Notes under the pieces: model-generated
What the model saw: the letters and a program-made list of their open reading frames with translations, nothing else
What the model was told of the DNA's origin: nothing
The model's database searches: none
Made by a program: the position numbers and the translations under genes
NCBI GenBank assembly: GCA_043797125.1
Contig: JAZDPX010000033.1
Location: 34,527 to 98,526 of the forward strand
DNA length: 64,000 nucleotides
Direction: 5' to 3'
Origin: Candidatus Omnitrophota bacterium
GTDB lineage: Bacteria > Omnitrophota > Gorgyraeia > JABMRG01 > JAFGKX01
Shown here: piece by piece, positions 1 through 64,000 of the stretch
Layout of the letters: each line of letters opens with the position of its first letter
Position numbering within the stretch: position 1 is the stretch's first letter

Positions 1-595
1 TTATCACGCCTGCCAGTTCGGTTATTTTAAAATATTGTTCCCAATAATGGTTAGTTGACTTTTTATTTAACAGTTTGCGCAGCCATTTTAATTTTTTTAA
101 TAACATAAGCGGCTGTTTTAGTTTGTGAAATATGGAAAGCCTCGGAACAGTTAATATAAAATATCCTCCGCGCTCAAGCACCCTATACGCCTCTTTAATA
201 GCTTTTTGGGGGCCGGCGCTGAAATGTTCTATCACCCCTAATGACAAATAACAACCGAAAGAACCGCTAAGAAACGGCATATTCGCGACATCGCCGCAGA
301 TAACAGGCGTATGCGGTTTATATGTTAATATTTCCGCGAGGGGAGTAAAATTATAATCTAAACCTATCACATCATAATTTAAATCCCTGAAATAGATAAG
401 ATACGCTCCCAGGCCGCATCCGCCTTCTAAAATCTTTTTACCGGTCGGGAAATATTGCCTGAAAACCTCAACCTTTCTCTGAACGCGCGGGTATTTAAAA
501 ATCTCCATTATCTGCGCAACAGCAATATCCTGCCAATTTTTTTCCCATGCCTTTTTTGTTAAGTTGTCCAGATTCTTATCTTCCGAGGCCCTCAT
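1..595 (-). CDS. Class I SAM-dependent methyltransferase, partial (3' end runs off window start)
   Basis: Manual minus-strand translation from ATG at 595..593 gives MRASEDKNLDNLTKKAWEKNWQDIAVAQIMEIFKYPRVQRKVEVFRQYFPTGKKILEGGCGLG..., with a GxGxG SAM-binding motif. The ATG overlaps the TGA stop of the downstream GT4 (ATGA). It is absent from the ORF track because there is no in-window stop. Confidence 0.5.
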   Translation of the reverse strand, partial: MRASEDKNLDNLTKKAWEKNWQDIAVAQIMEIFKYPRVQRKVEVFRQYFPTGKKILEGGCGLGAYLIYFRDLNYDVIGLDYNFTPLAEILTYKPHTPVICGDVANMPFLSGSFGCYLSLGVIEHFSAGPQKAIKEAYRVLERGGYFILTVPRLSIFHKLKQPLMLLKKLKWLRKLLNKKSTNHYWEQYFKITELAGVI

Positions 596-1677
596 AACCC
601 CTCGTATAGCTGGATAGTGCGGGTAGCTGCTTTTTCCCATGAAAACTGCTGCACTTTTTTATACCCGTTTTTTATCGTTTCGCGCCTTAGGTTTTCATTG
701 GTCAAAACCTCAAAAACGGCGTTGGCCATATTTTTTATATTATCAGGCTCGACTAAAATTGCGGCGTCGGAAGCAACCTCCGGTAAAGATGCCCTGTTTG
801 AGCAAACTACGCTTATGCCGCAGGCAAAAGCCTCTAAGACAGTCAAGCCGAAACCCTCATAAAAAGAAGGGTGCAGCAAACAATCTGCCAGATTATAAAT
901 GCCAAAAAGGTCCTCGCTGGGCACCTCGCCTAAAAAACGCGCGCCTGCTGCTTTCACCATATCCTGGATATGCGCCTCTCTCTTATGCGGCCTGCCAACA
1001 ACCACAAAATCATAAGCCTTTATTTTTTCTTTTAAGCTTAAATATACGTCTATTGCGCCCTGCAGGTTCTTATGATGTTTAAGGCTGCCTACATAGAGTA
1101 TAAATCTATCCGGCAGGTTATATTTTTTCTTTATGCCTGAAAGCTCATTTCTATCGGCTATGTTTTTAAAGCAGGGGTCAGCCGCTTCATAAATAACTTT
1201 GATTTTGTCCGGTTTTGCATGTTTAAAAAAGTGCAGTATGTCTTTTTTAGTATTTTCCGAGACCGCTATTGTTGCTGCAGCCCTTTTTATCGAACGAGAC
1301 ATCATCGCGTTTGCATAAATAACGGCTGCTTTTGACGGCGCCGATTCAGGAAAGATTAAATATATCAAATCATGTACTGTTACTATCAGCTTTCCGGGAT
1401 AGAAATAGGGTATATTAAAATGAGGACAATGCAGGATGTCGAGGTTGTATTTAGAAAAAGGGGCGTTTAGTTGTTCTTGTGCGGAATATATGGGTGCGGT
1501 GTAATTTATCAGTATAACGGTCGATAGCCTATGGTCAAGGGTCGATAGTCTTTGTCTATCGCCGAATAGAACAAACTCGTGCTTGGTGTTTAAGGCGAAC
1601 ATGGCGCTTAGCAGATTTTTAATATACCTGCCAATGCCGGGATGAGTTATCATTCTCGCGTCAAAACCTATACGCAT
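592..1677 (-). CDS. Glycosyltransferase family 4 (GT-B, retaining)
   Basis: 361 aa. C-terminal EGFGLTVLEAFACGISVV (E-x7-E GT4 motif). N-terminus MRIGFDARMITHPGIGRY is typical of GT4. Confidence 0.8.
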   Translation of the reverse strand: MRIGFDARMITHPGIGRYIKNLLSAMFALNTKHEFVLFGDRQRLSTLDHRLSTVILINYTAPIYSAQEQLNAPFSKYNLDILHCPHFNIPYFYPGKLIVTVHDLIYLIFPESAPSKAAVIYANAMMSRSIKRAAATIAVSENTKKDILHFFKHAKPDKIKVIYEAADPCFKNIADRNELSGIKKKYNLPDRFILYVGSLKHHKNLQGAIDVYLSLKEKIKAYDFVVVGRPHKREAHIQDMVKAAGARFLGEVPSEDLFGIYNLADCLLHPSFYEGFGLTVLEAFACGISVVCSNRASLPEVASDAAILVEPDNIKNMANAVFEVLTNENLRRETIKNGYKKVQQFSWEKAATRTIQLYEGL

Positions 1678-2855
1678 AACTTCTTTATTGCCTCCATTAC
1701 ATCGTCAACAGTAATTAGATCCATGCAAATATTATTGGGGCATTTTATTTTTTCACATCCTTTGCATGGAATATCTTTTTGAATAACGGTAACTTTTTTG
1801 CCCCGCGGCGCCCATTGCCTGGGGTCATTTGTGCCGCTGTAAAGTATTACGCAAGGGGTACCTACCGAAGATGCTATATGACTTGGCCCGGAATCTACGC
1901 CAACAAAAAGATTTGCCCTTTTAAACAACGCGGCCAATGCGCTAAGCGAGGTTTTGCCTGTGGCATCTATCAAAGAGGCGGACGGGGCAGCCTTCAGGGC
2001 AGCGGACAGCGTCTTTTCCTCTTTTAGGCCAACCATGACAATTTTTGCGTTAAACTGCTCTATTAATTTGATTATAAGGCGAGACCATCTTTGAGGAAGC
2101 CATTTCTTTGAAAGAAAACCCGGGCTCGGATGTATGCATATTACAAAATCATTATCCTGCAATTGATTCTTCGCGTAAAAATCTAGAGCAAATTTTTTAT
2201 CCGCATCCGATATAGAAAATTCTGTTTCGCAGCTGGCGGCGCTGATTCCGATGGCGCCCAAGATATCGAGGTTGCGCTCTATCTGATGTTTACGCGGATT
2301 ATAACCTATTTCCTTGTTCAGAAGAAAACCGCCTCCTGTTATGCCATAGCCTACCCTATACTTTATTCCTGCCAGCCACATTAATAATATGTGCCGCAGG
2401 TCGCCTCTTGGGTCTATTCCTATATCAAAACCTTCCTTTTGCATCTGGGATACGAGCTTAAAAAACTCCTTCAGCTTTACAATCTTTTTTCTCGACCTAA
2501 ACCAGGGCGCGTTATATTTTAAGATTTCATCCACGAAAGGATTACTTGTTACAAGGTCGCTTGCTGCTGCTGATACAAGGACCGCGAGTTTAGAATCAGG
2601 GTATTTTTGTTTGATAGCCCTAAAGATCGGAGTTGTCAAAACAACATCACCTATATGGTCAAGCCTGATGACTAAAATCTTTTTTATTATTTTAGGCCTA
2701 CTGCCCCTAAGCAATCGAAACGGTATGCTAATCACCGTGCCGATTAAATCGAACAAAAAGACAACCGCCTTATAGAGTCTGTTTTTTAGTACGTACATTT
2801 TAAGTGTTAAGTGTAAAGTTATATATCTGAAAATCTTAGCTTGAGCAAGGTCCAA
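1668..2855 (-). CDS. Glycosyltransferase family 9 (ADP-heptose:LPS heptosyltransferase-like)
   Basis: KKILVIRLDHIGDVVLTTPIFRAIKQKYPDSKLAVLV matches the RfaF/RfaC/RfaQ N-terminal signature. The true start may be an internal Met (M20, about 2798). Confidence 0.7.
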   Translation of the reverse strand: MDLAQAKIFRYITLHLTLKMYVLKNRLYKAVVFLFDLIGTVISIPFRLLRGSRPKIIKKILVIRLDHIGDVVLTTPIFRAIKQKYPDSKLAVLVSAAASDLVTSNPFVDEILKYNAPWFRSRKKIVKLKEFFKLVSQMQKEGFDIGIDPRGDLRHILLMWLAGIKYRVGYGITGGGFLLNKEIGYNPRKHQIERNLDILGAIGISAASCETEFSISDADKKFALDFYAKNQLQDNDFVICIHPSPGFLSKKWLPQRWSRLIIKLIEQFNAKIVMVGLKEEKTLSAALKAAPSASLIDATGKTSLSALAALFKRANLFVGVDSGPSHIASSVGTPCVILYSGTNDPRQWAPRGKKVTVIQKDIPCKGCEKIKCPNNICMDLITVDDVMEAIKKLCV

Positions 2856-3508
2856 GCCGCTGTAATTCCATCGGTCCAGGTTATTTTTTTGCCCTGCCCA
2901 TAAGACCTGCCGCTGTAGAAAATCGGCACTTCAAATATCTTGTACCTCTTTTTTAGAAGTTTTACGGTAATTTCCGGTTCTATTTCAAATTTTTCCGATT
3001 TTAAGCTTAGGCCTCTAAGCACTCCTGTCTTGACCAATTTGTAGCAGGTCTCCATATCGGTCAGGCTGGCCTTAAACAACATATTTGTCAAAACAGTCAG
3101 GAATTTATTTACAGCAAAATGGAAGAAAGAAGTTACCATCCATGTTTTAAGGAATCTCGAACCGTAAACAACATCTGCATTGTTTTCTTGAACGCAGTCC
3201 AAAAGCTTTATGTAATCCATGGGGTCATATTCCAAATCCGCATCCTGTATTATTGAATACTCGCCGCAAGCATACCCCAAGGCAGTCCTGACTGCTGCGC
3301 CCTTGCCCATATTTTTATCGTGGTAAAAAACTCTTACATTATCTTTACCGTTTCCGTATCTATCCGTAAGCAGCTGCCTTGTGCCCTCGGTCGAGCAGTC
3401 ATCAACCAGTAAAACCTCCTTATCAACCGGCACATCCTGAATTCTTTTTAGAATGGCTTCTATTGTATTGACCTCGTTATATACAGGCATAAGAACAGAT
3501 AGTTTCAT
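2819..3508 (-). CDS. Glycosyltransferase family 2 (DPM1-like, soluble)
   Basis: LSVLMPVYNE...LLVDDCSTEGT...IIQDADLEYDP contains the GT2 DXD and acceptor motifs. Confidence 0.7.
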   Translation of the reverse strand: MKLSVLMPVYNEVNTIEAILKRIQDVPVDKEVLLVDDCSTEGTRQLLTDRYGNGKDNVRVFYHDKNMGKGAAVRTALGYACGEYSIIQDADLEYDPMDYIKLLDCVQENNADVVYGSRFLKTWMVTSFFHFAVNKFLTVLTNMLFKASLTDMETCYKLVKTGVLRGLSLKSEKFEIEPEITVKLLKKRYKIFEVPIFYSGRSYGQGKKITWTDGITAAWTLLKLRFSDI

Positions 3509-3511
3509 CGT

Positions 3512-4588
3512 TTATTTTTTGTTATTTAAAAGCTTATTATAGACATCCAGATTTTTCTCTGCAGCTTGTTCCCACAAAAAATTCTTTTTAATATGCTCTC
3601 TAAGTTGTGGTCCTTTTTGCTTGTAAAATGCCTTCTCTGTCGCCTTTCTTATATCCTTCGTATCGGATGGGTTAAAATATTCCGCGAAGTCCTTAAAATA
3701 TTCTTTTGTGCAGCCTTTATCGGTAGTCGCAACATTGGCGCCGGCTAAGCCTGCTTCCAGCGCCGCTAAGCCCGGAGTCTCAAACCACCCCTGGGATACA
3801 AAACACCTGCAAGCCGAATACGCGGACTTAAGCAGCAAATCATTATGTTCGATTCTGTCTACAAATAAAACATTCTTATCTGCCAGGGCTTTGCACTCAT
3901 TGTAATAACTTATATAATCTGAAACCGGATTGCCTATGATTACGATTTGCTGTTTAAAACCTTTCATGGCCTTGATAAAATTCAACTGGTTTTTTCTCGG
4001 CTCTATCCTTCCCACGGACAGGATAAAATCTTTTGTTTTATATTTTGCGATAAAGGCTTCCGCGCTTGTATTTTCAAAACCACTGTCAACACAATTGGGT
4101 ATTACATGCATCTTATTCTTATCTATTTTAAAAAGCCTCACCAGCTGCCCGAGTTCAGCTTCTGAATTGGGTATGACCGCGTCCGCCAAAAGCAGCATGG
4201 CTCTTCTGTCCGAAGGAAAATAAGGAAATATCACCTTTGTTAAATGATGTATCGACACCTTTAACTTTTTCTTAAACGCGCCATGCTCATGCAAAGCCCT
4301 TTGGAGCGTTGAGAAAAATACCGGAGTAAGCACAACCGAAACACCTTTATTTTTAGCTGTCTGCATAAGGCCTAAACAATCCTTAACAGCTCCGAATATG
4401 TGAAGTATATCAAAGTTTTCAAGAGTGTCGTTCCATATATCAAAAAGCCTGACATAAACGCCCAATTTTTCCAAATATTCTTTTGTCTTAAGCAGCAGTA
4501 TCTCTCCGCCTCCTAAGTTCTGAAAAGCGGACGGGTATACAAAAAAGGCTACTCTAATCTTATTTGGCATAAATAAATCTGCTCCCAA
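3512..4588 (-). CDS. Glycosyltransferase family 4
   Basis: 358 aa with ETPGLAALEAGLAGANVATTDKG E-x7-E motif and a GT-B architecture. Confidence 0.75.
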   Translation of the reverse strand: MGADLFMPNKIRVAFFVYPSAFQNLGGGEILLLKTKEYLEKLGVYVRLFDIWNDTLENFDILHIFGAVKDCLGLMQTAKNKGVSVVLTPVFFSTLQRALHEHGAFKKKLKVSIHHLTKVIFPYFPSDRRAMLLLADAVIPNSEAELGQLVRLFKIDKNKMHVIPNCVDSGFENTSAEAFIAKYKTKDFILSVGRIEPRKNQLNFIKAMKGFKQQIVIIGNPVSDYISYYNECKALADKNVLFVDRIEHNDLLLKSAYSACRCFVSQGWFETPGLAALEAGLAGANVATTDKGCTKEYFKDFAEYFNPSDTKDIRKATEKAFYKQKGPQLREHIKKNFLWEQAAEKNLDVYNKLLNNKK

Positions 4589-4607
4589 TCACAATTGTAG
4601 GGCAGGC

Positions 4608-5753
4608 TTAAGCCTGCCCTACAATGTTATAATTATCTAACAATATCTTTAACATCTTCTCAGATGCCCTGCCATTACCAAAAGGATTAGTCCAGCCTCT
4701 TTTTTTGTCAAACATTTTTATTGATGCCTTCAATATGCCGCTTTCTGTTGCACCTGCGACTATATTAGCGCCAACCTTTACTGTCTCGGGCCGTTCCGTA
4801 TTATCCCTTAGAGTAACGCATGGTATGTTCAATATACAGGCCTCTTCCTGCACTCCGCCTGAGTCCGTAAGCGCCATAGCGGCTTTTGATTCGAGATATA
4901 GAAATGACAAAAAATCAACCGGCTCTATGATCCTGATGTTATCCTTAACGGATATATTAAACTTTTTCATCTTTGCCATGGTCCTGGGGTGCGCCGGGAA
5001 AATAACCGGCATTTTTAATTTTTCGGCTGTTGCCTCAACGCCTTTTAAAATAGATACAAATCTTGGTTTTAAATCCACGTTCTCTTGCCTGTGCAATGTA
5101 AGCAATATATATCCTGACTCTGCTATGGCCAACGTTTTTAATATGCCTTTTCTTTGCCGGGCCAATTCCAGGTTTTGTTTTATCGCGTCTACGATAGTAT
5201 TTCCTGTTATAAAGATATTAGCCGGAGGCACACCTTCTTTTAACACTATATCTTTCTGAAGGCGCGTCGGTACGAATAAAAAGTCCGAAACATGGTCTAC
5301 CAAAAATCTGTTTATTTCCTCCGGCATTGACCTGTCGTAACTTCTAAGGCCTGCTTCGACATGGGCTACTTTTATTTCAAAATCCGTATAAGCCTTAGTT
5401 GTTGATATCTTCTCAGCGGTAAGAGCGCCTGCAAGCGCCGTATTTGTGTCGCCGTGGACTATTACATAATACGGCATATCCTTAAGAAGTATTCTCTCTA
5501 TTTCTATCAGCATTCTTCCTGTGTGTTCACCTTGCATAAAAGGTGCTTTTGATTTAATGCCCAGTGTATAATCGGGCTCTGGCAGTTTAAGGGCCTTAAA
5601 AAATATCTTATCCATGTTGTAGGAATAGTGCTGCCCGGAATGAATTATCTTGAATGGTATGTTTTTCCTCTGGCATAGTTTTATCACGGGAGCAAGCTTA
5701 ATTATCTCGGGCCTGGTTCCAAGTATAAATGTAATAAAAGTTTTTTTCTTCAT
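4608..5753 (-). CDS. UDP-N-acetylglucosamine 2-epimerase (WecB/NeuC family)
   Basis: ILGTRPEIIKLAPVI, HSGQHY and HVEAGLRS are diagnostic of the UDP-GlcNAc 2-epimerase family. Hydrolysing versus non-hydrolysing activity cannot be decided from sequence. Confidence 0.85.
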   Translation of the reverse strand: MKKKTFITFILGTRPEIIKLAPVIKLCQRKNIPFKIIHSGQHYSYNMDKIFFKALKLPEPDYTLGIKSKAPFMQGEHTGRMLIEIERILLKDMPYYVIVHGDTNTALAGALTAEKISTTKAYTDFEIKVAHVEAGLRSYDRSMPEEINRFLVDHVSDFLFVPTRLQKDIVLKEGVPPANIFITGNTIVDAIKQNLELARQRKGILKTLAIAESGYILLTLHRQENVDLKPRFVSILKGVEATAEKLKMPVIFPAHPRTMAKMKKFNISVKDNIRIIEPVDFLSFLYLESKAAMALTDSGGVQEEACILNIPCVTLRDNTERPETVKVGANIVAGATESGILKASIKMFDKKRGWTNPFGNGRASEKMLKILLDNYNIVGQA

Positions 5754-6898
5754 CAGACTAAATACTCCAATACAATATTTTTATCTGTTTTGCCAGTTGC
5801 AAGGTATAATGCCTGCAAGGCAAACATACTGCACCAGGTGTTTGCGTGCTTCTTATAAGAACCGTCGCTGTCAAAGCCAAAGAAAAATGCGCCGTTTTGC
5901 CCGGGGCCTATATTCTGAAATTCCAATAATCTTGCAAGCAATTTATCCTTATCAAAGCCTGAAACGCAATCTTTATTATTTAAATAATAAAGCCTTAAGG
6001 CCTGGGCTTGAATATCGGCCCTTTGGTGGCTTATCCTATTTTCGCTGCCCTTAATAACGCTTGTCGGGATACCGCCGTCGTGCTCCTGAAGACCAAGAAC
6101 CCAATTAAATGCCTCTTCAAAACAGCTATTATACTTGGCGTCCTTTGTTTTGTGGGTATAGTAGGCCATGCCTTCTAATGTGTAACAAAGGGGGTGAAAA
6201 TGGCTGCTTTCATCAAATGTATTAGTGATAAATCTTGCGTCTTTGTAGCAAGTTTTTATGGAGGCGCTGATTAGATCTTTTGCTATTTTTTTGTAATATT
6301 CGTCTTGCTCGATATCCGCCAATTCACACAAACAAAGCGAAACCTTGCATAAGAAACTCCCTTTTTGTGTAGACCATTTCTTGTCATCTTCATAAACTTT
6401 ATCATTTTTGCCGTCAAAAATAGGATAAAAAAGTTTATTTTCACCCAGCATATTATCTATTAAAAAATTTACTATGTTTTTGGCGGCCTGATAATATTTT
6501 TTGTCTTTCGCAGCCTTATAAAGTTTCAGTAAACCAAAAGCCACCATTGCGCTGTCAAAGGCATATATGTTGGCGCTTTCGAATGAATAATGGCTTACCG
6601 GATATTTGACGTAATCCCTGGTTAAAACGCCGCCGTTCGGGTGCATTGCCTTTTCTATTATCCACTGGGCAGCTATTTTCGCCTTTGATAAATAAAGCGC
6701 TTCCTTTTTAAGTTCGTGCAAGAAACACATCGTGGTAATAGCGTAGCCGGTTATCTCCGGATAAAGGTACGAATAAGTTTTATCTTCTGCGTCGGCCCAG
6801 GCGTAAAAACCGCCGCTTTCCGATTGAATACCTGAGTAAAGCAACCAATCAGTCACATATTGGATTCTCTCTTCTATCTTTATCGCAACCTGCTTCAT
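5753..6898 (-). CDS. Hypothetical protein, possibly (alpha/alpha)6-barrel (AGE/glycoside-hydrolase-like fold)
   Basis: 381 aa, soluble, no clear catalytic motif recognised. Translationally abutted to the 2-epimerase gene (the stop lies next to the WecB start at 5753). Confidence 0.3.
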
Positions 6899-7428
6899 TT
6901 GCGCGGCTTTTCCCGGCTTTGCCCGGCCTTGTTTACATAGCCCTTTAATCTTGCCGGATTTCCAATTACAAGAGCGTAATCAGGCACATCTTTGGTGACA
7001 ACGGCGCCTGCTGCAACCATTGCATACCTTCCGATATTTACATCCGCAAGTATAACCGCCCCGGCGCCAATCGAAGCGCCTTTTTTCACAGCCCACTTTG
7101 GTTTGGTTATGTTGCGTATCTTATTATTTCGAGGATTTTTGTCATTTGTAAAACATACCAAAGGCCCTATAAAACAATCGTCTTCTATCCTTACGCCCCT
7201 ATAAACAAGGGCCTTGTTGTGAATCTTTACATTATTGCCTATGGAAACATTCCTGTCGATAAAGGCGCCGTTGCCTATCATACAGTTTTCTCCGATTGAG
7301 GCGCCGCGCATAACCTGGGCGAAATTCCATATGACAGTGCCCTTGCCAATCCTTGCGGTTTTATCAACAATGGCAGTATTTGAAATCTTGATATCTTTAT
7401 TGGCTATTGCAGATTTTTTCTTGCCCAT
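6895..7428 (-). CDS. Hexapeptide-repeat (left-handed beta-helix) sugar N-acetyltransferase
   Basis: Repeated [LIV]G-x4 hexapeptides ([27 protein letters not shown]). Size and pattern resemble WbbJ/PglD/QdtC-type amino-sugar N-acetyltransferases. Confidence 0.7.
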
Positions 7429-8372
7429 TCTATATTCCTCCTTAAGCCTTCATCTATAAATATCTTCGGCTTCCATCCGAACAACTTCTTTGCCAGCGAA
7501 TAATTACACAAAAGCTTGGGTACCTGCGCTTTCCTTTCAGCCGTATGAACAATCTTTGAACCTGAACCTGAAATTTCTTTTATCTTTTCTGCGATATAGT
7601 TTATGGTTATAGCCTTGCCTGTTCCAAAATTCACGGCCTTTCCAACAGCGTCTTTGTGGCTGCCCATAATCATAAAGGCGTCTATCATATCATCCACATA
7701 GGTGAAATCCCGCGATTGTTCGCCTGTTCCATGAACAGTAAGTGTTTGGCCCTTTAGGGCTAATTCTATAAATTTCGGTATGACATCATAGGTGTGCCTG
7801 GGGCCGTAGGTGTTAAACGGCCTGATGATAGCAACCGGAAGCCTGTAGGTGCTATAATATGAATAGCAGCACCTGTCTGCCGCAACCTTGCTTGCGGCGT
7901 ATGGAGAAGAAGGATAAAGCGGGTGCTGCTCGTCTATAGAGCCGCCGAGAGTCATGCCGTATATCTCGCTGCTGGACGTGCACACTATCCTCTTGACGCC
8001 TTTGGATTCCTTGACAACATGCAGCATGTTAAACGTGCCGGTCACATTTGTTGCCATGACTTCAAAAGGATGGGTAAAAGAATTAGGCACATATGCATCC
8101 GCAGCCAGATGAAATATAATCTGCGGTTTGTTTTTCCTGGCAAGTTCTATTGAATCAGGGCTTGCTATATCGCCTGTAATAATCTCTGTAAAACTTTTCT
8201 CCAGGTGCTTTGTGTTTTTCAGCTTGTACTGCGTAGTCCCTATGGTGGAGTTACCCCTGACATACGCCGAGACTTTAGCGCCTTCAGCCAAAAGCCTTTC
8301 AGCAAGATGCGAACCCATAAAACCGTCGGCGCCTGTTAATAAAACGCGTTTATTTTTCCAGTATCCTCCCAT
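7404..8372 (-). CDS. NAD-dependent sugar epimerase/dehydratase (extended SDR)
   Basis: [14 protein letters not shown] Rossmann motif and [10 protein letters not shown] catalytic YxxxK. The ORF-track start is 8426. The start is refined to M19 (ATG 8372..8370), which is preceded by a GGAGG RBS. Confidence 0.75.
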
Positions 8373-8383
8373 ATCCGTGCCTC

Positions 8384-8434
8384 CAAAATTTGCATAGCAA
8401 ATTTTGTCCCGAACGATGCGAAGCATCGGAGGGA
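8384..8434 (-). promoter_or_regulatory. 23-bp perfect palindrome (10-bp arms, 3-nt spacer) adjacent to a GC-rich stem-loop, between the methyltransferase stop and the epimerase RBS
   Basis: Palindrome caaaatttgc-ata-gcaaattttg at 8384..8406. Hairpin tccc-gaa-cgatgc-gaa-gcatcg-gag-ggga at 8407..8434. It lies about 12 nt upstream of the epimerase ATG (8372) and 15 nt downstream of the 8449 stop. Confidence 0.4.
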
Positions 8435-8448
8435 CTATTTGCTTGCCG

Positions 8449-9063
8449 TCATTTAACCGCCTCTATGCTTATGCGCCTGAAACAGTTGTTAAAATAGCGT
8501 CTTTTTATTTTAAAAGCGGCCCTTTTTAGAAAACCGCACAACTTTGCCCTTGTTCTAACGCCAACATGTTCTTTTCTTAAAACCGGCCTAAAGGGCCTTG
8601 CCAGCTCATAGGGATGCAAAAGGTTTGGTGTGTATATAAAAAATGAGCCGTCCTTTTTAAGCACCCTGTATGACTCTTTGCATAATAAAAAAAATATTTC
8701 GTCGGTTAAATGCTCTGTAATATCAATGGCCAGGATCTTATCAAACACAGAATCCGCAAACGGCATAGATGAACAGTCTGCGTTTAAGGGAAATAAGTTT
8801 TTTATATTGCCCATTTCGCTGACAGCCCTTTTTGCCCTTTGCAGGTTATCAAACGCTATATCAATCGCAAAAACACTGTTTTGCCTAGTGGCTATACTGG
8901 TAAACTTTCCCGTAGCAACGCCTATCTCCATTATTTTTTCGTTGCTCGATAGATTTATAAGCCCGAGAACATTTTGTACCTGGCGCCTTATCCTGGGGGA
9001 ACCCATAACTTTGAAGTCGCTTAAAACCTTCTCGTACATAACCGCTATGTCTGCCAAATTCAC
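8449..9063 (-). CDS. Class I SAM-dependent methyltransferase
   Basis: IMEIGVATGKFTS glycine-rich SAM motif; 204 aa. Confidence 0.6.
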   Translation of the reverse strand: MNLADIAVMYEKVLSDFKVMGSPRIRRQVQNVLGLINLSSNEKIMEIGVATGKFTSIATRQNSVFAIDIAFDNLQRAKRAVSEMGNIKNLFPLNADCSSMPFADSVFDKILAIDITEHLTDEIFFLLCKESYRVLKKDGSFFIYTPNLLHPYELARPFRPVLRKEHVGVRTRAKLCGFLKRAAFKIKRRYFNNCFRRISIEAVK

Positions 9064-9077
9064 CTCGCGCGCCGTCT

Positions 9078-10028
9078 TTAAAAAAACCCGGCTGCTTTGC
9101 CTGTAAACAGATTAAACACCACGTTGTCCGGGATTAAGAAAAATGCCTTTGCCTTTCTTCTTCTGTCCAATATGCGCGGCAGCAAAAGAAGCGCCCTTAA
9201 AAACCCTTGTATGATCTCGAACTTAAACGTCAATACAGCGTATAAAAAACGCGGTATCAAAAACAAAAAATGCTTAAACAGTAAAACAGGGCTCGTAATA
9301 TTTTTCCATGTAAAAATATATACGTTTCTGTGGCTTAATGACAGAAGTTCTCTTTTATCAAAAGCCTTATTAAAACTAATCGTCTCCTTATGAAAAATTA
9401 CGCTCTTTGGCTGGTAATAACATTTGTAGCCTTTCTTCCATGCGCGAAAGCATAGATCCGACTCTTCTATTCTTCCTGGCGAGTATATATCGTCAAAACC
9501 GCCGAGCTCCAGAAATTTACGCCTGTTATATGCCGCCATACCCGATTGAAAAGTGTAACATGGCTCATCTTGCTGCGTCTCGCCAAGCTTGTGCGCGGAT
9601 AATGCCCGGAATACCCCCAGCTTAAACTGCGGCTTAAACCATATGCATTCCAGTTCTTTGCTGTTAAACTTGTAGAACTTCGGGCTCACCATAAATGCCT
9701 GCGGATTTTTAATAAATGTCTCTACTACCGGGTCTACAAAATTTTTATCGGCTTTTATGTCATTGTTTAAAAAAAATAAAATATCCGCGTCAGATTCGCC
9801 GGCAATGTCATTGAAGGAGAACAGCACCCTGTTCTCCTTCATTTCCCTGAAAAAAGCCCCGGGAAAATTATCTCTGACAAATTCCCGGCTTCCATCAGAG
9901 CTTTTATTATCAACGACAAATACTTTTGGCTTATAAATGCTCTTTTGCGAAGCCTCGCAAAGCGACAAAAGACATTCGGATAAAAGCTCTTTGCCATTAT
10001 AGTTTAAGGTGTATAATTCCACTTTCAT
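9078..10028 (-). CDS. Glycosyltransferase family 2
   Basis: LYTLNYNGKELLSECL...VFVVDNKSSDGS N-terminal GT-A motif and downstream DD...ESDLCFR. Confidence 0.6.
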   Translation of the reverse strand: MKVELYTLNYNGKELLSECLLSLCEASQKSIYKPKVFVVDNKSSDGSREFVRDNFPGAFFREMKENRVLFSFNDIAGESDADILFFLNNDIKADKNFVDPVVETFIKNPQAFMVSPKFYKFNSKELECIWFKPQFKLGVFRALSAHKLGETQQDEPCYTFQSGMAAYNRRKFLELGGFDDIYSPGRIEESDLCFRAWKKGYKCYYQPKSVIFHKETISFNKAFDKRELLSLSHRNVYIFTWKNITSPVLLFKHFLFLIPRFLYAVLTFKFEIIQGFLRALLLLPRILDRRRKAKAFFLIPDNVVFNLFTGKAAGFF

Positions 10029-10031
10029 CGC

Positions 10032-11093
10032 CTAAAAACAAAGCTCCCTTTTTAGCAAATCATCATACCTTTTTATTATATTTTCCCACGCAAAGGCCAT
10101 GCTGGCGCCCTTGACATTTCCTTTGTTAAAATTAGAGTTTTCTATCTTATCAATAAACAGGCCTGCGTCGTTATTTTTGACCAAATACCCTGTTTTCGAT
10201 TCCAGCACAGCGTCACTGATGCCGTCAACCGCATTTACGATTGACGGCAGGCCGCAGCTGGCTGCTTCTATTGCGACTATGCCAAAACCCTCCGGGTCGT
10301 TTTTCACGTTTTGGTTTGGCATTACAAAAAGATACGCGCAGTTGTATAACAGGCTAAGCATTGCCTTATCCAGCCGGCCAAGGATATACACTCTTTTTTC
10401 CAGCCTGAGGCTTTGCACAAGCCTTGATATGTTTAATCGTTCCGGGCCGTCGCCGACAACCATATAAACATACCCGCTACTCAAGTTTCTAAAGACATGT
10501 TCTATAAACCAGGATACGCCTTTTCTTTTCACCAGTCTGCCTACCGTAAGCAATATTTTCTTATTATCTAAATCAACCCCCAGCGCAGCCTCAAGCCTGT
10601 TTAAGGCCTTGGCGGGTTCCATGCCAATCGCATATTCGGCCGGGTCCATGCCGTTAGGTATGAAGGCGCACAGGCTTTTGTTTATTCCTCTTTTTGCGCA
10701 CTCCCTCGCGGTGTTATTGCTTACGCATATTACCTTGTTAAACGTTCTTATGAGTCTGGGCACAAGCGCCTGATAAAAATAATTATCAAATGTTATATCA
10801 AGCCCGTGGACAGTAATAAAAACCGGGATGCCGAATATGCGCTTTATAAAAAACCCTATCGGGGCAAGCGCGGCATCGCACAGATACAAACAATCGTAAT
10901 CTTTTTTTGCGGCCAAAAAAACGGCCTTGGAAAAAGCGTATGGCAAAAACCAAAACAATTTCACCTGCCTTCCCCTAAGCAGGATTGTCCTTACCTTGTG
11001 ATAGCGCGAAAGATGGATTATCAGATTTTTACTATATGCCTGCATGCCGCCTATGGCCGGCGGGTACTTTCTTGATATCAACAGTATTCTCAT
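10032..11093 (-). CDS. Glycosyltransferase family 4
   Basis: EGFGIVAIEAASCGLPSIV E-x7-E motif. Confidence 0.8.
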   Translation of the reverse strand: MRILLISRKYPPAIGGMQAYSKNLIIHLSRYHKVRTILLRGRQVKLFWFLPYAFSKAVFLAAKKDYDCLYLCDAALAPIGFFIKRIFGIPVFITVHGLDITFDNYFYQALVPRLIRTFNKVICVSNNTARECAKRGINKSLCAFIPNGMDPAEYAIGMEPAKALNRLEAALGVDLDNKKILLTVGRLVKRKGVSWFIEHVFRNLSSGYVYMVVGDGPERLNISRLVQSLRLEKRVYILGRLDKAMLSLLYNCAYLFVMPNQNVKNDPEGFGIVAIEAASCGLPSIVNAVDGISDAVLESKTGYLVKNNDAGLFIDKIENSNFNKGNVKGASMAFAWENIIKRYDDLLKRELCF

Positions 11094-11106
11094 GATACAA
11101 CAATTT

Positions 11107-11829
11107 CTATTTTTGGCTGTTGTTTTTATCCGTTTTTTTCAGTATAAAAGCAAATTGATAGTCATATCTTAACGGAATAAACATCCATAATATTCTGCAT
11201 ACCATTCTCTTAGCAATGCCGGGAAAATTTGTTTGCTGAAACTTCATGTACCATTTATCGCGATGGATATCAATGATTTCAAAACCGTTTCTGATAAAGG
11301 CGCCCTTCCATTGTTCCAATGATAACAGATTCTCGTTTATATCCTGCTGCTCCGTGCCGTATTTGGCGAAAAGTTTCCAAAAAATAAAATTGGAATTAGG
11401 CACCATTATGCAAAACAGGGCGTTGTTTTTCGCGACCCGCTTCATTTCAAAAAGGCCCTTATCCATATCCAGAAAATGTTCCAAAGACCCCAGGCATGTA
11501 ACATAATCAAAGGTATTATCGCCGAACCTTATGTCTTCCGCCTCGCCGACAGAGATAACCGAATCAGGAGAAATGCCCTTTGCAAGCCTTACGGCCTCTT
11601 CGGAGATATCGATGCCAAAAGTCTCCAGCCCTCTTTTTGATGCCGCGCAAAGCAAAAGCCCTATGCCGCAGGCAACATCTAAAAGCCTTCTGCCTCTTTG
11701 CGACCCCAGATAATCCAAAAATACGGTATATGCTTCGTACGGCCTTTTGTTTCTTACTCCTTCGGAGGCATATTTTTTATTATACCAGCTTCTGACTTCT
11801 TGTCCGGTCGGCGGTTTACGCATTCTCAT
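11107..11829 (-). CDS. Class I SAM-dependent methyltransferase
   Basis: LLDVACGIGLL motif I; 240 aa. Confidence 0.65.
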   Translation of the reverse strand: MRMRKPPTGQEVRSWYNKKYASEGVRNKRPYEAYTVFLDYLGSQRGRRLLDVACGIGLLLCAASKRGLETFGIDISEEAVRLAKGISPDSVISVGEAEDIRFGDNTFDYVTCLGSLEHFLDMDKGLFEMKRVAKNNALFCIMVPNSNFIFWKLFAKYGTEQQDINENLLSLEQWKGAFIRNGFEIIDIHRDKWYMKFQQTNFPGIAKRMVCRILWMFIPLRYDYQFAFILKKTDKNNSQK

Positions 11830-12775
11830 CTCTTATTTTCGATCCGGCCTGGGCCTTAAACTCATTAAAAAACACAAAAGTGAATATTATGCCCAAAAAC
11901 AGCACAACCAGAATGCTTATGGCCCTATCCACTATTGAGGCCAATGCGCCGTTTATGGCGGTAAATCCCATAACAGCGGATGTAATGGTTATAGCTGCCT
12001 CTTTAAAACCTAGATTTGCCGGTGTAATACTCACGAAAACAAAAAGCGAAACTATATTTGCCATAATTAATATTGCGATAAAATCGGGCCGGATACCTAT
12101 GGCCTGGTATGCAAAAAATAACCTTCCGGACAATACAAGCATGGATAAAAGGTTTAGCCCTGATAATATCAGAAGCAGGCTTTTCTGTTTCCTGAAATAA
12201 TTAAGGCCCGAAAATATTTTATTCACAGCTGCGACTTTAAAGCTTTTCCCGGCAAACCATTTCCAGGAAATCATAAAACCGCCGATAAAAATTCCGACGG
12301 AAATAAAAAATAATAATATCTTAAAATTAAAAATACCAGCAAGAAAATACCTAAGACAAATTAGCGCTATGCCGAATACCGCGTTTACCAAAAAAGAAAA
12401 AAAATAAAACCCCATATAGGCGGATAAAAAACTCAAATAGGGAAAATCATATTTGTTTTTCATGTAAAATGCTCTGGCGGTAACTCCTGCCTTTGCAGGC
12501 AATATATAATTACCTATACTGGTGAGGCAGGATAACCCGAACCATTCCTTAAAAGTCAGCCTTACGCCAAAGGCATCTGTAAGTTTTTTTGCGGAAAAGG
12601 CATTGATAATAAGATACAAAAACGTCAAAAATGTTATTGTAATTATATATGACAAAGAAATATGCGAAAGTTTATATAGCTGTTCTTTTCTTGCCATAAT
12701 AAAAGAAACAAATGCCGCAAGTATCGCAAATAATACGAGATAAGAAACCAAATAGGCCTTGTTATTCCGGCGCAT
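11816..12775 (-). CDS. Polytopic membrane protein (flippase-like / LPG-synthase-TM-like, UPF0104)
   Basis: 319 aa with about 8 predicted TM helices and no soluble domain. Confidence 0.4.
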   Translation of the reverse strand: MRRNNKAYLVSYLVLFAILAAFVSFIMARKEQLYKLSHISLSYIITITFLTFLYLIINAFSAKKLTDAFGVRLTFKEWFGLSCLTSIGNYILPAKAGVTARAFYMKNKYDFPYLSFLSAYMGFYFFSFLVNAVFGIALICLRYFLAGIFNFKILLFFISVGIFIGGFMISWKWFAGKSFKVAAVNKIFSGLNYFRKQKSLLLILSGLNLLSMLVLSGRLFFAYQAIGIRPDFIAILIMANIVSLFVFVSITPANLGFKEAAITITSAVMGFTAINGALASIVDRAISILVVLFLGIIFTFVFFNEFKAQAGSKIRDENA

Positions 12776-14333
12776 ATATAGACCGCCTGATTGATATGAC
12801 GCTTATAACCAGAATAACTGCCAAAATTACCATTGCCGATATCACTGCAGATAAAAGCCCCGGGGAAACCGCAGGGACATTCACCCACCATACATCCCAA
12901 ATATCATAATTTTTCATAGACGCGATTACCGGCTTTACAAACCAATAATCTGGGTTATATTCAAAATTCAGAGCCGGATACCCGAATACCCTGCCAACGG
13001 CAGAGGTAAATAAATACCAGCTCCCTCTTATCGGGCTTAATTCGGGTATAAAGTTTATAAAATATTCCTGCAGGCTTAATCCTTCTTTGACAAAAAGCAG
13101 GTATCTGCTAAAACTTATAAACAGGCACGGCAGCTGGACTAAAAACCCCAATGCGGAAAACAGAATCAACATAAGCTTCCTGATAATCGCCCTTGATTGT
13201 TGTATAAATTCTGCTAAAAATATGCACATAAAAGGAATTGTGGGGTATAGATAGCGCGGCCCCCATGAGAATATTGAACCTCTGAGAAATATGTATGCGT
13301 AAAATAAAAAATTTATGATTATAAACGCGAGAATATATAGGGTAAACTTCTTATCTTGTTTTAGCAGGCCCCTTATCCCGAAAAATGCCAGTATCAAGGG
13401 GGCGTTGTAGTAAAAGTACCCTTTCCCCGCGCTCAGCAGATAATAAAACAACCCTTTAAAAAAATTAGGGCCGAATATCAACCCTTTTTGCGTAAATACG
13501 GTTTCTATGCCTGCGCCGGGGTCAACTGCATTGCTTCTTTTCATAAAATAAATAAATAGCGACAGAATAAAACAGCAAGAGACCGGAATAATAACGGCAA
13601 GCCAAAGCTTGACAGCGTGCCTGGCTGATTTAAAATCCGCGCCCTTGTATACTAAATAGAAAAAAATCAGAAAAAGGTATAAAAAGGAATTCATCTTTAT
13701 GAGCAGGCTGTATCCTATCAATGCGCTGCTTAATAACGCGTAACGCGCAAGGGATTCTGATTCATATTTATGCAAAAATAAAAAAGCCGACAGCACAAAA
13801 AGTGTAACCGCAGGCTCTGAAAACCCCGAACGCGTATAGACAAGACTCATTGTGCAGAAGCTATAGCATAAAACCGTTATAACCTTGGTTTTTTTATCAT
13901 AACCAAGCCTTCCTAAAAGCATAAAAAGAATTAACGCTGTTAGCGCGCCGATTGCTGGATTTGCCAGCGAAACACAAAACTGGGTTATGTAATCATGGCC
14001 AATGCCGGAAAACGCCTTGGATATAATATGGCCCAACGCGTAAAGCGGCACAAGCAAAATAGGCATCCCGATGCCATAGGATGAATACCTGTTGCCTGCT
14101 GCGCCGGGTTTTTTACCTGCCTCATATTTCATCTCCTTTATGCCAAAAGGCCTGTCATAAATACTAATATCGCCGTCTAAAACTATGCTTTCGGCTGTAA
14201 GATAATTCTCCAACCCGTCGCCGCCATAATGTCCGTTTGAGAAAAACACAAAAAATGAGAAGAGAAAAATAAAAATATGCATATGCAGTAAAAATTTTCT
14301 TTTTCTTTGCAAAGAAAACAATCCCGGCATCAT
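12762..14333 (-). CDS. GT-C fold membrane glycosyltransferase (ArnT/PMT-like)
   Basis: Large polytopic protein. The ORF-track start is 14498. The start is refined to M56 (ATG 14333..14331), which overlaps the TGA of the upstream CDS as TGATG. Confidence 0.5.
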   Translation of the reverse strand: MMPGLFSLQRKRKFLLHMHIFIFLFSFFVFFSNGHYGGDGLENYLTAESIVLDGDISIYDRPFGIKEMKYEAGKKPGAAGNRYSSYGIGMPILLVPLYALGHIISKAFSGIGHDYITQFCVSLANPAIGALTALILFMLLGRLGYDKKTKVITVLCYSFCTMSLVYTRSGFSEPAVTLFVLSAFLFLHKYESESLARYALLSSALIGYSLLIKMNSFLYLFLIFFYLVYKGADFKSARHAVKLWLAVIIPVSCCFILSLFIYFMKRSNAVDPGAGIETVFTQKGLIFGPNFFKGLFYYLLSAGKGYFYYNAPLILAFFGIRGLLKQDKKFTLYILAFIIINFLFYAYIFLRGSIFSWGPRYLYPTIPFMCIFLAEFIQQSRAIIRKLMLILFSALGFLVQLPCLFISFSRYLLFVKEGLSLQEYFINFIPELSPIRGSWYLFTSAVGRVFGYPALNFEYNPDYWFVKPVIASMKNYDIWDVWWVNVPAVSPGLLSAVISAMVILAVILVISVISIRRSIYAPE

Positions 14334-15019
14334 CAATCCCTTTCTATTTCGTCCTTGTGCGCCTTGTAATAACGCGCAAAAGTAATGTAGGGCTTTATCC
14401 AGCTTAAAGCGCCTGCAATAGCTAAAAACACTAACCCTGCATACAATTTGTTTATTAGCACGAAAAATGTTATAACCCAGTACAACGATATCTCCCATCC
14501 TATATAAATGCCCTTTTTTATCTTTGCTTCAAATGACGGCCCTTTAATAAATTGCTCTTTCGTGTATAATGCAAATGAAGCCAGAAAGCAATGCCCAAGC
14601 GCCGTAAACCCCCATATAAATACTGCGGCGTTATTCTCAACTATATAGGCCCTGTAAGATAGGGATAGGAATATAAAAATAATTTTAATGATGTCAACGA
14701 ATGAATCAAACCACCTGCCGAATTTAGACGAAAGCCCTTTATACCTTGCGTATTGGCCGTCAAGCGTATCAAAAACATATCCTAAGTGCAGAAACAACAA
14801 GCCGAAAATTATGTACGGATAGGCAAAAAACGCAAAAAAACCGCTCCCTATTATTACGATAAACAAAGAGAGTAAGCTTATCTGATTCGCAGTTATGTTT
14901 AAGTGTTTGAAAAATCTATTAAGCAGAAAATTGGAAATAGGCCGGTAGATTAACATGCTAAACAGCTCCTTATGCCCTGCATCCTTTTCTTTATAAGTAA
15001 AATTTTTTGTTTCAGCCAT
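14333..15019 (-). CDS. CDP-alcohol phosphatidyltransferase family protein
   Basis: DTLDGQYARYKGLSSKFGRWFDSFVD matches D-x2-DG-x2-AR-x8-G-x3-D-x3-D. Polytopic. Confidence 0.7.
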   Translation of the reverse strand: MAETKNFTYKEKDAGHKELFSMLIYRPISNFLLNRFFKHLNITANQISLLSLFIVIIGSGFFAFFAYPYIIFGLLFLHLGYVFDTLDGQYARYKGLSSKFGRWFDSFVDIIKIIFIFLSLSYRAYIVENNAAVFIWGFTALGHCFLASFALYTKEQFIKGPSFEAKIKKGIYIGWEISLYWVITFFVLINKLYAGLVFLAIAGALSWIKPYITFARYYKAHKDEIERD

Positions 15020-15047
15020 ATTTATCTCCTACATGTATATTAAGGCA

Positions 15048-15803
15048 TCAATCTTTTCGTAACAGCCATATATATGTCGGGCATAGCCAATACGCGTATT
15101 TCACTATCAATATGGCCAGCCTTTGCTTGAACGACTCAGGCGCAATCATCTCTGTAGCGCAATATTTTTGTGGATCTATAATAATTTTCAATGTATAGTC
15201 TGAAACATTAAATTGAGAGACTAGATTCCTCAGGCCATGTAATGTTAAGTGGTTTTCATAATAGAAGTTCCCTTTTTTTAGTGCCCGCAGATAAAGGTGC
15301 GCTAATGCCTTCGGCATAATTGATAGCAGCGGCAATTTATAGTGCATCTCGATAAATTTTAAACGGTTGGCGGCGGCAAAATAGCAAACACCCTCTGGCT
15401 TAAGCACTCTATATATTTCAGACATAAGTTTAATTGCATCCGGAACATGTTCATACACATGAGCGCAAATAACAATATCAAATGACGCATCTGCAAAGTT
15501 CAGGTTCATCCCGTCGCTAACGCTAAACGCCAAATTATCAGAAGCGCAGTTTTGCCGCGCATGCTTTATTGCCTGCTCGTCTATATCTATTCCTGCAACC
15601 CTGGCAAATTTATCGCTAAGCGCCTTCGATATAATTCCTGCGGAACAGCCTATATCTAAAAGGCTTAATCTTTCAAGGCCTTCGGAATAATAGTCATCGA
15701 GCACAGCAAACATCTTCCTGGCTTTTTGCTGGCGTTTCTGTGTATTATATACTGCGCAGGAATGAGTTTGTGAAAATCCATATTGGTAATTATTGTTTTT
15801 CAT
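15048..15803 (-). CDS. Class I SAM-dependent methyltransferase
   Basis: LLDIGCSAGIIS motif I. The ATG overlaps the upstream TGA as ATGA at 15800..15803. Confidence 0.65.
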   Translation of the reverse strand: MKNNNYQYGFSQTHSCAVYNTQKRQQKARKMFAVLDDYYSEGLERLSLLDIGCSAGIISKALSDKFARVAGIDIDEQAIKHARQNCASDNLAFSVSDGMNLNFADASFDIVICAHVYEHVPDAIKLMSEIYRVLKPEGVCYFAAANRLKFIEMHYKLPLLSIMPKALAHLYLRALKKGNFYYENHLTLHGLRNLVSQFNVSDYTLKIIIDPQKYCATEMIAPESFKQRLAILIVKYAYWLCPTYIWLLRKD

Positions 15804-16738
15804 TTCAAATTCTGCTTCTTCAACCTGTACAATACTTCCTCATTCAGCCTTCTATTAGCAGATATAATATCTCCCAAAAAACCTAACAACATTGTTCCAA
15901 AGCCCATAATAACTAAAATAGCGGCAATAACTAAAGACTGCATATGGCCGCTGCGTCCGACTGTAAAATAAAAATAGAGAAACCTTAGAATAAGTAAAAG
16001 GCCACCGCAGGCAAAGACAGAGCCAACACAAAAAAATGTTTTCAATGGTTCATACATAAGATAAATACGCAATATCGTACTCATCGATCTAACGATATAA
16101 GACGATATGCTCTTTATGAGCCTTGACTCCCTAAGCTTGCTGTTTGTTCTTATATCGACGTGCGATATCGGGATATCCTGCCTTCCTATCTGAATTATGG
16201 ACTCCAATGTGTATGTATACGAAGAAAAGATATTCAGCCTTAGCGCGGCGTCTCTCGAATATGCCCTGAAGCCGCTTGTCGTATCAGGTATATTCGTCCC
16301 TGAGAACTTACGAACCATATAACTTCCGAGCCTCTGCAGCAGTTTTTTCGCAAAAGAAAAGTGTTTTATGGCCTTAATATCCCTGCAGCCAATCACTACC
16401 TCTGCCTTTTTTTCCAACACCGGCCTTACCAGTTTTTCTATGTCCCGGCCGCAGTACTGGTTATCTGCGTCGGTATTAACTATAATATCAGCCCCAAGCT
16501 CCAAAGATTTTTCTATGCCTTTTTTAAACGCCTCTGCCAGGCCCTTCCTTTGAGGCAGGCAAAGGATATGTGTTACCTCGTTCGCCTTAGCTATCGAAGA
16601 GGTTTTATCTATGCTGCCATCATCTATAACCAAAGTTTCAATGCTGTCTATGCCTTCTATTTTTTTAGGCAAATCTTTTAAGGTTATAGGAAGGGTTTGC
16701 GCTTCGTTATAGCAGGGTATCTGGATAATAAGCTTCAT
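15800..16738 (-). CDS. GT2 polyprenyl-phosphate glycosyltransferase (DPM1/ArnC/GtrB-like, C-terminal TM anchor)
   Basis: IQIPCYNEAQTL...LVIDDGSIDKT plus two C-terminal TM helices. Confidence 0.75.
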   Translation of the reverse strand: MKLIIQIPCYNEAQTLPITLKDLPKKIEGIDSIETLVIDDGSIDKTSSIAKANEVTHILCLPQRKGLAEAFKKGIEKSLELGADIIVNTDADNQYCGRDIEKLVRPVLEKKAEVVIGCRDIKAIKHFSFAKKLLQRLGSYMVRKFSGTNIPDTTSGFRAYSRDAALRLNIFSSYTYTLESIIQIGRQDIPISHVDIRTNSKLRESRLIKSISSYIVRSMSTILRIYLMYEPLKTFFCVGSVFACGGLLLILRFLYFYFTVGRSGHMQSLVIAAILVIMGFGTMLLGFLGDIISANRRLNEEVLYRLKKQNLK

Positions 16739-16762
16739 ATCATCTGCTCCTTTTTTGGCGCA

Positions 16763-17503
16763 TCAATCTAACTCTTTTTTAGCGACTATATATGACAACT
16801 TGCATATCCACACAACCGGCATCGCTATGCCGTAAAAAATAACTACCGCAAACACAACACCGCATCGGCAAAATAATTCTGTTATGGTTGCTAATGTTAT
16901 TATATTCATAACGGGCGGAAAAGTGCACAATTTATGCAGCGCAGAAAATAATTTTCGCGCTAAAGAAGGATTTTTTGCCGTGAGCTTATCTGTGTCAAGC
17001 GGCAGATCCCTTTTCCCCGCGAAATATAAAACAGAGTTCCTTAAATCCACCAATAAAATCAAAAGCATAGACGATATCGCGGCTGACGAAGAAAACAAAA
17101 AAACATAACCTATTGCATATTTTCGCCATAAACCGTAACCGATGCCGATAAAAACAAGCGGGTGGATAATATAATGACATATGTTGTCATAGTAAATTCC
17201 TGTAACGGTCGAGGTATTCCTGTAGCGGGCTATCTCACCGTCAACATGGTCTAATATATACCAAAGCTGTAAAAACAGCGCTGCGGTGAACGCGCCTATT
17301 TTTGAACCTTCTGTGAAAAATACGCAGGCTACTATACCTGTAAGCAAAAATATAGATGTCGCGGTATTCGGCGTTAAGTTCATCGCTAAAAATACCCGCG
17401 TTATGTATATAGAAAACCTGCGGGCAACAAATTTACCATACCAGACATCATACTGCTCTCTGGGTTTTTGGCATATGGTTCTAAGCTGGCTGATACTTTC
17501 CAT
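16763..17503 (-). CDS. CDP-alcohol phosphatidyltransferase family protein (second paralog)
   Basis: DHVDGEIARYRNTS...G...D motif. The start is refined to M24 (ATG 17503..17501), which overlaps the TAA of the decarboxylase as TAATG. Confidence 0.7.
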   Translation of the reverse strand: MESISQLRTICQKPREQYDVWYGKFVARRFSIYITRVFLAMNLTPNTATSIFLLTGIVACVFFTEGSKIGAFTAALFLQLWYILDHVDGEIARYRNTSTVTGIYYDNICHYIIHPLVFIGIGYGLWRKYAIGYVFLFSSSAAISSMLLILLVDLRNSVLYFAGKRDLPLDTDKLTAKNPSLARKLFSALHKLCTFPPVMNIITLATITELFCRCGVVFAVVIFYGIAMPVVWICKLSYIVAKKELD

Positions 17504-18645
17504 TATAGCAGCTTCTCCCTGTGCGTTTTTTTGGCGCTTAACCTCATAAACTTTTCTTTTATGGCTTTGCATGTATACTTTTCCGAAATTCTTGGCCTTT
17601 TCTTGTTTTCATTATTAATCAATATATGCACAAAGGCCGCGCCGCGCTTCTTAAGCAAGCCCGGAAAAGCGCTGCGCAACTTGTCCTCTTGCGCAAAACT
17701 ATAAATATTTTTATAACCGGTGGCTTGCGCTATTTTGCAAAAATCGATATTTTGTGAAAGCGCAGGCTGGCCTCCTGTTGACGCGTAAGTACCGTTATCC
17801 AGCACAACATGCATCAGGCTTTTGGATTTCTTATCAGCGACAGACGCCATAGAGCCCAAATGCATCAGGCAGCCTCCGTCTCCGTCTAAAACAATTACCC
17901 TCTTGTCATTATTAACATGCCTTGCTATTCCCAAACCGATTGAATGGGCATGCCCCATAGACCCAAGCATATAAAATGCAGGGTTAAAATCCTCTATGCC
18001 TTTTTTGCTAAGGTTATAAAATGCCTCCCTGCTTATATACCCGTTTGTTGTGACAAAATACGCTTTGTTGTGCCCTGCGCTCATAATAATGTCTATTGCC
18101 TCACTTAGCGGCATTGAATACTTGGATTTTAAAGCAAACTCGCTTTCTTCTTTATCTATTATACCTTTTTTTAAAATTAAGGCTGCCGGTTTATTTGTCT
18201 TCTTTGCCAGCCTGACTATATATTTTACTTCATTTCTGAAATTGTTTTTTGTTAATACAGCGTACGGCACATTCAATGTCTTTAGCATTGTTTTTATCTT
18301 CTTGCCTGTTATATCGTGTTCCGGGGCGTCTTTTGTCCCCGGCTCGCCCCTCCACGAAACTACCAATAAAGCCGGTATATCATATATCTGATTCAAAGAT
18401 GTAAGGCTGTTTATGGTATTACATAACCCTGAATTCTGCATGAGTAAAACAGGCACCTTTTTTGTAATAAGGAAACTGCCGGCTGCCAGACCCATTGCTG
18501 AAGCCTCGCTTACCGGATTTAACACTTCGCAGGCTTTATCCCGCGTAAGCCCGGATATTAACGGCGCCAATATGGAACACGGCACTTCTATATAGGGGCT
18601 GAGGTTATTTTTTTTGAATTCTCTTATTAATTGGTCTGCTTTCAT
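17503..18645 (-). CDS. ppd: Phosphonopyruvate decarboxylase (ThDP-dependent)
   Basis: ThDP-enzyme architecture of about 380 aa. N-terminus MKADQLIREFKKNNLSPYIEVPCSIL is typical of Ppd/sulfopyruvate decarboxylase. It lies immediately downstream of PepM. The ATG 18645..18643 overlaps the PepM TGA (TGATG). Confidence 0.75.
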   Translation of the reverse strand: MKADQLIREFKKNNLSPYIEVPCSILAPLISGLTRDKACEVLNPVSEASAMGLAAGSFLITKKVPVLLMQNSGLCNTINSLTSLNQIYDIPALLVVSWRGEPGTKDAPEHDITGKKIKTMLKTLNVPYAVLTKNNFRNEVKYIVRLAKKTNKPAALILKKGIIDKEESEFALKSKYSMPLSEAIDIIMSAGHNKAYFVTTNGYISREAFYNLSKKGIEDFNPAFYMLGSMGHAHSIGLGIARHVNNDKRVIVLDGDGGCLMHLGSMASVADKKSKSLMHVVLDNGTYASTGGQPALSQNIDFCKIAQATGYKNIYSFAQEDKLRSAFPGLLKKRGAAFVHILINNENKKRPRISEKYTCKAIKEKFMRLSAKKTHREKLL

Positions 18646-20270
18646 CAACTCACCGAAGAGGAAAATATAGCGCACGCCTTTTTATAATCATCGAAGTTGT
18701 GTATTTCCATCCAACCGCTCGTTACCTCATATGCAAGGACCTCATATTTTTTATTGATCAAATGCCCGATTAACTCGGCAAACGAAGCTGTCTGCATAGG
18801 CCTTGACTTCTTATACTCGTCTACCAGCGCCTTCATTCCCTTTTTTGAAAGCATGGCAAGCCCTATAAACTCAAAGTGCGCCTCCTTCTCCGAAATATCA
18901 TTACCGATATTTCGTATAGGATTTTTTCTATTTAAATCCATTGTTCTTAAATTATCAAGGTGCGCTGTTTTAGCGACCACAAGCTCAAGCTGCTTGTTGC
19001 GGATGTGGGTTTTTTTGTATGTACTGTCAACTACCAGTATTATATCATCGTCCTTTTTAAGCAGCCTTTGCAAAAGGTACTGGTCTACAAGTATGTCGGA
19101 ATATAAAATCAAATTCTTGTCGGCAATCTTATCTATGCCTTTCATTATTGAATACATTATGCCCTTACTTCTATAGCTTTTGTTTTCTATGATCCCGGCG
19201 CCTTCAAGCTTTACGTTGGAGCTTTTATATCCCACGACTACGCTTATATCCTGCACCCCTGCGGTATTCAACGTTTCTACGTTCCTTTGCAGCAGCGATT
19301 TTCCGTTTATGTCCAACATCCCTACAGGCCTATCCTCAAGAAGAGGTTTAAGAGAGTTATCCATTTTTGGCCCAGCTGCCGGTATTATGGCTTTAATGCT
19401 TCCTGTATTTGTTTTTAAATACTTTCTTTCATTGCTTTTCATAATATGCATACCTTGCAGCCTGAAGACCTCATCCATTGAAACGATTTTTGAATCAATA
19501 CCTGAAATCCCGTTATCTTTTATATATTTAAGGGCCTGTTTTATGCACTTAATGCCGGCCCTCATTCCGTGGTTGGCATATATTACTACGCTTGCTCCAA
19601 GGTCTCTCATTTGCTTTTCGCTTAAGTCATACATGGTTGGGCATAAAACAAGAGGAGCTCTTTTCTTCCATGCCTTGCAGAAATTGATTATCTCATCCGG
19701 CGTTTTCGATTTTGAATGTATAAATATTCCGTCTGCTCCAGCCTCTATATAAGCCTGCGCCCTTTTTAAAGCCTCGTCCTGGCCCCATCCAGCTATCAGC
19801 GCCTCTACCCTGGCAAATACCATGAAATCATCCGTTGTTTGAGAGTTTTTTGCCGCCATTATCTTGCCGACAAATTCCGCGATAGGCGCAAGTTCCTGCC
19901 TGCCGGGAATAAAACTGTTAACTTTCGGAAATTGTTTATCTTCTATGCAGACAGCGCTAACGCCTGCTGATTCAAATTTTCTTATCATATGCATAACGTT
20001 GTTTGAATTACCAAAACCCGTATCGCAATCCACCATAATAGGTATGGAGGTTGCATTAACCATGCTTTCCGTAGCATACAGCAAATCGCTCATTGTCAAA
20101 ATATTTGCGTCAGGAACAGCATGCGAAGTGGCTATTTCAAAGCCCGACGCCCACACCCCGTCAAAACCTGCCTCCTGGACCAGTTTTGCGGTTAAGCCAT
20201 TGTGCGCCCCTACTATCTTTATAAGCTTTCCTTTGCGAATAAGGTTTTTAAAACTGATTCTTTCTCTCAT
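18645..20270 (-). CDS. pepM: Bifunctional phosphoenolpyruvate phosphomutase / nucleotidyl(cytidylyl)transferase (PepM-PntC/Fom1-like fusion)
   Basis: N-terminal isocitrate-lyase/PEP-mutase fold carries the PepM-specific EDKQFPKVNS (EDKX5NS) motif. C-terminal about 230 aa is an NTP-transferase domain (KAIIPAAGPKMDNSLKPLL...). The start is refined to M12 (ATG 20270). Confidence 0.8.
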   Translation of the reverse strand: MRERISFKNLIRKGKLIKIVGAHNGLTAKLVQEAGFDGVWASGFEIATSHAVPDANILTMSDLLYATESMVNATSIPIMVDCDTGFGNSNNVMHMIRKFESAGVSAVCIEDKQFPKVNSFIPGRQELAPIAEFVGKIMAAKNSQTTDDFMVFARVEALIAGWGQDEALKRAQAYIEAGADGIFIHSKSKTPDEIINFCKAWKKRAPLVLCPTMYDLSEKQMRDLGASVVIYANHGMRAGIKCIKQALKYIKDNGISGIDSKIVSMDEVFRLQGMHIMKSNERKYLKTNTGSIKAIIPAAGPKMDNSLKPLLEDRPVGMLDINGKSLLQRNVETLNTAGVQDISVVVGYKSSNVKLEGAGIIENKSYRSKGIMYSIMKGIDKIADKNLILYSDILVDQYLLQRLLKKDDDIILVVDSTYKKTHIRNKQLELVVAKTAHLDNLRTMDLNRKNPIRNIGNDISEKEAHFEFIGLAMLSKKGMKALVDEYKKSRPMQTASFAELIGHLINKKYEVLAYEVTSGWMEIHNFDDYKKACAIFSSSVS

Positions 20271-20272
20271 TT

Positions 20273-21493
20273 TTACCTCTTTACGCCGGCATTTCTCCAG
20301 CACGCCGGGTCTCCGGCAAAAAATGCGTCCGGATTAAGCCTGGATGGGTCATAGTTGCCTTTTTCGTCAAATGCCGAATCATCGTAGGCCCTGGTGCGGC
20401 AGCCGTAGCAGCGGCCTTCCTTGCTAAGCTGGCAATTCGCGGTTGAACATTTTGAGTTCTCATGCAGCTGAGAATATATATTCCTGAATCTCTTTACCTT
20501 CTCCGACATAACAATATCGGTAAACAAAGTGTCCCTTATGTTTCCCAATGCCCAGAAATCCGGCGCCTCCGAGCAGGGCAGCACAACGCCGTCCGCCCTT
20601 ACATGGACGCCTCCTAAATGCCTTGAGCATGCCTTATTCTCAACCCACGGGCTTTGCGCCTTCCAATGAATGTCAAATTCCTTTCCATCTATATCAGCTA
20701 CCTTTTCAAACAACCTCATAATACTCTCTGAATTCAATGTTCCGCCTGATAATTTTCCGCAAAGCATTACAGATACATTTTTTTTAGCTGTGCCGTGAAC
20801 ATGGACAGGTATGATAAAAGGCCTGAAGTTATGCCTTCTAGACCATCGGAAAACATCACACACATCGTCATAGTTTAAAACAGTAACTACGGTATTAGTT
20901 GAAAGAGGCGGCATATCAGGCCTTCCATACCCTGCCTTTATAAGGTGCGCGAACCCCTGCATCATCTTTTTTGAGCCGCCTTTAATGCCGAGCAACTTAT
21001 CCTGTATGTCTTCATTTAACGAATCTAGTTTGCAGCATAATGAAATACCGTCTTCGGCAAGCCTTTTTGCCTTTTCTTCGTTAATAACAGCTACATCTGT
21101 AAAGCTTACCAGATCAAGAGGCAGGCCTTTCTCTTCAAAAAGAGCCCTTGCATATTCTACCACATGGAAGAAGGCTTCGCCACCTTTACCCTTGAAATCA
21201 GGCGGATTCCAGACTAAAGGCTCCCCGCCCTGCATGTTTATTATCCTTACCCCTAACCCAGCTGCCTGGCTGATAATATCCTTTGCCTCATGCATGGTCA
21301 ATTGATTTGTTCTCTCGGGAGAACCCTCGGCATAACAATAAATACACCGGAAATTGCACTTTTGTGTAACCATGATATCGACCGACAAAAGCACAGCGCC
21401 CTGCGATTTCATACGCTCTATAATATCCCTGCCTAATCCCGCCATTCCCGGATAAAGAGTTATGTTTTCCTTATTTGCTGGTTTTCTCTCCAT
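20273..21493 (-). CDS. Radical SAM enzyme with Cys-rich C-terminal (SPASM/twitch-like) domain
   Basis: CNFRCIYC (Cx3Cx2C), GGEPL, and C-terminal CSTANC...CYGC cysteines. The stop lies 2 nt before the PepM start. Confidence 0.7.
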   Translation of the reverse strand: MERKPANKENITLYPGMAGLGRDIIERMKSQGAVLLSVDIMVTQKCNFRCIYCYAEGSPERTNQLTMHEAKDIISQAAGLGVRIINMQGGEPLVWNPPDFKGKGGEAFFHVVEYARALFEEKGLPLDLVSFTDVAVINEEKAKRLAEDGISLCCKLDSLNEDIQDKLLGIKGGSKKMMQGFAHLIKAGYGRPDMPPLSTNTVVTVLNYDDVCDVFRWSRRHNFRPFIIPVHVHGTAKKNVSVMLCGKLSGGTLNSESIMRLFEKVADIDGKEFDIHWKAQSPWVENKACSRHLGGVHVRADGVVLPCSEAPDFWALGNIRDTLFTDIVMSEKVKRFRNIYSQLHENSKCSTANCQLSKEGRCYGCRTRAYDDSAFDEKGNYDPSRLNPDAFFAGDPACWRNAGVKR

Positions 21494-21511
21494 TTAAGCC
21501 CTCGCGTATTG

Positions 21512-22387
21512 TTATCCGAACGCAGCTATCAGATATATTCCTATAAATATAATAACCGCGCCGGCAAATCTTACCTTAGCGTACTTTTCTTTTAAAAACA
21601 AAATTCCGTACAAAGAACCAAAAACCACGCTTATCTGCCTTAATGCGATAACATATGCAACCTTTGACATGCGAAACGCATAAAGGATTAATATATAAGA
21701 TAGAAATTCCAGCACCGCGGCTAACGCGATGCTGAATTTATCTTTTTTCGTGATATAAAAATAGTTCCTGCGCCTTTCCTTCATAAATAAAAGATACCCT
21801 AAAAACAAAAAACCCGACAAGGCAAAAAAAAGGTAAAAAAACAAAATAGGGTGCATTAACAGAACTCCCTTTTTATCAACGACAGAATAACATGCCGAAG
21901 AAAAGGCGGTTAACCCCGCGAAAAATACAACCTTTTTATTTATATGCCTAAAAGGATCAAGGATTCCTGAAAAGGATATCTTTTTTTGGTTTATAAGATA
22001 TGCCCCCAACATGACAACTATAATTCCCAATATTGCTATCTTTGACGGGACCTCACCTAATAATATAAATGCCATAAGAAGGACAAATACGGGAGAAGAC
22101 CTTATAATCGGATATGACAAAGACATGTCCGCGCCTTCGTAGGTCTTGCACAGGAATATCTGGTAAAAAAAATGAGTGCATGCGGAAACTATTACAAGCA
22201 CCCAGCCTGCGATGCTGACATCTTTTAGCGGATACAAAAACAGAATAAAACAAAACGCCAGCGTATAAAAAAGGTGTATGTTCAGATAAAATATCACCTT
22301 GTCCTCGCTTTTTTTCAGCAGCATATTCCACAGAGGATGGATAACGCTTGATATAATTACCAGCAAGAAACTAATTTCTGTTATCAT
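21512..22387 (-). CDS. EamA/DMT-family transporter (LicB-like)
   Basis: 291 aa with 10 TM helices in two 5-TM repeats. Confidence 0.6.
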   Translation of the reverse strand: MITEISFLLVIISSVIHPLWNMLLKKSEDKVIFYLNIHLFYTLAFCFILFLYPLKDVSIAGWVLVIVSACTHFFYQIFLCKTYEGADMSLSYPIIRSSPVFVLLMAFILLGEVPSKIAILGIIVVMLGAYLINQKKISFSGILDPFRHINKKVVFFAGLTAFSSACYSVVDKKGVLLMHPILFFYLFFALSGFLFLGYLLFMKERRRNYFYITKKDKFSIALAAVLEFLSYILILYAFRMSKVAYVIALRQISVVFGSLYGILFLKEKYAKVRFAGAVIIFIGIYLIAAFG

Positions 22388-23147
22388 GACAACCTATTTT
22401 TTCAATCTCGCTTAATGCCTTTTTATAATCCTCAACAGTGTCTATTTCCCGCCAGCCGCCTTTTACTGTTACGCAGTGAACCGCAATTCCTGAATCCGCC
22501 AGATCCTGAACCATGTCTGTTAAATACGCCTTTTCAAATACCGGAGCCCTCTGAAATGGCTTGCCGTCATAAATAGGCTTTATCTTATTAAAATGGTTTC
22601 TAAAAATAGCCGCTCCCTTTTTTGTGCATTTTATCATGCCGACAAATTCACCGTGAACGGCGTTTTTATCACCAAGGGCCTTGCCGATTTTAAGTACCTT
22701 TTTATCGGAATCCATTATAACATTTTCCGCTTCATCAATCGGGTGGTCTTTTCTGCCTTTATAATAGGCGCGCCAGTCGGTGTCAACCAGAATGGCTATA
22801 TCTTTTTTGCAATTTAACAGCCTTTTCGCGATCTTGGCGTCAAACAATATATCCGAATACGAAGCTATAAACTCATCGTCCATCTCCCGCTGGGCGCAAA
22901 AAAGTGAATGCAGTATATCGTTATGAAGATATCTTTCATTTACATAATATTTGAGCCCCGGATAATCTATCTTTTCTTTTTTATAACCCACTATGACTGA
23001 TATGTCTTTCACGCCGGCGCTCCTGAAAGCCTCAAACTGGGATTGAAGGAGAGTTTTCTTATTAAATTCCAGCAGGCATTTAGGCAGGTCATCGGTTAGC
23101 TCATTCATCCTCTTGCCTCTTCCCGCTGCTATAATAATCGCTTTCAT
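22371..23147 (-). CDS. LicC-like nucleotidyltransferase (phosphocholine/phosphonate cytidylyltransferase family)
   Basis: MKAIIIAAGRGKRMNELTDDLPKCLL N-terminal NTP-transferase signature. It is a paralog of the C-terminal domain of the PepM fusion. Confidence 0.7.
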   Translation of the reverse strand: MKAIIIAAGRGKRMNELTDDLPKCLLEFNKKTLLQSQFEAFRSAGVKDISVIVGYKKEKIDYPGLKYYVNERYLHNDILHSLFCAQREMDDEFIASYSDILFDAKIAKRLLNCKKDIAILVDTDWRAYYKGRKDHPIDEAENVIMDSDKKVLKIGKALGDKNAVHGEFVGMIKCTKKGAAIFRNHFNKIKPIYDGKPFQRAPVFEKAYLTDMVQDLADSGIAVHCVTVKGGWREIDTVEDYKKALSEIEKIGCHDNRN

Positions 23148-24637
23148 GCTTTTGTCCGTTCGCTTGCCTCCTGCTTCATGCTGCTAAGCAAAAGAGGTAT
23201 CAGTTTTCTTTTTTTGTTTATATACACAAGCACCGGGATAGATAAAAACGTTATTGACGCGCATCCTATTATATTGCCAAGGTTTGTTTCCGCCGCGGCA
23301 ATTCTTAACGTGGCCTGCAAGCCTGCAACGCACGCAGCAATGTAAGCCGCGGGAATCATCATTCTTAAAATAAATAATACGGCGTTCTTGGGCGTTTCAA
23401 AATGAATCAACGTATGCGCAAGAGAGGCGATAAAAAGAAAAAAAGACGATATTGCGGTGGCGACTGCCACGCCCTCTATGCCGTGGCCTTTGCGTATCAG
23501 GATGTAATTAAGGATAATATTAAGCGCTATCGTTATAAGAACAACTTTTATTATCCACCTCGTTTTATTAACTGCGACAAGGAAAGCGCGAGTCTGGGGG
23601 CATAACGCCCTGAAAAATACATCCAGTAAAATTATCTGCATGGCGATGATGCCGGGAGTAAACTTTGGCAATACAAACCGTACGAAAACCGGTATCGCGA
23701 AATACGCCATCCCAAGCGCGACAGGCAGTATGCACGAATTTACTTCTGTGGGAACCACTATATATTTTTTCGCGTCCTGGACGTTTTCCCGGCTTCCGTA
23801 CGCCTCCAGCATGCGCGGCTTTACCACCGAGGCTATGGCCGATATCTCATCCATGCTTGTTCTCGCCATAATGCCCAAACTGTAATACCCGGCAAAGGTT
23901 ACACCTATCATTTTCGCTATCATAATCCTGTCCGTTGACCAGAGTATCGTATCAACAATACCGATGCCCATCAATGGCAGGCCAAGCTTCACTAACTCCT
24001 TTGTCCTGTTTAAAGAGAACAGAAAACGCGCTTTATATTTTGTATTGCTGTATATATAAATAATATTAACCAGCGAAAGCGTTATAGTCGCCGCATAGAG
24101 GCCGTTAAGCTTAAACATCCTTACCGCCGTAAAAACCAGAAATATGTTAGCAGCCACGACCACAAACATGGATCTGCTAAGAAGAGAGAAATTTTTGAAC
24201 ACCTTCAACAGGAGCATATAAAACATCTCGACCCGCTGAAATATCACATAAACGGAAAGGGCAACCAGGCCTATGATAAACTCGCGCGGGACGCTGTTTC
24301 TTAACAAGAATACCGAAACAAGAACTGGCAGGCTGATTGCAAGAGAAGTTAAAAACATAAAGGTAAAAGTCGTGTTTTTAATTTCATCAACAGCTTTCGG
24401 GTCTTTTTTACCGACCAAAAAAGGTATTTTATACATTGCCGCCCTGCTAACGCCCAAAAGCGTGTATCCGCAATATTCCAGCGCTACTTTAAACAGGCTC
24501 CATATGCCCGTAAGGTACGGGCCCAGAAACCTGCGCGTGACTATCGCTATCAGCACTTCGACCGCGTTAGAAATATATGTGGCAATAGTTATGCTTGTAA
24601 CATCTCTGAAAACCTGTCTTTTAGCCGAATCGCTCAT
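23144..24637 (-). CDS. Polysaccharide biosynthesis protein / Wzx-like oligosaccharide flippase (MOP superfamily)
   Basis: 497 aa with 12-14 TM helices, typical of O-antigen flippases. Confidence 0.65.
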   Translation of the reverse strand: MSDSAKRQVFRDVTSITIATYISNAVEVLIAIVTRRFLGPYLTGIWSLFKVALEYCGYTLLGVSRAAMYKIPFLVGKKDPKAVDEIKNTTFTFMFLTSLAISLPVLVSVFLLRNSVPREFIIGLVALSVYVIFQRVEMFYMLLLKVFKNFSLLSRSMFVVVAANIFLVFTAVRMFKLNGLYAATITLSLVNIIYIYSNTKYKARFLFSLNRTKELVKLGLPLMGIGIVDTILWSTDRIMIAKMIGVTFAGYYSLGIMARTSMDEISAIASVVKPRMLEAYGSRENVQDAKKYIVVPTEVNSCILPVALGMAYFAIPVFVRFVLPKFTPGIIAMQIILLDVFFRALCPQTRAFLVAVNKTRWIIKVVLITIALNIILNYILIRKGHGIEGVAVATAISSFFLFIASLAHTLIHFETPKNAVLFILRMMIPAAYIAACVAGLQATLRIAAAETNLGNIIGCASITFLSIPVLVYINKKRKLIPLLLSSMKQEASERTKA

Positions 24638-24647
24638 CTATAACCTA

Positions 24648-25460
24648 TTATTGCATAATAAAAAAACTGTCAAGCCTGACATCTATGCCAGCCTCGCTCA
24701 TACGCTTTTTTGCTTTCCGCGTGCTTTGCTCTCTGTAATGGAATATATTCGCCGCCGCCGCGGCAGAAGCGTTGCCTTGTATAATACATTTAGAGAAATC
24801 ATCCCAGTCCCCTGCGCCGCCGCAAGCTATAAGCGGGATCGAAATATTATCCGCGACAGACCTTATAAGATCTATATCGTATCCGCTCATGGTCCCATTT
24901 CTGTCTATGGAGTTAAGCAAAATCTCACCGGCGCCCAGATCCTGCGCTTGTTTTGCCCATTCCGCCGGGTCAAGACCGGCAGAGACCTTTCCCTTTTCGA
25001 TAAATACCTCATATTTACCGGATGGATTTAATTTCGCGTCGATAGAGACTACCACGCACTGGCTGCCGAATATCTTTGACGCCTCTTTGATAAGCTGCGG
25101 GGTTTTCACCGCGGCTGTGTTAATGCAGACCTTATCCGCCCCGCGCTTTAACCTTAAGCGTATATCCTCAACGCTTTTGATGTTTCCGCCTACAGCCAAA
25201 GGCACAAAGCATGACTTGGATAAATAAGTGATTATGCCCGGCAGCGTATCCGGGTTCTCGTGCCTGTAGTCTTTTCTTGCAAAATCATATACGCTATCGG
25301 TGCTAAGGTCCAATAAGATGATTTCATCAACAGCCCATGTATTAAACTGCTCTATCGAGGTAATGGGGTTGCCTATTATCTGGTAGTTGGCAAAGTTTCT
25401 TGTTTTGACCAGGTGTCCCTGCCATAACAGAAGGCACACAATAAGCCTTTTTTTAAGCAT
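24648..25460 (-). CDS. Imidazole glycerol phosphate synthase cyclase subunit homolog (HisF/WbuZ-like)
   Basis: (beta/alpha)8 HisF motifs (ILLDL, ACGGAGDWDDF). Confidence 0.8.
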   Translation of the reverse strand: MLKKRLIVCLLLWQGHLVKTRNFANYQIIGNPITSIEQFNTWAVDEIILLDLSTDSVYDFARKDYRHENPDTLPGIITYLSKSCFVPLAVGGNIKSVEDIRLRLKRGADKVCINTAAVKTPQLIKEASKIFGSQCVVVSIDAKLNPSGKYEVFIEKGKVSAGLDPAEWAKQAQDLGAGEILLNSIDRNGTMSGYDIDLIRSVADNISIPLIACGGAGDWDDFSKCIIQGNASAAAAANIFHYREQSTRKAKKRMSEAGIDVRLDSFFIMQ

Positions 25461-25472
25461 GCGTACGCCCCT

Positions 25473-26099
25473 TTAATTCTGCTCGCATTCGATAAAATTT
25501 TTTATAAGCCGTAATCCCGCCTGCTGGCTTTTTTCCGGATGAAACTGGGTAGCAAAAATATTGCCCTTCTGAACGCTGGAAACAAACTTAACGCCGTAAA
25601 AACATTCGGAACTCACCACATCATCGGGCTCGCAAACGCAGCAATAGCTGTGAACAAAATAAAACGTGGGCTTATCCGGCATATTACGAAACAACGGCTG
25701 CGGCTTTTTCGGCGTTACCACATTCCAGCCGATATGCGGTATCCGTAAATCTGCAACGTTCTCACCCAGCTTTTTAACGGTGGCATTAATCCAGCCCAGC
25801 CCGTTATGTATTCCGTTTTCATGACTTTCTCTGCAAATCAACTGCATTCCTAAACAAATACCTAAAAACGGAACTCCGTTTTTCAAAACCTGCTTATTCA
25901 AAATATCTGCCAAGCCTAATTTTTTAAGATTATTGATTCCTTCTTCAAAGGCCCCTACTCCGGGTAAAATTATGCGTAAGGCCTTACTAAGGGCCTTTGG
26001 ATTATCCGCTGTATACGCGTCAAACCCGAGCGCCTTGACGGCGTTAACCACAGACTGAATATTGCCCATATTATAATCAATTACCGCGACGCTTTGCAT
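25473..26099 (-). CDS. Glutamine amidotransferase class I (HisH/WbuY-like)
   Basis: MQSVAVIDYNMGNIQSV..., catalytic GICLGMQ and a C-terminal HPE triad. Confidence 0.8.
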   Translation of the reverse strand: MQSVAVIDYNMGNIQSVVNAVKALGFDAYTADNPKALSKALRIILPGVGAFEEGINNLKKLGLADILNKQVLKNGVPFLGICLGMQLICRESHENGIHNGLGWINATVKKLGENVADLRIPHIGWNVVTPKKPQPLFRNMPDKPTFYFVHSYCCVCEPDDVVSSECFYGVKFVSSVQKGNIFATQFHPEKSQQAGLRLIKNFIECEQN

Positions 26100-26116
26100 A
26101 ATACGGCCTGTTCACG

Positions 26117-27337
26117 CTACATAAGGACATAATCGCCCTCAAACTTGTCTTTTTCTGACGTAAGGATATAATGCTTATTTTCCTGTATCGGCAACCGGAC
26201 GTTTTCAACGCCGGGATCGTTTTTATGATTTTTGACATGGTCCTGCAAAACCCACTCGCCCCGGCTGTTTTTCTTCCATGCCAGGGGGTCGCGCATGTTT
26301 TCCACGCTATTTACAAATTCTTCCTCTGTAATCTCAAGATATCTTAAAATATTATCGAGATCTTTGGGCCTTTGCCCGTCGTATTTTTCCACCATGGCAA
26401 TGCCTTCCTCTCTGGTCATGCGCCTCTGTCTTATATCCAAAGAGGCGTGGTCGGTCGCTCTTCCGTAGCCGAATTTTAACCACCTTAAATAATCATGGGC
26501 GCCGCCGCAATGGTAACACTCAACATTCTCATATGTATTATAGGTGAGCGATTCGCATGCTGTAATAAATCCATATTTTTCAATCATCAACTCCGTCTGC
26601 TTTTTTGCATTCCAATTTAAAAAATTCCCTATATACAGGCCCCTTATATTTAATTCCTCCAACTCTTCCTCGGAAGGATAAATAGCCCACCTTAAATCGT
26701 CCGCCGTTATACCCTCCTTCTCATCTATTAAATCCTGGTAATCATACCCCCTCATCCCATGCTCTGTTCTGAATTTGCGTGTCATCTCAGCCATATCATG
26801 GTGGGAATACATTCCGCCCAGAAGCAAATGGCCTAGCTCTCCCCAAATCATAAGCGGCACCTTATACTTAACCGCCATTTGAACCGGAAAGGTATATACC
26901 CCGCAATGACAATGCCAGCAAAAATCTCCCATTTTTCTTAAGGCGACTCTCGCAAGCTTTTTAATTATCTTAGGGTTAGGAGTAAATCTTATGTGGTCTA
27001 CGCCGAATTTTTTAACCATATTTGTCAGGTTTTGCATGCCATGCCAAGTGTTAAATTGATGATTAAATGTAACCAAAAGAGGCCTTAAGCCATAGACTTC
27101 CTTAATAATATGTGTCTGAAAATGGCTATCTTTTCCGCCGCTGACTGGGATAATGCAGTCATATTCGCCCTTACCTTTATAAGACATTAATATATCCCGA
27201 AGCTGTTTTTCTTTCTCTTTCCAATTTATCTTATATCTTTCCTCGTCAACCCTGCAACCGCTGCAAACGCCCCTTTCGTCAAAAGTCAATTTTACCGCTG
27301 AACTTTCAGGGTACACACACCTTGTACAATACCTCAT
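26117..27337 (-). CDS. N-acetyl sugar amidotransferase (WbuX-like, PP-loop ATPase)
   Basis: SGGKDS PP-loop and N-terminal Cys4 zinc ribbon (CTRCVYPE...CSGC). The start is refined to ATG 27337 (MRYCTRCV). Confidence 0.7.
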   Translation of the reverse strand: MRYCTRCVYPESSAVKLTFDERGVCSGCRVDEERYKINWKEKEKQLRDILMSYKGKGEYDCIIPVSGGKDSHFQTHIIKEVYGLRPLLVTFNHQFNTWHGMQNLTNMVKKFGVDHIRFTPNPKIIKKLARVALRKMGDFCWHCHCGVYTFPVQMAVKYKVPLMIWGELGHLLLGGMYSHHDMAEMTRKFRTEHGMRGYDYQDLIDEKEGITADDLRWAIYPSEEELEELNIRGLYIGNFLNWNAKKQTELMIEKYGFITACESLTYNTYENVECYHCGGAHDYLRWLKFGYGRATDHASLDIRQRRMTREEGIAMVEKYDGQRPKDLDNILRYLEITEEEFVNSVENMRDPLAWKKNSRGEWVLQDHVKNHKNDPGVENVRLPIQENKHYILTSEKDKFEGDYVLM

Positions 27338-27351
27338 AAAACCCCCTCCTG

Positions 27352-29157
27352 TTATGCTTTGCTTATGGAGAATAATTTCTCGGCCCAAATGTCGGCCCAT
27401 TTTTCGTCCGCTTGCCCATATTTGTCAAGAAACGCGCGGCGGGCCTTTTGTATATCAGCGCCCTGCCACCACTGTCCGGCCTTATCATATATCTCGTTTA
27501 ACTTTAAGGCGGCGGACTTGGGGTCCTGATAAAGCACGCCCGCTTTTTCAAGCATATCAAAATACGCCTTTGCCTTATTCTTAATCCGCCAGGAATTAAA
27601 ATCTATGTAAGATATTAAAGGCACATTCATGGCCAATGCTTCGACAAAAGTCGTAACCGGATAATCTACGATTACAACTTTGGCTTTTCTGATCCAATCA
27701 ACGGCCTTTTTATCTTGCGCCCATTTTATAAAAGGAGCTCTGCTTGCGATAAATTCCTTTATGTTTCTTCCGAAATCTTCTTTAAGCGGCCTATAATAGA
27801 ATTTATCCGATAAAGCAGGCGATATGTTTTCTAAAAACAGGGCCTGGTTTTGGAAATAGGAATTTATTTCTTCCGGGCCGGGATTGCTGCCTATCCTGTG
27901 CGGATACCTTGAGAAGTTAGCGGCTATAAACACCGCGAGATCTTCTTCTTTGCCCTTCAGGCTCAAGGCCTTATCCTTTATTTTAGAAAGGTGCGGGCTT
28001 GGGGCTGGTATTATCTTGCAGGGATATTCCGTATCGTCCCAGCCCCAGCTGAAAAATAAATCTTTGTTACGCAACTCAAAAAGAGCCGTGGGCTGATAAA
28101 GACATGAGCCGTGGTCTCCTCCGTGCTGAACGCCGGCTAATTTGGCGCCTCTTTCTTTCATTTCGGCGGCGTAAATCTTAAAGACATCGTTTAGATACCA
28201 GCCGACGGCTGATATTATGATTTTGGGCACGGGCCTTTTAATGGCAATTGCGCGCTCGCGTATAGACGCGTACCCCTCAAGGCAGTATCTTGGCACGGAA
28301 TACGGCAAAAGTTTCTTCAATAAAACGATAAAAGGATCGTCAGCCCTGCTATTTTTAAGCCTTAGTTTTGAACGAAGTTTTTCGTCGTATGGGTATTGCT
28401 CGTCTCCCCAGAACGGAAAAAATGTATTCATGCTGATAACGGACTTAAGCCTTAGCTCCAGAGAAAAAAGATCCACCAGGCTCATATGATACATATCGAC
28501 CATCGCTATTTCACCATAACCGAAGAACAGTTTTCGCAGCTCCAGCGTAGCGCGTTTAACGTGAGTCTTAAACCTATCTACGGCTATGTGATTGCTTCTG
28601 CTGAGCCTTTTCGCCTTTTCTTTTTTAAAATCTATCCGCTCGTTATCTATGCCTTCGAATAATACTATTTGCGAGATCAGTTGAAGATTGAAATAGTCGT
28701 CCGTTATCTTGTTCGCCATAAAATCAAAGGTGCTTGTCGGAGCAAAAGAATCATCCAAGTCCACCACGTGGGTATAAATCGCGCCTGAGTGCTCGTTTAA
28801 CGTTTTTTGGACCCTTTTATACCTTTCGTGCGCGGCGTTTATGTAATATATAAGCCATGAATTTAATACAACCGACCAATAATCCGCGTTCTTATTAACC
28901 GCATGCACTTCATTTAAGGCTTCTGTAAGGCCGTTAAGTATAACGTCATAGGCGCTTTCGCAATATTTTGCGTTTTCCAGCAAATTAACCGTGGAGTAAT
29001 TTATATCAGAAGGCGGTATTATCCTTTTGCCAGGGCCGTGTTTGTAACCGTTATTAACGCACCATGGCGCCAAAAGAACAATATCCGCAGACTTATCCCA
29101 TATCTCGCTTAAAGCTGTTGTTGCCAAATATTTTCTGGCAGCAGTCACGGTTTTCAT
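27352..29157 (-). CDS. Hypothetical 601-aa protein, possible sugar transferase
   Basis: No recognised motif. Large soluble proteins of this kind commonly flank WbuX-type amidotransferases in O-antigen loci. The C-terminal part resembles a GT-B-like Rossmann domain. Confidence 0.3.
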   Translation of the reverse strand: MKTVTAARKYLATTALSEIWDKSADIVLLAPWCVNNGYKHGPGKRIIPPSDINYSTVNLLENAKYCESAYDVILNGLTEALNEVHAVNKNADYWSVVLNSWLIYYINAAHERYKRVQKTLNEHSGAIYTHVVDLDDSFAPTSTFDFMANKITDDYFNLQLISQIVLFEGIDNERIDFKKEKAKRLSRSNHIAVDRFKTHVKRATLELRKLFFGYGEIAMVDMYHMSLVDLFSLELRLKSVISMNTFFPFWGDEQYPYDEKLRSKLRLKNSRADDPFIVLLKKLLPYSVPRYCLEGYASIRERAIAIKRPVPKIIISAVGWYLNDVFKIYAAEMKERGAKLAGVQHGGDHGSCLYQPTALFELRNKDLFFSWGWDDTEYPCKIIPAPSPHLSKIKDKALSLKGKEEDLAVFIAANFSRYPHRIGSNPGPEEINSYFQNQALFLENISPALSDKFYYRPLKEDFGRNIKEFIASRAPFIKWAQDKKAVDWIRKAKVVIVDYPVTTFVEALAMNVPLISYIDFNSWRIKNKAKAYFDMLEKAGVLYQDPKSAALKLNEIYDKAGQWWQGADIQKARRAFLDKYGQADEKWADIWAEKLFSISKA

Positions 29158-29161
29158 AGCT

Positions 29162-31204
29162 TTACAGGTAACTCGTTTCGTAAAGAAGGTCTCTTTTATT
29201 CATATATTCAACCATTTTTCTTAGGGTCTGATTCATATCAGGGCACTTAAATTGCTCATAGAGCGTGCGCAGTGTCTTTGCCTGATCCGGCGGAAGCGTA
29301 AATTTTAACTTAACGCCATGATTCCTGTACTCGGATAACTGCTTATTATAACCGTCGTGTTTCCATTTTAGAACATCGTGCTTAAACTCCAGGACATTAT
29401 CCGCGTTTAAATTTTCTAAACCTCGGGAAAAATCTATAAAAATATTTTCGCTGAACCTTCGTAAATCCTCAAACTCGCCTGATTCCACGAAAACCGCCGC
29501 TGTTTTGTGTTTGGCCAACATTGCGCCGGCGGTCTTAAACAGATAATCGCCGAAATCCTTCTTGGCTTCGAATAGAAATCTGTACGTGTACCTATAATTT
29601 AATTTGCCAAAGCCGCCCAGGGCAATGGCTTTAAAGTTTTGCGGCTTTGAATAATACTCAAAGAGTTTTTGTTTTGTATCAAACCACTCATTATACATCT
29701 CTTCAATAAAATCCTTAAATATATTACGCACGGAAACAGGCGCTGTATCCTTTTTATCGATAAGAGCAATAATAAAATCAACAGGGTTTATGCCGTTGCA
29801 TTTAAGAAAGTGGGGCAGCTCCAGATAATATTTGTAGCTCCAAAGAAATTGTATTAAAAAATGTATCGGCCTAAAATATAGAATATCCTCTTCTGTCATG
29901 GTGCTTGTATGAAGCACCATCTCTTCCTGTTCAATGGAAACAATATCCGCATATTTACCAAAACCTCCGTCTATCAGCCTGTGCTTTGTCTTAATGTCAA
30001 ATCTTTCTCTCTCTTCCGGAGTATCCAGCTCGCTTCCGCTCAGCATTCTTAGGTTGTAGCACGAAATGCCGGCAGCGCCATAATCAAAAAGCTCCCTTAA
30101 GCCTGCCAGATGCGATTCTTTTGTCTCGCCGGGCAGCCCCAATATCAGCTCAGAATATGTGCAAATACCCTTTTTATTGAAATGGCCCTGAATTTTTTTA
30201 AACGCGTCGATATTTATATTTTGCCTTTTTATATTCTTTGCAACCAGCGGATCCATTGTCTGGAATGAGCTGGTTACGCTTATCATGTCGCTTAAGGTTT
30301 CTGCTATTTTTATCATCCTGTTTGGCGTTGCCTTTGCTCCGCTAGCTGAAATGTGCCGCGGGTATCCATATTTATCTCTGATTACCCTTAAAAATTCGGC
30401 AATCTCGATATCCCTGTTAAGTATGCCGAAATTTGCGTCAGCCACATAAAGGATATCTGTCTTTTTTATCTTTTTTGTAATATATTCAATTTCCTGCTTC
30501 ACCCTTTCAAGCCCGAATGGGAAAATCCTGTTTTGGCTTGCCTTTCCCCACGCGCAATATGTGCATGAATAAGGACAGCCTCTGTTGGTTTCAATTAAAG
30601 GGATTAGGTTGAATTTGAAGAATTCATCCAATATGCCGCTAAGATAAGGGGACGGTATTTGGTCTAAATTTTCTATATATTCGTATTTCTTTGACGCAAC
30701 CACCTCATTGGCGCTTTTGTCATAAAATGAACAATTTTTCACAAAAGCCTTCTTCATCTGTGCTATGCCAGAGGACTCAAAATACCTTTTCAGTAAATTT
30801 ACAAAACCGTTTTCGCCCTGGTCAATTACGCAGAAGTCAAGGCACGGCCTTTCTTCAAAATACCTGAGGCGGTCCTGGCAATCAACAGGATAGTCAGGCC
30901 CTCCGTAAACAGTCAGTATATCCTGCGATATGGATTTAACATGGGAAATAATTCTATTATTAATATCGAGATTCCATGTATAATTACCTAAACCCACTAT
31001 GTGGGGCTTTTTTTTCTCTATGGCTTCGATCAAATCCTTTGGGAATTTAAATAATCTAACTTCTATTTTATCGCCATAAAACTTTTTAGCGTACGAAGCT
31101 ACATATCCTATATTAATAGGGAAGGTATGCGGGCCTTTAGCAGCATAGTTGTGCACCAAGTCCGCAAGGTAAATTATGCATTTTTTTCCTATAACCTTAT
31201 TCAT
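29162..31204 (-). CDS. B12-binding (class B) radical SAM enzyme
   Basis: N-terminal cobalamin-binding-like Rossmann domain followed by RGCPYSCTYCAWG (Cx3Cx2C); 680 aa. Confidence 0.75.
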   Translation of the reverse strand: MNKVIGKKCIIYLADLVHNYAAKGPHTFPINIGYVASYAKKFYGDKIEVRLFKFPKDLIEAIEKKKPHIVGLGNYTWNLDINNRIISHVKSISQDILTVYGGPDYPVDCQDRLRYFEERPCLDFCVIDQGENGFVNLLKRYFESSGIAQMKKAFVKNCSFYDKSANEVVASKKYEYIENLDQIPSPYLSGILDEFFKFNLIPLIETNRGCPYSCTYCAWGKASQNRIFPFGLERVKQEIEYITKKIKKTDILYVADANFGILNRDIEIAEFLRVIRDKYGYPRHISASGAKATPNRMIKIAETLSDMISVTSSFQTMDPLVAKNIKRQNINIDAFKKIQGHFNKKGICTYSELILGLPGETKESHLAGLRELFDYGAAGISCYNLRMLSGSELDTPEERERFDIKTKHRLIDGGFGKYADIVSIEQEEMVLHTSTMTEEDILYFRPIHFLIQFLWSYKYYLELPHFLKCNGINPVDFIIALIDKKDTAPVSVRNIFKDFIEEMYNEWFDTKQKLFEYYSKPQNFKAIALGGFGKLNYRYTYRFLFEAKKDFGDYLFKTAGAMLAKHKTAAVFVESGEFEDLRRFSENIFIDFSRGLENLNADNVLEFKHDVLKWKHDGYNKQLSEYRNHGVKLKFTLPPDQAKTLRTLYEQFKCPDMNQTLRKMVEYMNKRDLLYETSYL

Positions 31205-31207
31205 ACA

Positions 31208-31903
31208 CTATCTTTTTAACAAAGCTTCTGCAAGTTTGAAATCCGTCATATCGTCTATCTCTATTGATCTTTCCTTAGGCATAATATAAGCGTAAGTTTG
31301 CCTGCCATAGTAACTTTTGTGCTTTTTGATATAATCTGCAAAGCCTAAAAATATAGCGCCGTTTAGTTGGAAAAATTTCGGCAAATACTGCGAATTTTTA
31401 CCTCTTACGCTTCTGGGAAGAAAATCTTTCAGGCATCCATCGGGAGGCAAAATATTCATCCACATGGGGTGGTGAAAAGCCTCGCAAATGGATATTATTG
31501 CCTTTGCCTTTTTTTTGAACAAAAATTCAACAGCATCGTCTATGTCTTTGCTCGTCCTAAAGGGACACGGAGGCTGCAATATAACCGCAATATCAAAACA
31601 TATGCCTTTTTTTTCGTAAAACTTCAGGGCGTGAACAACAACATCAAAAAGTGGCACCTCATCACCGGAAAGGTCCCGCGGTCTCATAAACGGGACTTCC
31701 GCATTATACCCGCGGGCGACTTTAGCAATCTTCGGGCTATCAGTGCTTACTATTATTTTGTCCAAATATTTGCTCTTTTTTGCCTGCTCTATGGTCCGAC
31801 CGATCAGGGGCTTACCCAATAAAGGCTTTATATTTTTATAAGGCAGCCTTTTGCTGCCGCCTCTTGCGGGAATCACGGCTAATATGCTTTTGCTCTTATA
31901 CAT
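31208..31903 (-). CDS. CMP-nonulosonic/ulosonic acid synthetase family (NeuA/PseF/KdsB-like cytidylyltransferase)
   Basis: ILAVIPARGGSKRLPYKNIKPLLGKPLIGRTIE...IVSTDS is the NeuA family signature. Confidence 0.7.
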   Translation of the reverse strand: MYKSKSILAVIPARGGSKRLPYKNIKPLLGKPLIGRTIEQAKKSKYLDKIIVSTDSPKIAKVARGYNAEVPFMRPRDLSGDEVPLFDVVVHALKFYEKKGICFDIAVILQPPCPFRTSKDIDDAVEFLFKKKAKAIISICEAFHHPMWMNILPPDGCLKDFLPRSVRGKNSQYLPKFFQLNGAIFLGFADYIKKHKSYYGRQTYAYIMPKERSIEIDDMTDFKLAEALLKR

Positions 31904-31918
31904 AACTTTTACCCCGGT

Positions 31919-33202
31919 TTATTTTTTCCACGCCGGCATATGAGACTTAGGCTGATATTTTTTAATCAGCATGGTCCTTTCTCTTAATAAATCTTCGGCT
32001 GACAAGGCCTTGGTCCTCACCCTTGCTTCGGCCAGCCCTTGGCCGTGAGTATGCGCTCCCAGGCCCTCTCCTAGGAATTGTAAATCAATATCCTTATTCT
32101 GATCCATGGCTTTCCTTATCGCGGTCCCCTTATAAGGATAATAGATCGCGAGCTGGAAATCATCCAGGCCAAAAATATCAATTGATTTTCGGATGAATTC
32201 CTCGGTTTCGGAAATTGTTTTATGGTCCTCGCCGGGCAGGCCCAACATCATGTACGCCTTTACTCCTATACCGTAATTTTTCGCTATTCTGATAAAATCG
32301 TAGTTTTGCTGAACGGAAGTCTTTTTGTTTATAGCGTCAAGTATTTTCTGGCTTCCTGATTCGGCGCCGAAAGCCATTTCGCAGCAACCTGCGTCTTTGA
32401 GGGCCGCGGCTAGCTTATCGTTCATAAATTTTGCGTGGGCGTTGCATCTAAACAGCAGCCCGCTTTCTTTGATAACATCCAGATAGGGTTTTATCATCGC
32501 CAGATTTATCGCAAACATATCGTCGGGAATATAAAAGGCCTCATACCCAAGCGTCTTTATGTCAGCCAATTCCCTAGCAGCCAAATCCACGCTATGCCAC
32601 CTTGTCGTAGACCTTGCGCTCGCGCAGAAGTTGCACGCCAACGGGCAACCCCTGCCGACAATCAATATGGTGGATTTTAATCCGGGCCTAAGCTCGTAGC
32701 GATGCCTTGCCAAAAAGTCTTTTCTTCCGATTCTGTCCGGCTTCGGGATAAGTTCCAGCTCTTTTCTCATCAGGATATCGTCTAAAATCCTGTCTTTAGC
32801 CTCGCCTTTTAGTATCTTCACTATGTCTCTTTCGCCGTCGCCTTTAACCATGTAATCCCAGGTCTCTTTAGCCACGTCATCGGTATAATAAGTGACGTGG
32901 GGGCCTCCGGCTATCATAACCTTTTTGGGCCACACGGACTTTACGCTGTTTAAAATGGCGGTGGCCTCTTTTCTCTGCGGGGTCATTATAGAAACACCGA
33001 TGGCATCAAAGCCCTCGAATCGCCTTAGCCCGGCATCCGTTAAATCGTAATCGTCGTCGATTTCAACCTTCACGTGCGGCAAATCCCTTTTTACTGCTGC
33101 GTCCAGATATAAAACCCCCATAGGCGCGTGGACTCTGGGGTCATCCAAATACGGGCTTTTGCAGGTTAACAGCAATATGCTTTTTAGCGGCTTGGCATTC
33201 AT
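31919..33202 (-). CDS. B12-binding (class B) radical SAM enzyme
   Basis: VGRGCPLACNFCAS cluster after an N-terminal B12-binding-like domain; 427 aa. Confidence 0.75.
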   Translation of the reverse strand: MNAKPLKSILLLTCKSPYLDDPRVHAPMGVLYLDAAVKRDLPHVKVEIDDDYDLTDAGLRRFEGFDAIGVSIMTPQRKEATAILNSVKSVWPKKVMIAGGPHVTYYTDDVAKETWDYMVKGDGERDIVKILKGEAKDRILDDILMRKELELIPKPDRIGRKDFLARHRYELRPGLKSTILIVGRGCPLACNFCASARSTTRWHSVDLAARELADIKTLGYEAFYIPDDMFAINLAMIKPYLDVIKESGLLFRCNAHAKFMNDKLAAALKDAGCCEMAFGAESGSQKILDAINKKTSVQQNYDFIRIAKNYGIGVKAYMMLGLPGEDHKTISETEEFIRKSIDIFGLDDFQLAIYYPYKGTAIRKAMDQNKDIDLQFLGEGLGAHTHGQGLAEARVRTKALSAEDLLRERTMLIKKYQPKSHMPAWKK

Positions 33203-33218
33203 TATATGATTTCCTTTT

Positions 33219-34319
33219 TTAAGAAATCTTATCCCAGGTTATCCCTTCTTCTTCTTTTATATCAACATTTGCTTTTCTTCCGATAAGCATATCAAAAAAT
33301 TTCGGATACAGTCCGTCTCCGGATCTTTTACAGGTAATCATATCTTTTTTAAGAACGGTTCCTTTTAAGATGTTTCGGCTGGCAACGACCTTTCTCCTGC
33401 CATATAAATAAGCCCCTTTTTCTTCGGGCAGCAAAGTCCTGATATACGAACCCAGACAAACTTCCGCTTCTCTTATATTTTTTACCATCTGCTTTAGGTC
33501 TTGCGCATCAACAGATATGGCGTGGTCTGAGGTGCCGGTTAATGTTTTGTCCACTGTATAATGTTTCTCTATTAATTTGGCTCCCAAAGAAGCCGCTATA
33601 GCCGGAATATTAATTCCGAGCGTGTGGTCCGAAAATCCTATCGGATAATCCGGAAATAATTTCTGCAGGCTTCGGATAAAATTCAAATTAGCTATTTTTG
33701 CGCTAGCCGGATAGGCGACTATACAATGCAAAGGAATAAGCCGGTCGTTTCCGGATGATTTCATCGCCTCTATCGCTTCTTCTATCTCCCCGATACTGCA
33801 CATGCCTGCCGAAAAGGCAACGGGCCTGCCTTTCTTGGCCACATATTTTAAAAAAGGTATGTTTGTCAGGTCTGTTGCAGCCAGTTTATACAAAGGGATA
33901 TCGAGTTCCTCCAAAAAATCCGCATTTTCATAATCAAACGGCGTGGAAAAGAATATTATTCCCTTTTTCCTGCAATAGCCGGCTATCTGCCTAAACTCAT
34001 CCTTGGTCAATGATTTTTCCTGCTTGTATTTCTTTAACTGTGAAGTCCCGCCTTTTTTATCAACCCAAAAAAATGGCACTGTCTTTGTTACGAGCTTCTT
34101 TGGGTCATAATGCTGAAATTTGATGGCATCTGCTCTTGCCTTGAGTGCGCCGTCAACCAATTTCTTAGCAAGCTCCAAACTGCCCTCGTGGTTGCAGCCT
34201 GCTTCAGCTACGATAAAAGCAGGGCAACCTTCTCCTATAAATTTATCCGCTACTTTAATTTTTTTCATTTCTAATCTCCAATACGGCATCAATAATTCTG
34301 TCAACGCCTTCACCGTCAA
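33219..34319 (-). CDS. N-acetylneuraminate synthase family (NeuB/PseI/LegI-like) with C-terminal SAF domain
   Basis: FIVAEAGCNHEGSLELAKKLVDGALKARADAIKFQ TIM-barrel signature. The likely true start is M18 (about 34268). Confidence 0.8.
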   Translation of the reverse strand: MTVKALTELLMPYWRLEMKKIKVADKFIGEGCPAFIVAEAGCNHEGSLELAKKLVDGALKARADAIKFQHYDPKKLVTKTVPFFWVDKKGGTSQLKKYKQEKSLTKDEFRQIAGYCRKKGIIFFSTPFDYENADFLEELDIPLYKLAATDLTNIPFLKYVAKKGRPVAFSAGMCSIGEIEEAIEAMKSSGNDRLIPLHCIVAYPASAKIANLNFIRSLQKLFPDYPIGFSDHTLGINIPAIAASLGAKLIEKHYTVDKTLTGTSDHAISVDAQDLKQMVKNIREAEVCLGSYIRTLLPEEKGAYLYGRRKVVASRNILKGTVLKKDMITCKRSGDGLYPKFFDMLIGRKANVDIKEEEGITWDKIS

Positions 34320-35259
34320 CTGTTTTCTGCCCCTTCCTGCTCATTCTCTCTCTCAAAGATTTGTTCAAAATAATATTTTTTATATCTGAGGCTAGTTTTT
34401 CTTCATCGTTAGAAAAATAACCATAAGTGATTACGCTTTTCCACTTTTGAAATTCTTTTAGCCTGCCATATTCTAATTCATTCTGGGCAAAGACCACTCC
34501 GGGCGTGCCTGTGGCTGCCAGCTCGCATATTGTGCGGCCGCCGGAGACAAATGCCAAATCGGAATCCAGCATCAAACTCAGCATGTCGGCGACTTTTCTA
34601 TTTATAATAAATCTCTTTGGGTTTGTCATCCGCCGCAGAAGTTTGTCTATTTTTCTCTCGCTGCCAAAACCCGGGCCTATAACAACATTAACGCGAGAGG
34701 CAAGGCCTAATTTATCCAACACCTTCATCAGTTTTAATGTTAAATTATTAACATCAGAACCGCCGAAAGATACAAGTAAATTTTTTGCGATGTTTTTAAT
34801 CTTCTTTTTCCTTAAATTCTTAAATTTAGAATCAAGGATGGCGTGTCTTGGCCCATACAGGCATTTGACATCCTTAGAATGGTATAATAAATTAATCACA
34901 ATATCTGCTTTCAGGCGGCCTTTGAAATCAGACTTATGCGATACATCTATAACCGCTGCCTTAAATTTGCCCAGCCCGTCAACAAAGTCTTCTTTTAAGT
35001 TTAATAAATCCCGCACCACGATATCCGGCTTGAATTTTTTAATAGTATTTAAAAAATATTTTGTGTCCGTTATATTGACTCTTTCAATATTATATCCGTT
35101 TAAAAGAAACCCTTCTGCGCCGCTGTCGGAATCGTGCGATATCAAAAACTTTATTTTTGGGTTAAATTTTTCTCTAAACCTTTTAGCGAGAATTACGCAA
35201 TCATACAAAGCGCCCATCCCGATATTCTTATTGCCTTCCGTAATAAACAATACCTTCAT
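34255..35259 (-). CDS. PseG/SpsG-family UDP-sugar hydrolase (GT-B-like)
   Basis: The refined N-terminus MKVLFITEGNKNIGMGALYDCVILAKRF parallels the PseG N-terminal consensus. The ORF-track start is 35331. The start is refined to ATG 35259. Confidence 0.55.
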   Translation of the reverse strand: MKVLFITEGNKNIGMGALYDCVILAKRFREKFNPKIKFLISHDSDSGAEGFLLNGYNIERVNITDTKYFLNTIKKFKPDIVVRDLLNLKEDFVDGLGKFKAAVIDVSHKSDFKGRLKADIVINLLYHSKDVKCLYGPRHAILDSKFKNLRKKKIKNIAKNLLVSFGGSDVNNLTLKLMKVLDKLGLASRVNVVIGPGFGSERKIDKLLRRMTNPKRFIINRKVADMLSLMLDSDLAFVSGGRTICELAATGTPGVVFAQNELEYGRLKEFQKWKSVITYGYFSNDEEKLASDIKNIILNKSLRERMSRKGQKTVDGEGVDRIIDAVLEIRNEKN

Positions 35260-35275
35260 GTTTTTCTCGGTAAAA

Positions 35276-35515
35276 TTACTTCTCTGTGCCGTCATGAAGC
35301 CAATATCTGCCTTTATTGTAAACCTTGCCAACCTTATCCTCCAACTCCGGAGAAAGCAGCCTTAAAAGCTCCTTGCCTAAAATTCGATACTGCTTGCCAA
35401 CCTTTGCGGTTCTTATAATTCCGTTCTTTATAAGACGCATTGTTGTGCTTGAACTGACCTTTAGCAGCTGCTGCGCTTCATGGGTTGTGTACACCTCGTT
35501 TGCTTTAATCTCCAC
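35276..35515 (-). CDS. Xis/MerR-type helix-turn-helix DNA-binding protein (HTH_17-like), 79 aa
   Basis: YTTHEAQQLLKVSSSTTMRLIKNGIIRTAKVGKQYRILGKELLRLL fits the excisionase-family HTH pattern. The start lies 1 nt after the upstream stop. Confidence 0.55.
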   Translation of the reverse strand: MEIKANEVYTTHEAQQLLKVSSSTTMRLIKNGIIRTAKVGKQYRILGKELLRLLSPELEDKVGKVYNKGRYWLHDGTEK

Positions 35516-35516
35516 A

Positions 35517-36884
35517 TTAATCTCCTTTTTTGTTTAATAACGCCTCTACTGCCTTTAACAGGCGTTGTGAATACCGCGCGTCGTCATTGTATACGACATG
35601 CTTTATATCATCCTTAATTTTCCTTTCTGCCTTCGGGTCATTCGTAAACTCCACAAGTTTTCTGCAATCGTCAATAAAACTGCCTCTGTCGCTACTGACT
35701 ATAAAATGCATCTTTTTAATATAATTAAACTGTTCCCAGTTGCATCGCCTGCCCATAGAAGAAAAGCTGTCAGAGATATCATCATCAAAACCTATGCCTA
35801 AGCTGGGCTTGCCGTAGATGAACAATTCTACAATAATGGTTGATAACGGCGTAATCATGCAATCAATGCCGTTATATAGGCTGACATAATCCGTCATTTT
35901 CGGCATTACTGTCTTTGGCGTAAGGTTTATGTTCTTCTCTTTGGCATGCATGTACGCCTCTTTAACCGACTCGTCAAATGTCACATTCTTAAACCCAACA
36001 TCGAAAAAGGATTTCTCCTGCGGCCTTTTTTCTCTCCACGGATGCGGCCTGTAAAAAATATGCACGCCGGTTAATCGTTTATCTTCTATCGCGTCGTCCA
36101 AATTTTTGAGTAGGGCTGTCTCATTAAACCTTCTTAGCGAACCGCCAAAAAGTATCACCTTTTTATCAAACGGTAAATTATTTTTCTCTCTGAATTCGGC
36201 TCTAAGGCTTTGAAGCTTGGTCCCATGCAATGAATCAAACAGGCACTGGTATTGAGGCGCACCCAAGACAGCGATACGGCTATTCTTCATTCCTAACATT
36301 TTTCTTGCGTAATATGCGTTCTGTTCTCCCCATACACCCATGTAATCCGGTTTTATGTACAGCAAAAGCTTCGTTGTAACATGATCCCAGCCTGAAGGAA
36401 TTGCCAGGCTTTTTATCTTCAGAATCTTGGCAATTTTTACAAAATCCAGCTCTGCCTTATCTGCCCTTGTGGTGGGCACTATTATCAGCTTAGGTTTTAC
36501 GGCTTCTATCTTCTTACACAACGCAATATCAGGTTTAACTATAAATTCCACCAGGGCTCTTAAAACCTCAAAAATAGGAGGCCATGAAAGTACTATCTTG
36601 ATAATTCTCGCTAATGTCCACGTCGTATTATGAAGCAGGCGGTAGCTGCTGGAATGCCTGGAGACCCTGATTATAAAAGCAGCTCTTACTAAAACCCGAA
36701 GCCTGGCATCTTTATAGGAAAAATCATGGGGTATAACGTTCTTTTTGTTTATCGGGACGCTGACTCTGTTTTTGTCAATAAGATAATACACATTATATTT
36801 TTTCTCAAGCTCATCCAACGCGCCGCTTTTAATAAAATCTCTTATTATTAAATTGCTTACAACATAAAATACAATATTTTCCAT
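35517..36884 (-). CDS. Hypothetical 455-aa soluble protein, possible nonulosonic-acid transferase / GT-B-like
   Basis: No diagnostic motif. Its position between NeuB-module genes suggests a transferase. Confidence 0.3.
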   Translation of the reverse strand: MENIVFYVVSNLIIRDFIKSGALDELEKKYNVYYLIDKNRVSVPINKKNVIPHDFSYKDARLRVLVRAAFIIRVSRHSSSYRLLHNTTWTLARIIKIVLSWPPIFEVLRALVEFIVKPDIALCKKIEAVKPKLIIVPTTRADKAELDFVKIAKILKIKSLAIPSGWDHVTTKLLLYIKPDYMGVWGEQNAYYARKMLGMKNSRIAVLGAPQYQCLFDSLHGTKLQSLRAEFREKNNLPFDKKVILFGGSLRRFNETALLKNLDDAIEDKRLTGVHIFYRPHPWREKRPQEKSFFDVGFKNVTFDESVKEAYMHAKEKNINLTPKTVMPKMTDYVSLYNGIDCMITPLSTIIVELFIYGKPSLGIGFDDDISDSFSSMGRRCNWEQFNYIKKMHFIVSSDRGSFIDDCRKLVEFTNDPKAERKIKDDIKHVVYNDDARYSQRLLKAVEALLNKKGD

Positions 36885-36902
36885 AATATAGCTGTCGCCT
36901 TT

Positions 36903-38297
36903 TTAGTGCCTGACGCCCCTGAAGGTTGCGTCTTTTTCATAATAAAGTTTTCTGTGCGCCTCAATGTGTTTCTTCGCAACATGTTGGAAATGGTCTTTGA
37001 CCAAAATCTGATTAGACTCATATAATATATCGTAGAGTTCGCCCTCTTGTAATTGCGTAAAGTTGCACGCGAACAAATCGGAATTCAGGTGCTTATTTTC
37101 ATAAAAATCCTCACAGTCCTTAATAAGCCCCTTTTTAAGCGCCAGATAATACAAGGGTGAGCCGGGATAGGGCGTAACCGGTTTTAACGTGCGCAGCTCG
37201 CCATAGGTATTGTATTTTCTTAAAAATTCCACGGTCTTTGCCGCAGTCTCCCTGTTATCCCCTACATTTCCAAAAATTACATTAAGCCCGGGGTTAATAC
37301 CGCTTTTTATTGTCGCCTCTATGCCGGTTATAATCTCGTCTGTAGTCTGCATCTTGTTCATTTTATCCAAAACATCCTGGTCTAAAGATTCAATACCATA
37401 ATTTATGTACACGCATCCGGCCCTTTTTAATAATTTTAACAGGTCTAGACGCGCGACGCTTAAGCGTCCGTCAATGTCAAAATGTATGTTGAGCTTTTCT
37501 TTGATAATGCGTTCGGCAAATTCCGAGGCGCGGCGCACAGACGACATTAATAACTCATCGCGAAAACAAATGGCGTTAATGTGGTAATCCTTGATCAGCC
37601 TCTTGCACTCTTCCATCACATTATCTAAAGACCGCATGCGGTAGCCCGGCTCCATGCGGTAACAAAATGCGCACTTATGCGTGCACCCGCGGCTGGTGAT
37701 TACCGGCATTGACCTCTGGCTTCTTCCTACGGGGATGCGTATTTTAGCGACATAGTTTTCTATTGGGAATCTATCCCACGCGGGAAAAGGCACAGAATCC
37801 AAATCCTGAATCGGCTTCTGTCTTTCGGTAGTAACTATCTTGCCTGCAAATGAATATGCTAGCCCCGGGATATCTTGGCAGCTTTTATTATCAGAAAGCT
37901 TCCTGATAAGCGCAAGGAAACTCCTCTCTCCTTCTCCTAATACAATATAGTCTGCCTCAAATTTTTTAATAAAGAATTCCGGTTCCGGGGTAAACATGTA
38001 TCCGCCCAGTATTATCTTTGGCCTTTTTTTAAGCCTGTTTACAGCAGCCATCATGCGTTTGAACTGTTCATACTGCCAGTAACCCGCTATCATGCCTATG
38101 CAGACAGCGTCAAAATCATTAACCTTAAGATACTCAAAAAGCTCTTCATCGCTATGATGATACACATCCATATTTAAAAGGTGTATGTCCGCGTCATTGA
38201 ATCCGTCCTGCCTAAGCACGGAAATGAGATAACCGATGCCTAAAGGAAAATCGTTCAGCGAAGCGTCGTTATCGTAAATAAGAAATACGAGTTTCAT
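36903..38297 (-). CDS. B12-binding (class B) radical SAM enzyme
   Basis: TSRGCTHKCAFCYR cluster after an N-terminal B12-binding-like domain; 464 aa. Confidence 0.75.
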   Translation of the reverse strand: MKLVFLIYDNDASLNDFPLGIGYLISVLRQDGFNDADIHLLNMDVYHHSDEELFEYLKVNDFDAVCIGMIAGYWQYEQFKRMMAAVNRLKKRPKIILGGYMFTPEPEFFIKKFEADYIVLGEGERSFLALIRKLSDNKSCQDIPGLAYSFAGKIVTTERQKPIQDLDSVPFPAWDRFPIENYVAKIRIPVGRSQRSMPVITSRGCTHKCAFCYRMEPGYRMRSLDNVMEECKRLIKDYHINAICFRDELLMSSVRRASEFAERIIKEKLNIHFDIDGRLSVARLDLLKLLKRAGCVYINYGIESLDQDVLDKMNKMQTTDEIITGIEATIKSGINPGLNVIFGNVGDNRETAAKTVEFLRKYNTYGELRTLKPVTPYPGSPLYYLALKKGLIKDCEDFYENKHLNSDLFACNFTQLQEGELYDILYESNQILVKDHFQHVAKKHIEAHRKLYYEKDATFRGVRH

Positions 38298-40233
38298 TAT
38301 TTATGTTTACCTTTTCTAAAATACGCCTTGCAAGCGAGGAATGGTCAAGGGAGTGAAACTCAAGGGCCTCGGCAGGGCTCCCGCACGCCGGGTATCCTTC
38401 GATTGCGAATTTTTCAAATATCTTTATATTCAAATCTTTCAACTTGATAATGGCGTTTAGCAGTTTATCCCCGAGCGCGCCGTAGCCGCTGTGATTATCC
38501 AGCACAAAAACCGCATCATGTTTATTAATAATTTTTTTAAGCCAGCTTTCACTTACAAGGTTAATCCACGGCATGTTCACAACTTCAAGCGAAAAACCTT
38601 TTTTGCGCAGAAGTCCGGCCGCCAATAATGCCTCATGCAGCATAACAGGGCCGTAGGCAAAAATTACAGCGTCGTTTCCCGCCTCTAAGATGCATCCCTC
38701 TCCGGGAACAAGGCTGTAGTTTTCGGGTAAAATAATTTTGCCCGGAGAAGGCGATATCGCCAGCCTGATCATACATGTCTTATCGGTCTTGCTAGCGCAC
38801 CAGTTAAGCGCAAGCCCGGTCTCAAGCGCATTGCAGGGTTCCATTATTACACAATTTGGCAAAGCGCCGAACAGCGAGATGTCTCGCAGGCTTTGATGCG
38901 ACTTGCCCGGGCCCGCCGGGATTAATCCCGCATAGTGGCATACATATATTATTTTTGTCCCTTCGGTCGCGTTTGTATAAATCTGTTCATTTGCCCTTGA
39001 AGACAAAAACACGCCGAAAGAATTTACAATAGGCAAAAACCCGGCAAGCGCCAATCCGCCGGCCATTGAGACCATGTCCTGCTCGGCAATGCCATTTTCA
39101 ATAAATCTCTCGGGAAATTTTAATTCAAATTCGCGCAAGCCGCAATCTTGGGCTAAATCCGCGTCTAAAACAACGATATCCTGCCTTGAGTTTCCTAAAT
39201 CAACCAGGGCCTCGCTATAAGCATTTACCACTTTTTCAGCCGAGTCTTTGAACCTTTTTTTATTTTTCTGGTTTTCCTGCGCAACTTCAAGCGCTGCTTC
39301 GCCCAAAGCGTATTTAGTAAATGCGCTGTCTATCCTGTTGATAATTTCATTAAAGGCAAGTTCGTAGCTATCATCATCCGGAGCGCCTGAATGCCATTTA
39401 TACACGCCGTTTCCGTTTTTTAGAGCGGCAGGCCCTTCCATAAACGAAACCCCCTTGCCCTTAACTGTATCAGCTATTATGATTTTTGGTTTTTTCTTTA
39501 CGCTGCCTAGTTTTGCCAACGCTTCATTCATCTTCACAAAATCGTGCCCGTCACAGGCTTGAACATGCCAACCAAATGCCCTGAATTTTTCCTCCAGGTT
39601 AGACAGGCTGATTATCTGCTGCGTTAATTTGTCTGTTTGTATCTTATTAAAATCCACGATAACAGTAACGTTGGTTATGCCTTGGTGAGCTGTAGTCTGC
39701 AGAGACTCCCATATCTGGCCTTCCTGCAGTTCGCCGTCTCCGGTTAAGACAAAGACCCTGCCTTTATTCTTGTTTAATTTTTTAGCGAATGCCATGCCTT
39801 TTGCCTTTGAGATTCCCATCCCAAGGGAGCCGGCATTGGCCTCTATGCCCGGAATTTTTACATCCGGATGCCCGTCTAATCCGCCAAGGCGCCTGAGGTT
39901 GAGCAGTTTGTCATAATCAATTATCCCTGCCGCAAAAAATACGCAATAAAGACCCGGGCAATCATGGCCTTTAGAGGAAAAGAAAATATCCCTGTCCGGA
40001 TTATTCAGGCCGGAGCTTAAAGTATTCATATGGCAAAAATACAGCATAATAAATATATCCATCGAGCTAAAGCTTGAGCCAAGATGCCCTGAACCTGCTT
40101 TTTTAACGCAGCTCAACGCGTTAAGCCTGCACATATCGCTTAGGATTTTGAGCTTTTCAAATTTCTCTATGCCGGAATTGCGTACGCGCTCAAATTCTTT
40201 ATATGGTATGAATTTTATTTTTATAGTGGCCAT
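38269..40233 (-). CDS. Transketolase, single-chain (N- plus C-terminal halves fused)
   Basis: GSGHLGSSFSSMDIF and GDGELQEG ThDP motifs, plus C-terminal pyrimidine-binding and TKC domains; 654 aa. Confidence 0.8.
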   Translation of the reverse strand: MATIKIKFIPYKEFERVRNSGIEKFEKLKILSDMCRLNALSCVKKAGSGHLGSSFSSMDIFIMLYFCHMNTLSSGLNNPDRDIFFSSKGHDCPGLYCVFFAAGIIDYDKLLNLRRLGGLDGHPDVKIPGIEANAGSLGMGISKAKGMAFAKKLNKNKGRVFVLTGDGELQEGQIWESLQTTAHQGITNVTVIVDFNKIQTDKLTQQIISLSNLEEKFRAFGWHVQACDGHDFVKMNEALAKLGSVKKKPKIIIADTVKGKGVSFMEGPAALKNGNGVYKWHSGAPDDDSYELAFNEIINRIDSAFTKYALGEAALEVAQENQKNKKRFKDSAEKVVNAYSEALVDLGNSRQDIVVLDADLAQDCGLREFELKFPERFIENGIAEQDMVSMAGGLALAGFLPIVNSFGVFLSSRANEQIYTNATEGTKIIYVCHYAGLIPAGPGKSHQSLRDISLFGALPNCVIMEPCNALETGLALNWCASKTDKTCMIRLAISPSPGKIILPENYSLVPGEGCILEAGNDAVIFAYGPVMLHEALLAAGLLRKKGFSLEVVNMPWINLVSESWLKKIINKHDAVFVLDNHSGYGALGDKLLNAIIKLKDLNIKIFEKFAIEGYPACGSPAEALEFHSLDHSSLARRILEKVNINNETRISYLR

Positions 40234-40978
40234 ATGGTTTATAGTTAACGACTGGCAGAACCGCCTTCTTATGCTTAATCATGTGCTCTGCCATGTGCCA
40301 ATCTTCTTCATAATCAAGTGAAAAGCCTTCCGCGCCCTCCGTAAAAAACGGGGTTATTATCTTCCCCTCGCGGGAATTGTACAAACGCACTACTTTAGTC
40401 CAGGCGATCTCCAGGGAGCTGTTTTGCACATAAACCTTTGGCAGCGCCTGATATTGCCCTGCATGCCATGCGACCTTAAGGTGAGACTGATCGAGAAGCG
40501 GCTTCATAAATTTCCCCTTTACAACCCACATCTTCCCAGGGTGCTGGTGGCATAATTCAACCGCGCGCAATGAATGCGCATTTTTTATGCCTATAAACTG
40601 CTGCCATGCGCGCCGGATAGTGGCTGCGCTGCGAAACGGGCTGCTTGAGCGAAGGATGCTGAAACAATCGTAACCGCAGCCTGCCTTTGATAAGGCGTGC
40701 CTTAGCCATTCAATGTCAGGCGAGACAGAAGTTGCAAACTTCTTCGGCCTTAAGAAAGGCGCTTCGGCCCCGTAATATAACGCCACCTGGCGTATTTCCT
40801 CGGAATCCGTGGAAACTATAATTTTGTCAAAAATACCGCTTGCAGAAGCTGCTGCTATCGTGTATGCGATTAAAGGGTGGCCTGCCAGCGGTTTTATGTT
40901 TTTGCGCAAAATACGAATTGAGCCGGAACGCGCAGGGATTAAAGCCAATACTTTATATTTTTTTTGCCTGGATTTCAT
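40199..40978 (-). CDS. CMP-nonulosonic/ulosonic acid synthetase family cytidylyltransferase (second paralog)
   Basis: VLALIPARSGSIRILRKNIKPLAGHPLIAYTI...IVSTDS. Confidence 0.75.
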   Translation of the reverse strand: MKSRQKKYKVLALIPARSGSIRILRKNIKPLAGHPLIAYTIAAASASGIFDKIIVSTDSEEIRQVALYYGAEAPFLRPKKFATSVSPDIEWLRHALSKAGCGYDCFSILRSSSPFRSAATIRRAWQQFIGIKNAHSLRAVELCHQHPGKMWVVKGKFMKPLLDQSHLKVAWHAGQYQALPKVYVQNSSLEIAWTKVVRLYNSREGKIITPFFTEGAEGFSLDYEEDWHMAEHMIKHKKAVLPVVNYKPYGHYKNKIHTI

Positions 40979-41885
40979 TTATTATTCTTTCAATAGTCGG
41001 GCACCTTAAGTTATGGCGCGAACCTATTCTCACGATTGAGCCGGCTACGGCATCAAGTTCCGACGGGTTACCTAAAGCTATATCGCGCTGCGTAGATGTT
41101 GTTACGTCAAAAGGTATTGAATCTATTTTAGCCATCGCATCATCTGTGTTTACCGTTGCGCCTTCGGCAGAGGCAACTGCAACTGCCTCCTGCACGCACT
41201 GCAGCAATTGTTTACGCCAGGCCTTCTGTGACCTGACCTGGCCGACTGTCTTTTTGCTTGCTGCGGTTGTGCATGCCATGGCGCCAAGCCGCACTAGCTT
41301 TTCCCAAAGCACGTCAGCTTCCGTCTTAAGCACTTCTGTTTTAACGCCGATATATGAAAGGAGTTTTGCGGCTTCATTTATGCGTTTTCTCGCCAAATTA
41401 TCCCGGGAAGCCATTTTTATCATCGCAGATGCGGTGGTATGAATAATATGACTGGCAGATACCCTTTTAACCTCGATGCTGCCTATGCTTGCCGCAATAA
41501 CATGTTTGCCGTAGCGAGACCTAAGCAGCTGCATGTGTTCTATGCCATTCAGCAACGGAATTATCACGGCATTGCTTATAAACTTCGGTTTGACCCTTGC
41601 CAAAGCCTGCTTAAGCGATATCGCCTTTGTTGTGATAAAGAGCATATCCGGTTTAAAATTGAGCCGAGTAATAACTTTGGGCCTTGCTGTAAAGTTTCCG
41701 AAAAAAGAGCTCTCCAGCCTTATGCCTTCTTTTGAAATTATCTTTTTGGCGCTTTCTCTTGCAATGCATACAACATCGATACCGTTATGCCAAAAAAGCG
41801 CGGCCAAAAAACCGCCGATTGCGCCCGGCCCAAGAATAGCTACTCTTTTATTCTTAATATTATTTTTTAGGCCACGGGTGCTCAC
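40953..41885 (-). CDS. 2-dehydropantoate 2-reductase family (PanE/ApbA-like NAD(P)H oxidoreductase)
   Basis: VAILGPGAIGGFLAALF N-terminal Rossmann motif; 310 aa. Confidence 0.6.
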   Translation of the reverse strand: MSTRGLKNNIKNKRVAILGPGAIGGFLAALFWHNGIDVVCIARESAKKIISKEGIRLESSFFGNFTARPKVITRLNFKPDMLFITTKAISLKQALARVKPKFISNAVIIPLLNGIEHMQLLRSRYGKHVIAASIGSIEVKRVSASHIIHTTASAMIKMASRDNLARKRINEAAKLLSYIGVKTEVLKTEADVLWEKLVRLGAMACTTAASKKTVGQVRSQKAWRKQLLQCVQEAVAVASAEGATVNTDDAMAKIDSIPFDVTTSTQRDIALGNPSELDAVAGSIVRIGSRHNLRCPTIERIINEIQAKKI

Positions 41886-43038
41886 GCATCACCTTTTCGT
41901 TTAAATCCAAACCCCAGCCGGGTTTATCGCTAAGAAACAGGGAGCCGTTCTTTATTTCAGGGACAGAGCTAACAAGCTCATCTTTCCATGGAACATCATC
42001 AACATCCACTTCAAGAATTTTGACATTAGGAATTGAAGCGCAAAAATGCGCGCTAATCATAGTCGAAAGATGGCTGTAATAATTGTGCGGCGCCGTATTC
42101 ATTTCATAGATCTCAGCCATATCAGCTATTTTTTTCGATTGCGAAAAACCGTTCCAAATCACATCTATCATTGCCACATCCATGGCATGAAGGTCAAAAA
42201 ACGGGCGAAAGCCCCTATTTGTATATAAATTCTCGCCAGAGCAGATAGGCACCCTTGCGGAATTCTTAACCTGCAATAACGCGTCCGGGTCATATGTATC
42301 TATCTCAAGCCACATAAGATTAAAGGGCTCCATTGCCTTTGCTATAAGAATGTTGCCCTCGGTTTTAAAATTGAAATTCAGATCAAGGCATATGCCGATA
42401 TCTTCACCTGCTGCTTTTCGGAATGTCTTGATAAGCGATTCTAAATTTTTTATCATGCTCTTTGTAACATCCTGGTCAGTGGTCCCGTATCCGCCGCCGA
42501 ATCCCTGCATCATGACCTCAGGCTTGTCGCCCAGGATGACAACGTTTGTCTTTAAAGCCTTAAAGCCTCTCTTTACGACCTCTTTACCTAACATGGCAAC
42601 ATCATCAAGCGTGCGCAAAGGCTTTTCCCCGACCATGTGCGCTGCCCTGGCGCGCGTAGTACCGCAATGAGACCAGTAAACGGGTATTTCTTTACGCAAA
42701 GGCCCGCCGAAAAGTTCATACACAGGAACGCCCAGCGCTTTTGCCTTTATATCAAGTGCGGCGTTTTCTATGCCGCCTATAGCCTTTTGTATTATGCTAC
42801 CCGGGCTCTGACGGGTCTGCCTATACATATCCCAGTAAAGTTTCTCCGTAGCGCGCGGATCCTGGCCAATAAGCAGACTTTCTAAGTCCTTAACAACGCC
42901 GCCGATACCCCTTGGAGAGCCATGGGAATCCGTGCACTCGCTGTAGCCGGTAATTCCATTGTCTGTTGTTATTTTAATAAATATCCATGGCCGCCAACCT
43001 GCGTCGCAATATAAGGTCTCAACTTTTTTTATTTTCAT
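41860..43038 (-). CDS. Enolase-superfamily (mandelate racemase/muconate lactonizing) sugar-acid dehydratase-like
   Basis: KIKKVETLYCDAGWRPWIFIKITTDNGITGYSE N-terminal capping domain plus barrel domain; 392 aa. Confidence 0.7.
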   Translation of the reverse strand: MKIKKVETLYCDAGWRPWIFIKITTDNGITGYSECTDSHGSPRGIGGVVKDLESLLIGQDPRATEKLYWDMYRQTRQSPGSIIQKAIGGIENAALDIKAKALGVPVYELFGGPLRKEIPVYWSHCGTTRARAAHMVGEKPLRTLDDVAMLGKEVVKRGFKALKTNVVILGDKPEVMMQGFGGGYGTTDQDVTKSMIKNLESLIKTFRKAAGEDIGICLDLNFNFKTEGNILIAKAMEPFNLMWLEIDTYDPDALLQVKNSARVPICSGENLYTNRGFRPFFDLHAMDVAMIDVIWNGFSQSKKIADMAEIYEMNTAPHNYYSHLSTMISAHFCASIPNVKILEVDVDDVPWKDELVSSVPEIKNGSLFLSDKPGWGLDLNEKVMREHPWPKK

Positions 43039-43041
43039 GTT

Positions 43042-44532
43042 TTATTCCTTTTTTTCAAACTGGACATTCTGGATCTTCGCGCTGTAATCTACATAGAGAG
43101 TTTTGACCTCGGTAAATGCCTCGATAGCTGACCAGCCTGCTTCCCGAAAACCTAACCCTGAATTCTTAATTCCCCCGAACGGCATGTGCGGCTCAGACCC
43201 AAAGGTGGGCGCATTTATGTAACAAACGCCGGCTTCTGCGTCATCAAAGAAGGAAAACGCCTTGTTCACGTCTTGAGTAAAAAGCGAGGCAGAAAGCCCG
43301 TATAAAGAATCGTTGTGTATTTTAACGGCATCTTCGTATGAAGATGCCTTAAATAAAACTAATACAGGGCCGAATACTTCTTCTCTTGCAATTTCCATAT
43401 CCGGCGTTACGTTTTCTATAATAGTGGGTTCTATATAATAACCTTTATCATACACGCCGCCTTTAAGCTTGTTTCCTCCCGTCACTATCTTTGCGCCTTT
43501 ATTTTTGGCGCGCTCAATAAACCCTAACGCTCTATCCAGCTGCTTCTTGCTGATTAACGGCGTTATATCTGATGAATCGTCAGAGCCCGGCCCTATTTTC
43601 TGTTTTTTGGTCTTGCTGCATAAGCTTTTCTTAAATTTAGCATATATATCCTTATGTATAATGGCGCGGCCCGTAGATGTGCACCTTTGGCCTGATATAG
43701 AAAACGCTCCGCAGATTATCCCGTCTACCGCAAGGCCTATATCAGCGTCATCCATCACTATTACGGCGTTTTTTCCGCCAAGCTCCAAGGAAACCTTGGC
43801 TAATCTTGCTGCGCAGTTTTTACCTATTATTTTGCCGACTGCGCTGGAACCGGTAAAAGAAACCATGGAAACATCGGGATGCAAAGTTAAGGCCTCCCCG
43901 GCTTCCTGGCCAAAACCATGAATAAGATTCAAAACGCCTTTCGGCAGGCCTGCCTCTTCTAATATTTCCGCAAAATGCACTGCTGTCTGCGGCGTGTTTT
44001 CTTCGGATTTCAAAACCACTGTATTGCCGCATAAAAGCGCGGGAAGGGTTTTCCAGCACGCAATTGCCATCGGAAAATTCCAGGAGGTTATTATTCCCAC
44101 AACCCCGACAGGATATCTTTTGGTCATGGTGAATCTTTTTTTAAGGCCGGAATGAGAAGTCCTCCCGTATAATCTTCTTCCCTCGCCGGCTGCAAAATAT
44201 GCCATGTCAATTCCCGATTGAACGTCTCCCATGGCGCCTTTAACAGTCTTACCGTTTTCCCTTGAAATAATCTGCGCAAGTTCTTTTTTGCGTGAAGCCA
44301 TGATGCTTCCGGCTTCATACAGAATGTTGGCCCTTTCAGCAGGCGGAATATTTTTCCAAAAACTAAATGCCGCAAGCGCCGCGCAAACAGCATTATCCAC
44401 ATCTTTTTTTTCCGAGCGGGGGAAAACCCCTATTGCCTCGTTTATATCGGACGGATTCATTTTGGTGAATGTCTCGCCGGAAACCGAATCCACCCACTTG
44501 CCGTTAATATAATTCTTAAAAGTTTTAGTCAT
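43042..44532 (-). CDS. NAD(P)-dependent aldehyde dehydrogenase
   Basis: ELGGKNAVIV and the catalytic Cys in GQRCTSTGR; 496 aa. Confidence 0.8.
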   Translation of the reverse strand: MTKTFKNYINGKWVDSVSGETFTKMNPSDINEAIGVFPRSEKKDVDNAVCAALAAFSFWKNIPPAERANILYEAGSIMASRKKELAQIISRENGKTVKGAMGDVQSGIDMAYFAAGEGRRLYGRTSHSGLKKRFTMTKRYPVGVVGIITSWNFPMAIACWKTLPALLCGNTVVLKSEENTPQTAVHFAEILEEAGLPKGVLNLIHGFGQEAGEALTLHPDVSMVSFTGSSAVGKIIGKNCAARLAKVSLELGGKNAVIVMDDADIGLAVDGIICGAFSISGQRCTSTGRAIIHKDIYAKFKKSLCSKTKKQKIGPGSDDSSDITPLISKKQLDRALGFIERAKNKGAKIVTGGNKLKGGVYDKGYYIEPTIIENVTPDMEIAREEVFGPVLVLFKASSYEDAVKIHNDSLYGLSASLFTQDVNKAFSFFDDAEAGVCYINAPTFGSEPHMPFGGIKNSGLGFREAGWSAIEAFTEVKTLYVDYSAKIQNVQFEKKE

Positions 44533-44552
44533 ATAAACCTCTCCTGCCGCAA

Positions 44553-45374
44553 TTACCAGCAGCTATATCCGCCGTCAATAACCAGGTTAGACCCTGTCAT
44601 ATAGGAAGACGCGTCTGACGCTAAAAATACTACTGCCCCGTTGTATTCATCTTCCCTGGCCATTCTTGCCATGGGCAGCTTTTTAGTGTAATTTTTCAGG
44701 AATCTTGTATCCTGATTATTGAAAACTCCGGCAAATGTTAAGGTGTTCACGCGCACATTAAAATCCGCCCAGTATGCGGCCAGATACCGGGTTAAATTAA
44801 GCACGCCTGATTTAGATACGCTATAAGCTACGGGCTTGTAGAATGCCCTCCCCTTTTTCCTTCTGTATTCATATATCCTCTGGTCAGGAGAAAGTAGTCC
44901 GTATATAGAAGAGATATTTATAACGGATCCTCTTTTTAATTTCGCCATCTCTTTGCCTATAATTTGGGAGCACAAAAATACGCCTTTTAAGTTGGCGTCC
45001 ATCACCTTGTCCCATGAAGATTCAGGATATTCTTCAAAAGGGCCGTTTTCTTCATAAGGGGCATCCGGCGCAGAATCTATGGCTGCGTTATTAATAAGAA
45101 TATCGGGGCTGCCAAAACTGCTTTTGGTCTTCTCTAAGGCGCCCTTTATCGAGTCCGGCTTTGTTACGTCGGCGTAAAAACATTTTATTTTGCCATTATC
45201 TATATATTTTTTTATTACGCCCGGGATATTTTTTGTTTTTATATCAAATATAGCAACCTTTGCCTGCCTTTGAGCCAAGACAAGAGAAAACTGGACGCCA
45301 AGCTGCCCCAAGCCTCCTGTCACCACAGCTATTTTTCCTTTAAGAGAAAATATATCTTTTTTATTTTGTGGCAT
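44553..45374 (-). CDS. Short-chain dehydrogenase/reductase
   Basis: GKIAVVTGGLGQLG and NNAA motifs; 273 aa. Confidence 0.75.
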   Translation of the reverse strand: MPQNKKDIFSLKGKIAVVTGGLGQLGVQFSLVLAQRQAKVAIFDIKTKNIPGVIKKYIDNGKIKCFYADVTKPDSIKGALEKTKSSFGSPDILINNAAIDSAPDAPYEENGPFEEYPESSWDKVMDANLKGVFLCSQIIGKEMAKLKRGSVINISSIYGLLSPDQRIYEYRRKKGRAFYKPVAYSVSKSGVLNLTRYLAAYWADFNVRVNTLTFAGVFNNQDTRFLKNYTKKLPMARMAREDEYNGAVVFLASDASSYMTGSNLVIDGGYSCW

Positions 45375-45376
45375 GC

Positions 45377-45889
45377 TTACCGCCTTTTTTCAGATTTCAC
45401 ATTATAAATAAGGTCGCACAGTTCCCTGACAGCCCCGCTGCCGCCGTTTCTTTCTGTTTTAACCAGGACAATCTTATCAAGTTCCGGATGGCAATCGGAA
45501 ACTGCCGTTGGCAGGCCGACGCTTTTCAAACACTCTATATCGTTTATATCGTTTCCCAAAAAGGCGGTTTCCTTCAAGCTTATTGAGCATTCCTTTGCTA
45601 CTTTTAATAGCGCCTTTAGTTTGTCCGGACAATTGTGCACGCAGGGGATTTTGAGCTTTTCGCTTCTTTTTATAACCAGCGGGTTCGGTTCGCTGGATAT
45701 TATACAGGTTTTAATTCCAAGGTTTCTTATTCTTTCAAGCCCTATGCCGTCACTTCTATTGCAGGCTACCGATTCTTTGCCTTCTTCGTTTATAAAGACA
45801 CGGTTATCTGTAAACACACCATCAAAATCAAATGCTATTAATTTTATCGAAAGAACCTTTTGTTTTAAGGAGGAATTTAATTTCATCAT
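45377..45889 (-). CDS. HAD-superfamily KdsC-family sugar-acid phosphate phosphatase (Kdo-8-P / Kdn-9-P phosphatase-like)
   Basis: LIAFDFDGVFTDN DxD motif and the KdsC-type 170-aa capless architecture. Confidence 0.75.
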   Translation of the reverse strand: MMKLNSSLKQKVLSIKLIAFDFDGVFTDNRVFINEEGKESVACNRSDGIGLERIRNLGIKTCIISSEPNPLVIKRSEKLKIPCVHNCPDKLKALLKVAKECSISLKETAFLGNDINDIECLKSVGLPTAVSDCHPELDKIVLVKTERNGGSGAVRELCDLIYNVKSEKRR

Positions 45890-46923
45890 TCTAAATCCTC
45901 TAAGCTAAGCACGTAGTCTTCGGGCAAATCCTTAATTGTTTTACGGCCTATTATTTCACCGGCTTTAAAAGGAGGTATTCCGCCGCCCGGGCTTTTAAAG
46001 AGAATGTCGTCAGCTTTGATAACAGAGTTTCTTCCAAGAGAGCGCCTGGTCACTATGCTTTTGGCCATTTTCATCATAGGGTCTTTTTCGGTATCGAAAA
46101 TCCTCTTTACCGGGCTTCCCAGAGAAGCGTTGACCCTTCTTAAATCCCTGATTACTTTTCTCATGCCTGCCGGTTCGAGCGAAAATTTATGGTCGGTTCC
46201 CTTCATTGTGCGGTTGAGGGTAAAATGCTTTTCGATTATTCTGGCGCCCAACAAATAGGCTATTATCGGCGCTAATATGCCGGTATCATGGCCTGAATAT
46301 CCGATAATTGCTTCCGGAAACTCTTTCTTGTATGTTGCTACTACATTTAAGTCTAATTCATCGTACTCGGCAGGATACGCTGTGGTGCACTGCATTACGC
46401 AAACCTGGTCATTGTGCTTTCTGATGGTTTCATATGCCCGCCTTACATCATCCAGGGTGCTTGAACCTGTCGAAAATATTACTGGCTTTTTAGTTTTCGC
46501 TATCTCTTCAATAAGCGGTATGGTCCGTATATCAGCTGACGCTATTTTATGTAAGGGCACGCCCAGGCGTTCCAGAAAATCCAAGCTCTGAAAATCAAAA
46601 GCTGTCGCAAAAAAAATAAGCCCGAGCGCTTCGGCATATTTTTTTAATTCAATATATTCATCCAGCCCGAATTCCAAAAATTCCCTGTGTTCGCCATATG
46701 TTGAGCCGAAACTGTTCTCGTTGTCATATGGCTTTGCATACATGCTTTTGATGTACAGGTTCTTTACGTCTCTTTTCTGCAATTTAACCGCATTGACCCC
46801 GCAGGCGGCAGCCTCTTTCATCAGGCTTTTTGCAACATCAACACTTCCCTGGTGATTGTGGCCTATCTCTGCTATAACAAAGCACTCGGAATTAACATCT
46901 ATTATATAATCTTTGATTTTCAT
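45886..46923 (-). CDS. N-acetylneuraminate synthase family (NeuB-like, second paralog) with SAF domain
   Basis: CFVIAEIGHNHQGSVDVAKSLMKEAAACGVNAVKLQ. A strong AAGGGG RBS lies 6 nt upstream of the ATG. Confidence 0.8.
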   Translation of the reverse strand: MKIKDYIIDVNSECFVIAEIGHNHQGSVDVAKSLMKEAAACGVNAVKLQKRDVKNLYIKSMYAKPYDNENSFGSTYGEHREFLEFGLDEYIELKKYAEALGLIFFATAFDFQSLDFLERLGVPLHKIASADIRTIPLIEEIAKTKKPVIFSTGSSTLDDVRRAYETIRKHNDQVCVMQCTTAYPAEYDELDLNVVATYKKEFPEAIIGYSGHDTGILAPIIAYLLGARIIEKHFTLNRTMKGTDHKFSLEPAGMRKVIRDLRRVNASLGSPVKRIFDTEKDPMMKMAKSIVTRRSLGRNSVIKADDILFKSPGGGIPPFKAGEIIGRKTIKDLPEDYVLSLEDLE

Positions 46924-46972
46924 GTTTACCCCTTTACAATTAAAGTCCTTTTTACCTATTAATTAGATAGTA

Positions 46973-46998
46973 TTATACATATAGAGCTAAATGTCAAT
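46973..46998 (-). promoter_or_regulatory. Candidate sigma70-like promoter (TTGACA-N14-TGTATAAT) in the only >100-bp intergenic gap
   Basis: Minus-strand TTGACA at 46998..46993 and TATAAT at 46978..46973 with an adjacent TG. It lies about 50 nt upstream of the NeuB-like ATG at 46923. The spacer is short at 14 nt. Confidence 0.3.
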
Positions 46999-47017
46999 AG
47001 AAATCTTTGCTTATCAG

Positions 47018-47037
47018 TAGTAGTCATTAGTAGTCAT
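47018..47037. repeat. Perfect 10-bp direct repeat x2 (tagtagtcat) immediately upstream of the candidate -35
   Basis: tagtagtcat tagtagtcat read directly. The 10-bp period is one helical turn. Confidence 0.6.
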
Positions 47038-47087
47038 TGGTGGCTGGCAAAAGATGAAATTTGCTGTTGTTTTGGTAAATTTAAAGG

Positions 47088-47870
47088 TTAATCAGAATTG
47101 CATATCTTTTTCCTTGCCAGGACAAATAAGTCTGATCCAAAACCAGTAAAACCGAATATTCTTGTTAAAAAAAGGTCGAAACTATTGAAACATTTTTGTT
47201 TTCTTAGTTTTAGTTCCTTAAGATTGAATGGGTTGCGAACAAAAGATATTATATAGCACGCTAGCGCAATGGGTTTTATCACGCAGCGGGTAAATGTGCT
47301 TGAAATATTTATGCAAATTTCAAATCCTTCATCTTCTATTAATTCGGCGAATGTCTTTTTTGAAAAAAAGCGTATGTGGCCTAAATTGCTTCCGTAGGTA
47401 ATTTTTGTTCTAACGCCAAAAGGGTATAAAAATCTTGTCCGCAAGTCATACATATTAGGCACAGCCGCGATAAAATACCCTCTGGGCTTTAACACTCTCA
47501 TAATCTCAGATACGGTTTCGCTAGGATCCATAATGTGCTCTAGCGCCTGACAACAAGTCACAACATCAAATTTTGAATCCTCATAAGGCAGGCCTGCGTC
47601 AGCTGCTATCAGCTGCGCCTTAATTCCCTTTGCAATACATCTTTCAATTTTTTCCTTATGAATGTCTACGCCGTATACCTTATTTTCTTTAGAGAGAAAC
47701 GACCCTAAAAGCCCTTCTCCGCATCCGACATCGAGGATATCGAGATTTTTTCCTATCTTACTTATTTTATCCAGGATTATTCTAAAGGAAACTTCGGCGT
47801 AGTATGTATCCATCGTAGCCGGAGGGGCTTCAATGGTTGAGTCGTAATAATGTTTTTTATTCATAATCAA
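47088..47870 (-). CDS. Class I SAM-dependent methyltransferase
   Basis: ILDVGCGEGLLGSFL motif I. The ATG overlaps the upstream stop (47867..47870). Confidence 0.65.
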   Translation of the reverse strand: MIMNKKHYYDSTIEAPPATMDTYYAEVSFRIILDKISKIGKNLDILDVGCGEGLLGSFLSKENKVYGVDIHKEKIERCIAKGIKAQLIAADAGLPYEDSKFDVVTCCQALEHIMDPSETVSEIMRVLKPRGYFIAAVPNMYDLRTRFLYPFGVRTKITYGSNLGHIRFFSKKTFAELIEDEGFEICINISSTFTRCVIKPIALACYIISFVRNPFNLKELKLRKQKCFNSFDLFLTRIFGFTGFGSDLFVLARKKICNSD

Positions 47871-50311
47871 ACATGAAACTGCTTAAGAGCAAATATTATT
47901 GAAATAAAGGCTGCGCAATAACAAAAAAAACCAATCCAGTATGTCACAGATATGCTCAAGCTCAAGGCTATTACAATAGCCAGCACAGAAGCAAAAACAG
48001 AAGTAGCGCCGTTAATTCCCCATAGCCACGGAGTTAATGAGCTGGATTTTTTAGAGGCCATTTTCATGCCAATGGGGAAAGGCATGCCCATAAAAAATCC
48101 CAATAAAAACAGTATCACAGTCACTATGAGTATGCGCACCGGTGTAATTGCCCCTTGGAATTTGTTAATTACATAAGGCGTAAGCAGCCCAAATAAACAA
48201 AGCGCGCCCGCGAGCAGCAGCATTCTTGCAATTATTGATTTTTTTACACTGCTATAACTGCTTTCGGCCTTCCAGCTGGTTGAATAACTTCCAAGGCCGC
48301 TTGATAAAAGCAAGGCAAATAGCACGACTGATAAGCTATAAGTTGGGTGGCCCAGGAAGACAATAAATCTCTGCATTTGAGAAATTTCTATGAGCATAAA
48401 ACCAAAACCTATTGACGCAAAGTATATAAATAAGGGCAAGACCCCGCTTAGAGCCGATTTTTTGGCTGTCAAAATTAACGGCACAATAATGCAAAGCAGC
48501 ACAAGCGCAGTCACTACAATAAGCAGGCTTCCCAGCACAAATACAGCCTTCATATTAAAGCTCTGCGAGCCCTGTTCCCATAACCCTTTTTTGAATATAT
48601 CGCGCAGGCGAAGCATGTGGAAGAAAAAGGGGCTGTTATCCGTCGGAGGAGCGATATTTATAGGAAACTCCGAAAAAAATCTGCCAAGGTCTTTTTGCGA
48701 ACAAATAGTCTTAAAATTTGAATCTATGGCAAATCTCGGGCTAAGGACCAGTTCAAACCCCATGTCTTTAATGACGTTTTCAATCAAATCTACATCCTTC
48801 TCTGAAAAAGGCTGCCTGCTTACAAGCATTGTTCCTACACCATCAGGCGCATCTGCCTTATCACCCAACATAATCCTTGCTATAATTATATGTTTCTGTA
48901 CATCTTCCACGCCAAGGCCTCTTAAGGCGGCAACGGCTAGTGAGGTTAACCTGTAAACCTCTCCCGGGTTTTCTCTAAAATACCATCTGGAAAATGTCAG
49001 TATCCCTCTGTCCGTAAGGTGTTTTAGGAAAATCTTCCATGCCTCAACCGTGTAGAGGGAATTTTCGCTTAAAATAAAAGCGCCTGCCGTGGTAGCTGCC
49101 CATGTATCAATAAGGGAGACCTGTATAATATCAAACCTGTCATTTGACCTGCTGATATAGCTTCTTGCTTCATCAGCGACAAAAGACACATTTGGGATTT
49201 TATCCAGATGCCCTGTAAAATCTGCGAATCTTTCATTAACTGCATTGACTATATCATAATTAATCTCCACGCCTACCACGGATTCCTGTTCAAACACCAG
49301 GGCAGACAATATATCTCTTCCCCCGCCGGAACCTATAACCAGGACTTTCGCCTTGTCTCTGGCATAATGCGCCAGATTAACAATATCATGCTTAAGGTAT
49401 TCCAGCTTGGAAAGATCCTTGTCAAAATATGTAAGCATGGTCGCGGCAGTAGTATCTATATGAAGTTCTAATTGCCTTATTTTTGTATCTTGCGTATATT
49501 TCGGGCTGGGGCCTGTTATCAGGGCTTTTGTTAGCTCCTTGGGCTTACCTCCGACGGTTATTCGCGAAAAAGAATTCCATTTCTCGTATATAGGCGTACG
49601 CTCTGGCGCGCCTTTAACCCATTGCAAGCGCAGTAAAGGCCTCTGTTTGTTCACGAGGCCTGTATTAATTACTATAAAAGAAGCTATCAACAAGGCCATG
49701 CCGACAGTTATCCGGATCATCCTTTTTGTGCCTGCCTCAGCAGCAAAAAAAGCCGCTCCTATAACAGCAAAAAAAGCTGTTACAAATACTGCCGTGGGGC
49801 CGTCTGTGTACCTTAAAGCGTATATCAGCAATACGCAGCCGCAAGCTGCCCCGGCGAGGTCAGCGGCATATAGCCTGCTTACCTGCTTTGGGAATTTGGT
49901 TAAAGCCAGGCAAATGCATATCCCGCTGAATACAAAAGGAACCGCAATTACAACATACGTCAAGCCAATGGTGTACAAGCTGACAATGGATATGGCCCTG
50001 GACAGATTACCAGGAAACGGAATACTTAAATGCGTCATAAAGCTGAAAATAATGCAGATTGCGAAAAGCAAGGAAGCTGCGCAAAGATGTTGCTTTACCT
50101 TTTCCGGCGAAAAGTATCCGGAATTCAAATACACTAAAATAGCGCCCGCCGTCATACCGAACATTGCAACAGATATGGCTACAAATGCAAAATGATACCA
50201 CATTGTTACGCTGAAAATCCGGGTAAGAAGAATTTCGTACATCAAAGTAGCCAGCGCCACCATAAACAGGCCTATATAAGATTTACCTTTAACCGCTAGA
50301 TCAACAGCCAT
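47867..50311 (-). CDS. Polytopic membrane protein with embedded spermidine-synthase-like (aminopropyltransferase fold) domain
   Basis: About 8 N-terminal and about 6 C-terminal TM helices flank VLVIGSGGGRDILSAL...VGVEINYDIV...FDIIQVSLID, which matches spermidine synthase motifs; 814 aa. Confidence 0.6.
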   Translation of the reverse strand: MAVDLAVKGKSYIGLFMVALATLMYEILLTRIFSVTMWYHFAFVAISVAMFGMTAGAILVYLNSGYFSPEKVKQHLCAASLLFAICIIFSFMTHLSIPFPGNLSRAISIVSLYTIGLTYVVIAVPFVFSGICICLALTKFPKQVSRLYAADLAGAACGCVLLIYALRYTDGPTAVFVTAFFAVIGAAFFAAEAGTKRMIRITVGMALLIASFIVINTGLVNKQRPLLRLQWVKGAPERTPIYEKWNSFSRITVGGKPKELTKALITGPSPKYTQDTKIRQLELHIDTTAATMLTYFDKDLSKLEYLKHDIVNLAHYARDKAKVLVIGSGGGRDILSALVFEQESVVGVEINYDIVNAVNERFADFTGHLDKIPNVSFVADEARSYISRSNDRFDIIQVSLIDTWAATTAGAFILSENSLYTVEAWKIFLKHLTDRGILTFSRWYFRENPGEVYRLTSLAVAALRGLGVEDVQKHIIIARIMLGDKADAPDGVGTMLVSRQPFSEKDVDLIENVIKDMGFELVLSPRFAIDSNFKTICSQKDLGRFFSEFPINIAPPTDNSPFFFHMLRLRDIFKKGLWEQGSQSFNMKAVFVLGSLLIVVTALVLLCIIVPLILTAKKSALSGVLPLFIYFASIGFGFMLIEISQMQRFIVFLGHPTYSLSVVLFALLLSSGLGSYSTSWKAESSYSSVKKSIIARMLLLAGALCLFGLLTPYVINKFQGAITPVRILIVTVILFLLGFFMGMPFPIGMKMASKKSSSLTPWLWGINGATSVFASVLAIVIALSLSISVTYWIGFFCYCAAFISIIFALKQFHV

Positions 50312-50329
50312 ATGCTTTGCCCCTTCGCT

Positions 50330-51376
50330 TTAGTTGAAGGAATCGTTAAAATTTAATCTATTTATCTGTTCTGCCAAATAATCATTGAGTATCAGCATCC
50401 CCTTTTTGTTTAAATGCGCCGTTTGGCCGTAAAACTCGTCGCTATTAAGCTTGCCTTGGGGGTGCAGAATAATCATATTAGAATATTTTTCTTTGCATGA
50501 ATTTATATAATGTTTATACTCTTTCAGAAAAGCAAAATATTTATCCTTATCGCCCTGGCCGGGAGGGGAAGTCGGTATTAAATAAATAACCTTCATGTTG
50601 TTTTTTAGGGCGGTATCTAAAATGCTTTCTAAATTCTGCTTAAAAAAGGGGCTTATCGGCCGCAAGGGTTCTTCTATAACGCCACCACCTTTATAAATAC
50701 CCTCTTCTACGGTTGCATCGTACCCCTTATCCTTGTAAACGGATGCGATTACATTATTGAGCCTCTGCCTGCTTGGAATATTTTTTATTATGGCAATCGG
50801 CTCGGCAAAAAAGCGCTTAAGTATACCCTGGTGTTTTAACGACGGCACAAACATCTTCAAGACAGAAGCAACCCCGAACATCTTAGCAAAGGAGGTTACG
50901 TTTCCCTGCTTGAATTCGTAAAGATAAAAAATTTTGGTAGTCGCGATATCCTTCTTGGTCCAGCTTAGGCCTATCTGCGGTATATAACCGATTATAAGCA
51001 GTTTTGGCTTTTTTTTGCATGCTTTCATATAATTGTTAAAAAGACAATAAGCCGCAAAGCTGGTCTGCCACGCGTATGTTGAAAAATTCCAGCAGGATTT
51101 TTGAGTTTTTTCATAAATAAGATTAGGATTTACCCCCGTGCTGTTGTAACAATCGCCTAATACGATAATATCAAAATCGTTTCTTCTATTTTGCGAAAAT
51201 TTATTCTTAATATTCATTCTTAAGCCTTCCATAGCGTGCGAGGAAGCGTAAAAATAATCGTCAAAAATAATATTAAAGCCCTCAAAGGCAAACGCCAGCA
51301 AAATGAAAATCAGAAAGCCTTTGGGTAATTTTTTAAAATTGGAAATAAATAAATTCTTTTCCACCTTCAACTCCAA
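50330..51376 (-). CDS. Putative extracytoplasmic partner of MBOAT (DltD/AlgJ/AlgX-like, SGNH-like)
   Basis: N-terminal TM anchor plus a soluble domain of about 300 aa. It is encoded immediately downstream of, and overlapping, the MBOAT gene, as for algI-algJ and dltB-dltD. Confidence 0.35.
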   Translation of the reverse strand: MELKVEKNLFISNFKKLPKGFLIFILLAFAFEGFNIIFDDYFYASSHAMEGLRMNIKNKFSQNRRNDFDIIVLGDCYNSTGVNPNLIYEKTQKSCWNFSTYAWQTSFAAYCLFNNYMKACKKKPKLLIIGYIPQIGLSWTKKDIATTKIFYLYEFKQGNVTSFAKMFGVASVLKMFVPSLKHQGILKRFFAEPIAIIKNIPSRQRLNNVIASVYKDKGYDATVEEGIYKGGGVIEEPLRPISPFFKQNLESILDTALKNNMKVIYLIPTSPPGQGDKDKYFAFLKEYKHYINSCKEKYSNMIILHPQGKLNSDEFYGQTAHLNKKGMLILNDYLAEQINRLNFNDSFN

Positions 51377-52763
51377 ACATTAATAATAAATAAAAGATAA
51401 CAAAATAGAATACGCCCTTAAACAGGCTGTTGTCCTTTAGGACAACCAACAGGTCATTTTTATAATATTGCCGCAGCTGGACTATTAATAAAATACAAAT
51501 AAAGAACATGATCCTTGAGGCGTTATTTTTTAAATCCGCATCAAGTGAAAAATCAAATTGATAAAACAGGCTGCGCCCCATCTGAAACAGCTGCGGTATA
51601 GAGCGAACCCTAAAAATCAGCCACCCCAGGCATGTTATATGAAAAAACAAAATAACTCTTACCCAAAACCATATTTTCGCTAAAAGAGAATTCCTGATAT
51701 CTTTAATTGCGCTTAAAAACGGCTTAAGCAGTTTATATATAATCAGTAGCAACCCTTGATACGCTCCCCACAACACAAAGAGCCATGTAGCCCCGTGCCA
51801 TAAGCCGCCTAAAAGCATGGTTATGCCTAAATTTCTATATGTATTAAAGTTCCCATTTTTATTTCCGCCAAGCGGGATATATAAATAATCACGCAGCCAG
51901 CTCGATAAACTAATATGCCATCGTTTCCAAAAATCACTTGGATTAGTTGCAAAATACGGTAAATTAAAATTTACCATTATATCAAACCCCATGCACTTGC
52001 CTAGCCCTCTGGCTATGTTTGAATAGCCGGCAAAATCCCCGTATATCTGAAAAGCAAAAGCATACAACGCTATCAAGACTCCTATGCTACTGTACGGCCC
52101 GCCTGAAGCAAATAGAGGGTCCGCGATTTTAGCTAAATTATCCGCAACGAACACCTTCAGAAACAGGCCCCAAAAAATCAAATAGCAACCTTCGTAGAAT
52201 TTTTCCAATGTGAGTTGCCTGGGTTTTAAAACTTGCGGCAAAAGATGATTTGCCCTTTCAATCGGCCCGGCTACAAGCTGGGGAAAGTACGTGACAAATA
52301 AAGCATAATCCAGAAAGTTTTTAGCCGGGGTGAGCTGTTTTCTGTATACGTCAAAAGCGTAGCTCATTGCCTGAAAGGTATAAAATGATATCCCTACCGG
52401 CAGGATAATGTGCAGGAAATTTGCTTTTATTGAAAATCCAAAAACATGAAGCAGGCTCTGAAGGCTTTCTGTAAAGAAATTAAAATATTTAAAAAAACCA
52501 AGTATGCCCAGATTTACGATAAAATTCAGCACTAATATTTTTTTTCGCGCTCTTGCGTCCGATGATTCATAAATATATCTGGCGCAGAAAAAATCCGTAG
52601 TAATGGAAACAAACATTAAAAGCAAAAACCGCCAGTCCCACGCGCCGTAGAATATGCAGCTTCCAACAAGAAGCATGCGGTTCTGCCACTTATGATCAAG
52701 GACGAGGTAAAGCGTATAAACGATTACAAAAAATATCGCAAATTCTAAGGTATTGAAAAGCAT
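51333..52763 (-). CDS. MBOAT-family membrane O-acyltransferase (AlgI/DltB/PatA-like)
   Basis: N-terminus MLFNTLEFAIFF and the conserved WHISLSSWLRDYLYIPLGG histidine motif; 476 aa. Confidence 0.8.
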   Translation of the reverse strand: MLFNTLEFAIFFVIVYTLYLVLDHKWQNRMLLVGSCIFYGAWDWRFLLLMFVSITTDFFCARYIYESSDARARKKILVLNFIVNLGILGFFKYFNFFTESLQSLLHVFGFSIKANFLHIILPVGISFYTFQAMSYAFDVYRKQLTPAKNFLDYALFVTYFPQLVAGPIERANHLLPQVLKPRQLTLEKFYEGCYLIFWGLFLKVFVADNLAKIADPLFASGGPYSSIGVLIALYAFAFQIYGDFAGYSNIARGLGKCMGFDIMVNFNLPYFATNPSDFWKRWHISLSSWLRDYLYIPLGGNKNGNFNTYRNLGITMLLGGLWHGATWLFVLWGAYQGLLLIIYKLLKPFLSAIKDIRNSLLAKIWFWVRVILFFHITCLGWLIFRVRSIPQLFQMGRSLFYQFDFSLDADLKNNASRIMFFICILLIVQLRQYYKNDLLVVLKDNSLFKGVFYFVIFYLLLMFGVEGGKEFIYFQF

Positions 52764-52802
52764 AACAGCCCCTTAGCTATAGCTCTTTATCAGCAGCTCT
52801 AA

Positions 52803-54485
52803 TTAAATTCTTCTCCGGGATAGCTTTTGGTTTCCTAAAATCATATATATATATATTGAATAACCGGCTCTGGCAACAGGCGTAACATTGGCAGCCCATT
52901 GCACAGTATCTATATATCTTGTGCTTATAGCGTATACGGTTTTCTCCGGGCGCGCTAATTCACCTTCGCTGGTATCTTCATAATTTATGCCATAAGAATG
53001 CGGATCTGCAACGCCAAAATAATATAGCTTTATGTTTTCTATATTATTTTCTTTAAGATACTTCGCAAGCGCAGGCAGGTCCTGCCCCCAATCTATGTTC
53101 GAATCTCCAAGAAATTTATACCCGTTTTTAGGGCCGCCTATAAATTCGTTGAAATAGCTTAAATAATTCGGCCAGATACAAAGACAGGAAAAAACGTGCC
53201 ACGCCATCAAAAAAATTACCGGTATTTTCGTAATTTTATTAAACAGCGGCTTCACGTTCTTTGCGCATATTACAAAAAATAACGGGTACAGCGGCAAGAT
53301 ATACCTGATGCCAAGCTGCAGCCTGCTGAATGACGCTGCCAAAAAAAAGATTATGATTATTATGAAAAGAAACCTCTCTTTTCTTGTGATGCCCTGCCTT
53401 ATTGCCGTAAAGGCTCCGGCGCAGAAAAAAATAATTACAGGAATCGTGGTTTTTATTAAAAACGCGACTATAAAATAAAAAATATTGCCGTGGGTTAACT
53501 CCTGCCCCAAAAAGTATGTACCATGCCCTTGATATACATGCCCGAACACGCCCAAAACGCCAAGCAGGTGCGCCCCTGACGGGAAGGGCATATTAAGCAG
53601 AAAATTATCCAACCAGCTATTGGGCCTCTGTGCCAGGAAAGGAAAAATTTTTCCAACTACACTATGGGCTACGCTTATCTTCTCTTCTAGCCTCATAGCA
53701 TCCTTTAGTATCGGGCTGCAATCAAAAGCATAACCGGCCCAGAGAACTACTACGGATACGGTAAACATGATAAGCAGTTTAGATATGGCGCGTTTTATAT
53801 TTGCCTTTTCAATAACCGGCGGTTCAAGAACAAAAATCAGCACAAAGACCGGATATAACAGAATTGCCGTGTACTTGGAAAGCTGCGCTAATCCTAAGCT
53901 AATACCTGCAAAGATGATATTTTTAAAACTCATGTTTTTTAGAAAAAACCAGAACGTGCAAACTGATAAAAGCATAAAACATGTTGCCGTCATATCGGTC
54001 GTTGCCAAGCTTGTATGGGCTAATATGTTTGGCGAAAAAGCATATAGGAATAAGCCAAATAAGGCAGCCTTCTCATCGTAAAGGGCCTTTATCCATATAA
54101 ATAACATTAAACCGCATAACAGGCCTACGGCAATAATTGCCAGCCTGCTTAAAAATATCATCATGTGCGGCTGGTTATTATATTTATAAAAAAAGTCCCT
54201 GCCGAATTGCGCCCTGTCAGGCCTTCTCCATTGTGCCTTATCATCCGGCATGTTAAGCTTCATGAACAACTTAAGCGGAAGCGCCACTAAATATCTTGAT
54301 AACGGCGGATGGGATGTATCCATCTTAAAATCCCGTTTAGATAAAAGGACATATCCTACTGGGACATGATGCGCGATCTCATCGCACGTCGGCGACTCCC
54401 TGTCAGGCCAGATGCTGGTTATTGCCAAGCCGGCAAACACAACAAGCAAAAGAAAAGCAATTCCATAAGTGACAGCCTTATTCAT
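52803..54485 (-). CDS. GT-C fold membrane glycosyltransferase (GT39/GT83, ArnT/PMT-like)
   Basis: First extracytoplasmic loop has CDEIAHH (DE motif). Polytopic. The ORF-track start is 54539. The start is refined to M19 (ATG 54485). Confidence 0.55.
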   Translation of the reverse strand: MNKAVTYGIAFLLLVVFAGLAITSIWPDRESPTCDEIAHHVPVGYVLLSKRDFKMDTSHPPLSRYLVALPLKLFMKLNMPDDKAQWRRPDRAQFGRDFFYKYNNQPHMMIFLSRLAIIAVGLLCGLMLFIWIKALYDEKAALFGLFLYAFSPNILAHTSLATTDMTATCFMLLSVCTFWFFLKNMSFKNIIFAGISLGLAQLSKYTAILLYPVFVLIFVLEPPVIEKANIKRAISKLLIMFTVSVVVLWAGYAFDCSPILKDAMRLEEKISVAHSVVGKIFPFLAQRPNSWLDNFLLNMPFPSGAHLLGVLGVFGHVYQGHGTYFLGQELTHGNIFYFIVAFLIKTTIPVIIFFCAGAFTAIRQGITRKERFLFIIIIIFFLAASFSRLQLGIRYILPLYPLFFVICAKNVKPLFNKITKIPVIFLMAWHVFSCLCIWPNYLSYFNEFIGGPKNGYKFLGDSNIDWGQDLPALAKYLKENNIENIKLYYFGVADPHSYGINYEDTSEGELARPEKTVYAISTRYIDTVQWAANVTPVARAGYSIYIYMILGNQKLSRRRI

Positions 54486-54492
54486 GAAATAT

Positions 54493-56760
54493 TTATGCCC
54501 AATCCTTTCTGAGCTCATATAACGAGTATAAAAATACAAAAAAAACCGTAACTGCGCCTACAACAATTAAAAAATTCAAATAATGGGGGTTATATTCAAA
54601 AAATATTTTATTCGCTCCCGGCCTGACGCGTACAGCCTGCAGGGTTTCCATATACTTTTGTATCCTGACGGCCTTTCCATTAACATAGGCATTCCACCCG
54701 GGGTAAAAGGTTTCTGAAAAAACAAGAAAACCTTCGCGCTTAGAATCGATAAAAACTTCCGCCTTTCCGGATGAGTATTGATTAATATTTACGTTAATAT
54801 GATCCGTCTTGTTTTTGCCGAGGTCATCAGTAAAAAAGAACCTCGGCTCATAATTATTGACCCGGTAAAGATGGGCTCTGCCTTCCTGCATTACAAATTT
54901 TAAGGAATCCAAATCTAATTTAACCGTTGAAACAATATATTTTACGTTTAAGCGCCTGAGTAAATCAAGTTTGCCGTTTAATGCGTCTTTTTTGGGCGCG
55001 ACTATGCCTAATGAATCATCAACAACGCCGATATCCTTTACTTTTGAAAAATATGCTTTATTAATCAAAGGCGAATACATTGAAATGCTGTCTAATCCGT
55101 AAAATGCGTTTAGGCTCGGGCGCAGCCACAAAGGCATGGATTTAAACTCGCCGAACGGGCATATCCTGAAAAGCTCCTTATCGTTTTGTAAATATTCAAC
55201 GATCTTTGTTTCCGCGGGCAGCACATAATTAAAATCGGCAAAATCAGCCCTAAGCCTTTTGCTGGAAATGTTAAAAATAAACAATTCCGCGCAAATTAAT
55301 AATAGACATACGTATTTAAACCTGTAAACATTCTTTGCGTATTTAAATAACCTATACAACACCAAAAAGGCGCATAAAAGCATGACAAGCGCCGTCAACG
55401 TATGCGGGTTTTGCAAAGAAAATCTTTCAAGGACCTGCGCATACACATGTCTTACCTTATCAAGATACAGCTCCATACTATACCTGTGAAAGGGCTCACC
55501 GTAAATATGCCTTATAACGTAAGACGAGGCCAATTGCAGTATTTTTTGGCCAAAAAATCCGATAATCAACTTGGCGGCCAAAAAAAGAATCAACACGCCG
55601 GATAATAAATTTAAATAAATGCGGAAAGGGAGATTGTCCGCTTTTCTTGTTTGTGAAAAAAATTCTGTAAAGCCGATACCCGATAATACGGAGAGCGAAA
55701 AAATTCCAAAATAAAGCAGCCTGGCAGGAACGCGGAAAGAATAAAAGTTAAATAGCTTTATAATAAGAATATAGGCGGGGTTATATTTTCCGAAAGCAAG
55801 GAAAACGGAAAGCAATAAAACAAAAAGAAGGGATTTTATTTTAGCATCTTGTCTTTTTATGCCGGCAGCGTAAAAAGCAAAAAACAAAGGGATTATTCCT
55901 ACAAAAAGCATATAGCCTTTCGAAAAAACAAGGCCCACATAAGGTAAAAACGCGCCAATAAGTGATAGCGGTGAAAATGAGCCCCAAAGGGCGAAGCCCG
56001 GGCCGTTGCCGGCCCTTGGCGAATACATTGAAAGCCGCCATGTTGAAACAGCCTGCGGCACACTAATTAACACTACGATGAGCAAAATAACGGCTAATTC
56101 AAGAATAACAGGCAATGCTTTTCTCTTTTCGAAAAAGCTTCTGTGTAAAAAATAAATAGCGCAAAACAGCAAAGAATAAAAGGACATCTGCATAGAACCG
56201 GCGAGAAACTGAATGCCCATTATGGCGGCGGCTATCAATAAATAGGCTTTCTTGTCTTCCTCAAAATATTTCTCGAATAAAAATAGAATCAGCGGAAACC
56301 ACGCCAGGCAAATAACTGCCGGCATGCTGATTAGAAAACCGGCGTAAATACTGCCGAAACAAATGCACAGAGCTGAAATTAAGCCTCCCAGCATACAGGC
56401 CTTAAGTTTTCTGGCATAAAAATATGTAAAAACACCGGATAATACAAAATGCAAGAGGAATGAATAGTTATAGGCTATCTTAAATGGCAAAAAGAAATAA
56501 AAAAGGATATGCATCGGATATAAAGCGCCTATCTGGCCCTCTGCAAATAAAGGAAACCCGCATTGCACGTACCTGGTCCATAAAGGCAGATGCAGCGCTT
56601 TTACGCTGTTTGCGTAAATGTTGAGCCATGGAAAAAATTGCTGCAGATAATCAGCCCTTATTAAGCCTGCTTTTAAAATCACCGCGTCAAAAAACACATA
56701 AATTATAATACTTGCGAATATCAGGAAAAAAAGGATATGCTCTTTTATTTTCATATTCAT
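54493..56760 (-). CDS. Large polytopic membrane protein (YfhO-like / GT-C-like)
   Basis: 755 aa with more than 12 TM helices plus a C-terminal soluble domain. Confidence 0.4.
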   Translation of the reverse strand: MNMKIKEHILFFLIFASIIIYVFFDAVILKAGLIRADYLQQFFPWLNIYANSVKALHLPLWTRYVQCGFPLFAEGQIGALYPMHILFYFFLPFKIAYNYSFLLHFVLSGVFTYFYARKLKACMLGGLISALCICFGSIYAGFLISMPAVICLAWFPLILFLFEKYFEEDKKAYLLIAAAIMGIQFLAGSMQMSFYSLLFCAIYFLHRSFFEKRKALPVILELAVILLIVVLISVPQAVSTWRLSMYSPRAGNGPGFALWGSFSPLSLIGAFLPYVGLVFSKGYMLFVGIIPLFFAFYAAGIKRQDAKIKSLLFVLLLSVFLAFGKYNPAYILIIKLFNFYSFRVPARLLYFGIFSLSVLSGIGFTEFFSQTRKADNLPFRIYLNLLSGVLILFLAAKLIIGFFGQKILQLASSYVIRHIYGEPFHRYSMELYLDKVRHVYAQVLERFSLQNPHTLTALVMLLCAFLVLYRLFKYAKNVYRFKYVCLLLICAELFIFNISSKRLRADFADFNYVLPAETKIVEYLQNDKELFRICPFGEFKSMPLWLRPSLNAFYGLDSISMYSPLINKAYFSKVKDIGVVDDSLGIVAPKKDALNGKLDLLRRLNVKYIVSTVKLDLDSLKFVMQEGRAHLYRVNNYEPRFFFTDDLGKNKTDHINVNINQYSSGKAEVFIDSKREGFLVFSETFYPGWNAYVNGKAVRIQKYMETLQAVRVRPGANKIFFEYNPHYLNFLIVVGAVTVFFVFLYSLYELRKDWA

Positions 56761-56928
56761 CTGGATTCTACTTCATAAATGGTCAAGCAGGGCCCCATAA
56801 GCTTGCGCGCAAATAGCTCGTCTGTCGTGACGGGCAAAGCCGTTGTGTCCGTGCTGTCGTAACGAAATCTGATTCCTCCGTCGTAATAGGGGCTAAATTC
56901 CTTAACAATTACCGCATGGTTTTTCAAC

Positions 56929-58476
56929 TTATTCAAAAAAAAAATCATTTTTTACATCCTGGCCTTTGCTGTTAATCACTATATACTTAATGTCGAGCTT
57001 CTTTATCAAATCAAAATCATATAAAACTGCGGGCACCGTAGAGAAAAACTGCCCCTGTTTCTGGGCCTTCCCCGATAAAAAGAAAATGTTGTATGTTTTT
57101 GCATCTTGCATCCGGATAGCCTTTTCCAAAAATTCGAGCTTTTTTGTCTTGGCGCTTTTTAGCTCCCGTTGCATTTCTAAGGCGCCGCGTTTCTGCTCGA
57201 TCTGTTCTCGCGTCTGGCTTATTGGCGGCCTAAAAAAGGTATGATCAACTGCAATTTTTGTATAAGCGGGAATGTTTTTCTGGATCCAATCCATGCAGAG
57301 AACCCTTGTATCTGTCCCGGAAAAAAGTATATCCGCTTTTACAGATTTTATAACGCCTGGCGCAATTATAACTGCCGCAAAAAATATAACTACAAATTTT
57401 TGCATGCGGCTTCTGGCTTTGGGCATCAACACCTTAAACACTAAAAAGGCCGCTGACATAACAATAAAAGGCACAAGAGGCAAAACATACCTGGAATACC
57501 TCTGGCTTCTTATTGCCAGATGCAGGTAAAAAAGAACCGGGAAAGACAAGAAAAAGACAGCCCCGCCTTTTTTCTTTCTTATCAGGATAAAAACCGCGCC
57601 CAGCAAACCGGATGCTAAAAGCGCTATGCCTAAGCCTTCAAACAACGAATATTGCAAATGATGCAACCAGCCGATATAAGAATTTCTGATTCTTCCGGTA
57701 ACGCTTTCTATAAAAAAGCCGCTATCTAAGACCGAAAACGGGTTTGTCGCAATAAAGGCGGCTACTGCGGCAAAGATTCCTGCCCATAGCCTCTTATCTG
57801 CAATTATCTTCTTTTTATGCCTGTTACCATCAAAAACAATTTTGCAATGCGCTATAAATAAGCTTCCCAGCAATAACGCGGCATTGTACTTTATGCTTGC
57901 TGCCAATCCGATAAGTGCGCCTGAAAATACATAGTTGGAAAAAAGCGGCGCATCCATCATTCTGCATAACAAAAGATATGTCAAAAGAATAAAAAACACC
58001 ATCCAGTTATCGGTATAAGCGTAGTGGGCGTTTACAACGCATAAAAAAGCAGCCCCTACGCATAAAGCCGTGTAAAATGCCCCTTCTTTTCCGAACAGCC
58101 TTACGTATACCAGGTACGATAACCATATCGATATTGTCCCTGGAATTAAAGCCAAAACAACTCTTGCAATCAGATAAAATAGTGAGGGGTCAACAAAAAA
58201 CCTTATTGCAAAATCGTCTGTAGATAAAAAAAACCCGAAGGCCTTGCCTGTTAAAAAAAAGATGCCGTAACAAATAAACAACAGATATGAACAAAGCGGG
58301 GGGATTATAAAAAAATGAGGGTTAAAATCACCCCCGCCGTAAGCTAATGCATGGTTTACAACAATTGGTTCATCCTGATGGAACTGATGGGGCAGCCCAA
58401 AACCTATGCCCCAGAGCCTTAAGGCAAAACCAAAAAAAATTATTATCAGCAAAATATATTTTTTATGGAATTTCAT
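56929..58476 (-). CDS. GT-C fold membrane glycosyltransferase (GT39/GT83, ArnT/PMT-like)
   Basis: GIGFGLPHQFHQDEPIVVNHAL is the canonical loop-1 DE motif. The ATG directly follows the upstream TAA (TAAATG). Confidence 0.6.
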   Translation of the reverse strand: MKFHKKYILLIIIFFGFALRLWGIGFGLPHQFHQDEPIVVNHALAYGGGDFNPHFFIIPPLCSYLLFICYGIFFLTGKAFGFFLSTDDFAIRFFVDPSLFYLIARVVLALIPGTISIWLSYLVYVRLFGKEGAFYTALCVGAAFLCVVNAHYAYTDNWMVFFILLTYLLLCRMMDAPLFSNYVFSGALIGLAASIKYNAALLLGSLFIAHCKIVFDGNRHKKKIIADKRLWAGIFAAVAAFIATNPFSVLDSGFFIESVTGRIRNSYIGWLHHLQYSLFEGLGIALLASGLLGAVFILIRKKKGGAVFFLSFPVLFYLHLAIRSQRYSRYVLPLVPFIVMSAAFLVFKVLMPKARSRMQKFVVIFFAAVIIAPGVIKSVKADILFSGTDTRVLCMDWIQKNIPAYTKIAVDHTFFRPPISQTREQIEQKRGALEMQRELKSAKTKKLEFLEKAIRMQDAKTYNIFFLSGKAQKQGQFFSTVPAVLYDFDLIKKLDIKYIVINSKGQDVKNDFFFE

Positions 58477-59187
58477 TTAATCCCTATGCAGTTTTTTAAT
58501 CTTTATCAGATCAATAAACATGCTGACTGAACTTGCAACTGCCCTTACCTTGCTTTGAGGCGAATTATTCCACACAACCCCCGCCTCTTTAACCTTATAA
58601 CCTTTTAACTTTGCCAGGTACAATAACTCAACATCAAAACAAAAACTGTCTATTTTAAGAAGCAATGCGAGCCTTCTGGCAGCGTCCCCTTTGAAGAGTT
58701 TAAAACCGCACTGCGTATCATTAAATTCCTCAAGAAGAAATAATTTAACAAAGGCGTTAAATACCTTTCCCATCCTTTCCCTATACCATGGCTGATGAAT
58801 CCTAACGTCTGAGTCTATAGCGCTGCGCGAACCGATAACAATATCATAGCCTTCGGACATGACGCCAAGGAGCTTGTCTAATTCTTCAATAGGCGTAGAC
58901 AGGTCTGCGTCGGTAAACAAGACATACTCCCCTTTTGTTGCTAAAATCCCTCTTTTGACAGAAAAGCCCTTGCCTACATTTATCCAGTTTTTTATTACGC
59001 AAAGATTCCCTTCCGTAAATAACGAACTTCCCTGAGCTTCAACAACGGTTTTGTCCGCGCTGCCATCATCCACAACAATGACTTCATAATCAAAGCCTTT
59101 GGCGCGCAAAAAATCGTATATATTGGATAGGGTCGCCTTTATGCGCTTTTCTTCGTTATATGCGGGTATTACGATTGATAAGTACAT
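58477..59187 (-). CDS. GT2 polyprenyl-phosphate sugar synthase (ArnC/DPM1-like)
   Basis: LSIVIPAYNEEKRI...VIVVDDGSADKT. It is paired with the downstream GT-C, as in arnC-arnT. Confidence 0.75.
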   Translation of the reverse strand: MYLSIVIPAYNEEKRIKATLSNIYDFLRAKGFDYEVIVVDDGSADKTVVEAQGSSLFTEGNLCVIKNWINVGKGFSVKRGILATKGEYVLFTDADLSTPIEELDKLLGVMSEGYDIVIGSRSAIDSDVRIHQPWYRERMGKVFNAFVKLFLLEEFNDTQCGFKLFKGDAARRLALLLKIDSFCFDVELLYLAKLKGYKVKEAGVVWNNSPQSKVRAVASSVSMFIDLIKIKKLHRD

Positions 59188-59188
59188 G

Positions 59189-59216
59189 GTTCATTGTTCA
59201 TTGTTCATGGTTCGTT
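59189..59216. repeat. Heptanucleotide tandem repeat x4 (gttcatt/gttcatg/gttcgtt) spanning the stop and start of adjacent GT genes
   Basis: gttcatt gttcatt gttcatg gttcgtt read directly. The upstream gene's TGA (59200..59198) lies inside the repeat. Each unit carries an ATG on the coding strand. Confidence 0.6.
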
Positions 59217-60154
59217 GATTGTAACTGCTTGCGTCTTTTATTCCTGTAAAGATACAGCGCCTTTATGAAACCTCTTATTAGCCCCCAGCCGTAAGAAAAG
59301 TGTATGACAAAAAATATCAAAGGAAAGACAATCGCCCCTGCCGGGCTTTTATTTTTTGCGGATTCTACGATACCGCCGAAAATTATAAAGGCCAGATAGC
59401 ACAGCGCCGGGACAGCAGCAGGCTTATACAATACGAGTAACATCGGCAAAAAACTCATGTATATGGAAAAAAGCGCCACCAAAATAAATTCGAGCTCTAT
59501 GTGCGGCTTTTCCTGCACAATTATTTCTTTTTGCGGCCTTGTTATGCCGTATTTAAATATCTGCCTTGCAAATGACCATAAGTCTTTTCTTCGTTTATGG
59601 TATATGACCACATCTGAAGATTTCGCTATCTTAAAACCAGCTGCCTGCGCCCTTGAAAAAAACTCTCTTTCCTCTGCGGGGTATAAAAAGGGGTGAAAAT
59701 ATCCTATTTTCTCAAAAACCTCCCTTTTTACAAAACAATTGGCGCTTGTAATATCAAATTCCGTGGCATTAAAATTTATATCGCCCCTTTTATAACGATT
59801 GCTGATCTTAAAAGTCCCGAAGCCTGATGCCAATGCTATGCCTGAAAGCTTTGCAAAAAATTCATCTGTCTTTGGCGTAAGCTGCGGCCCGCCAAGAATA
59901 TCATAACCATGATAGGCCTTAAAAAAATTATCCGCCTTATCCAAGAGGTCTTTTTCAAAAATTGCCTCGTCGTCCAGCAGCAGCATGATTTCGCCTTTTG
60001 ACCTCTTAATGGCCTTGTTTCTGTTCTTTGACGGATTTTTGCCTTCCTCTATTATAACCTCAAAGGCGCCTTTAGGATAATCAAGCCTGGCAATGGAATC
60101 TTTCACCTCAACTTTTCTTCCCGGGCCTACCGGTATTATCAATGAGTATCTCAT
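59198..60154 (-). CDS. GT2-like glycosyltransferase with C-terminal TM helices
   Basis: YSLIIPVG N-terminal GT-A start and LLLDDE. Two or three C-terminal TM segments. Confidence 0.5.
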   Translation of the reverse strand: MRYSLIIPVGPGRKVEVKDSIARLDYPKGAFEVIIEEGKNPSKNRNKAIKRSKGEIMLLLDDEAIFEKDLLDKADNFFKAYHGYDILGGPQLTPKTDEFFAKLSGIALASGFGTFKISNRYKRGDINFNATEFDITSANCFVKREVFEKIGYFHPFLYPAEEREFFSRAQAAGFKIAKSSDVVIYHKRRKDLWSFARQIFKYGITRPQKEIIVQEKPHIELEFILVALFSIYMSFLPMLLVLYKPAAVPALCYLAFIIFGGIVESAKNKSPAGAIVFPLIFFVIHFSYGWGLIRGFIKALYLYRNKRRKQLQSTNHEQ

Positions 60155-61542
60155 TTGAATTTTATCTTATATAGGGCGATCCTATCAGAGACGCTTATCG
60201 GGGCGTAGTCAAAATTATACGTCAAAGATGTTTCTTCAAGAAACCGAGGCTGCATTACGCAATAGGCATCGTGAATGCCTTCGTTAACAATTCTATCGTA
60301 CGATTGCCTGCTGAGAATTTCGGCAAAATCGCAGTAGAATGTCTCGCAATAACTTATGCCGTATAAATACACCTTCTCGCCTTTTAAGTGCAGCTTTCTT
60401 GCGTAACCCGAGACCTCTTTAACCTCAGGATTGAAATCCAGTTTGAATGCCCACGATATCGGAACCTGAATAACCATGCCAATTAATATAACGGCTAAAA
60501 GAATCCTAAAGGCCATGCCTTTAAAAAATCTTTCCACAAACAGGGCTGATGAAAGCGCAAGCGCCGGGTAAATAGGCATTATATACCAATGCAGTTTTGT
60601 TTTTACTGCCGTATACAATACGTATGTTGCCGTTATCCAGCAGCATAATAAAAGAGCTTTTTTATCTTTGTGCCTTATTGCCTGCCATAAAACATAAAAT
60701 ACGGATAAATACATAAGGATAGACCATGGTTTATTTTTATTAAAAATTGCCTTCTGGTAAAAATTCAGGCCTCCTGTATGCTCCTGAATACCGTGCGCCG
60801 CCCTTTGAAATATATGGAGCCCGAAATATTCTTTTATAGCCTGCGGCCCGATATAAATATACTGAAGCAAATGCCAGCCGAATATAATCGCAAAACCAAC
60901 TAATATCCCTGCGATAAAATGCTTTTTGAATAAATAACGCCAATTGCCGGAAACGATGCAATACAGAAAAATTATTATAGGCCCAAGAAATGCGGCAAAG
61001 CCCTTCATGAGATACGCCAGGCCCAATACAGCGCCGGAATAAAACAGGTATTTATGATTATTCTCGCCCTTCCAGAAAAAATAAATCATTAATAAGATAA
61101 AAAAGGCCATAGCGACATCCATGGTGCCTGCCTTGCTAAAATGCTCAAAATGAGGCGTTGCCAAAAGTAAAAGCGGCGCGATAATGGCGGATCTGGCGGC
61201 GCCGAACATCTTAATAAAAATATATACAAGCATTATTGCGGCAATTCCGAAAAGCCCGGAAGTCAAGCGCGTAGAAAACTCGGTTCTGCCAAATATCTTA
61301 TAAAAACATGTTGTCGCCCACATGTACAGCGGCGGTTTATCAAACCAGGGGTCATTAATATAATGAAGCTTGACCCAGTTACCGCCATTGAGCATGTTCG
61401 TGGATATATTTGCGTATATTGCCTCATCCCACGTGGATAAACTGCCTGTGCCTATATTCCCAAGGATATATATCGAGGCAAATATTAACAATAACCAGAA
61501 CACTTTATCTTTAAAAATAGATTCTTTCATTATATCGACCAT
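60151..61542 (-). CDS. GT-C fold membrane glycosyltransferase (GT83/GT39, ArnT/PMT-like)
   Basis: GTGSLSTWDEAIYAN loop-1 DE motif. Polytopic. Confidence 0.6.
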   Translation of the reverse strand: MVDIMKESIFKDKVFWLLLIFASIYILGNIGTGSLSTWDEAIYANISTNMLNGGNWVKLHYINDPWFDKPPLYMWATTCFYKIFGRTEFSTRLTSGLFGIAAIMLVYIFIKMFGAARSAIIAPLLLLATPHFEHFSKAGTMDVAMAFFILLMIYFFWKGENNHKYLFYSGAVLGLAYLMKGFAAFLGPIIIFLYCIVSGNWRYLFKKHFIAGILVGFAIIFGWHLLQYIYIGPQAIKEYFGLHIFQRAAHGIQEHTGGLNFYQKAIFNKNKPWSILMYLSVFYVLWQAIRHKDKKALLLCCWITATYVLYTAVKTKLHWYIMPIYPALALSSALFVERFFKGMAFRILLAVILIGMVIQVPISWAFKLDFNPEVKEVSGYARKLHLKGEKVYLYGISYCETFYCDFAEILSRQSYDRIVNEGIHDAYCVMQPRFLEETSLTYNFDYAPISVSDRIALYKIKFK

Positions 61543-61568
61543 CGACCATCGACTATCGACTATCGACT
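61534..61568. repeat. Heptanucleotide tandem repeat x5 (atcgacc x2, atcgact x3) containing the upstream stop codon and the downstream start codon
   Basis: Read directly. The TAG of 61553..61780 (61555..61553) and the ATG of 60151..61542 both lie inside the repeat. A second ATG sits 7 nt upstream in the +1 frame. Confidence 0.65.
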
Positions 61569-61780
61569 ATTTTAATGCTTCTATGTTTATTCAATATCCG
61601 CTGTATGTAACCTTTTTTTTCAAGCGCAAGAAGTTTGTCAACCGCAGATTTATATGAAACTATCCCGCAAGACTCTTGAATCTCGCGTATATAAGGAGCC
61701 TTGTTGTTCTGCGCCATATAGCGCTTGATAAAATCATACACGGCCTTTTGTTTTTTTGTAAGCTTTGCCAATTCCATCAT
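61553..61780 (-). CDS. LexA-type winged-helix DNA-binding domain protein (no peptidase domain), 75 aa
   Basis: LTKKQKAVYDFIKRYMAQNNKAPYIREIQESCGIVSYKSAVDKLLALEKKGYI aligns position by position with the LexA N-terminal DNA-binding domain. Confidence 0.55.
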   Translation of the reverse strand: MMELAKLTKKQKAVYDFIKRYMAQNNKAPYIREIQESCGIVSYKSAVDKLLALEKKGYIQRILNKHRSIKIVDSR

Positions 61781-62898
61781 GCCAGCCCTCTTTTCTTTAA
61801 TTCTTCCATTGCGTCGGATATTTTATCTTCGCAACTCTGCTGCCTGACCCAATTGATCAAATCGTTCATTCCTTCTTCAAAACTAACCGACGGGGTAAAC
61901 TTCAGCATCTTTTTGATTTTGGTTATATCCGCGAAACAATGCCTGATATCGCCCTGCCTGAATTTATTCTTTATCTCTGGAAGCAGCCCCTTGGAGGGAT
62001 TGATCTTTCTAATAAGTATCTTGGCTATCTCTAATATGTTGATGCTTTTGCCGGTTCCAACATTGAAAACATTGTAATCCGCCCGCTCTTTTGTCATGGC
62101 TAAAACGTTCGCTTTTAATATATCTTTTATATGAATAAAATCCCTGCTTTGCAATCCGTCTTCAAATATAATGGGTTTATTGCCATTTAAAATGCGCGCG
62201 GAAAATATCGCGCACACACCGGTATACGGATTGGACAGCGCCTGCCTTGGCCCGTAAACATTAAAATACCTCAAAGCAACAACAGGTATCTTGTACGCGT
62301 TGCCTATTGCTAAAAACATCTCTTCATGATCCCTCTTGCCTATTGCGTATATGGATGTCGGGGAAAGCGTCTTTGCCTCATCCGTAGCTACAGCCTTCGC
62401 TTTTGTCCCGCATAGAGGACAGAGCATTTCCCATTTTTTTTGCTTAAGCTGTTTTTGCGGCCTTAACTGCGGGTATATATTTGAGCATTTTTTACAGTTG
62501 TATTTACCTTCGCCATAGATAGACATGGATGAGGCAACTATCATTTTCTTGATATTGTGCTTTTCATTAGCCAGTACATCCAACATGGTTGCAGCCCCAA
62601 GCGAATTGCCCTGCGTATACCTTGCAATTTCATACATAGACTGGCCTACCCCGACAAGCGCTGCCTGATGAAATAATATATCCACGCCCTTAATCGCCTT
62701 TTTGAATGCGTCTCTATCCAGAATATCCGCATTAATAAATTCGGCATCCCTGTTTAAATATCCGGGCGCAAGTCTGGCCACGCCGTGCACCTGCGGCTGC
62801 AGGTTGTCATATATTTTAACGCTATGGCCCTGGTTTACAAGTTCATCAACCAAATGAGAGCCTATGAAGCCTGCGCCGCCCGTAACGAGTATTTTCAT
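61777..62898 (-). CDS. NAD-dependent sugar epimerase (extended SDR) with Cys4 zinc-ribbon insertion
   Basis: ILVTGGAGFIGSHLVDEL and the YAIGK catalytic region. The insertion CKKCSNIY...LCPLCG is present. A strong AGGAG RBS lies upstream. Confidence 0.75.
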   Translation of the reverse strand: MKILVTGGAGFIGSHLVDELVNQGHSVKIYDNLQPQVHGVARLAPGYLNRDAEFINADILDRDAFKKAIKGVDILFHQAALVGVGQSMYEIARYTQGNSLGAATMLDVLANEKHNIKKMIVASSMSIYGEGKYNCKKCSNIYPQLRPQKQLKQKKWEMLCPLCGTKAKAVATDEAKTLSPTSIYAIGKRDHEEMFLAIGNAYKIPVVALRYFNVYGPRQALSNPYTGVCAIFSARILNGNKPIIFEDGLQSRDFIHIKDILKANVLAMTKERADYNVFNVGTGKSINILEIAKILIRKINPSKGLLPEIKNKFRQGDIRHCFADITKIKKMLKFTPSVSFEEGMNDLINWVRQQSCEDKISDAMEELKKRGLA

Positions 62899-62912
62899 AA
62901 AAACTCCTAACT

Positions 62913-62985
62913 GGTTAATTGGTTAATTGGTTAATTGGTTAATTGGTTAATTAACCACTCACCACTCACCACTCACCAATTAACC
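62913..62985. repeat. Composite tandem repeat filling the intergenic space: (ggttaatt)x5 - aacc - (actcacc)x3 - aattaacc (inverted copy)
   Basis: Read directly. ggttaattaacc is palindromic. The terminal aattaacc contains the TAA of the upstream epimerase gene. Confidence 0.65.
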
Positions 62986-63999
62986 AAATATCTCTTTGTT
63001 TTCCTGCACCCAGCTAATAAGCCTAGTGATGCCCTCTTGTTTGGAAACCTTCGGTTTCCAACCCAATATATTTTGCGCTTTTGTTATATCACTGACGAAT
63101 ATTTTCTGATCCCCGGGGCGCCAAGGGGCATAATCTATTACCAGTTTTTTGTTCAACTTCTCCTCAAGCATAGATACCAGCTCAAGCAAAGATAACTGAT
63201 TAGCTACTGCGCCGCCTATATTAAATGCCATGCCTTTGACTCTATCGATGTTTTTACAGCTAAGATTAAAAGCCTCGATAAGATCGTCGATAAAGAGGAT
63301 ATCGCGAACCTGCTTGCCGTCTCCGTAAATAGTCAGCGGCCTATTCAACGCTGCGCAAATCGCAAAATGCGCGACCCAGCCCTGGTCCTCGTGACCCATC
63401 TGCCGCGGGCCATAGATACAGGACTGGCGCATCGTAACTGTATTTAAACCGTATATCCTGGCATAATCAACCATATACTGGTCTGCGCTCCCCTTTGAGC
63501 AACCGTACGGCGAATGGAAATCCAACTGCCTCGTCTCGGGAATACCGTTCTTTAAATCAGCGTATTGATATCTGCCATCCCTTTCCATAATCCTTAAATC
63601 CGTCATTTCTCCGTATACCTTATTTGTAGACGCATATATTATTACCGGGTTTATTTTAAGCTCGCGCACAACCTCTAATAAATTAAACGTGCCTATCGCA
63701 TTAATTTCAAAATCCTCTCGCGGTTCTGACACAGAGGTTGTCACAGCGACCTGAGCTGCCATATGATAAATAATATCCAACTTCTTATGCGCTGCTATGG
63801 CGCCTTTTAGCCCCTTATAGTTAACTATGTCCTGCTTGATAAACTCAGGTCTTCCCTGTTGTTTTAACCACTTCAAATTTTTTTCAGAACCCGGCCTTGA
63901 AAGGTTATCAATCACAATCACGCCATCGCCTTGTTTAATATGATGGTTTGCGATATTGCAGCCTATAAAACCTGCGCCTCCTGTAATGAGCACTTTCAT
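62980..63999 (-). CDS. NAD-dependent sugar epimerase, CDP-paratose 2-epimerase (RfbE)-like extended SDR
   Basis: MKVLITGGAGFIGCNIANH...VIVIDNLSRPGSEKNL...YHMAAQVAVTTS...EINAIGTFNLLE...YASTNKVYG closely parallels the RfbE family. It is a complete gene and its ATG lies at the window end. Confidence 0.6.
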   Translation of the reverse strand: MKVLITGGAGFIGCNIANHHIKQGDGVIVIDNLSRPGSEKNLKWLKQQGRPEFIKQDIVNYKGLKGAIAAHKKLDIIYHMAAQVAVTTSVSEPREDFEINAIGTFNLLEVVRELKINPVIIYASTNKVYGEMTDLRIMERDGRYQYADLKNGIPETRQLDFHSPYGCSKGSADQYMVDYARIYGLNTVTMRQSCIYGPRQMGHEDQGWVAHFAICAALNRPLTIYGDGKQVRDILFIDDLIEAFNLSCKNIDRVKGMAFNIGGAVANQLSLLELVSMLEEKLNKKLVIDYAPWRPGDQKIFVSDITKAQNILGWKPKVSKQEGITRLISWVQENKEIFG

Positions 64000-64000
64000 G

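Follow-up and report, generated by a model that had tools for sequence, protein, structure and literature searches.

The window (the whole 64-kb stretch of DNA analysed) is a single-strand, surface-glycan locus from a metagenome-assembled genome of an uncultivated Candidatus Omnitrophota bacterium. It contains three minus-strand open reading frames for radical SAM proteins, termed rSAM-A, rSAM-B and rSAM-C, whose sizes (680, 427 and 464 aa) are exactly those given in an earlier note on this DNA. The NeuB, PseG-like and cytidylyltransferase genes that the note had placed among them were also found as described. A second NeuB, a second cytidylyltransferase, a transketolase and a Glyphos_transf-like gene, all absent from that note, lie in or beside the same interval. 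Neighbouring genes overlap or are spaced by 3-18 nt, with the sole exception of a 185-nt gap (35332-35516). The three enzymes do not belong to a single nonulosonic acid (NulO) module but are divided between two distinct ones (Table 1). Module 1 consists, in order, of NeuB1, a phosphatase, several oxidoreductases, CTP1, the transketolase, rSAM-C and a putative transferase, and module 2 of the PseG-like gene, NeuB2, rSAM-B, CTP2, rSAM-A, a LIC12162-family transferase and the WbuX/HisH/HisF set. Because there are two separate modules, three modifications on one sugar are not the natural reading, and the earlier proposal of a single, multiply modified NulO made by one sugar-acid operon gives way to two NulO pathways, best explained as parts of one long surface-glycan operon of this bacterium.

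Table 1. Positions of the NulO module genes in the window
Feature	Position	Strand	Description
rSAM-A	29162-31204	-	680 aa; three-domain class-B radical SAM protein; predicted TokK/CysS-like methylcobalamin-dependent C-methylase
CTP2	31208-31903	-	CMP-nonulosonate synthetase of module 2; CTP_transf_3, PseF-like
rSAM-B	31919-33202	-	427 aa; class-B-fold radical SAM; candidate methylase or AprD4-like radical dehydratase
NeuB2	33219-34319	-	NulO synthase of module 2; PEP + aldose condensation
PseG-like nucleotide-sugar hydrolase	34255-35331	-	GT28_C fold; first gene of module 2
Glyphos_transf-like protein	35517-36884	-	455 aa; candidate NulO transferase that would close module 1
rSAM-C	36903-38297	-	464 aa; class-B-fold radical SAM; large, length-uniform family
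Fused transketolase	38269-40233	-	Carries N, pyrimidine-binding and C domains; gene located between those of CTP1 and rSAM-C
CTP1	40199-40978	-	CMP-nonulosonate synthetase of module 1
NeuB1	45886-46923	-	Synthase starting module 1 together with the HAD phosphatase (pair 45377-46923)
KdsC/KDN-9-P-phosphatase-like HAD	45377-45889	-	Phosphatase partner of NeuB1
LIC12162-family transferase	27352-29157	-	Downstream part of module 2 (24648-29157)
WbuX	26117-27400	-	Amidotransferase set, downstream part of module 2
HisH-like	25473-26099	-	Amidotransferase set, downstream part of module 2
HisF-like	24648-25460	-	Amidotransferase set, downstream part of module 2

The partner genes were assigned by comparison with Pfam, NCBIfam and PDB sequences. 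NeuB2 matches Pfam NeuB (257.8 bits, plus SAF), NCBIfam NeuB_NnaB and PseI (321.8 and 262.8 bits, each under its cutoff) and, in the PDB, SpsE (1e-63) and PseI (1e-53), while NeuB1 matches Pfam NeuB (267.4 bits) and the PDB entries for SpsE, NeuB and PseI. CTP2 and CTP1 score 85.2 and 68.7 bits against CTP_transf_3 and 163.9 and 122.1 bits against NCBIfam PseF, both under the cutoff of 205.7. The PseG-like protein reaches 107.8 bits against NCBIfam PseG (cutoff 153.55), with a weak Pfam GT28_C match and no PDB match by phmmer. The NeuB, PseG-like and cytidylyltransferase genes all fall short of the equivalog cutoffs set for Neu5Ac and Pse enzymes. The HAD protein exceeds the cutoff of the NCBIfam KdsC-phosphatase subfamily (114.7 bits versus 106.95) and scores 100.7 bits against the KDN-9-P phosphatase model. 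The transketolase has a Pfam match and 416.7 bits against the NCBIfam model (cutoff 488), and the Glyphos_transf-like protein has 22.8 bits against Pfam Glyphos_transf and a weak NCBIfam match to the BFO_1060 family glycosyltransferases (29.5 bits versus a cutoff of 200). The LIC12162-family transferase (356.9 bits, cutoff 225) and WbuX (383 bits, cutoff 203) are above their NCBIfam cutoffs, and the HisH-like and HisF-like proteins match Pfam GATase and His_biosynth. The WbuX/HisH-like/HisF-like amidotransferase set converts N-acetyl to acetimidoyl groups. No DegT aminotransferase was found in the 64 kb, and the canonical early genes of the Pse and Leg pathways are likewise absent from the window.

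Sequence supports the placement of all three radical SAM proteins in class B, as does predicted fold for rSAM-B and rSAM-C. Scores for rSAM-A, rSAM-B and rSAM-C were 39.2, 37.8 and 58.2 bits against the B12-binding domain (PF02310) and 40.9, 69.0 and 75.5 bits against Radical_SAM (PF04055), all above the Pfam gathering thresholds of 32.1 and 29.5 bits, respectively. Each protein carries a CX3CX2C motif (CPYSCTYC at 30554-30577, CPLACNFC at 32624-32647 and CTHKCAFC at 37662-37685), as the earlier note had read, and the cluster cysteines show no variation in the family alignments. The N-terminal halves of rSAM-B and rSAM-C align from about residue 17 with the cobalamin families represented by the NCBIfam BchE, PhpK, BzaD and ladderane models.

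The block of PseG-like, NeuB, rSAM-B, CTP_transf_3 and rSAM-A genes occurs again in another contig (L008) at 68-79% identity, with CTP2 syntenic at 75%. Because this block is repeated and all three families also keep company with NulO genes in other genomes, the gene arrangement is not due to chance. The PseG-like gene is kept in L008 (68%), L009 (51%), L003 (33%) and L004 (28%), and NeuB2 homologues accompany rSAM-A homologues in the archaeal loci L003 (52% identity) and L004 (45%). In L008 and L009, rSAM-B homologues have CTP_transf_3 on one side and NeuB or an SDR on the other. The LIC12162/WbuX/HisH/HisF set follows rSAM-A in L008 and is found with rSAM-A homologues in L002, L101, L108 and L111. 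For module 1, the order NeuB1-type, CTP, rSAM-C recurs in L005, L016, L041, L071 and L090, and a transketolase homologue also adjoins rSAM-C in L047.

Neighbours within 10 kb were counted for 57 loci of the rSAM-C family, which has 427 confirmed loci among genome contigs, and for 38 loci of the rSAM-A family, each of at least 12 kb. NeuB was present in 45 of 57 (79%) and 27 of 38 (71%) of these, respectively, and DegT in 67 and 74%. The rSAM-C loci also contained CTP_transf_3 (75%), LegB-like SDR (68%), Epimerase_2 (65%), PtmE-like (63%) and Maf (30%) genes, and the CMP-synthetase gene directly adjoins rSAM-C in 17 of the 57; these clusters are of the legionaminic and NeuB1 types. Homologues of rSAM-A with 43-54% identity are part of clusters with NeuB, CTP_transf_3 and DegT genes in two archaea and one Nitrospirota bacterium, and in one homologue the radical SAM and C-terminal part is fused to a PseB-type dehydratase. 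The families occur in many bacterial phyla, in DPANN archaea and in a small number of cultured anaerobes; cultured hosts with rSAM-C or rSAM-A homologues include Magnetospirillum, Geomonas silvestris and Desulfoscipio geothermicus. Many of these loci hold between two and four B12 radical SAM genes. The arrangement in the window is not unique, as NulO clusters with several such genes are common in environmental genomes. Our literature search found no paper on the association of B12 radical SAM and NulO genes.

These counts bear on two readings in which the NulO genes would play no part. A housekeeping role in tetrapyrrole or cofactor synthesis (BchE, HemN or HpnJ-like), with the genes in a glycan locus by chance, is suggested by the JGI annotation of many homologues as "anaerobic Mg-protoporphyrin IX monomethyl ester cyclase" and by BchE being the best NCBIfam match of rSAM-C. 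However, the three proteins are not orthologues of BchE or HemN, scoring only 39-120 bits against the BchE model (cutoff 481) and less against HemN-type models, the radical SAM and NulO genes show translational coupling, and the glycan context is strongly kept over phyla. Such a role, which the earlier note had named as a possible refutation, is effectively refuted by the context statistics and is considered extremely improbable. It is also very unlikely that the enzymes serve the neighbouring phosphonate module by Fom3-like C-methylation of a CMP-activated phosphonate, as the same note had alternatively proposed, and that NulO proximity is incidental. The window does contain, 9-11 kb downstream, a phosphonopyruvate decarboxylase and a protein in which PEP mutase is fused to a nucleotidyltransferase, and PEP mutase (PepM), B12 radical SAM and NulO genes are combined in four rSAM-A family loci (L003, L131, L134 and L145). 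PepM is nevertheless near only 1 of 57 rSAM-C (2%) and 4 of 38 rSAM-A (11%) loci, and none was found in the 18.8 kb recovered for L008, where NeuB2-rSAM-B-CTP2-rSAM-A is kept. Moreover, PhpK family models give just 48-102 bits (cutoff 600), and the phosphonate module has a SPASM-type radical SAM of its own.

Of the three proteins, only rSAM-A can be assigned by homology to a methylase clade, that of TokK and CysS, which methylate carbon iteratively. It is a full-length homologue of both in phmmer searches of the PDB (TokK, E=5.6e-52 over residues 65-510; CysS, E=5e-50). W77 (30974-30976), which corresponds to TokK W76 and CysS W75 under the cobalt, is invariant in 22 of 22 family sequences, and W219 (30548-30550), corresponding to TokK W215, is tryptophan in 14 of 22 and glutamine in 8 of 22. 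The TokK paper describes both residues as common to TokK, ThnK and CysS and not found in Fom3, GenK, PhpK or TsrM, a further point against a Fom3-like role. At a substrate-contacting position, in contrast, TokK R280 and CysS W271 are replaced by S286, a variable residue, and the score against the NCBIfam KedN5 subfamily (218.7 bits) is far under the cutoff of 700. As CysS, which turns methoxy into ethoxy, isopropoxy and butoxy groups, and the KedN5 subfamily are the closest characterised relatives of rSAM-A, the methylases might act on an O-methyl, N-acetyl or acetimidoyl substituent rather than the NulO backbone, giving ethyl, isopropyl or propionyl-type groups; this is regarded as unlikely. 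Class I O-methyltransferase genes immediately precede the homologues of L002 and L044, and the acetimidoyl machinery is next to rSAM-A both in the window and in L008 and accompanies the families in about one-quarter of loci, but in the window rSAM-A has no methyltransferase beside it.

The methylase role suggested for all three enzymes in the earlier note therefore holds best for rSAM-A and is less secure for rSAM-B and rSAM-C. AlphaFold2 models of the latter two (pLDDT 90.0 and 88.6) are structurally as near the cobalamin-free diol dehydratase AprD4 as the methylases, or nearer. Foldseek matched rSAM-B to AprD4 (TM 0.76/0.72), then MgmA, MiaB, TsrM and CysS, and rSAM-C to TsrM, AprD4, OxsB, CysS, MgmA and TokK; AprD4 is the first or second structural match of both (TM 0.72-0.76) and their best PDB sequence match (E=1.7e-12 and 2e-11). 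Although both have the class-B fold, their chemistry cannot be distinguished from that of a cobalamin-free enzyme like AprD4. It is thus possible, if less than probable, that only rSAM-A methylates and that rSAM-B and/or rSAM-C are radical enzymes of the AprD4, OxsB or BchE kind that need no cobalamin or do not methylate, such as an epimerase, an oxidase or a 1,2-diol dehydratase that would convert the glycerol-like C7-C9 side chain or a nucleotide-sugar diol to deoxy-keto intermediates. The substrate of AprD4 is an aminosugar diol, and module 2 has neither a 4,6-dehydratase nor an aminotransferase within the window, a gap that a non-canonical deoxygenation would fill. An SDR adjoining rSAM-B homologues in L009 and L010 could be an AprD3-like reductase partner, but neither in the window nor in L008 does rSAM-B have an SDR beside it. 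According to a 2026 review, AprD4 and ArsL fall inside the B12 radical SAM sequence network yet do not bind cobalamin. Conversely, identity to AprD4 is just 17-19% and covers the radical SAM core only (residues 176-365 and 158-400), scores against the AprD4 model of NCBIfam are 57-59 bits (cutoff 500), and the N-terminal domains exceed the B12-binding threshold and align to true cobalamin families; rSAM-B and rSAM-C may use cobalamin.

Taken together, we consider it somewhat probable that the three class-B enzymes tailor the products of two CMP-NulO pathways by radical C-methylation (alkylation) of CMP-NulOs, although methyl transfer, substrate and target carbon are features we infer. Module 2 would produce an acetimidoylated NulO, and rSAM-A would act on this sugar or its CMP ester in the mode of TokK and CysS. 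Cob(I)alamin would be methylated by SAM to methylcobalamin, and a second SAM would be cleaved at the [4Fe-4S] cluster to a 5'-deoxyadenosyl radical, which would take a hydrogen atom from the sugar at an unactivated sp3 carbon; the resulting substrate radical would then receive the methyl group of methylcobalamin. Several rounds of this cycle may add ethyl or isopropyl groups, or build a chain that would be read as C10-C11. A second NulO would come from module 1 and be tailored by rSAM-C, most likely at the CMP-sugar stage.

Candidate products of such chemistry are found in Magnetospirillum gryphiswaldense, in which the alpha-keto acids linked to CMP that show a marker of a C10 backbone (m/z 311.10 versus 297.09) form a CH2-spaced series (679.1983, 693.2139 and 707.2296) (bioRxiv 10.64898/2026.04.20.719630; PMC8157484). 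These C10 CMP-ulosonic acids were left unexplained in both mass spectrometry studies, neither of which proposed a biosynthetic gene, the authors of one preferring a promiscuous synthase (PMC8157484). The MS3 data point to an additional carbon in the backbone and not in a labile O- or N-substituent (bioRxiv 10.64898/2026.04.20.719630), which would speak against methylation of a substituent insofar as these enzymes are, as we infer, tied to the C10 species. In the congener M. sulfuroxidans, genes for an rSAM-C homologue (47% identity) and for a more distant, TokK-like 680-aa B12 radical SAM protein with 28% identity to rSAM-A (E=1e-77) come after a cluster of the legionaminic type. The same enzyme families are repeated in sialic acid-like pathways over many phyla, an association for which our search found no description, and they are plausible makers of the C10 relatives of sialic acid.

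The whole window forms one minus-strand glycan-biosynthesis locus, which carries glycosyltransferases, membrane transferases of the ArnT/PMT and YfhO types, a Wzx flippase and enzymes of sugar-nucleotide synthesis, together with one module for a phosphonate and two for nonulosonic acids (NulOs). As an earlier note on this DNA had claimed, it encodes three proteins of the predicted sizes that combine a B12-binding with a radical SAM domain (rSAM-A, rSAM-B and rSAM-C), with genes for a NeuB-family synthase, a PseG-like protein and a cytidylyltransferase (CTP_transf_3) interspersed among theirs. A gene for a Glyphos_transf-like protein lies in the same interval. All three proteins exceeded the gathering cutoff of PF04055 (Radical_SAM), and scores against PF02310 (B12-binding) were 39.2, 37.8 and 58.2 bits for rSAM-A, rSAM-B and rSAM-C, respectively, against a cutoff of 32.1. 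A CX3CX2C motif was read in each, with cysteines that are invariant in family alignments of 19-22 sequences. The N-terminal part is predicted to be a Rossmann-type cobalamin-binding domain: rSAM-A aligns to the cobalamin domain of TokK from residue 65, and AF2 models of rSAM-B and rSAM-C superpose over both domains on TsrM, OxsB, CysS, TokK and the glutamine C-methylase MgmA. That these are housekeeping enzymes of the BchE/HemN type with a role in tetrapyrrole synthesis is scarcely credible. The BchE model does match all three, at 39.0, 71.7 and 120.3 bits for A, B and C, but these NCBIfam scores are far under the cutoff of 481, and a glycan context is kept here as well as in the great majority of related loci measuring 12 kb or more; the alternative raised in the earlier note itself, of BchE-type homologues lacking a conserved glycan context, was accordingly rejected.

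Features of the glycan locus, in window coordinates
Feature	Position	Strand	Size	Remarks
PMT_2/ArnT-like membrane glycosyltransferases (four) and YfhO-family protein	12762-14498 and 52803-61542
Phosphonate module	14333-23147			downstream of the NulO modules
Phosphonopyruvate decarboxylase (Ppd)	17503-18675			above NCBIfam cutoff
PEP mutase (PepM) fused to C-terminal NTP_transf_3 nucleotidyltransferase	18645-20303
SPASM-type radical SAM	20273-21493			directly upstream of the PEP mutase fusion
rSAM-A	29162-31204	minus	680 aa
rSAM-B	31919-33202	minus	427 aa
rSAM-C	36903-38297	minus	464 aa
Transketolase	38269-40233			single polypeptide, between CTP1 and rSAM-C
SDR, aldehyde dehydrogenase, enolase-superfamily dehydratase and ApbA/PanE-type reductase genes	40953-45374			between NeuB1/phosphatase and CTP1
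Protein with sub-threshold spermine/spermidine synthase match only	47867-50311		814 aa	between MBOAT/unknown pair and class I methyltransferase, upstream of NeuB1

In the interval that holds the three rSAM genes, intergenic spacing is 3-18 nt or the genes overlap, with one 185-nt gap as the sole exception; a promoter and terminator scan of 28900-38600 returned chance-level counts and gave no evidence of an internal transcription unit at this gap. In the order of transcription, module 1 consists of NeuB1, a HAD protein resembling KdsC/KDN-9-P phosphatase, an SDR, an aldehyde dehydrogenase, an enolase-superfamily dehydratase, an ApbA-type reductase, the CMP-NulO synthetase CTP1, a transketolase, rSAM-C and the Glyphos_transf-like protein. 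Module 2 follows with the PseG-like protein, NeuB2, rSAM-B, a second CMP-NulO synthetase (CTP2), rSAM-A, a LIC12162-family transferase, WbuX, HisH, HisF and Wzx. Each recurs separately in other genomes or metagenomes. Module 2 was found as a unit without module 1 in locus L008, where the order is PseG-like (68% identity to the window), NeuB2 (78%), rSAM-B (79%), CTP2 (75%), rSAM-A (76%), WbuX (86%), HisH, HisF and LIC12162, and the pattern of a NeuB1-type synthase, a CTP gene and rSAM-C stands alone in five loci (L005, L016, L041, L071 and L090). Two different CMP-NulOs are therefore the most likely products of the locus; rSAM-C would tailor one of them, and rSAM-B and rSAM-A the other.

With the canonical pseudaminic (PseB/C/H/G/I/F), legionaminic (LegB/C/H/G/I/F with PtmE) and Neu5Ac (NeuC/B/A) pathways the window shares NeuB-family synthases, CMP-synthetases, a PseG-like hydrolase and a PseA-like (WbuX/HisH/HisF) amidotransferase set. 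None of its NeuB, PseG-like and cytidylyltransferase proteins reached an NCBIfam equivalog cutoff, and both NeuBs are about equally similar to SpsE, PseI and NeuB. A canonical pseudaminic acid pathway was rejected for the window because the module 2 scores fall below the equivalog cutoffs (PseG, 107.8 against 153.55; PseI, 262.8 against 340.25; PseF, 163.9 against 205.7) and a DegT-type aminotransferase was absent by tblastn. The same tblastn search of the 64-kb window found no DegT/PseC/LegC-type aminotransferase, PtmE, Fe-ADH, flagellin or Maf, and no DegT aminotransferase, PtmE or PglD-type gene adjoins either module. The early steps of both pathways are either encoded elsewhere on the same contig, beyond the window, or non-canonical. 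The WbuX/HisH/HisF acetimidoyl machinery is present despite the absent aminotransferase. We know of no described Pse, Leg or Neu5Ac pathway with a B12 radical SAM step.

A transketolase homologue adjoins the rSAM-C homologue in a Nitrospinota locus (L047) as well, and a C2-transferring, ThDP-dependent transketolase in a NulO module could offer an alternative way to extend or branch the sugar chain. The genes between NeuB1/phosphatase and CTP1, in which the aldehyde dehydrogenase is best matched in NCBIfam by alpha-ketoglutaric semialdehyde dehydrogenase, the sugar-acid dehydratase is galactonate-dehydratase-like and the reductase is of a 2-keto-acid type, suggest a short pathway to a sugar acid or hydroxy acid, which might provide an unusual acyl substituent; they were absent from the 160 related loci scanned (0/57 and 0/38 of the rSAM-C and rSAM-A loci of at least 12 kb). 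A PMT, YfhO, PMT triplet also occurs just upstream of the NeuB2/rSAM-B module in L008 (1-5425) and in a second locus with an rSAM-B homologue, L009 (1-5257), which suggests a conserved lipid-linked transfer system coupled to this module.

Searches of PDB sequences with phmmer matched rSAM-A to TokK (E=5.6e-52, residues 65-510 against 64-508) and to CysS (E=5e-50). TokK and ThnK, which alkylate C6 of carbapenems, and CysS and KedN5, which extend O-alkyl groups iteratively, are cobalamin-dependent sequential C-methylases, of which TokK and CysS have been characterised structurally. Like TokK (681 aa), rSAM-A has the CPYSC..C cluster context, and it probably shares the three-domain layout. Its length and the alignment to TokK up to residue 510 are consistent with the large, helical C-terminal substrate-binding domain of the TokK/ThnK/CysS type (approximately 640-680 aa in total), the last 170 residues lying outside that alignment. 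According to the TokK paper, two tryptophans are common to TokK, ThnK and CysS and missing from Fom3, GenK, PhpK and TsrM: Trp76 of TokK sits 3.8 A below the cobalt and Trp215 adjoins both cobalamin and substrate, and their counterparts in CysS, Trp75 and Trp206, are confirmed. Both are kept in rSAM-A. W77, at the position of TokK W76 in the phmmer alignment, is invariant in 22/22 family members, and W219, at the position of W215 and two residues past the third cluster cysteine, is tryptophan in 14/22 and glutamine in 8/22. Identity to TokK and CysS is low, however, and their substrate-contact residue (R280 in TokK, W271 in CysS) is not conserved, being S286 in rSAM-A and variable across the family, as expected for a substrate other than theirs; TokK and CysS belong to antibiotic clusters and act on pantetheinylated substrates, whereas rSAM-A lies in a nucleotide-sugar pathway. 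The nearest curated family is the KedN5 subfamily (NF033712), in which membership was rejected at 218.7 bits against a cutoff of 700, over profile positions 34-397 of 624 only. From the TokK/CysS homology and the tryptophan signature, rSAM-A is assigned with moderate confidence as a methylcobalamin-dependent C-methylase, and it may act iteratively.

The chemistry of rSAM-B and rSAM-C is less readily predicted, as their NCBIfam matches are to generic class-B models only. Their AlphaFold models are confident (pLDDT 90.0 and 88.6, respectively; pTM 0.88), and in fold searches TsrM, AprD4, MgmA, OxsB, CysS and TokK all matched them at 13-19% identity, which does not separate methylases from dehydratases. 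AprD4 is a cobalamin-free radical SAM 1,2-diol dehydratase of approximately 450 aa that acts on an aminosugar in apramycin biosynthesis. It is similar in size to rSAM-B and rSAM-C, is their best PDB sequence match and one of their top structural matches, and fits their models as well as or better than the others (TM 0.72-0.76), so one or both of them might be non-methylating, AprD4-like enzymes, a reading that we consider possible but somewhat unlikely. A 2026 review places AprD4 and ArsL inside the B12 radical SAM sequence network and yet lists them as not binding cobalamin, AprD4 despite a related N-terminal domain. The AprD4 sequence match, at 17-19% identity, covers the radical SAM core only, whereas HMMs of true cobalamin enzymes (BchE, PhpK, BzaD and ladderane protein) align from residue ~17. 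Membership of the NCBIfam AprD4 family (NF033070) was rejected at 57.2 bits for rSAM-B and 58.6 bits for rSAM-C against a cutoff of 500; the two do resemble AprD4 in structure, which is not proof of membership. Cobalamin use by rSAM-B and rSAM-C is favoured by these alignments and by N-terminal domains that pass the Pfam B12-binding threshold, in rSAM-C clearly.

To place the three proteins in a wider genomic context, a pattern scan was carried out, which confirmed 561 rSAM-A relatives on metagenome contigs and 427 rSAM-C relatives in species-representative genomes. Eighty of each were kept, and loci of at least 12 kb (57 for rSAM-C, 38 for rSAM-A) were scored by tblastn with window and reference queries. 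Loci of the rSAM-C family contained NeuB (79%), CTP_transf_3 (75%), LegB-like SDR (68%), DegT (67%), hydrolysing-epimerase-like (65%), PtmE-like (63%), PglD-like (46%), Maf (30%) and flagellin (25%) genes, with PepM in 2%. For the rSAM-A family the corresponding figures were DegT 74%, NeuB 71%, LegB-like SDR 58%, Epimerase_2 55%, CTP_transf_3 53%, Fe-ADH 39%, PtmE 37% and PepM 11%. A rough estimate puts the chance that an arbitrary gene has NeuB within 10 kb at well under 1%. Homologues of rSAM-C lie no more than 400 bp from the CMP-synthetase gene in 17/57 loci and from PtmE in 10/57, and accompany both NeuB1-type and legionaminic-type gene sets, the latter including complete clusters and flagellin/Maf glycosylation islands; this proximity, with both kinds of gene set, suggests that the enzyme acts late, on the CMP-sugar, at a feature that the two sugars share.

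Embedding in NulO pathways is conserved for all three proteins. Homologues of rSAM-A with 43-54% identity lie within NeuB/CTP_transf_3/DegT clusters of a Nitrospirota bacterium (L002), a TARA archaeon (L003) and a Nanoarchaeota MAG (L004). In the last of these the homologue is split (8475-11907) into a 138-aa B12-binding ORF and a 956-aa protein in which the radical SAM and C-terminal part is fused to CBS and a PseB-type (Polysacc_synt_2) dehydratase; a second B12 radical SAM gene (527 aa) follows. An archaeal homologue with 57% identity (L001) has a non-glycan context, and the association of rSAM-A with NulO genes is therefore strong but not absolute. Homologues of rSAM-B stay between NeuB (or an SDR) and CTP_transf_3 in L008 and L009, and a third, L010, lies in a glycan locus with NeuB absent within 10 kb. 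One to three further B12 radical SAM genes were present in 19/57 rSAM-C and 16/38 rSAM-A loci, so that the arrangement is a widespread, undescribed theme and not a one-off. Orthologue-grade pairs of A and B were found in L008, L091, L131 and L150 and of A and C in L047, L130, L140 and L170; no sampled locus other than the window held all three together. Three B12 radical SAM genes occur in a Scalindua locus (L007), whose NulO cluster, with three or four NeuB paralogues, also encloses an MbnB/TglH/ChrH-family gene for a DUF692-type iron enzyme (14805-15593). L137-L139 each hold three within ~8 kb (an rSAM-A orthologue together with divergent rSAM-B-like and rSAM-C-like genes), and in L106 (10001-14007) the rSAM-A homologue is duplicated in tandem, both copies showing 44% identity to the query. 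The hosts belong to Bacillota, Pseudomonadota, Nitrospirota, Nitrospinota, Planctomycetota, Elusimicrobiota, Omnitrophota, Chloroflexota, Bacteroidota-related lineages, CPR groups and DPANN archaea, and include the cultured Desulfoscipio geothermicus, Wukongibacter baidiensis, Magnetospirillum sulfuroxidans, Geomonas silvestris and Desulfosporosinus sp. Tol-M.

Also in the phosphonate module are genes for an EamA transporter, a second NTP_transf_3 protein, a methyltransferase and two members of the CDP-alcohol phosphatidyltransferase family; neither an AEP transaminase nor an Fe-ADH was observed there. Class-B methylation of related substrates is well established, as GenK, GenD1 and Fms7 are aminoglycoside sugar C-methylases (GenK at C6') and Fom3 C-methylates cytidylylated 2-hydroxyethylphosphonate. 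These enzymes are functional precedents for methylating a CMP-NulO, the aminoglycoside enzymes for an sp3 sugar carbon and Fom3 for a CMP-activated substrate, and differ from rSAM-A in pathway and substrate class. The earlier note had offered Fom3-like action on the neighbouring CMP-phosphonate as an alternative. Such a role is very improbable and was rejected on the co-occurrence statistics, PepM lying within 10 kb in so few loci of either family; it is also disfavoured by the tryptophan signature, which by the statement of the TokK paper sets rSAM-A apart from Fom3 and GenK, and by the conserved NulO block, which has no PepM in the 18.8 kb recovered of L008. Fom3-type membership was likewise rejected, as was that of the PhpK/Sden_1168 P-methylases, with PepM linkage rare and scores of the three proteins below cutoff (PhpK, 48-102 bits against 600; Sden_1168, 34-107 against 575). 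In the archaeal locus L003, homologues of Ppd, NTP3, PepM and the SPASM radical SAM adjoin the NulO genes.

A literature search found no paper linking radical SAM or cobalamin enzymes to nonulosonic acids or flagellin glycosylation; the 2026 review's catalogue of B12 radical SAM enzymes has no NulO or flagellin-glycan substrate among its entries, and a Geobacter paper does not link a radical SAM gene to neuB. A candidate product has nonetheless been reported. Kleikamp et al. 2020 (PMC8157484) described potential 10-carbon ulosonic acids in Magnetospirillum gryphiswaldense, less abundant in Methanococcus, and suggested synthase promiscuity. The SugarBase preprint of April 2026 (bioRxiv 10.64898/2026.04.20.719630) reported CMP-activated species at m/z 679.1983, 693.2139 and 707.2296, with a DMB marker fragment of 311.10 instead of 297.09 and four carbon losses, not three, in MS3; its authors concluded that the backbone is elongated, and radical SAM, cobalamin and C-methylation are nowhere mentioned in it. 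In M. sulfuroxidans J10 (L044), legionaminic-type genes are followed by a carbamoyltransferase, a TylF-type O-methyltransferase, an rSAM-C homologue (47% identity), a 614-aa protein and a TokK-like B12 radical SAM of 680 aa (28% identity to rSAM-A, E=1e-77) that keeps the YTW motif. A cluster look-up of these proteins returned members from M. sulfuroxidans only. The carbamoyltransferase, of the NodU/CmcH type, and the O-methyltransferase (7503-9964) hint at O-carbamoylated and O-methylated NulOs in Magnetospirillum.

C-methylation by enzymes of this kind would yield exactly such a CH2-spaced series and an apparent C10 backbone, which may link the genes, seen in M. sulfuroxidans, to the chemotype, seen in M. 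gryphiswaldense. We tentatively propose, while holding it more doubtful than not, that the rSAM families are the missing route to C10-C11 ulosonic acids, in which CMP-Leg/Pse/Kdn-type sugars are C-methylated once or repeatedly to give a new C-alkylated class, and that the window locus makes two differently alkylated NulOs. It is unlikely that an O-methyl, N-acyl or acetimidoyl substituent is alkylated instead of the backbone, which would resemble the action of CysS and KedN5.

For backbone methylation, a 5'-deoxyadenosyl radical in rSAM-A would take a hydrogen from an sp3 carbon of the NulO or CMP-NulO; the resulting substrate radical would then capture the methyl group of methylcobalamin, possibly repeatedly. 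rSAM-B would methylate a second position or dehydrate a diol like AprD4, and rSAM-C would carry out the same methylation, or another radical transformation, on the module 1 sugar; the tailored NulOs would then pass to the LIC12162-family and Glyphos_transf-like transferases and be exported through Wzx. Of the earlier proposal that all three enzymes tailor a NulO made by one operon, the role in NulO pathways is retained, whereas the single module gives way to two and only rSAM-A is assigned as a methylase. Class-B radical SAM tailoring of CMP-NulOs, and its connection to an orphan sugar chemotype, is plausible.

In bacteria, NulOs cap flagella, capsules, LPS and S-layers, and they control how phages and the immune system recognise the cell. 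To our knowledge, every known pathway modifies them at N- and O-substituents only, by polar chemistry. If the proposal is true, a conserved radical, cobalamin-dependent step would add carbon-carbon bond formation to this sugar class, and there would be candidate genes for the orphan C10 CMP-ulosonic acids that were detected in Magnetospirillum in 2020 and 2026 and to which no gene was assigned. The idea is testable, since cultured organisms carry rSAM-C homologues and an assay by DMB labelling and CMP-sugar mass spectrometry already exists. It would also give access to a large section of the class-B radical SAM superfamily that is uncharacterised, with hundreds of loci in well over ten bacterial phyla and in archaea, and would mean that anaerobic and uncultivated bacteria and DPANN archaea of very many kinds display C-alkylated, sialic-acid-like sugars on flagella, S-layers and polysaccharides.

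Follow-up and report, generated by a model that had tools for sequence, protein, structure and literature searches.

What would an operon that joins ulosonic-acid genes to a transketolase and several oxidoreductases make? The question arises in a 64,000-nt window (the whole stretch of DNA analysed) from a Candidatus Omnitrophota MAG, where eight intact, overlapping and tightly packed genes encode, from 5' to 3', a NeuB-like synthase, a KdsC-type phosphatase, an SDR, an aldehyde dehydrogenase (ALDH), an enolase-superfamily dehydratase, a PanE-like reductase, a CMP-transferase and a transketolase (Table 1). Because adjacent genes are spaced at -35 to +20 nt, we regard the eight as one operon. 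Its last two genes overlap by 35 nt at the transketolase start and are translationally coupled. All eight families had been named in an earlier sequence-only reading and were recovered with Pfam and NCBIfam profiles; the transketolase, which that reading placed between the NeuB, KdsC and NeuA-type genes, is actually the last of the eight, after the cytidylyltransferase. The reading's description of the cluster as a second module is borne out by a further NeuB gene and a further CTP_transf_3 gene downstream of the operon. Catalytic motifs are intact, including motif I of the HAD phosphatase (DFDGV), ELGGKN and the Cys in SGQRC of the ALDH, and TGGLGQLG and YSVSK of the SDR. The promoter-like site upstream of the NeuB gene is only a hint of a start site, as such sites are not clearly enriched in the region (42, against a shuffle mean of 32.2, sd 4.9). 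The window also abounds in tailoring enzymes (methyltransferases, MBOAT, radical SAM enzymes).

Table 1. The eight-gene operon (38269-46923) and neighbouring features, in window coordinates.
Feature	Position	Strand	Profile or remark
Promoter-like site, 164-nt gap upstream of the NeuB gene	46969-46997	-	TTGACA-17-AATACT, 10/12 matches
PEP-condensing ulosonate synthase of the NeuB family, opening the operon and ending in a SAF domain	45886-46923	-	Pfam NeuB, SAF
C0-type HAD phosphatase, KdsC / Kdn-9-P phosphatase family	45377-45889	-	TIGR01670
Classical SDR	44553-45374	-	Pfam adh_short_C2
NAD(P)-dependent aldehyde dehydrogenase	43042-44532	-	Pfam Aldedh
Enolase-superfamily (mandelate racemase subgroup) acid-sugar dehydratase	41860-43038	-	Pfam MR_MLE_N, MR_MLE_C
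PanE/ApbA-family 2-ketoacid reductase	40953-41885	-	Pfam ApbA, ApbA_C
CMP-ulosonate synthetase	40199-40978	-	Pfam CTP_transf_3
Single-chain, short (human/split-type) transketolase-family ThDP enzyme	38269-40233	-	Pfam Transketolase_N, Transket_pyr, Transketolase_C
B12-binding radical SAM enzyme	36903-38297	-	Pfam B12-binding + Radical_SAM
455-aa protein, no Pfam match	35517-36884	-	Candidate glycosyltransferase
Other NeuB	33219-34319		
Other CTP_transf_3	31208-31903		

The synthase matches Pfam NeuB at 267 bits and stays under the curated cutoffs for NeuB (298 vs 399.65) and PseI (224 vs 340); SpsE, NeuB and PseI structures are about equally distant from it, and by its profile scores it belongs to an unassigned clade closer to NeuB than to PseI. 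The phosphatase passes the KdsC-subfamily cutoff of TIGR01670 (114.7 against 106.95 bits) but not the equivalog cutoffs for KdsC (110 vs 208) or Kdn-9-P phosphatase (100.7 vs 180), with KdsC and BT1713-type proteins scoring alike among its PDB matches. The CMP-transferase is PseF-like at 122 bits, below the cutoff of 205.7. A NeuB-family synthase, a C0-type HAD phosphatase and a CTP_transf_3 enzyme also stand together in the Kdn cluster of Bacteroides thetaiotaomicron, whose pathway runs through Kdn-9-P synthase, the Kdn-9-P phosphatase BT1713 and CMP-Kdn synthetase. Unlike those enzymes, the three corresponding proteins here reach no curated equivalog cutoff, and the cassette has three enzymes that the Kdn pathway lacks (an SDR, an ALDH or aminotransferase, a transketolase), while dispensing with the phosphatase in two thirds of loci. 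The phosphorylated condensation route suggested earlier is plausible from the KdsC-subfamily match, though it would not be universal.

Comparison across genomes indicates that this grouping is a dedicated ulosonic-acid module, as had been proposed, rather than a chance neighbourhood. Among 62 non-redundant transketolase loci with enough flanking sequence, genes for ALDH, NeuB, SDR, CMP-transferase and phosphatase are present in 44, 41, 40, 39 and 21, respectively. NeuB homologues of 47-57% identity hold the same position in their 41 loci, and CMP-transferase homologues (50-59% identity) lie directly upstream of the transketolase in most. The order NeuB-(HAD)-SDR-ALDH-CMP-transferase-transketolase recurs in Thermodesulfobacteriota, Scalindua, Chloroflexota, Gemmatimonadota, Acidobacteriota, Actinomycetota, Melainabacteria, Patescibacteria, Verrucomicrobia and Proteobacteria; such recurrence in dozens of unrelated genomes goes far beyond chance. 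Transketolase, ALDH, SDR and CMP-transferase therefore co-travel with NeuB across phyla, the phosphatase doing so in about a third of loci, and the oxidoreductase block is not missing from syntenic relatives. The conserved set comprises only NeuB, HAD, SDR, ALDH or aminotransferase, CMP-transferase and transketolase; the dehydratase and PanE-like reductase are not core. Moreover, a 574-aa KpsC/KpsS-like (Capsule_synth) family accompanies the cassette in 17 loci, supporting use of its product as a CMP-donor. We found no description of this cassette in the literature that could be searched.

The nearest relatives of the SDR and ALDH suggest what they may act on. Best NCBIfam matches of the SDR, all below cutoff, are gluconate 5-dehydrogenase, GolD/DthD, D-mannonate oxidoreductase and KduD, secondary-alcohol dehydrogenases that all oxidise the hydroxyl adjoining a terminal CH2OH to give a ketol; we propose by homology that it oxidises the penultimate hydroxyl of the sugar acid. 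The ALDH (Pfam Aldedh, 563 bits) comes closest to alpha-ketoglutaric semialdehyde dehydrogenase (544 vs 770) and 2,5-dioxovalerate dehydrogenase (509 vs 750), families whose substrates are 2-keto-3-deoxy acids with a terminal aldehyde, and is proposed to convert a terminal aldehyde to a carboxylate. Three Bacteroidota loci (L021, L027, L032) carry a class-III aminotransferase in place of the ALDH, within an overlapping CMP-transferase-transketolase-aminotransferase-SDR-HAD-NeuB operon. Since two different aldehyde-consuming enzymes occupy one slot, these variants point to a common aldehyde intermediate. Weimberg and L-lyxonate-type catabolic routes likewise pair an enolase-superfamily aldonate dehydratase with alpha-ketoglutaric semialdehyde dehydrogenase, the families to which the MR-subgroup dehydratase and the KGSADH-like ALDH of the operon belong. 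In contrast to those routes, the cassette lacks a transporter, a lactonase, a sugar dehydrogenase and a 2-keto-3-deoxy-acid dehydratase; its genes sit inside an operon for a CMP-sugar, and the ALDH also accompanies cassettes that have no enolase-superfamily dehydratase.

The transketolase falls below all curated transketolase and DXS cutoffs (416.7 vs 488). Its best PDB matches are human transketolase (250 bits) and the Carboxydothermus split enzyme (185 and 130 bits), and it shares with these and E. coli TktA the fold, the ThDP motif (GDG..N), four catalytic His and the cofactor-activating Glu. Unlike canonical transketolases, the family is substituted throughout at the positions of human R318, S345, D424 and R474, which in one phmmer alignment to the human enzyme fall on V/N, an invariant D363, P442 and I/P. 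Three of the four canonical phosphate-ligand positions, which we take to be such from human, yeast and E. coli residue numbering, are substituted in the window's family, one by the invariant Asp. These residues are no proof of a non-phosphorylated substrate, because the same signature marks a stand-alone Ignavibacteriota clade and a split transketolase at locus L168 keeps the canonical Arg and Ser. Homologues of 44-69% identity anchor the cassette, and the L168 split enzyme, only 31-40% identical, fills the same slot. Given this replacement, the coupling to the CMP-transferase and a transketolase tree in which module linkage is ancestral, we consider the enzyme integral to the cassette.

From gene content, motifs, operon structure and the conservation of the cassette and its variants, we infer substrates, step order and product as follows, tentatively and with a probability of roughly 40%: the operon would make, for a surface glycan, a CMP-activated 3-deoxy-2-ulosonic acid with a modified side chain, trimmed by SDR, transketolase and ALDH to a second acid group. 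NeuB would condense PEP with a hexose-type aldose, probably a 6-phosphate, and the KdsC-type phosphatase would free the terminal hydroxyl, leaving a C9 3-deoxy-ulosonate of the Kdn/Neu5Ac stereochemical series. The SDR would oxidise the next-to-last hydroxyl (C8) to give a HOCH2-CO- ketol tail, which the transketolase is proposed to cleave, moving the two-carbon ketol onto an acceptor aldehyde and leaving a C7 aldehyde. Irreversible oxidation of this aldehyde by the ALDH would yield 3-deoxy-hept-2-ulosaric acid, a Dha-like diacid, and the cytidylyltransferase would form the CMP-sugar. The SDR and ALDH steps draw support from the fit of their nearest characterised families. Counted from C9, 8-keto-Kdn and 8-keto-Neu5Ac carry at their tail the (3S,4R) configuration of D-fructose on which transketolases depend; with a synthase that is NeuB-like rather than PseI-like, the transketolase step is stereochemically fitting. 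Counting against the proposal, an Anaerolineae clade has no SDR in its block (TylF-methyltransferase-NeuB-ALDH-CMP-transferase-transketolase).

A possible but doubtful alternative reverses the order of events, with the transketolase supplying NeuB with an unusual aldose phosphate, a tetrose or pentose phosphate, for condensation with PEP. Next, the phosphatase would free the terminal hydroxyl, the SDR would turn that primary alcohol into an aldehyde and the ALDH or aminotransferase would convert it, giving an ulosaric or amino-ulosonic acid whose carbon count is fixed before condensation. The same co-occurrence data fit this scheme, as do the phosphate-binding Arg and Ser kept at L168, and the aminoshikimate pathway, where the imino-erythrose-4-phosphate used by a PEP-condensing enzyme comes from a transketolase encoded in the cluster, offers a precedent. 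Yet the phosphatase would be obligatory, at odds with its presence in only 21 of the 62 loci; cells already make erythrose-4-P and ribose-5-P, so that a dedicated transketolase coupled to a CMP-transferase is hard to justify; and both the ketol-forming relatives of the SDR, which are not primary-alcohol oxidases, and the substituted phosphate-ligand positions of the window's transketolase family speak against it.

The earlier suggestions that the oxidoreductases and transketolase build the acceptor or an acyl group are less likely. Extension of an ulosonate, in which the transketolase would lengthen an SDR-made terminal aldehyde by a two-carbon ketol to reach a C10/C11 sugar acid, would suit a reversible enzyme with intact ketol-transfer residues; however, it leaves the conserved ALDH without a role and competing with the transketolase for the same aldehyde, and the Bacteroidota swap indicates an aldehyde that is the end point of the transketolase and SDR steps, consumed and not their input, making extension very improbable. 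Equally hard to credit is an ordinary nonulosonic acid decorated with an acidic acyl or ether group such as glycolyl or glyceroyl: the window's many tailoring enzymes and the transketolase-derived glycolyl units of quinocarcin-type pathways would accord with it, but the families co-travelling with the transketolase include no acyl-CoA ligase or other conserved acyl-activating enzyme, no carrier protein and no acyltransferase. Chance juxtaposition of an ordinary Kdn/Kdo trio with a housekeeping transketolase and genes of sugar-acid catabolism (dehydratase, KGSADH-like ALDH, SDR), for which the non-module dehydratase clade and the stand-alone transketolase clade might be cited, is already contradicted by the synteny data, with eight genes overlapping or at most 20 nt apart, the same set recurring across phyla, and the genes here including neither the transporter and lactonase nor the 2-keto-3-deoxy-acid dehydratase or aldolase that would mark a catabolic route.

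The evidence fits better with tailoring after condensation, by truncation and oxidation and then deoxygenation beside the new carboxylate. For this last step the window carries the dehydratase and reductase genes, inserted directly after the ALDH gene. The best structure match of the dehydratase is 2OO6 (371 bits), an entry without assigned function. Its closest relatives (66-79% identity) occupy transketolase/ALDH/CMP-transferase contexts, as do the Gaiellaceae loci; a separate clade at about 60% identity, large and spread through soil bacteria and plasmids, lacks the module. The reductase exceeds the TIGR00745 subfamily cutoff (179.9 against 141.35 bits), meets no equivalog cutoff, and adjoins the dehydratase elsewhere too (L038, L050-L053, L089, L091-L096, L109, L115, L132, L152). 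By this distribution the pair is accessory, marking a sub-variant (Gaiellaceae, several metagenome contigs). Enolase-superfamily enzymes require a proton alpha to a carboxylate; here the new carboxylate would let the dehydratase eliminate the hydroxyl next to it, and the 2-keto acid so formed would be reduced by the PanE-like enzyme, the net effect being one more deoxy position. Gene position after the ALDH and the transketolase cassettes of the closest relatives support this step. L105 and L108, however, combine the pair with NeuB and CMP-transferase and lack transketolase, ALDH and SDR, so the pair is not strictly dependent on an ALDH-made carboxylate.

The operon probably continues into the next two genes. 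The B12-radical-SAM gene overlaps the end of the transketolase gene by 29 nt. At L168 the cassette is followed by a homologue of 52% identity, and weaker ones occur at L004, L014 and L045; by this linkage its product is a probable extra tailoring enzyme of the same operon. The 455-aa protein has only three homologues in the protein database, and one of 34% identity stands directly after the cassette and radical SAM gene of L168. Its low-confidence model (pLDDT 62) weakly matches GT-B glycosyltransferases and UDP-GlcNAc 2-epimerases, making it a candidate glycosyltransferase for the new sugar. The two proteins would respectively modify and transfer the CMP-sugar.

Among known systems, in the Shewanella Kdo8N pathway KdnB oxidises C8 of Kdo to an aldehyde and KdnA transaminates it, so that there too the far end of a finished ulosonic acid is tailored through an aldehyde; of the cassette's forms, the Bacteroidota aminotransferase variant parallels this most closely. 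Kdo8N formation oxidises the terminal alcohol directly, whereas the cassette's aldehyde would come from ketol cleavage by SDR and transketolase, with two carbons lost, and its usual fate would be oxidation to a carboxylate. In its predicted class the product, a pyranose ulosonic acid bearing another carboxylate at C7, matches Dha (3-deoxy-D-lyxo-hept-2-ulosaric acid), which occurs in plant rhamnogalacturonan-II and in prasinophyte walls, although by our own derivation a Kdn-type precursor would give the L-arabino isomer. Published accounts still list both the biosynthetic route to Dha and its activated form as unknown (PMC3355719; PMC12168206). For the transketolase family itself, the dominant genomic context is the CMP-sugar cassette and not the pentose phosphate pathway.

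The window, from a Candidatus Omnitrophota MAG, is an island of glycan-biosynthesis genes, and all ORFs of at least 150 aa taken as genes in the 64 kb lie on the minus strand. The eight-gene module delineated by the sequence-only reading is borne out by profile matches, tight gene packing (intergenic gaps of -35 to +20 nt) and catalytic motifs that are intact in all eight proteins. Two details of that reading were revised: the transketolase (TK) gene comes last of the eight instead of being placed among the other genes, and a radical SAM gene and a gene for a 455-aa protein, adding about 2.8 kb downstream, probably belong to the operon too. The structure model of the 455-aa protein is of low confidence (pLDDT 62) and only suggestive of a GT-B fold. 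A 164-nt gap upstream of the NeuB gene contains a promoter-like site, on weak evidence.

Features of the window and of homologous loci from other genomes and metagenomes (L-numbers)
Feature	Sequence	Coordinates	Strand	Remarks
Eight-gene module: NeuB with SAF domain, KdsC-type C0 phosphatase (HAD), classical SDR, ALDH, MR-subgroup enolase-superfamily dehydratase (ENOL), PanE/ApbA reductase, CTP_transf_3 cytidylyltransferase (CMPt), single-chain TK	window	38269-46923	minus	Pfam/NCBIfam profiles
B12-binding radical SAM gene	window	36903-38297	minus	joined to TK gene at -29 nt
455-aa gene	window	35517-36884	minus	no Pfam match; +18 nt from radical SAM gene
814-aa protein	window	47867-50311		no Pfam match; two genes upstream of module NeuB gene
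Homologue of 814-aa protein	Gaiellaceae L038	~4336-6828		between ENOL and TK
Aminotransferase-variant cassette	uncultured Bacteroidota L021, L027, L032	~8100-15600 each
Split-TK cassette	L168	285-11401
ENOL-PanE-CMPt-NeuB locus	L108	7683-13994
Other nonulosonic module	window	25473-34319
NeuB of other module	window	33219-34319
CTP_transf_3 of other module	window	31208-31903
B12-binding radical SAM genes of other module	window	31919-33202; 29162-31204
Two proteins of other module	window	26117-29157		no Pfam match
HisH-like gene	window	25473-26099
HisF-like gene	window	24648-25460
Phosphonate-decoration genes	window	14333-20303
PEP mutase fused to NTP-transferase domain	window	18645-20303
ThDP decarboxylase	window	17503-18675		phosphonopyruvate decarboxylase-like
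CDP-alcohol phosphatidyltransferase-family genes	window	16763-17572; 14333-15019
Large membrane glycosyltransferase-like genes	window	12762-14498 and 52803-61542		four PMT_2-family, one YfhO-family
MBOAT gene	window	51333-52763

A comparative survey anchored on the window TK shows that the module belongs to a real and conserved cassette. Thermodesulfobacteriota, Scalindua, Dehalococcoidia and other groups carry homologues with 63-69% identity, in loci such as NeuB-SDR-ALDH-TK-CMPt-Capsule_synth-like in Thermosulfuriphilus ammonigenes, NeuB-SDR-ALDH-TK followed by flippase, methyltransferase and CMPt in Scalindua, and NeuB-HAD-SDR-ALDH-TK in one Thermodesulfobacteriota lineage. T. ammonigenes, a named species whose genome record is complete, is represented by a cultured isolate. 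Scanning one genome per GTDB species yielded at least 592 TK relatives, and the eight window proteins were compared by tblastn with the best 80 of these at least 592 loci, gene content of the high-GC Gaiellaceae loci being taken from tblastn. Among these 80, the order NeuB-(HAD)-SDR-ALDH-CMPt-TK recurs in delta-/gamma-proteobacteria, Chloroflexota, Gemmatimonadota, Acidobacteriota and Actinomycetota, and likewise in Melainabacteria, Parcubacteria, Saccharibacteria, Verrucomicrobia and Rickettsiales. In 62 non-redundant loci whose sequence reaches 6 kb or more upstream of TK, the partners are ALDH (44/62), NeuB (41/62), SDR (40/62), CMPt (39/62) and HAD (21/62); the ten loci lacking all five (10/62) are of the Ignavibacteriota stand-alone type. 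Clustering of neighboring ORFs added just one recurrent partner: in 17 loci (L001, L002, L004, L028, L030, L034 and 11 more), a KpsC/KpsS-like family of 574-aa proteins that matches Capsule_synth weakly and is plausibly a CMP-ulosonate transferase. The window holds no homologue of this family, so lineages appear to employ different transferases for the product. Taken as a whole, the cassette very probably serves a dedicated pathway to a CMP-activated ulosonic acid tailored via an aldehyde.

Natural variants of the cassette bear on this aldehyde. In Bacteroidota (L021, L027, L032), overlapping genes are arranged as unknown-CMPt-TK-class-III aminotransferase (AT)-SDR-HAD-NeuB and ALDH is absent. 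That one slot is filled by either an ALDH or an omega-type aminotransferase indicates a common aldehyde intermediate, and the Bacteroidota product is predicted to carry an amino end group instead of a carboxy group. Another variant, L168, reads DegT-NeuB-HAD-SDR-ALDH-split TK (two genes)-CMPt-methyltransferase-B12 radical SAM-466-aa protein, followed by an ABC transporter. Its split TK comes from a different lineage, with only 40% and 31% identity to the window TK, which argues that transketolase activity as such is what the cassette needs. Moreover, its radical SAM and 466-aa proteins are 52% and 34% identical to those encoded downstream of the window module, which points to the window's two downstream genes being members of an extended cassette. 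Elsewhere the set is reduced: in Acidobacteriota L079 and L085 only SDR-TK-ALDH remains as a block, and an Anaerolineae clade has no SDR inside the block.

The TK itself retains the three-domain architecture, the ThDP-binding GDG..N motif, the catalytic His and the cofactor-activating Glu (H50, H90, H122, H281; GDGELQEG...N196; E384). It scores below the curated transketolase cutoffs (NF004559, 416.7 vs 488; TIGR00232, 171 vs 682) and that for DXS (TIGR00204, 161.5 vs 466). In human TK, R318, S345, H416 and R474 bind the sugar phosphate, and the Asp D424 (yeast D477) recognizes the C2-hydroxyl of the acceptor. A phmmer alignment to human TK (3OOY) places V/N, D363 and I/P at the positions of R318, S345 and R474, and P442 at that of D424, a pattern shared by 85 family members; the H416 position is H433, or S/T in a second subfamily. 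These substitutions would fit a phosphate-free donor with the ring oxygen as C4-equivalent, although we do not lean on this. The missing phosphate ligands, at first sight strong evidence for a non-phosphorylated substrate, are given little weight, because stand-alone Ignavibacteriota TKs have the same active-site signature as module-linked TKs, and because in L168 the canonical Arg and Ser persist in the split TK. These Ignavibacteriota/Melioribacter stand-alone TKs (L023, L029, L031, L035-L037, L040-L042, L056, L058) are flanked by unrelated opposite-strand genes and might be the housekeeping enzyme of their hosts. A housekeeping role for the family as a whole was considered and dismissed, since in the TK tree the stand-alone enzymes form a single clade nested inside the module-linked ones; for the same reason we infer that cassette linkage is the ancestral and dominant context.

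Among the eight module proteins, only HAD and the PanE-like reductase reach curated cutoffs, both with subfamily models. The synthase combines a NeuB TIM barrel (PF03102, 267 bits) with a C-terminal SAF/antifreeze-like domain (PF08666, 26.7 bits), and stays under the NeuB (TIGR03569, 298.4 vs 399.65) and PseI (TIGR03586, 224.5 vs 340.25) equivalog cutoffs. HAD, whose gene overlaps that of NeuB by 4 nt, passes the KdsC-family C0 subfamily model (TIGR01670, 114.7 bits vs 106.95) and fails the equivalogs for Kdn-9-P phosphatase (NF058599, 100.7 vs 180) and KdsC (NF007019, 110.1 vs 208). The Bacteroides Kdn pathway thus resembles the module in synthase, phosphatase and CMP-transferase, but the module proteins miss every equivalog cutoff. 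PDB sequence searches with SDR, HAD and NeuB did not discriminate substrates.

Our preferred mechanism, to which we assign a probability of about 40%, is truncation of the sugar's side chain by SDR, TK and ALDH in turn, an order of steps suggested by the characterized enzymes to which these three additions to the core are most closely related. The top SDR models are gluconate 5-dehydrogenase, GolD/DthD, mannonate oxidoreductase and KduD, enzymes acting on sugars or sugar acids, where they oxidize the hydroxyl that adjoins the terminal CH2OH. Such an oxidation would create a HOCH2-CO- ketol, the transketolase donor motif; TK would then take off the two-carbon ketol unit, leaving an aldehyde. 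Of 45 ALDH models, the two best-scoring were alpha-ketoglutaric semialdehyde dehydrogenase (NF042993, 544.2 vs 770) and 2,5-dioxovalerate dehydrogenase (NF052305, 509.3 vs 750), with both cutoffs missed; these enzymes oxidize the far-end aldehyde of 2-keto-3-deoxy acids. ALDH would accordingly convert the far-end aldehyde to a carboxylate, so that the glycerol side chain of a Kdn/Neu5Ac-series acid made by NeuB becomes a C7 carboxylate. The outcome would be a 3-deoxy-hept-2-ulosaric acid with its pyranose ring kept and CMP-activation still possible. Its calculated mass is 222.2 Da (C7H10O8), against 268.2 Da for Kdn, and CMP would contribute about 305 Da more. Going by textbook configurations, the tail of 8-keto-Kdn, read from C9, shows the D-fructose (3S,4R) arrangement required by transketolases. 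On the same basis, the Kdn-derived product is predicted to be the L-arabino isomer, diastereomeric with 3-deoxy-D-lyxo-hept-2-ulosaric acid (Dha) of plant rhamnogalacturonan-II and prasinophyte walls. Kdo8N biosynthesis in Shewanella resembles the aldehyde logic of the cassette.

ENOL and PanE, whose genes sit straight after the window ALDH gene, lie outside the cassette core and define a sub-variant. Here, ENOL would use the new carboxylate to eliminate the adjoining hydroxyl and the PanE-like enzyme would reduce the resulting 2-keto acid, giving one added deoxy position (C7H10O7, calculated 206.2 Da). ENOL has both MR_MLE domains (PF02746, PF13378) and, judged by eye, candidate metal-ligand acidic residues D219, E245 and E269 in motif context. 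Its best characterized-dehydratase model, galactonate dehydratase NF010624, is below cutoff (162.7 vs 311). The nearest structure, 2OO6 (371 bits), has a title naming no function, and its single citing paper is a methods paper. The PanE-like protein is likely a 2-ketoacid reductase, passing subfamily TIGR00745 (179.9 vs 141.35) and missing all equivalogs (best 152.4 vs 252). The pair accompanies ALDH-CMPt-TK in Gaiellaceae loci (L038, L050-L054, L047), and in a metagenome scan anchored on ENOL the closest relatives of this protein (66-79% identity, L088-L096) lie inside the cassette, for example NeuB-SDR-ALDH-PanE-CMPt-ENOL-TK in L092, with similar orders in L109, L115, L132 and L152. A separate soil ENOL clade (~60% identity) has unrelated neighbors; neither the non-module neighbors (SDR with Zn-ADH, cyclase, luciferase-like) nor plasmid homologues offered a substrate clue. 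L105 and L108 present a third manner of pairing ENOL-PanE with a NeuB enzyme, ENOL-PanE-CMPt-NeuB without TK, ALDH or SDR; there, methyltransferase-HAD_2-methyltransferase precede this block, and a TagF-like Glyphos_transf protein and an aldo-keto reductase follow. The window's 814-aa protein has one homologue among the fetched loci (45% identity over 806 aa), and may belong to the sub-variant, for example as its transferase. Weimberg-type catabolism matches the module in its dehydratase and ALDH families, but the remaining catabolic genes are absent: neither a 2-keto-3-deoxy-acid dehydratase, a lactonase nor a transporter of that type is among the window's genes.

The same synteny could also arise if TK supplied NeuB with a special aldose phosphate and the terminal carbon were oxidized by SDR and ALDH; such a supply role has a precedent in the aminoshikimate pathway. 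We consider this unlikely: the patchy HAD phosphatase would become obligatory, SDR would have to oxidize a primary alcohol, and a dedicated, translationally coupled TK would have no rationale. Chain extension by TK is far less probable, as it leaves ALDH without a role, and synthesis of an acyl substituent by the oxidoreductases and TK is equally improbable, given that no acyltransferase accompanies them. Chance juxtaposition, the least credible of all, is contradicted by the synteny.

The module has a G+C content of 0.45-0.46 (window 38001-44000) vs 0.37-0.44 in its flanks. The nearest relatives of its ALDH, TK, NeuB and SDR are in Thermodesulfobacteriota-type cassettes, those of CMPt in Gaiellaceae-type cassettes, and those of ENOL and PanE in dehydratase-bearing metagenome cassettes, with Gaiellaceae next. 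The higher G+C and the differing relatives of its parts suggest a mosaic, horizontally assembled operon. Elsewhere in the window, another nonulosonic module includes its own NeuB, CTP_transf_3 and two B12-binding radical SAM genes; with the radical SAM gene next to TK, an unusual three such genes are packed into 9 kb of sugar genes. HisH-like/HisF-like pairs, one of which is found here, make acetamidino groups on legionaminic or pseudaminic acids. Additionally, genes for phosphonate decoration are present, and the module's glycan may also bear a phosphonate group. Large membrane glycosyltransferase-like genes and an MBOAT gene complete the island.

Ulosonic acids, among them Kdo and the sialic, pseudaminic and legionaminic acids, are key determinants of the cell surface, and their pathways are regarded as well mapped. 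To our knowledge, no known ulosonic-acid route includes the three enzymes that the cassette adds, and Dha biosynthesis has been unsolved since the 1980s. Reviews from 2012 and 2025 still list its biosynthesis and activated form as unknown (PMC3355719, PMC12168206). Full-text searches of the searchable literature turned up neither an account of a NeuB-transketolase cassette nor a paper on bacterial heptulosaric-acid biosynthesis. The cassette occurs widely among environmental and candidate phyla, and its ALDH/aminotransferase and single-chain/split TK variants are ready-made experimental controls. More tentatively than the truncation itself, we propose that a TK-family enzyme was recruited to nucleotide-sugar synthesis, where SDR, TK and ALDH or AT would trim the glycerol side chain of a C9 ulosonic acid, yielding a new CMP-activated heptulosaric/7-amino-heptulosonic class in more than 10 phyla and possibly giving Dha-type sugars their first enzymatic route. 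Should the truncation model hold, the cassette would define a new sugar class, a transketolase would take on carbon-carbon cleavage of a finished sugar acid as a new role, and heptulosaric acids would have a concrete, testable enzymatic route.

Follow-up and report, generated by a model that had tools for sequence, protein, structure and literature searches.

The stretch of DNA analysed here (the window, 64 kb) is a single-strand glycan-synthesis cluster from a genome of Candidatus Omnitrophota. This phylum is uncultured, and some of its members are reported to be very small cells that depend on a host. Within 5 kb of this cluster, four tandem repeat arrays are found at three gene junctions, named A, B and C below; the features concerned, all on the minus strand, are the following.

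58477..59187, minus strand: 236-aa GT2 glycosyltransferase (NCBI: dolichyl-phosphate beta-glucosyltransferase), with its start codon in the last unit of array C
59185..59217, minus strand: heptamer array of junction C, units GAACCAT, GAACAAT, GAACAAT and GAACCAT(G); TRF score 45
59198..60154, minus strand: 318-aa GT2 glycosyltransferase, with its C-terminal tail (..STNHEQ) and TGA stop in array C
60151..61530, minus strand: GT-C/GT39 (PMT_2) glycosyltransferase of 459 aa, start most likely as placed by homology and by NCBI (P0001, 100% identity, 459 aa)
61511..61549, minus strand: 12-codon ORF from the out-of-frame ATG 61549 inside array B, starting 3 nt after the LexA-like stop and overlapping the GT-C start
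61534..61568, minus strand: heptamer array of junction B, between the LexA-like and GT-C genes; defined by its sequence and a TRF score of 62
61540..61542, minus strand: in-frame ATG inside array B, start of the longest (463-aa) GT-C ORF, which would prepend MVDI to the conserved N-terminus
61553..61780, minus strand: 75-aa protein with a LexA-type winged-helix DNA-binding domain and nothing else (NCBI MFH0732493.1, hypothetical protein)
62908..62952, minus strand: octamer array of junction A, (TTAACCAA) x5.6, within the 81 nt that separate a pair of epimerase/dehydratase genes
62954..62978, minus strand: heptamer array of junction A, (GGTGAGT) x3.6, in the same 81-nt spacer

Read on the minus strand from 61568 to 61534, array B is (AGTCGAT)3(GGTCGAT)2, exactly as an earlier sequence-only reading of this DNA had described it, and TRF reports the same tract with period 7, 5.4 copies, 93% matches and score 62. 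Its longest perfect runs are the three AGTCGAT and the two GGTCGAT units. The string GTCGATNGTCGAT occurs four times in the array versus 0.09 times expected in shuffles, and has zero further copies in the rest of the window or in the 98 loci compared. Array B is real and far beyond chance; it consists of head-to-tail units in the 5–11 nt range in excess of what base composition predicts, which is what defines a long simple sequence repeat (SSR). A chance pattern or an assembly artefact is hardly credible: the source is a metagenome-assembled genome (MAG) in which the copy number of a repeat can be mis-assembled, but array B spans 35 nt, less than a sequencing read, dinucleotide-type shuffling of 488 kb produced no array, and similar arrays occur in independent assemblies from other samples (L090 and L009 from NCBI), together with a degenerate period-7 signal in L091 (Logan).

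The gene upstream of array B encodes a protein that matches Pfam LexA_DNA_bind over residues 6–67 (5.9e-16). Its ORF ends in KIVDSR followed by TAG, as the earlier reading stated, and the last three codons (DSR) and the stop codon (61555..61553) are encoded by the array; in relatives the protein ends in KI[VIA] and a stop. Besides this TAG, array B holds two ATGs. The one at 61549, reported earlier as an extra ATG 7 nt upstream in another frame, is indeed out of frame and opens the 12-codon ORF, which makes it a possible decoy start. The other, at 61542, had been taken as the start of a 463-aa GT-C, and on this point the earlier reading has to be revised. The downstream ORF is clearly related to PMT_2 (6.4e-24), and its true start is most likely ATG 61530, 3 nt beyond the array, rather than the in-array ATG, because the homologues share the N-terminus M-x-x-[ST]-[IL]-[FL]-K-D-K from that position and NCBI annotates a protein of 459 aa. 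Neither ATG 61530 nor ATG 59187 is preceded by a Shine-Dalgarno-like 4-mer. This was rejected as a special trait of the repeat junctions, since only 18 of the 55 window genes have such a motif.

The array described earlier at the 59185 junction is also present as claimed. Array C (TRF score 45) contains the TGA that ends the 318-aa GT2, as well as four ATGs, the last of which (59187) serves the 236-aa GT2 as its conserved start codon. In arrays B and C the units supply stop codons, TAG or TGA respectively, in all three frames. Three consecutive 7-nt units place any codon in all three frames, so that the pattern of three TAGs and two ATGs in array B arises without any need for design. The sequence-only reading had implied a purposeful stop/start arrangement; this is not supported, as the GT-C start is probably outside the array, the units differ from site to site and most orthologous junctions have no array at all.

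The two arrays of junction A (62908–62952 and 62954–62978) come in addition to the pair noted before. About 19 further spacers of at least 8 nt in the window carry no array, and this clustering of four arrays in 5 kb, with so many spacers empty, counts against uniform slippage. The statement that repeat junctions of this kind are no coincidence is borne out by the four arrays at three junctions in 5 kb, by their total absence from shuffled sequence and by the recurrence of period 7 in the related loci L090 and L091. A survey of related and distant loci, which were chosen through their glycan genes and represent a biased sample, gave the following: strict arrays in 324 kb of related Omnitrophota-type loci comprise seven heptamers, one octamer and one nonamer (period 7 in 7/9), the 216 kb of distant loci contain no such array, and shuffles yielded approximately zero for periods 7 and above. 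Within these glycan-gene-sampled loci, period 7 is over-represented in the lineage. The strict arrays are located in spacers or at gene 5′ ends, covering just the last or first few codons of the adjacent genes, and none lies deep within a coding region; arrays whose unit is not a multiple of three are thus confined to essentially non-coding positions. In the operon of L009, another Omnitrophota MAG, four heptamer arrays stand at the leader-peptide (5′) ends of pseudopilin-type genes or reach into them. The idea of foreign DNA was considered and rejected, GC content being flat across the window (0.38–0.46).

Comparison with the same junctions in relatives shows that the repeats are unstable in evolution. 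At junction B, L090 and L091 have a significant period-7 signal with units that differ from those of the window. At junction C the window has 4.7 units of GAACMAT, L090 a perfect AACCTGA array of at least four copies and L091 an AAAACTT-like array of 3.3 copies, the period-7 signal being significant in both relatives here too. Copy number and sequence therefore vary between related genomes at one and the same site. The array of junction B is present in three relatives and absent from at least ten. L001, the closest relative of L090 (80% GT-C identity), lacks the period-7 array and has a weak signal at junction C; the presence of the array in L090 and its absence from so close a relative indicate rapid turnover. 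In L010, which has the protein most similar to the LexA-like one, the junction is without an array. Equivalent junctions in relatives are 4-nt overlaps (the epimerase/dehydratase genes of junction A, for instance, overlap by 4 nt) or short non-repeat spacers, so that the window arrays are insertions or expansions. The more distant GT-C relatives L092–L095 have no LexA-like gene and their junctions overlap, which makes them uninformative on this point. As for the window itself, its proteins fall in clusters of one member each, from a single NCBI MAG, and the best matches were 82% for the LexA-like protein in a metagenome scan and 62% for the GT-C in a genome scan. The expectation that repeat character would be kept in relatives is borne out for period 7 at junctions B and C of L090 and L091, but not for the units, which differ, nor for most relatives, which have no array. 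The turnover of unit sequence, copy number and presence shows evolutionary instability and not programmed switching. Three genomes with only 63–70% identity between their GT-Cs have period-7 arrays at both of these junctions, which counts against pure neutrality, and this persistence could mean selection for the repeat state.

Array B is a known kind of bacterial repeat and one of several repeats of the slippage type that occupy gene junctions in the lineage. According to later papers that cite the original survey, long SSRs have units of 5–11 nt, heptamers being the most abundant (Mrazek, Guo and Shah, 2007, via PMC4679880 and PMC4692102), and in many bacteria no class of long SSR is more over-represented than heptamers, which are mostly intergenic (Mrazek, 2007, via PMC4679880 and PMC4692102). 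The arrays described here share with these repeats a tandem 7-nt unit beyond chance, an intergenic location and the predominance of heptamers in the lineage; they differ in occupying extremely short intra-operon spacers in which they overlap stop and start codons. Variation of length and sequence at one intergenic site between related genomes is likewise known for the GGGAATC repeats of Xanthomonas. Cyanobacterial STRR sequences and the G-rich heptamers of Nostoc and Xanthomonas (PMC4692102) are also intergenic tandem heptamers, some of them intra-operon (e.g., the GGGGATT array between pecE and pecF; PMC4692102), and inverted pairs of such arrays can form hairpins, as may be compared with junction A of the window. 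Those repeats, however, are genome-wide families of few units, some G-quadruplex-forming, whereas the units found here are site-specific and not G-rich. No description of Omnitrophota as an SSR-rich phylum was found in the literature searched.

The preferred reading, which we hold to be probable though well short of certain, is that array B is a heptanucleotide long SSR as defined by Mrazek et al. (2007), born by slippage between co-transcribed genes. Replication slippage would have generated the array in the few non-coding bases between the two genes, and since a 7-nt unit shifts the reading frame, such arrays would survive only in intercistronic spacers. As these spacers are only a few bases long, the array absorbs the upstream stop and abuts the downstream start. 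On the polycistronic mRNA the likely effects of array B would be modest. It would append three residues (DSR) to the LexA-like protein, widen the stop-to-start gap to 22 nt, set one out-of-frame and one in-frame decoy ATG before the probable GT-C start and fold into a weak hairpin, the joint outcome being a looser or tuned translational coupling of the Shine-Dalgarno-less GT-C gene.

An alternative is that a protein binds to the repeats, either the adjacent LexA-like repressor on DNA or a translation factor on RNA, as suggested for the TAACTGA repeats of Beggiatoaceae. The latter, found in marine Beggiatoaceae, Cyanobacteria and Bacteroidetes (MacGregor, 2015, PMC4679880), are similar in many respects: they are forward direct heptamer repeats in 2–6 copies that end a few nt from a start codon, some of them overlapping the end of the upstream ORF, the unit contains stop codons, a Shine-Dalgarno sequence is usually missing and there are “split” sets with variant units. 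Placement in the window corresponds, array B ending 3 nt before ATG 61530 and array C containing ATG 59187, so that here too direct repeats with stop codons in the forward direction stand within a few nt of starts devoid of Shine-Dalgarno motifs, and array B adjoins the gene for a DNA-binding protein. However, TAACTGA is one sequence at ~170 sites per genome, a pattern that points to a shared binding factor (PMC4679880), whereas here every array is built from a different unit that has no second site within the 64 kb. The units are AGTCGAT, GAACAAT, GGTGAGT and TTAACCAA in the window and AACCTGA and AAAACTT in relatives, with no common motif; no window unit occurs in the 64 kb outside its own array, and the AGTCGAT/GGTCGAT unit is absent from the 98 loci. 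A dispersed TAACTGA-like or operator-like motif was rejected on this ground, as the units do not spread beyond their arrays and nothing resembles the motif of a regulon. In addition, the LexA-like gene is conserved where the array is absent, and about two thirds of the window genes lack a Shine-Dalgarno motif anyway. The idea of a LexA/SOS operator was rejected as well, the protein being a DNA-binding domain of 75 aa as opposed to a full-length LexA with an S24 peptidase domain, and the array being made of direct repeats within an operon, where no promoter is called, as opposed to a palindromic operator at a promoter. Protein binding is accordingly considered highly improbable.

The functional entity at junction B might instead be an RNA stem-loop (a partial terminator, processing site or stabiliser) built from the self-complementary GUCGAU units, a possibility regarded as very unlikely. 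The region of array B is predicted to fold with -14.1 kcal/mol (z = -2.6; 2 of 200 shuffles as stable), pairing AUG 61530. Stronger hairpins are predicted at the same junction in some relatives: a perfect 18-bp hairpin in L001 and L097 (-31.8 kcal/mol, z = -7.5), one of -39 kcal/mol in L014 (z = -3.8) and, in L090, a GC-rich palindrome with a T-rich run after it. The hairpin of L001 and L097 was rejected as a mobile element, given that these loci are ~79% identical in DNA throughout. Against a role for structure, L091, L010, L096, L002, L003, L012/13/16 and L098 either show no significant folding or lack a spacer altogether; in the window the hairpin is weak, is not followed by a U-tail and coincides with no terminator call. 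At junction A the octamer and heptamer arrays together would form a hairpin of -32.8 kcal/mol that leaves the AGGAG Shine-Dalgarno free, whereas array C is predicted to be unstructured (z = +1.5 in the window, +1.2 in L090). With a weak hairpin at B, none at C, a strong one at A and hairpins at B only in some relatives, structure is not the common denominator and the idea of a common RNA structure was rejected. Rfam gave no matches in the whole window, and a promoter and terminator scan of 58–64 kb found none at the arrays, with counts at the level of shuffles.

It is also conceivable, though unlikely, that the arrays are contingency or “rheostat” elements, kept because high-frequency slippage in unit number varies coupling, decoy ATGs or ORF fusion and so makes cells differ in the expression of surface-glycan glycosyltransferases (and, in L009, of pilins). 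Phase variation is classically associated with SSRs beside genes for glycosyltransferases and pilins, and start-proximal heptamer tracts with proposed roles in this process occur in Haemophilus, where the gene for a TonB-dependent receptor has (AACAACC)1–7 at a distance of 13 bp upstream and hmw is preceded by (TGAAAGA)13–38 (PMC2651432). The likeness extends to the 7-nt unit near the 5′ ends of genes for surface structures and to the glycosyltransferase/pilin context, which the four L009 arrays at pseudopilin-type leader peptides reinforce, and repeat character recurs at orthologous junctions with differing units and copy numbers. The Haemophilus-type switches, however, have many more perfect units and lie in a promoter or ORF where they alter expression: documented heptamer switches have 6–38 units, and the tracts of the window are short and interrupted (3+2 in B, 1+2+1 in C), with 2–4 perfect units. 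Simulated changes of ±1 unit left both ORFs intact in 3/4 cases at junction B, altering mostly the length of the spacer and the number of decoy ATGs, and wherever at least one middle unit was present at junction C. Only the loss of one AGTCGAT unit had a marked outcome, fusing the LexA-like ORF in frame to the GT-C (540 aa), an event that would suit a contingency role. The GT-C and the 236-aa GT2 cannot be frameshifted by unit changes, because the array does not extend 3′ past their conserved starts, and most relatives have no array. The switch-like design implied by the sequence-only reading is thus not supported for array B, where a short, interrupted tract changes by one unit with no frameshift in either gene and with one deletion that fuses the ORFs. 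Neither a unit change that switches expression nor a long, pure tract was found; a graded effect on coupling is possible. The more specific proposal, that heptamer arrays at the 5′ edges of glycan glycosyltransferase genes and of the L009 pseudopilin genes are selected, mutable rheostats of translational coupling, is quite unlikely.

With array B seen as a slippage-born long SSR, the main import of the finding concerns annotation. Gene callers are drawn into the arrays: in the window the 463-aa ORF competes with the probable 459-aa GT-C, in L090 an ATG in a degenerate array was taken as the GT-C start, which makes the call too long by 15 codons, and a 7-nt indel in the array can yield a spurious fusion of regulator and GT-C. 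Omnitrophota joins the other, scattered lineages that are rich in heptanucleotide SSRs, and in its tightly packed operons such repeats land exactly on stop/start junctions. If unit numbers vary among reads, these junctions would be candidates for the stochastic tuning of surface glycans and pili; were the rheostat reading true, they would be the first contingency-type loci in Omnitrophota, and the turnover of their units the footprint of long-term selection for mutability.

At the boundary between the LexA-like and GT-C genes (junction B) of this sugar-coat operon, the end of one reading frame and a possible beginning of the next are written in a five-copy heptamer array (period 7, 5.4 copies, 93% matches and a score of 62 in TRF). 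The window holds four such arrays, all in its last 5 kb; every large ORF lies on the minus strand, forming a one-directional 64-kb cluster. The relevant features are:

61568..61534, minus: heptamer array at junction B, reading AGTCGAT AGTCGAT AGTCGAT GGTCGAT GGTCGAT
61553..61780, minus: LexA-like protein of 75 aa (Pfam LexA_DNA_bind, 5.9e-16, residues 6-67)
Downstream of the junction B array, minus: GT-C ORF of the GT-C/GT39 family (PMT_2, 6.4e-24)
59185: heptamer array GAACCAT GAACAAT GAACAAT GAACCAT(G) at junction C, between two GT2 genes (TRF score 45)
62954-62978, minus: heptamer array (GGTGAGT)3.6 in the junction A spacer
62908-62952, minus: octamer array (TTAACCAA)5.6 in the junction A spacer

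The final codons and stop of the LexA-like ORF (...AAA ATA GTC GAT AGT CGA TAG, ...KIVDSR and stop) are built from the repeat units of junction B, and within the junction C array fall both the TGA stop of the 318-aa GT2 and the conserved start ATG (MYLSIVIPAYNE) of the 236-aa GT2. The sequence-only reading, which had reported the junction B array with its internal TAG and two ATGs, and the array at 59185, was accurate in these respects. It did not list the junction A arrays, which make up almost all of the 81-nt spacer (62899-62979, minus) between two epimerase/dehydratase genes. Each unit is confined to its own array, the other spacers of at least 8 nt in the window (about 19) carry no repeat and GC content is uniform; Rfam gave no match in the window and a promoter/terminator scan made no calls at the arrays. 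A 10-mer tandem (ACTACTAATG x2.5) and a sigma-70 promoter close to consensus (TTGACA, 17 nt, TATAAT) lie in a 164-nt spacer at 46924-47087 (minus), probably an internal promoter of the single-strand glycan cluster.

The 75-aa protein has LexA_DNA_bind as its sole Pfam match and no peptidase domain. Many glycan clusters of Omnitrophota encode small proteins of this kind (71-75 aa, LexA-type winged helix only) directly upstream of GT-C or other sugar-modifying genes (window 61553-61780; loci L001-L036, L090, L091, L096 and L097 of related genomes), and their genes often overlap the preceding epimerase gene.

The GT-C start had been placed inside the array, and the longest ORF form (463 aa) does open there, at ATG 61542; the second internal ATG (61549), in another frame, begins an ORF of 12 codons. 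Homologues, however, point to ATG 61530, 3 nt past the array, where MKESIFKDK is the counterpart of the N-termini of relatives (MQETLLKDK, MEKSIFKDK, MKNSILNDK, MNSIFKDR, MKDKLFW). The database entry of the window's own protein (P0001; NCBI 'MAG: glycosyltransferase family 39 protein [Candidatus Omnitrophota bacterium]') has 459 aa, and the 463-aa form was absent from the protein collection searched. By homology, then, the conserved start is outside the repeat, and the in-frame ATG 61542 may be an alternative. In L090, an NCBI locus, the GT-C was called as 474 aa from an ATG among degenerate heptads (2744-2830), some 15 codons ahead of the conserved MQNFILK start; this spacer also contains a T-rich run after a GC-rich palindrome (GCCTGCCGGCAGGC), a terminator-like arrangement.

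The window comes from one Omnitrophota MAG at NCBI (locus tag V2A72_06190, on a 174-kb contig), and the window's proteins all form one-member clusters. No sequence of the same species was found in genome, metagenome or assembly collections, where the best matches reached 62-66% (GT-C) and 82% (LexA-like protein). The gene order epimerase 339, epimerase 373, LexA-like, GT-C, GT2 (~316 aa), GT2 (~236 aa), PMT, YfhO is common to L090, L091 (a Logan locus), L001, L010 and others. At junction A all relatives examined have the epimerase genes overlapping by 4 nt (ATGA), so the spacer of the window is an insertion. At junction B, where the LexA-like protein of relatives ends in ...KI[V/I/A], the spacers are diverse: 18 nt without repeat in L010 (the most similar LexA-like protein, 81%), 2 nt in L012/13/16 and L098, a perfect 18-bp hairpin in L001/L097, a large hairpin between GCGTTAT repeats in L014, a plain spacer in L096, and degenerate heptads in L090 (GTGTAAA GCGTTTA GCGTGTA ATGTATA) and L091 (TATAGAG CGTTTAG TGCTTAG TGTATAG), with significant period-7 autocorrelation (0.46 and 0.51; shuffle p ≤ 0.0005). 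At junction C a perfect AACCTGA x4 leads into the ATG in L090; L091 has AAAACTT AAAACTA AAAACTT, and L001 only a weak 7-8-nt doublet. Comparison thus bears out a period-7 character at B and C in three genomes (GT-C 63-70% identical), but not a conserved sequence: units differ, and L001, despite 80% identity to L090, has no arrays. This pattern argues that the arrays turn over fast by gain, loss and re-homogenisation.

Unit gain and loss were simulated in silico. At junction B, neither protein changes when an A-type or a G-type unit is added or a G-type unit is lost; all that varies is the stop-to-start gap (15, 22 or 29 nt) and how many ATGs lie upstream. At junction C, where TGA occurs in all three frames of the array and the real ATG in its last unit, both ORFs survive any change leaving at least one middle unit. 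Classical frameshift on/off switching of the glycosyltransferases by these arrays is therefore excluded; a graded effect on translational coupling is the most they could have. Predicted RNA folding revealed no property common to the three junctions: B folds at -14.1 kcal/mol (z = -2.6; GUCGAU is self-complementary, with G·U ends), C is unstructured (z = +1.5; z = +1.2 in L090) and A forms a -32.8 kcal/mol hairpin (z = -5.6) with its AGGAG Shine-Dalgarno unpaired. Hairpins at B occur in some relatives only.

A strict scan (at least 4 copies and 85% self-match, low-complexity sequence left out) yielded 7 heptamer, 1 octamer and 1 nonamer arrays in 324 kb of Omnitrophota-type loci. The 216 kb of distant loci held no array, whatever the period, and shuffled sequence held none of period 7 or above; the sample is of loci fetched via glycan genes, and is biased accordingly. 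Outside the window and L090, four heptamer arrays (AACTATG, GTCACGA and GCGATGT twice; 11248-13101) occur in L009 (Candidatus Omnitrophota MAG Dive96_bin10.280, NCBI) at gene 5' ends of a type IV pilus/T2SS-like pseudopilin operon. They cover start codons and leader peptides with reading frames open throughout; two of the genes have an N_methyl motif at the array, and where the prepilin motif is present the array spans the start codon and reaches into the short leader just before KG|FT(L/I)xE. A further orthologous junction, the one following a carbamoyltransferase gene, bears 9-10-nt GGTTACA-type arrays in L001 and L003. In L001 (2421-2561), GGTTACATAA is repeated about 7 times and then about 7 times in inverted orientation, which makes a long, imperfect hairpin; in L003 (2994-3027, 3439-3474), AGGTTACAA x3.8 stops 1 nt short of the following ATG. 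The GGTTAC(A) core is common to both; the GT-C of these genomes is 45% identical to that of the window.

Two findings would allow for selection acting on the repeat state: period-7 arrays have persisted over deep divergence at both B and C, and in two independent genomes of Omnitrophota arrays are associated with genes for surface structures. A role as rheostat or contingency elements would fit both, although we consider it improbable. In positional pattern the arrays resemble the TAACTGA repeats of Beggiatoaceae, which are oriented forward, stop a few nt short of start codons that have no Shine-Dalgarno, at times overlap the end of the upstream ORF and contain stops in the unit (PMC4679880). 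Unlike those repeats, the arrays share no unit, which makes a common binding factor unlikely; nor is a missing Shine-Dalgarno distinctive, since only 18/55 genes have one (4-mer criterion).

The arrays match a known class, heptanucleotide long SSRs (simple-sequence repeats), described as over-represented, mostly intergenic and ascribed to polymerase slippage (Mrazek 2007, as cited in PMC4679880 and PMC4692102); among the papers searched, none reported SSRs in Omnitrophota. The common denominator of the arrays is probably tandem duplication of a short unit, mostly 7 nt, at the only places where a packed operon tolerates a non-triplet indel. Stop and start codons within units would follow from this birthplace, and equally from the display of any trinucleotide in all three frames by three 7-nt units. 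The original observation is confirmed and its interpretation partly supported: the periodicity is far above shuffles and recurs at two junctions in three genomes, but the arrays are neither a frameshift switch of the glycosyltransferases nor a conserved sequence element. Without one AGTCGAT at junction B, the LexA-like ORF loses its only in-frame TAG and reads on, in frame, into the GT-C (540 aa, in silico), and a 7-nt assembly or slippage difference at 61534-61568 would therefore yield a surprising 'regulator-transferase fusion' annotation.
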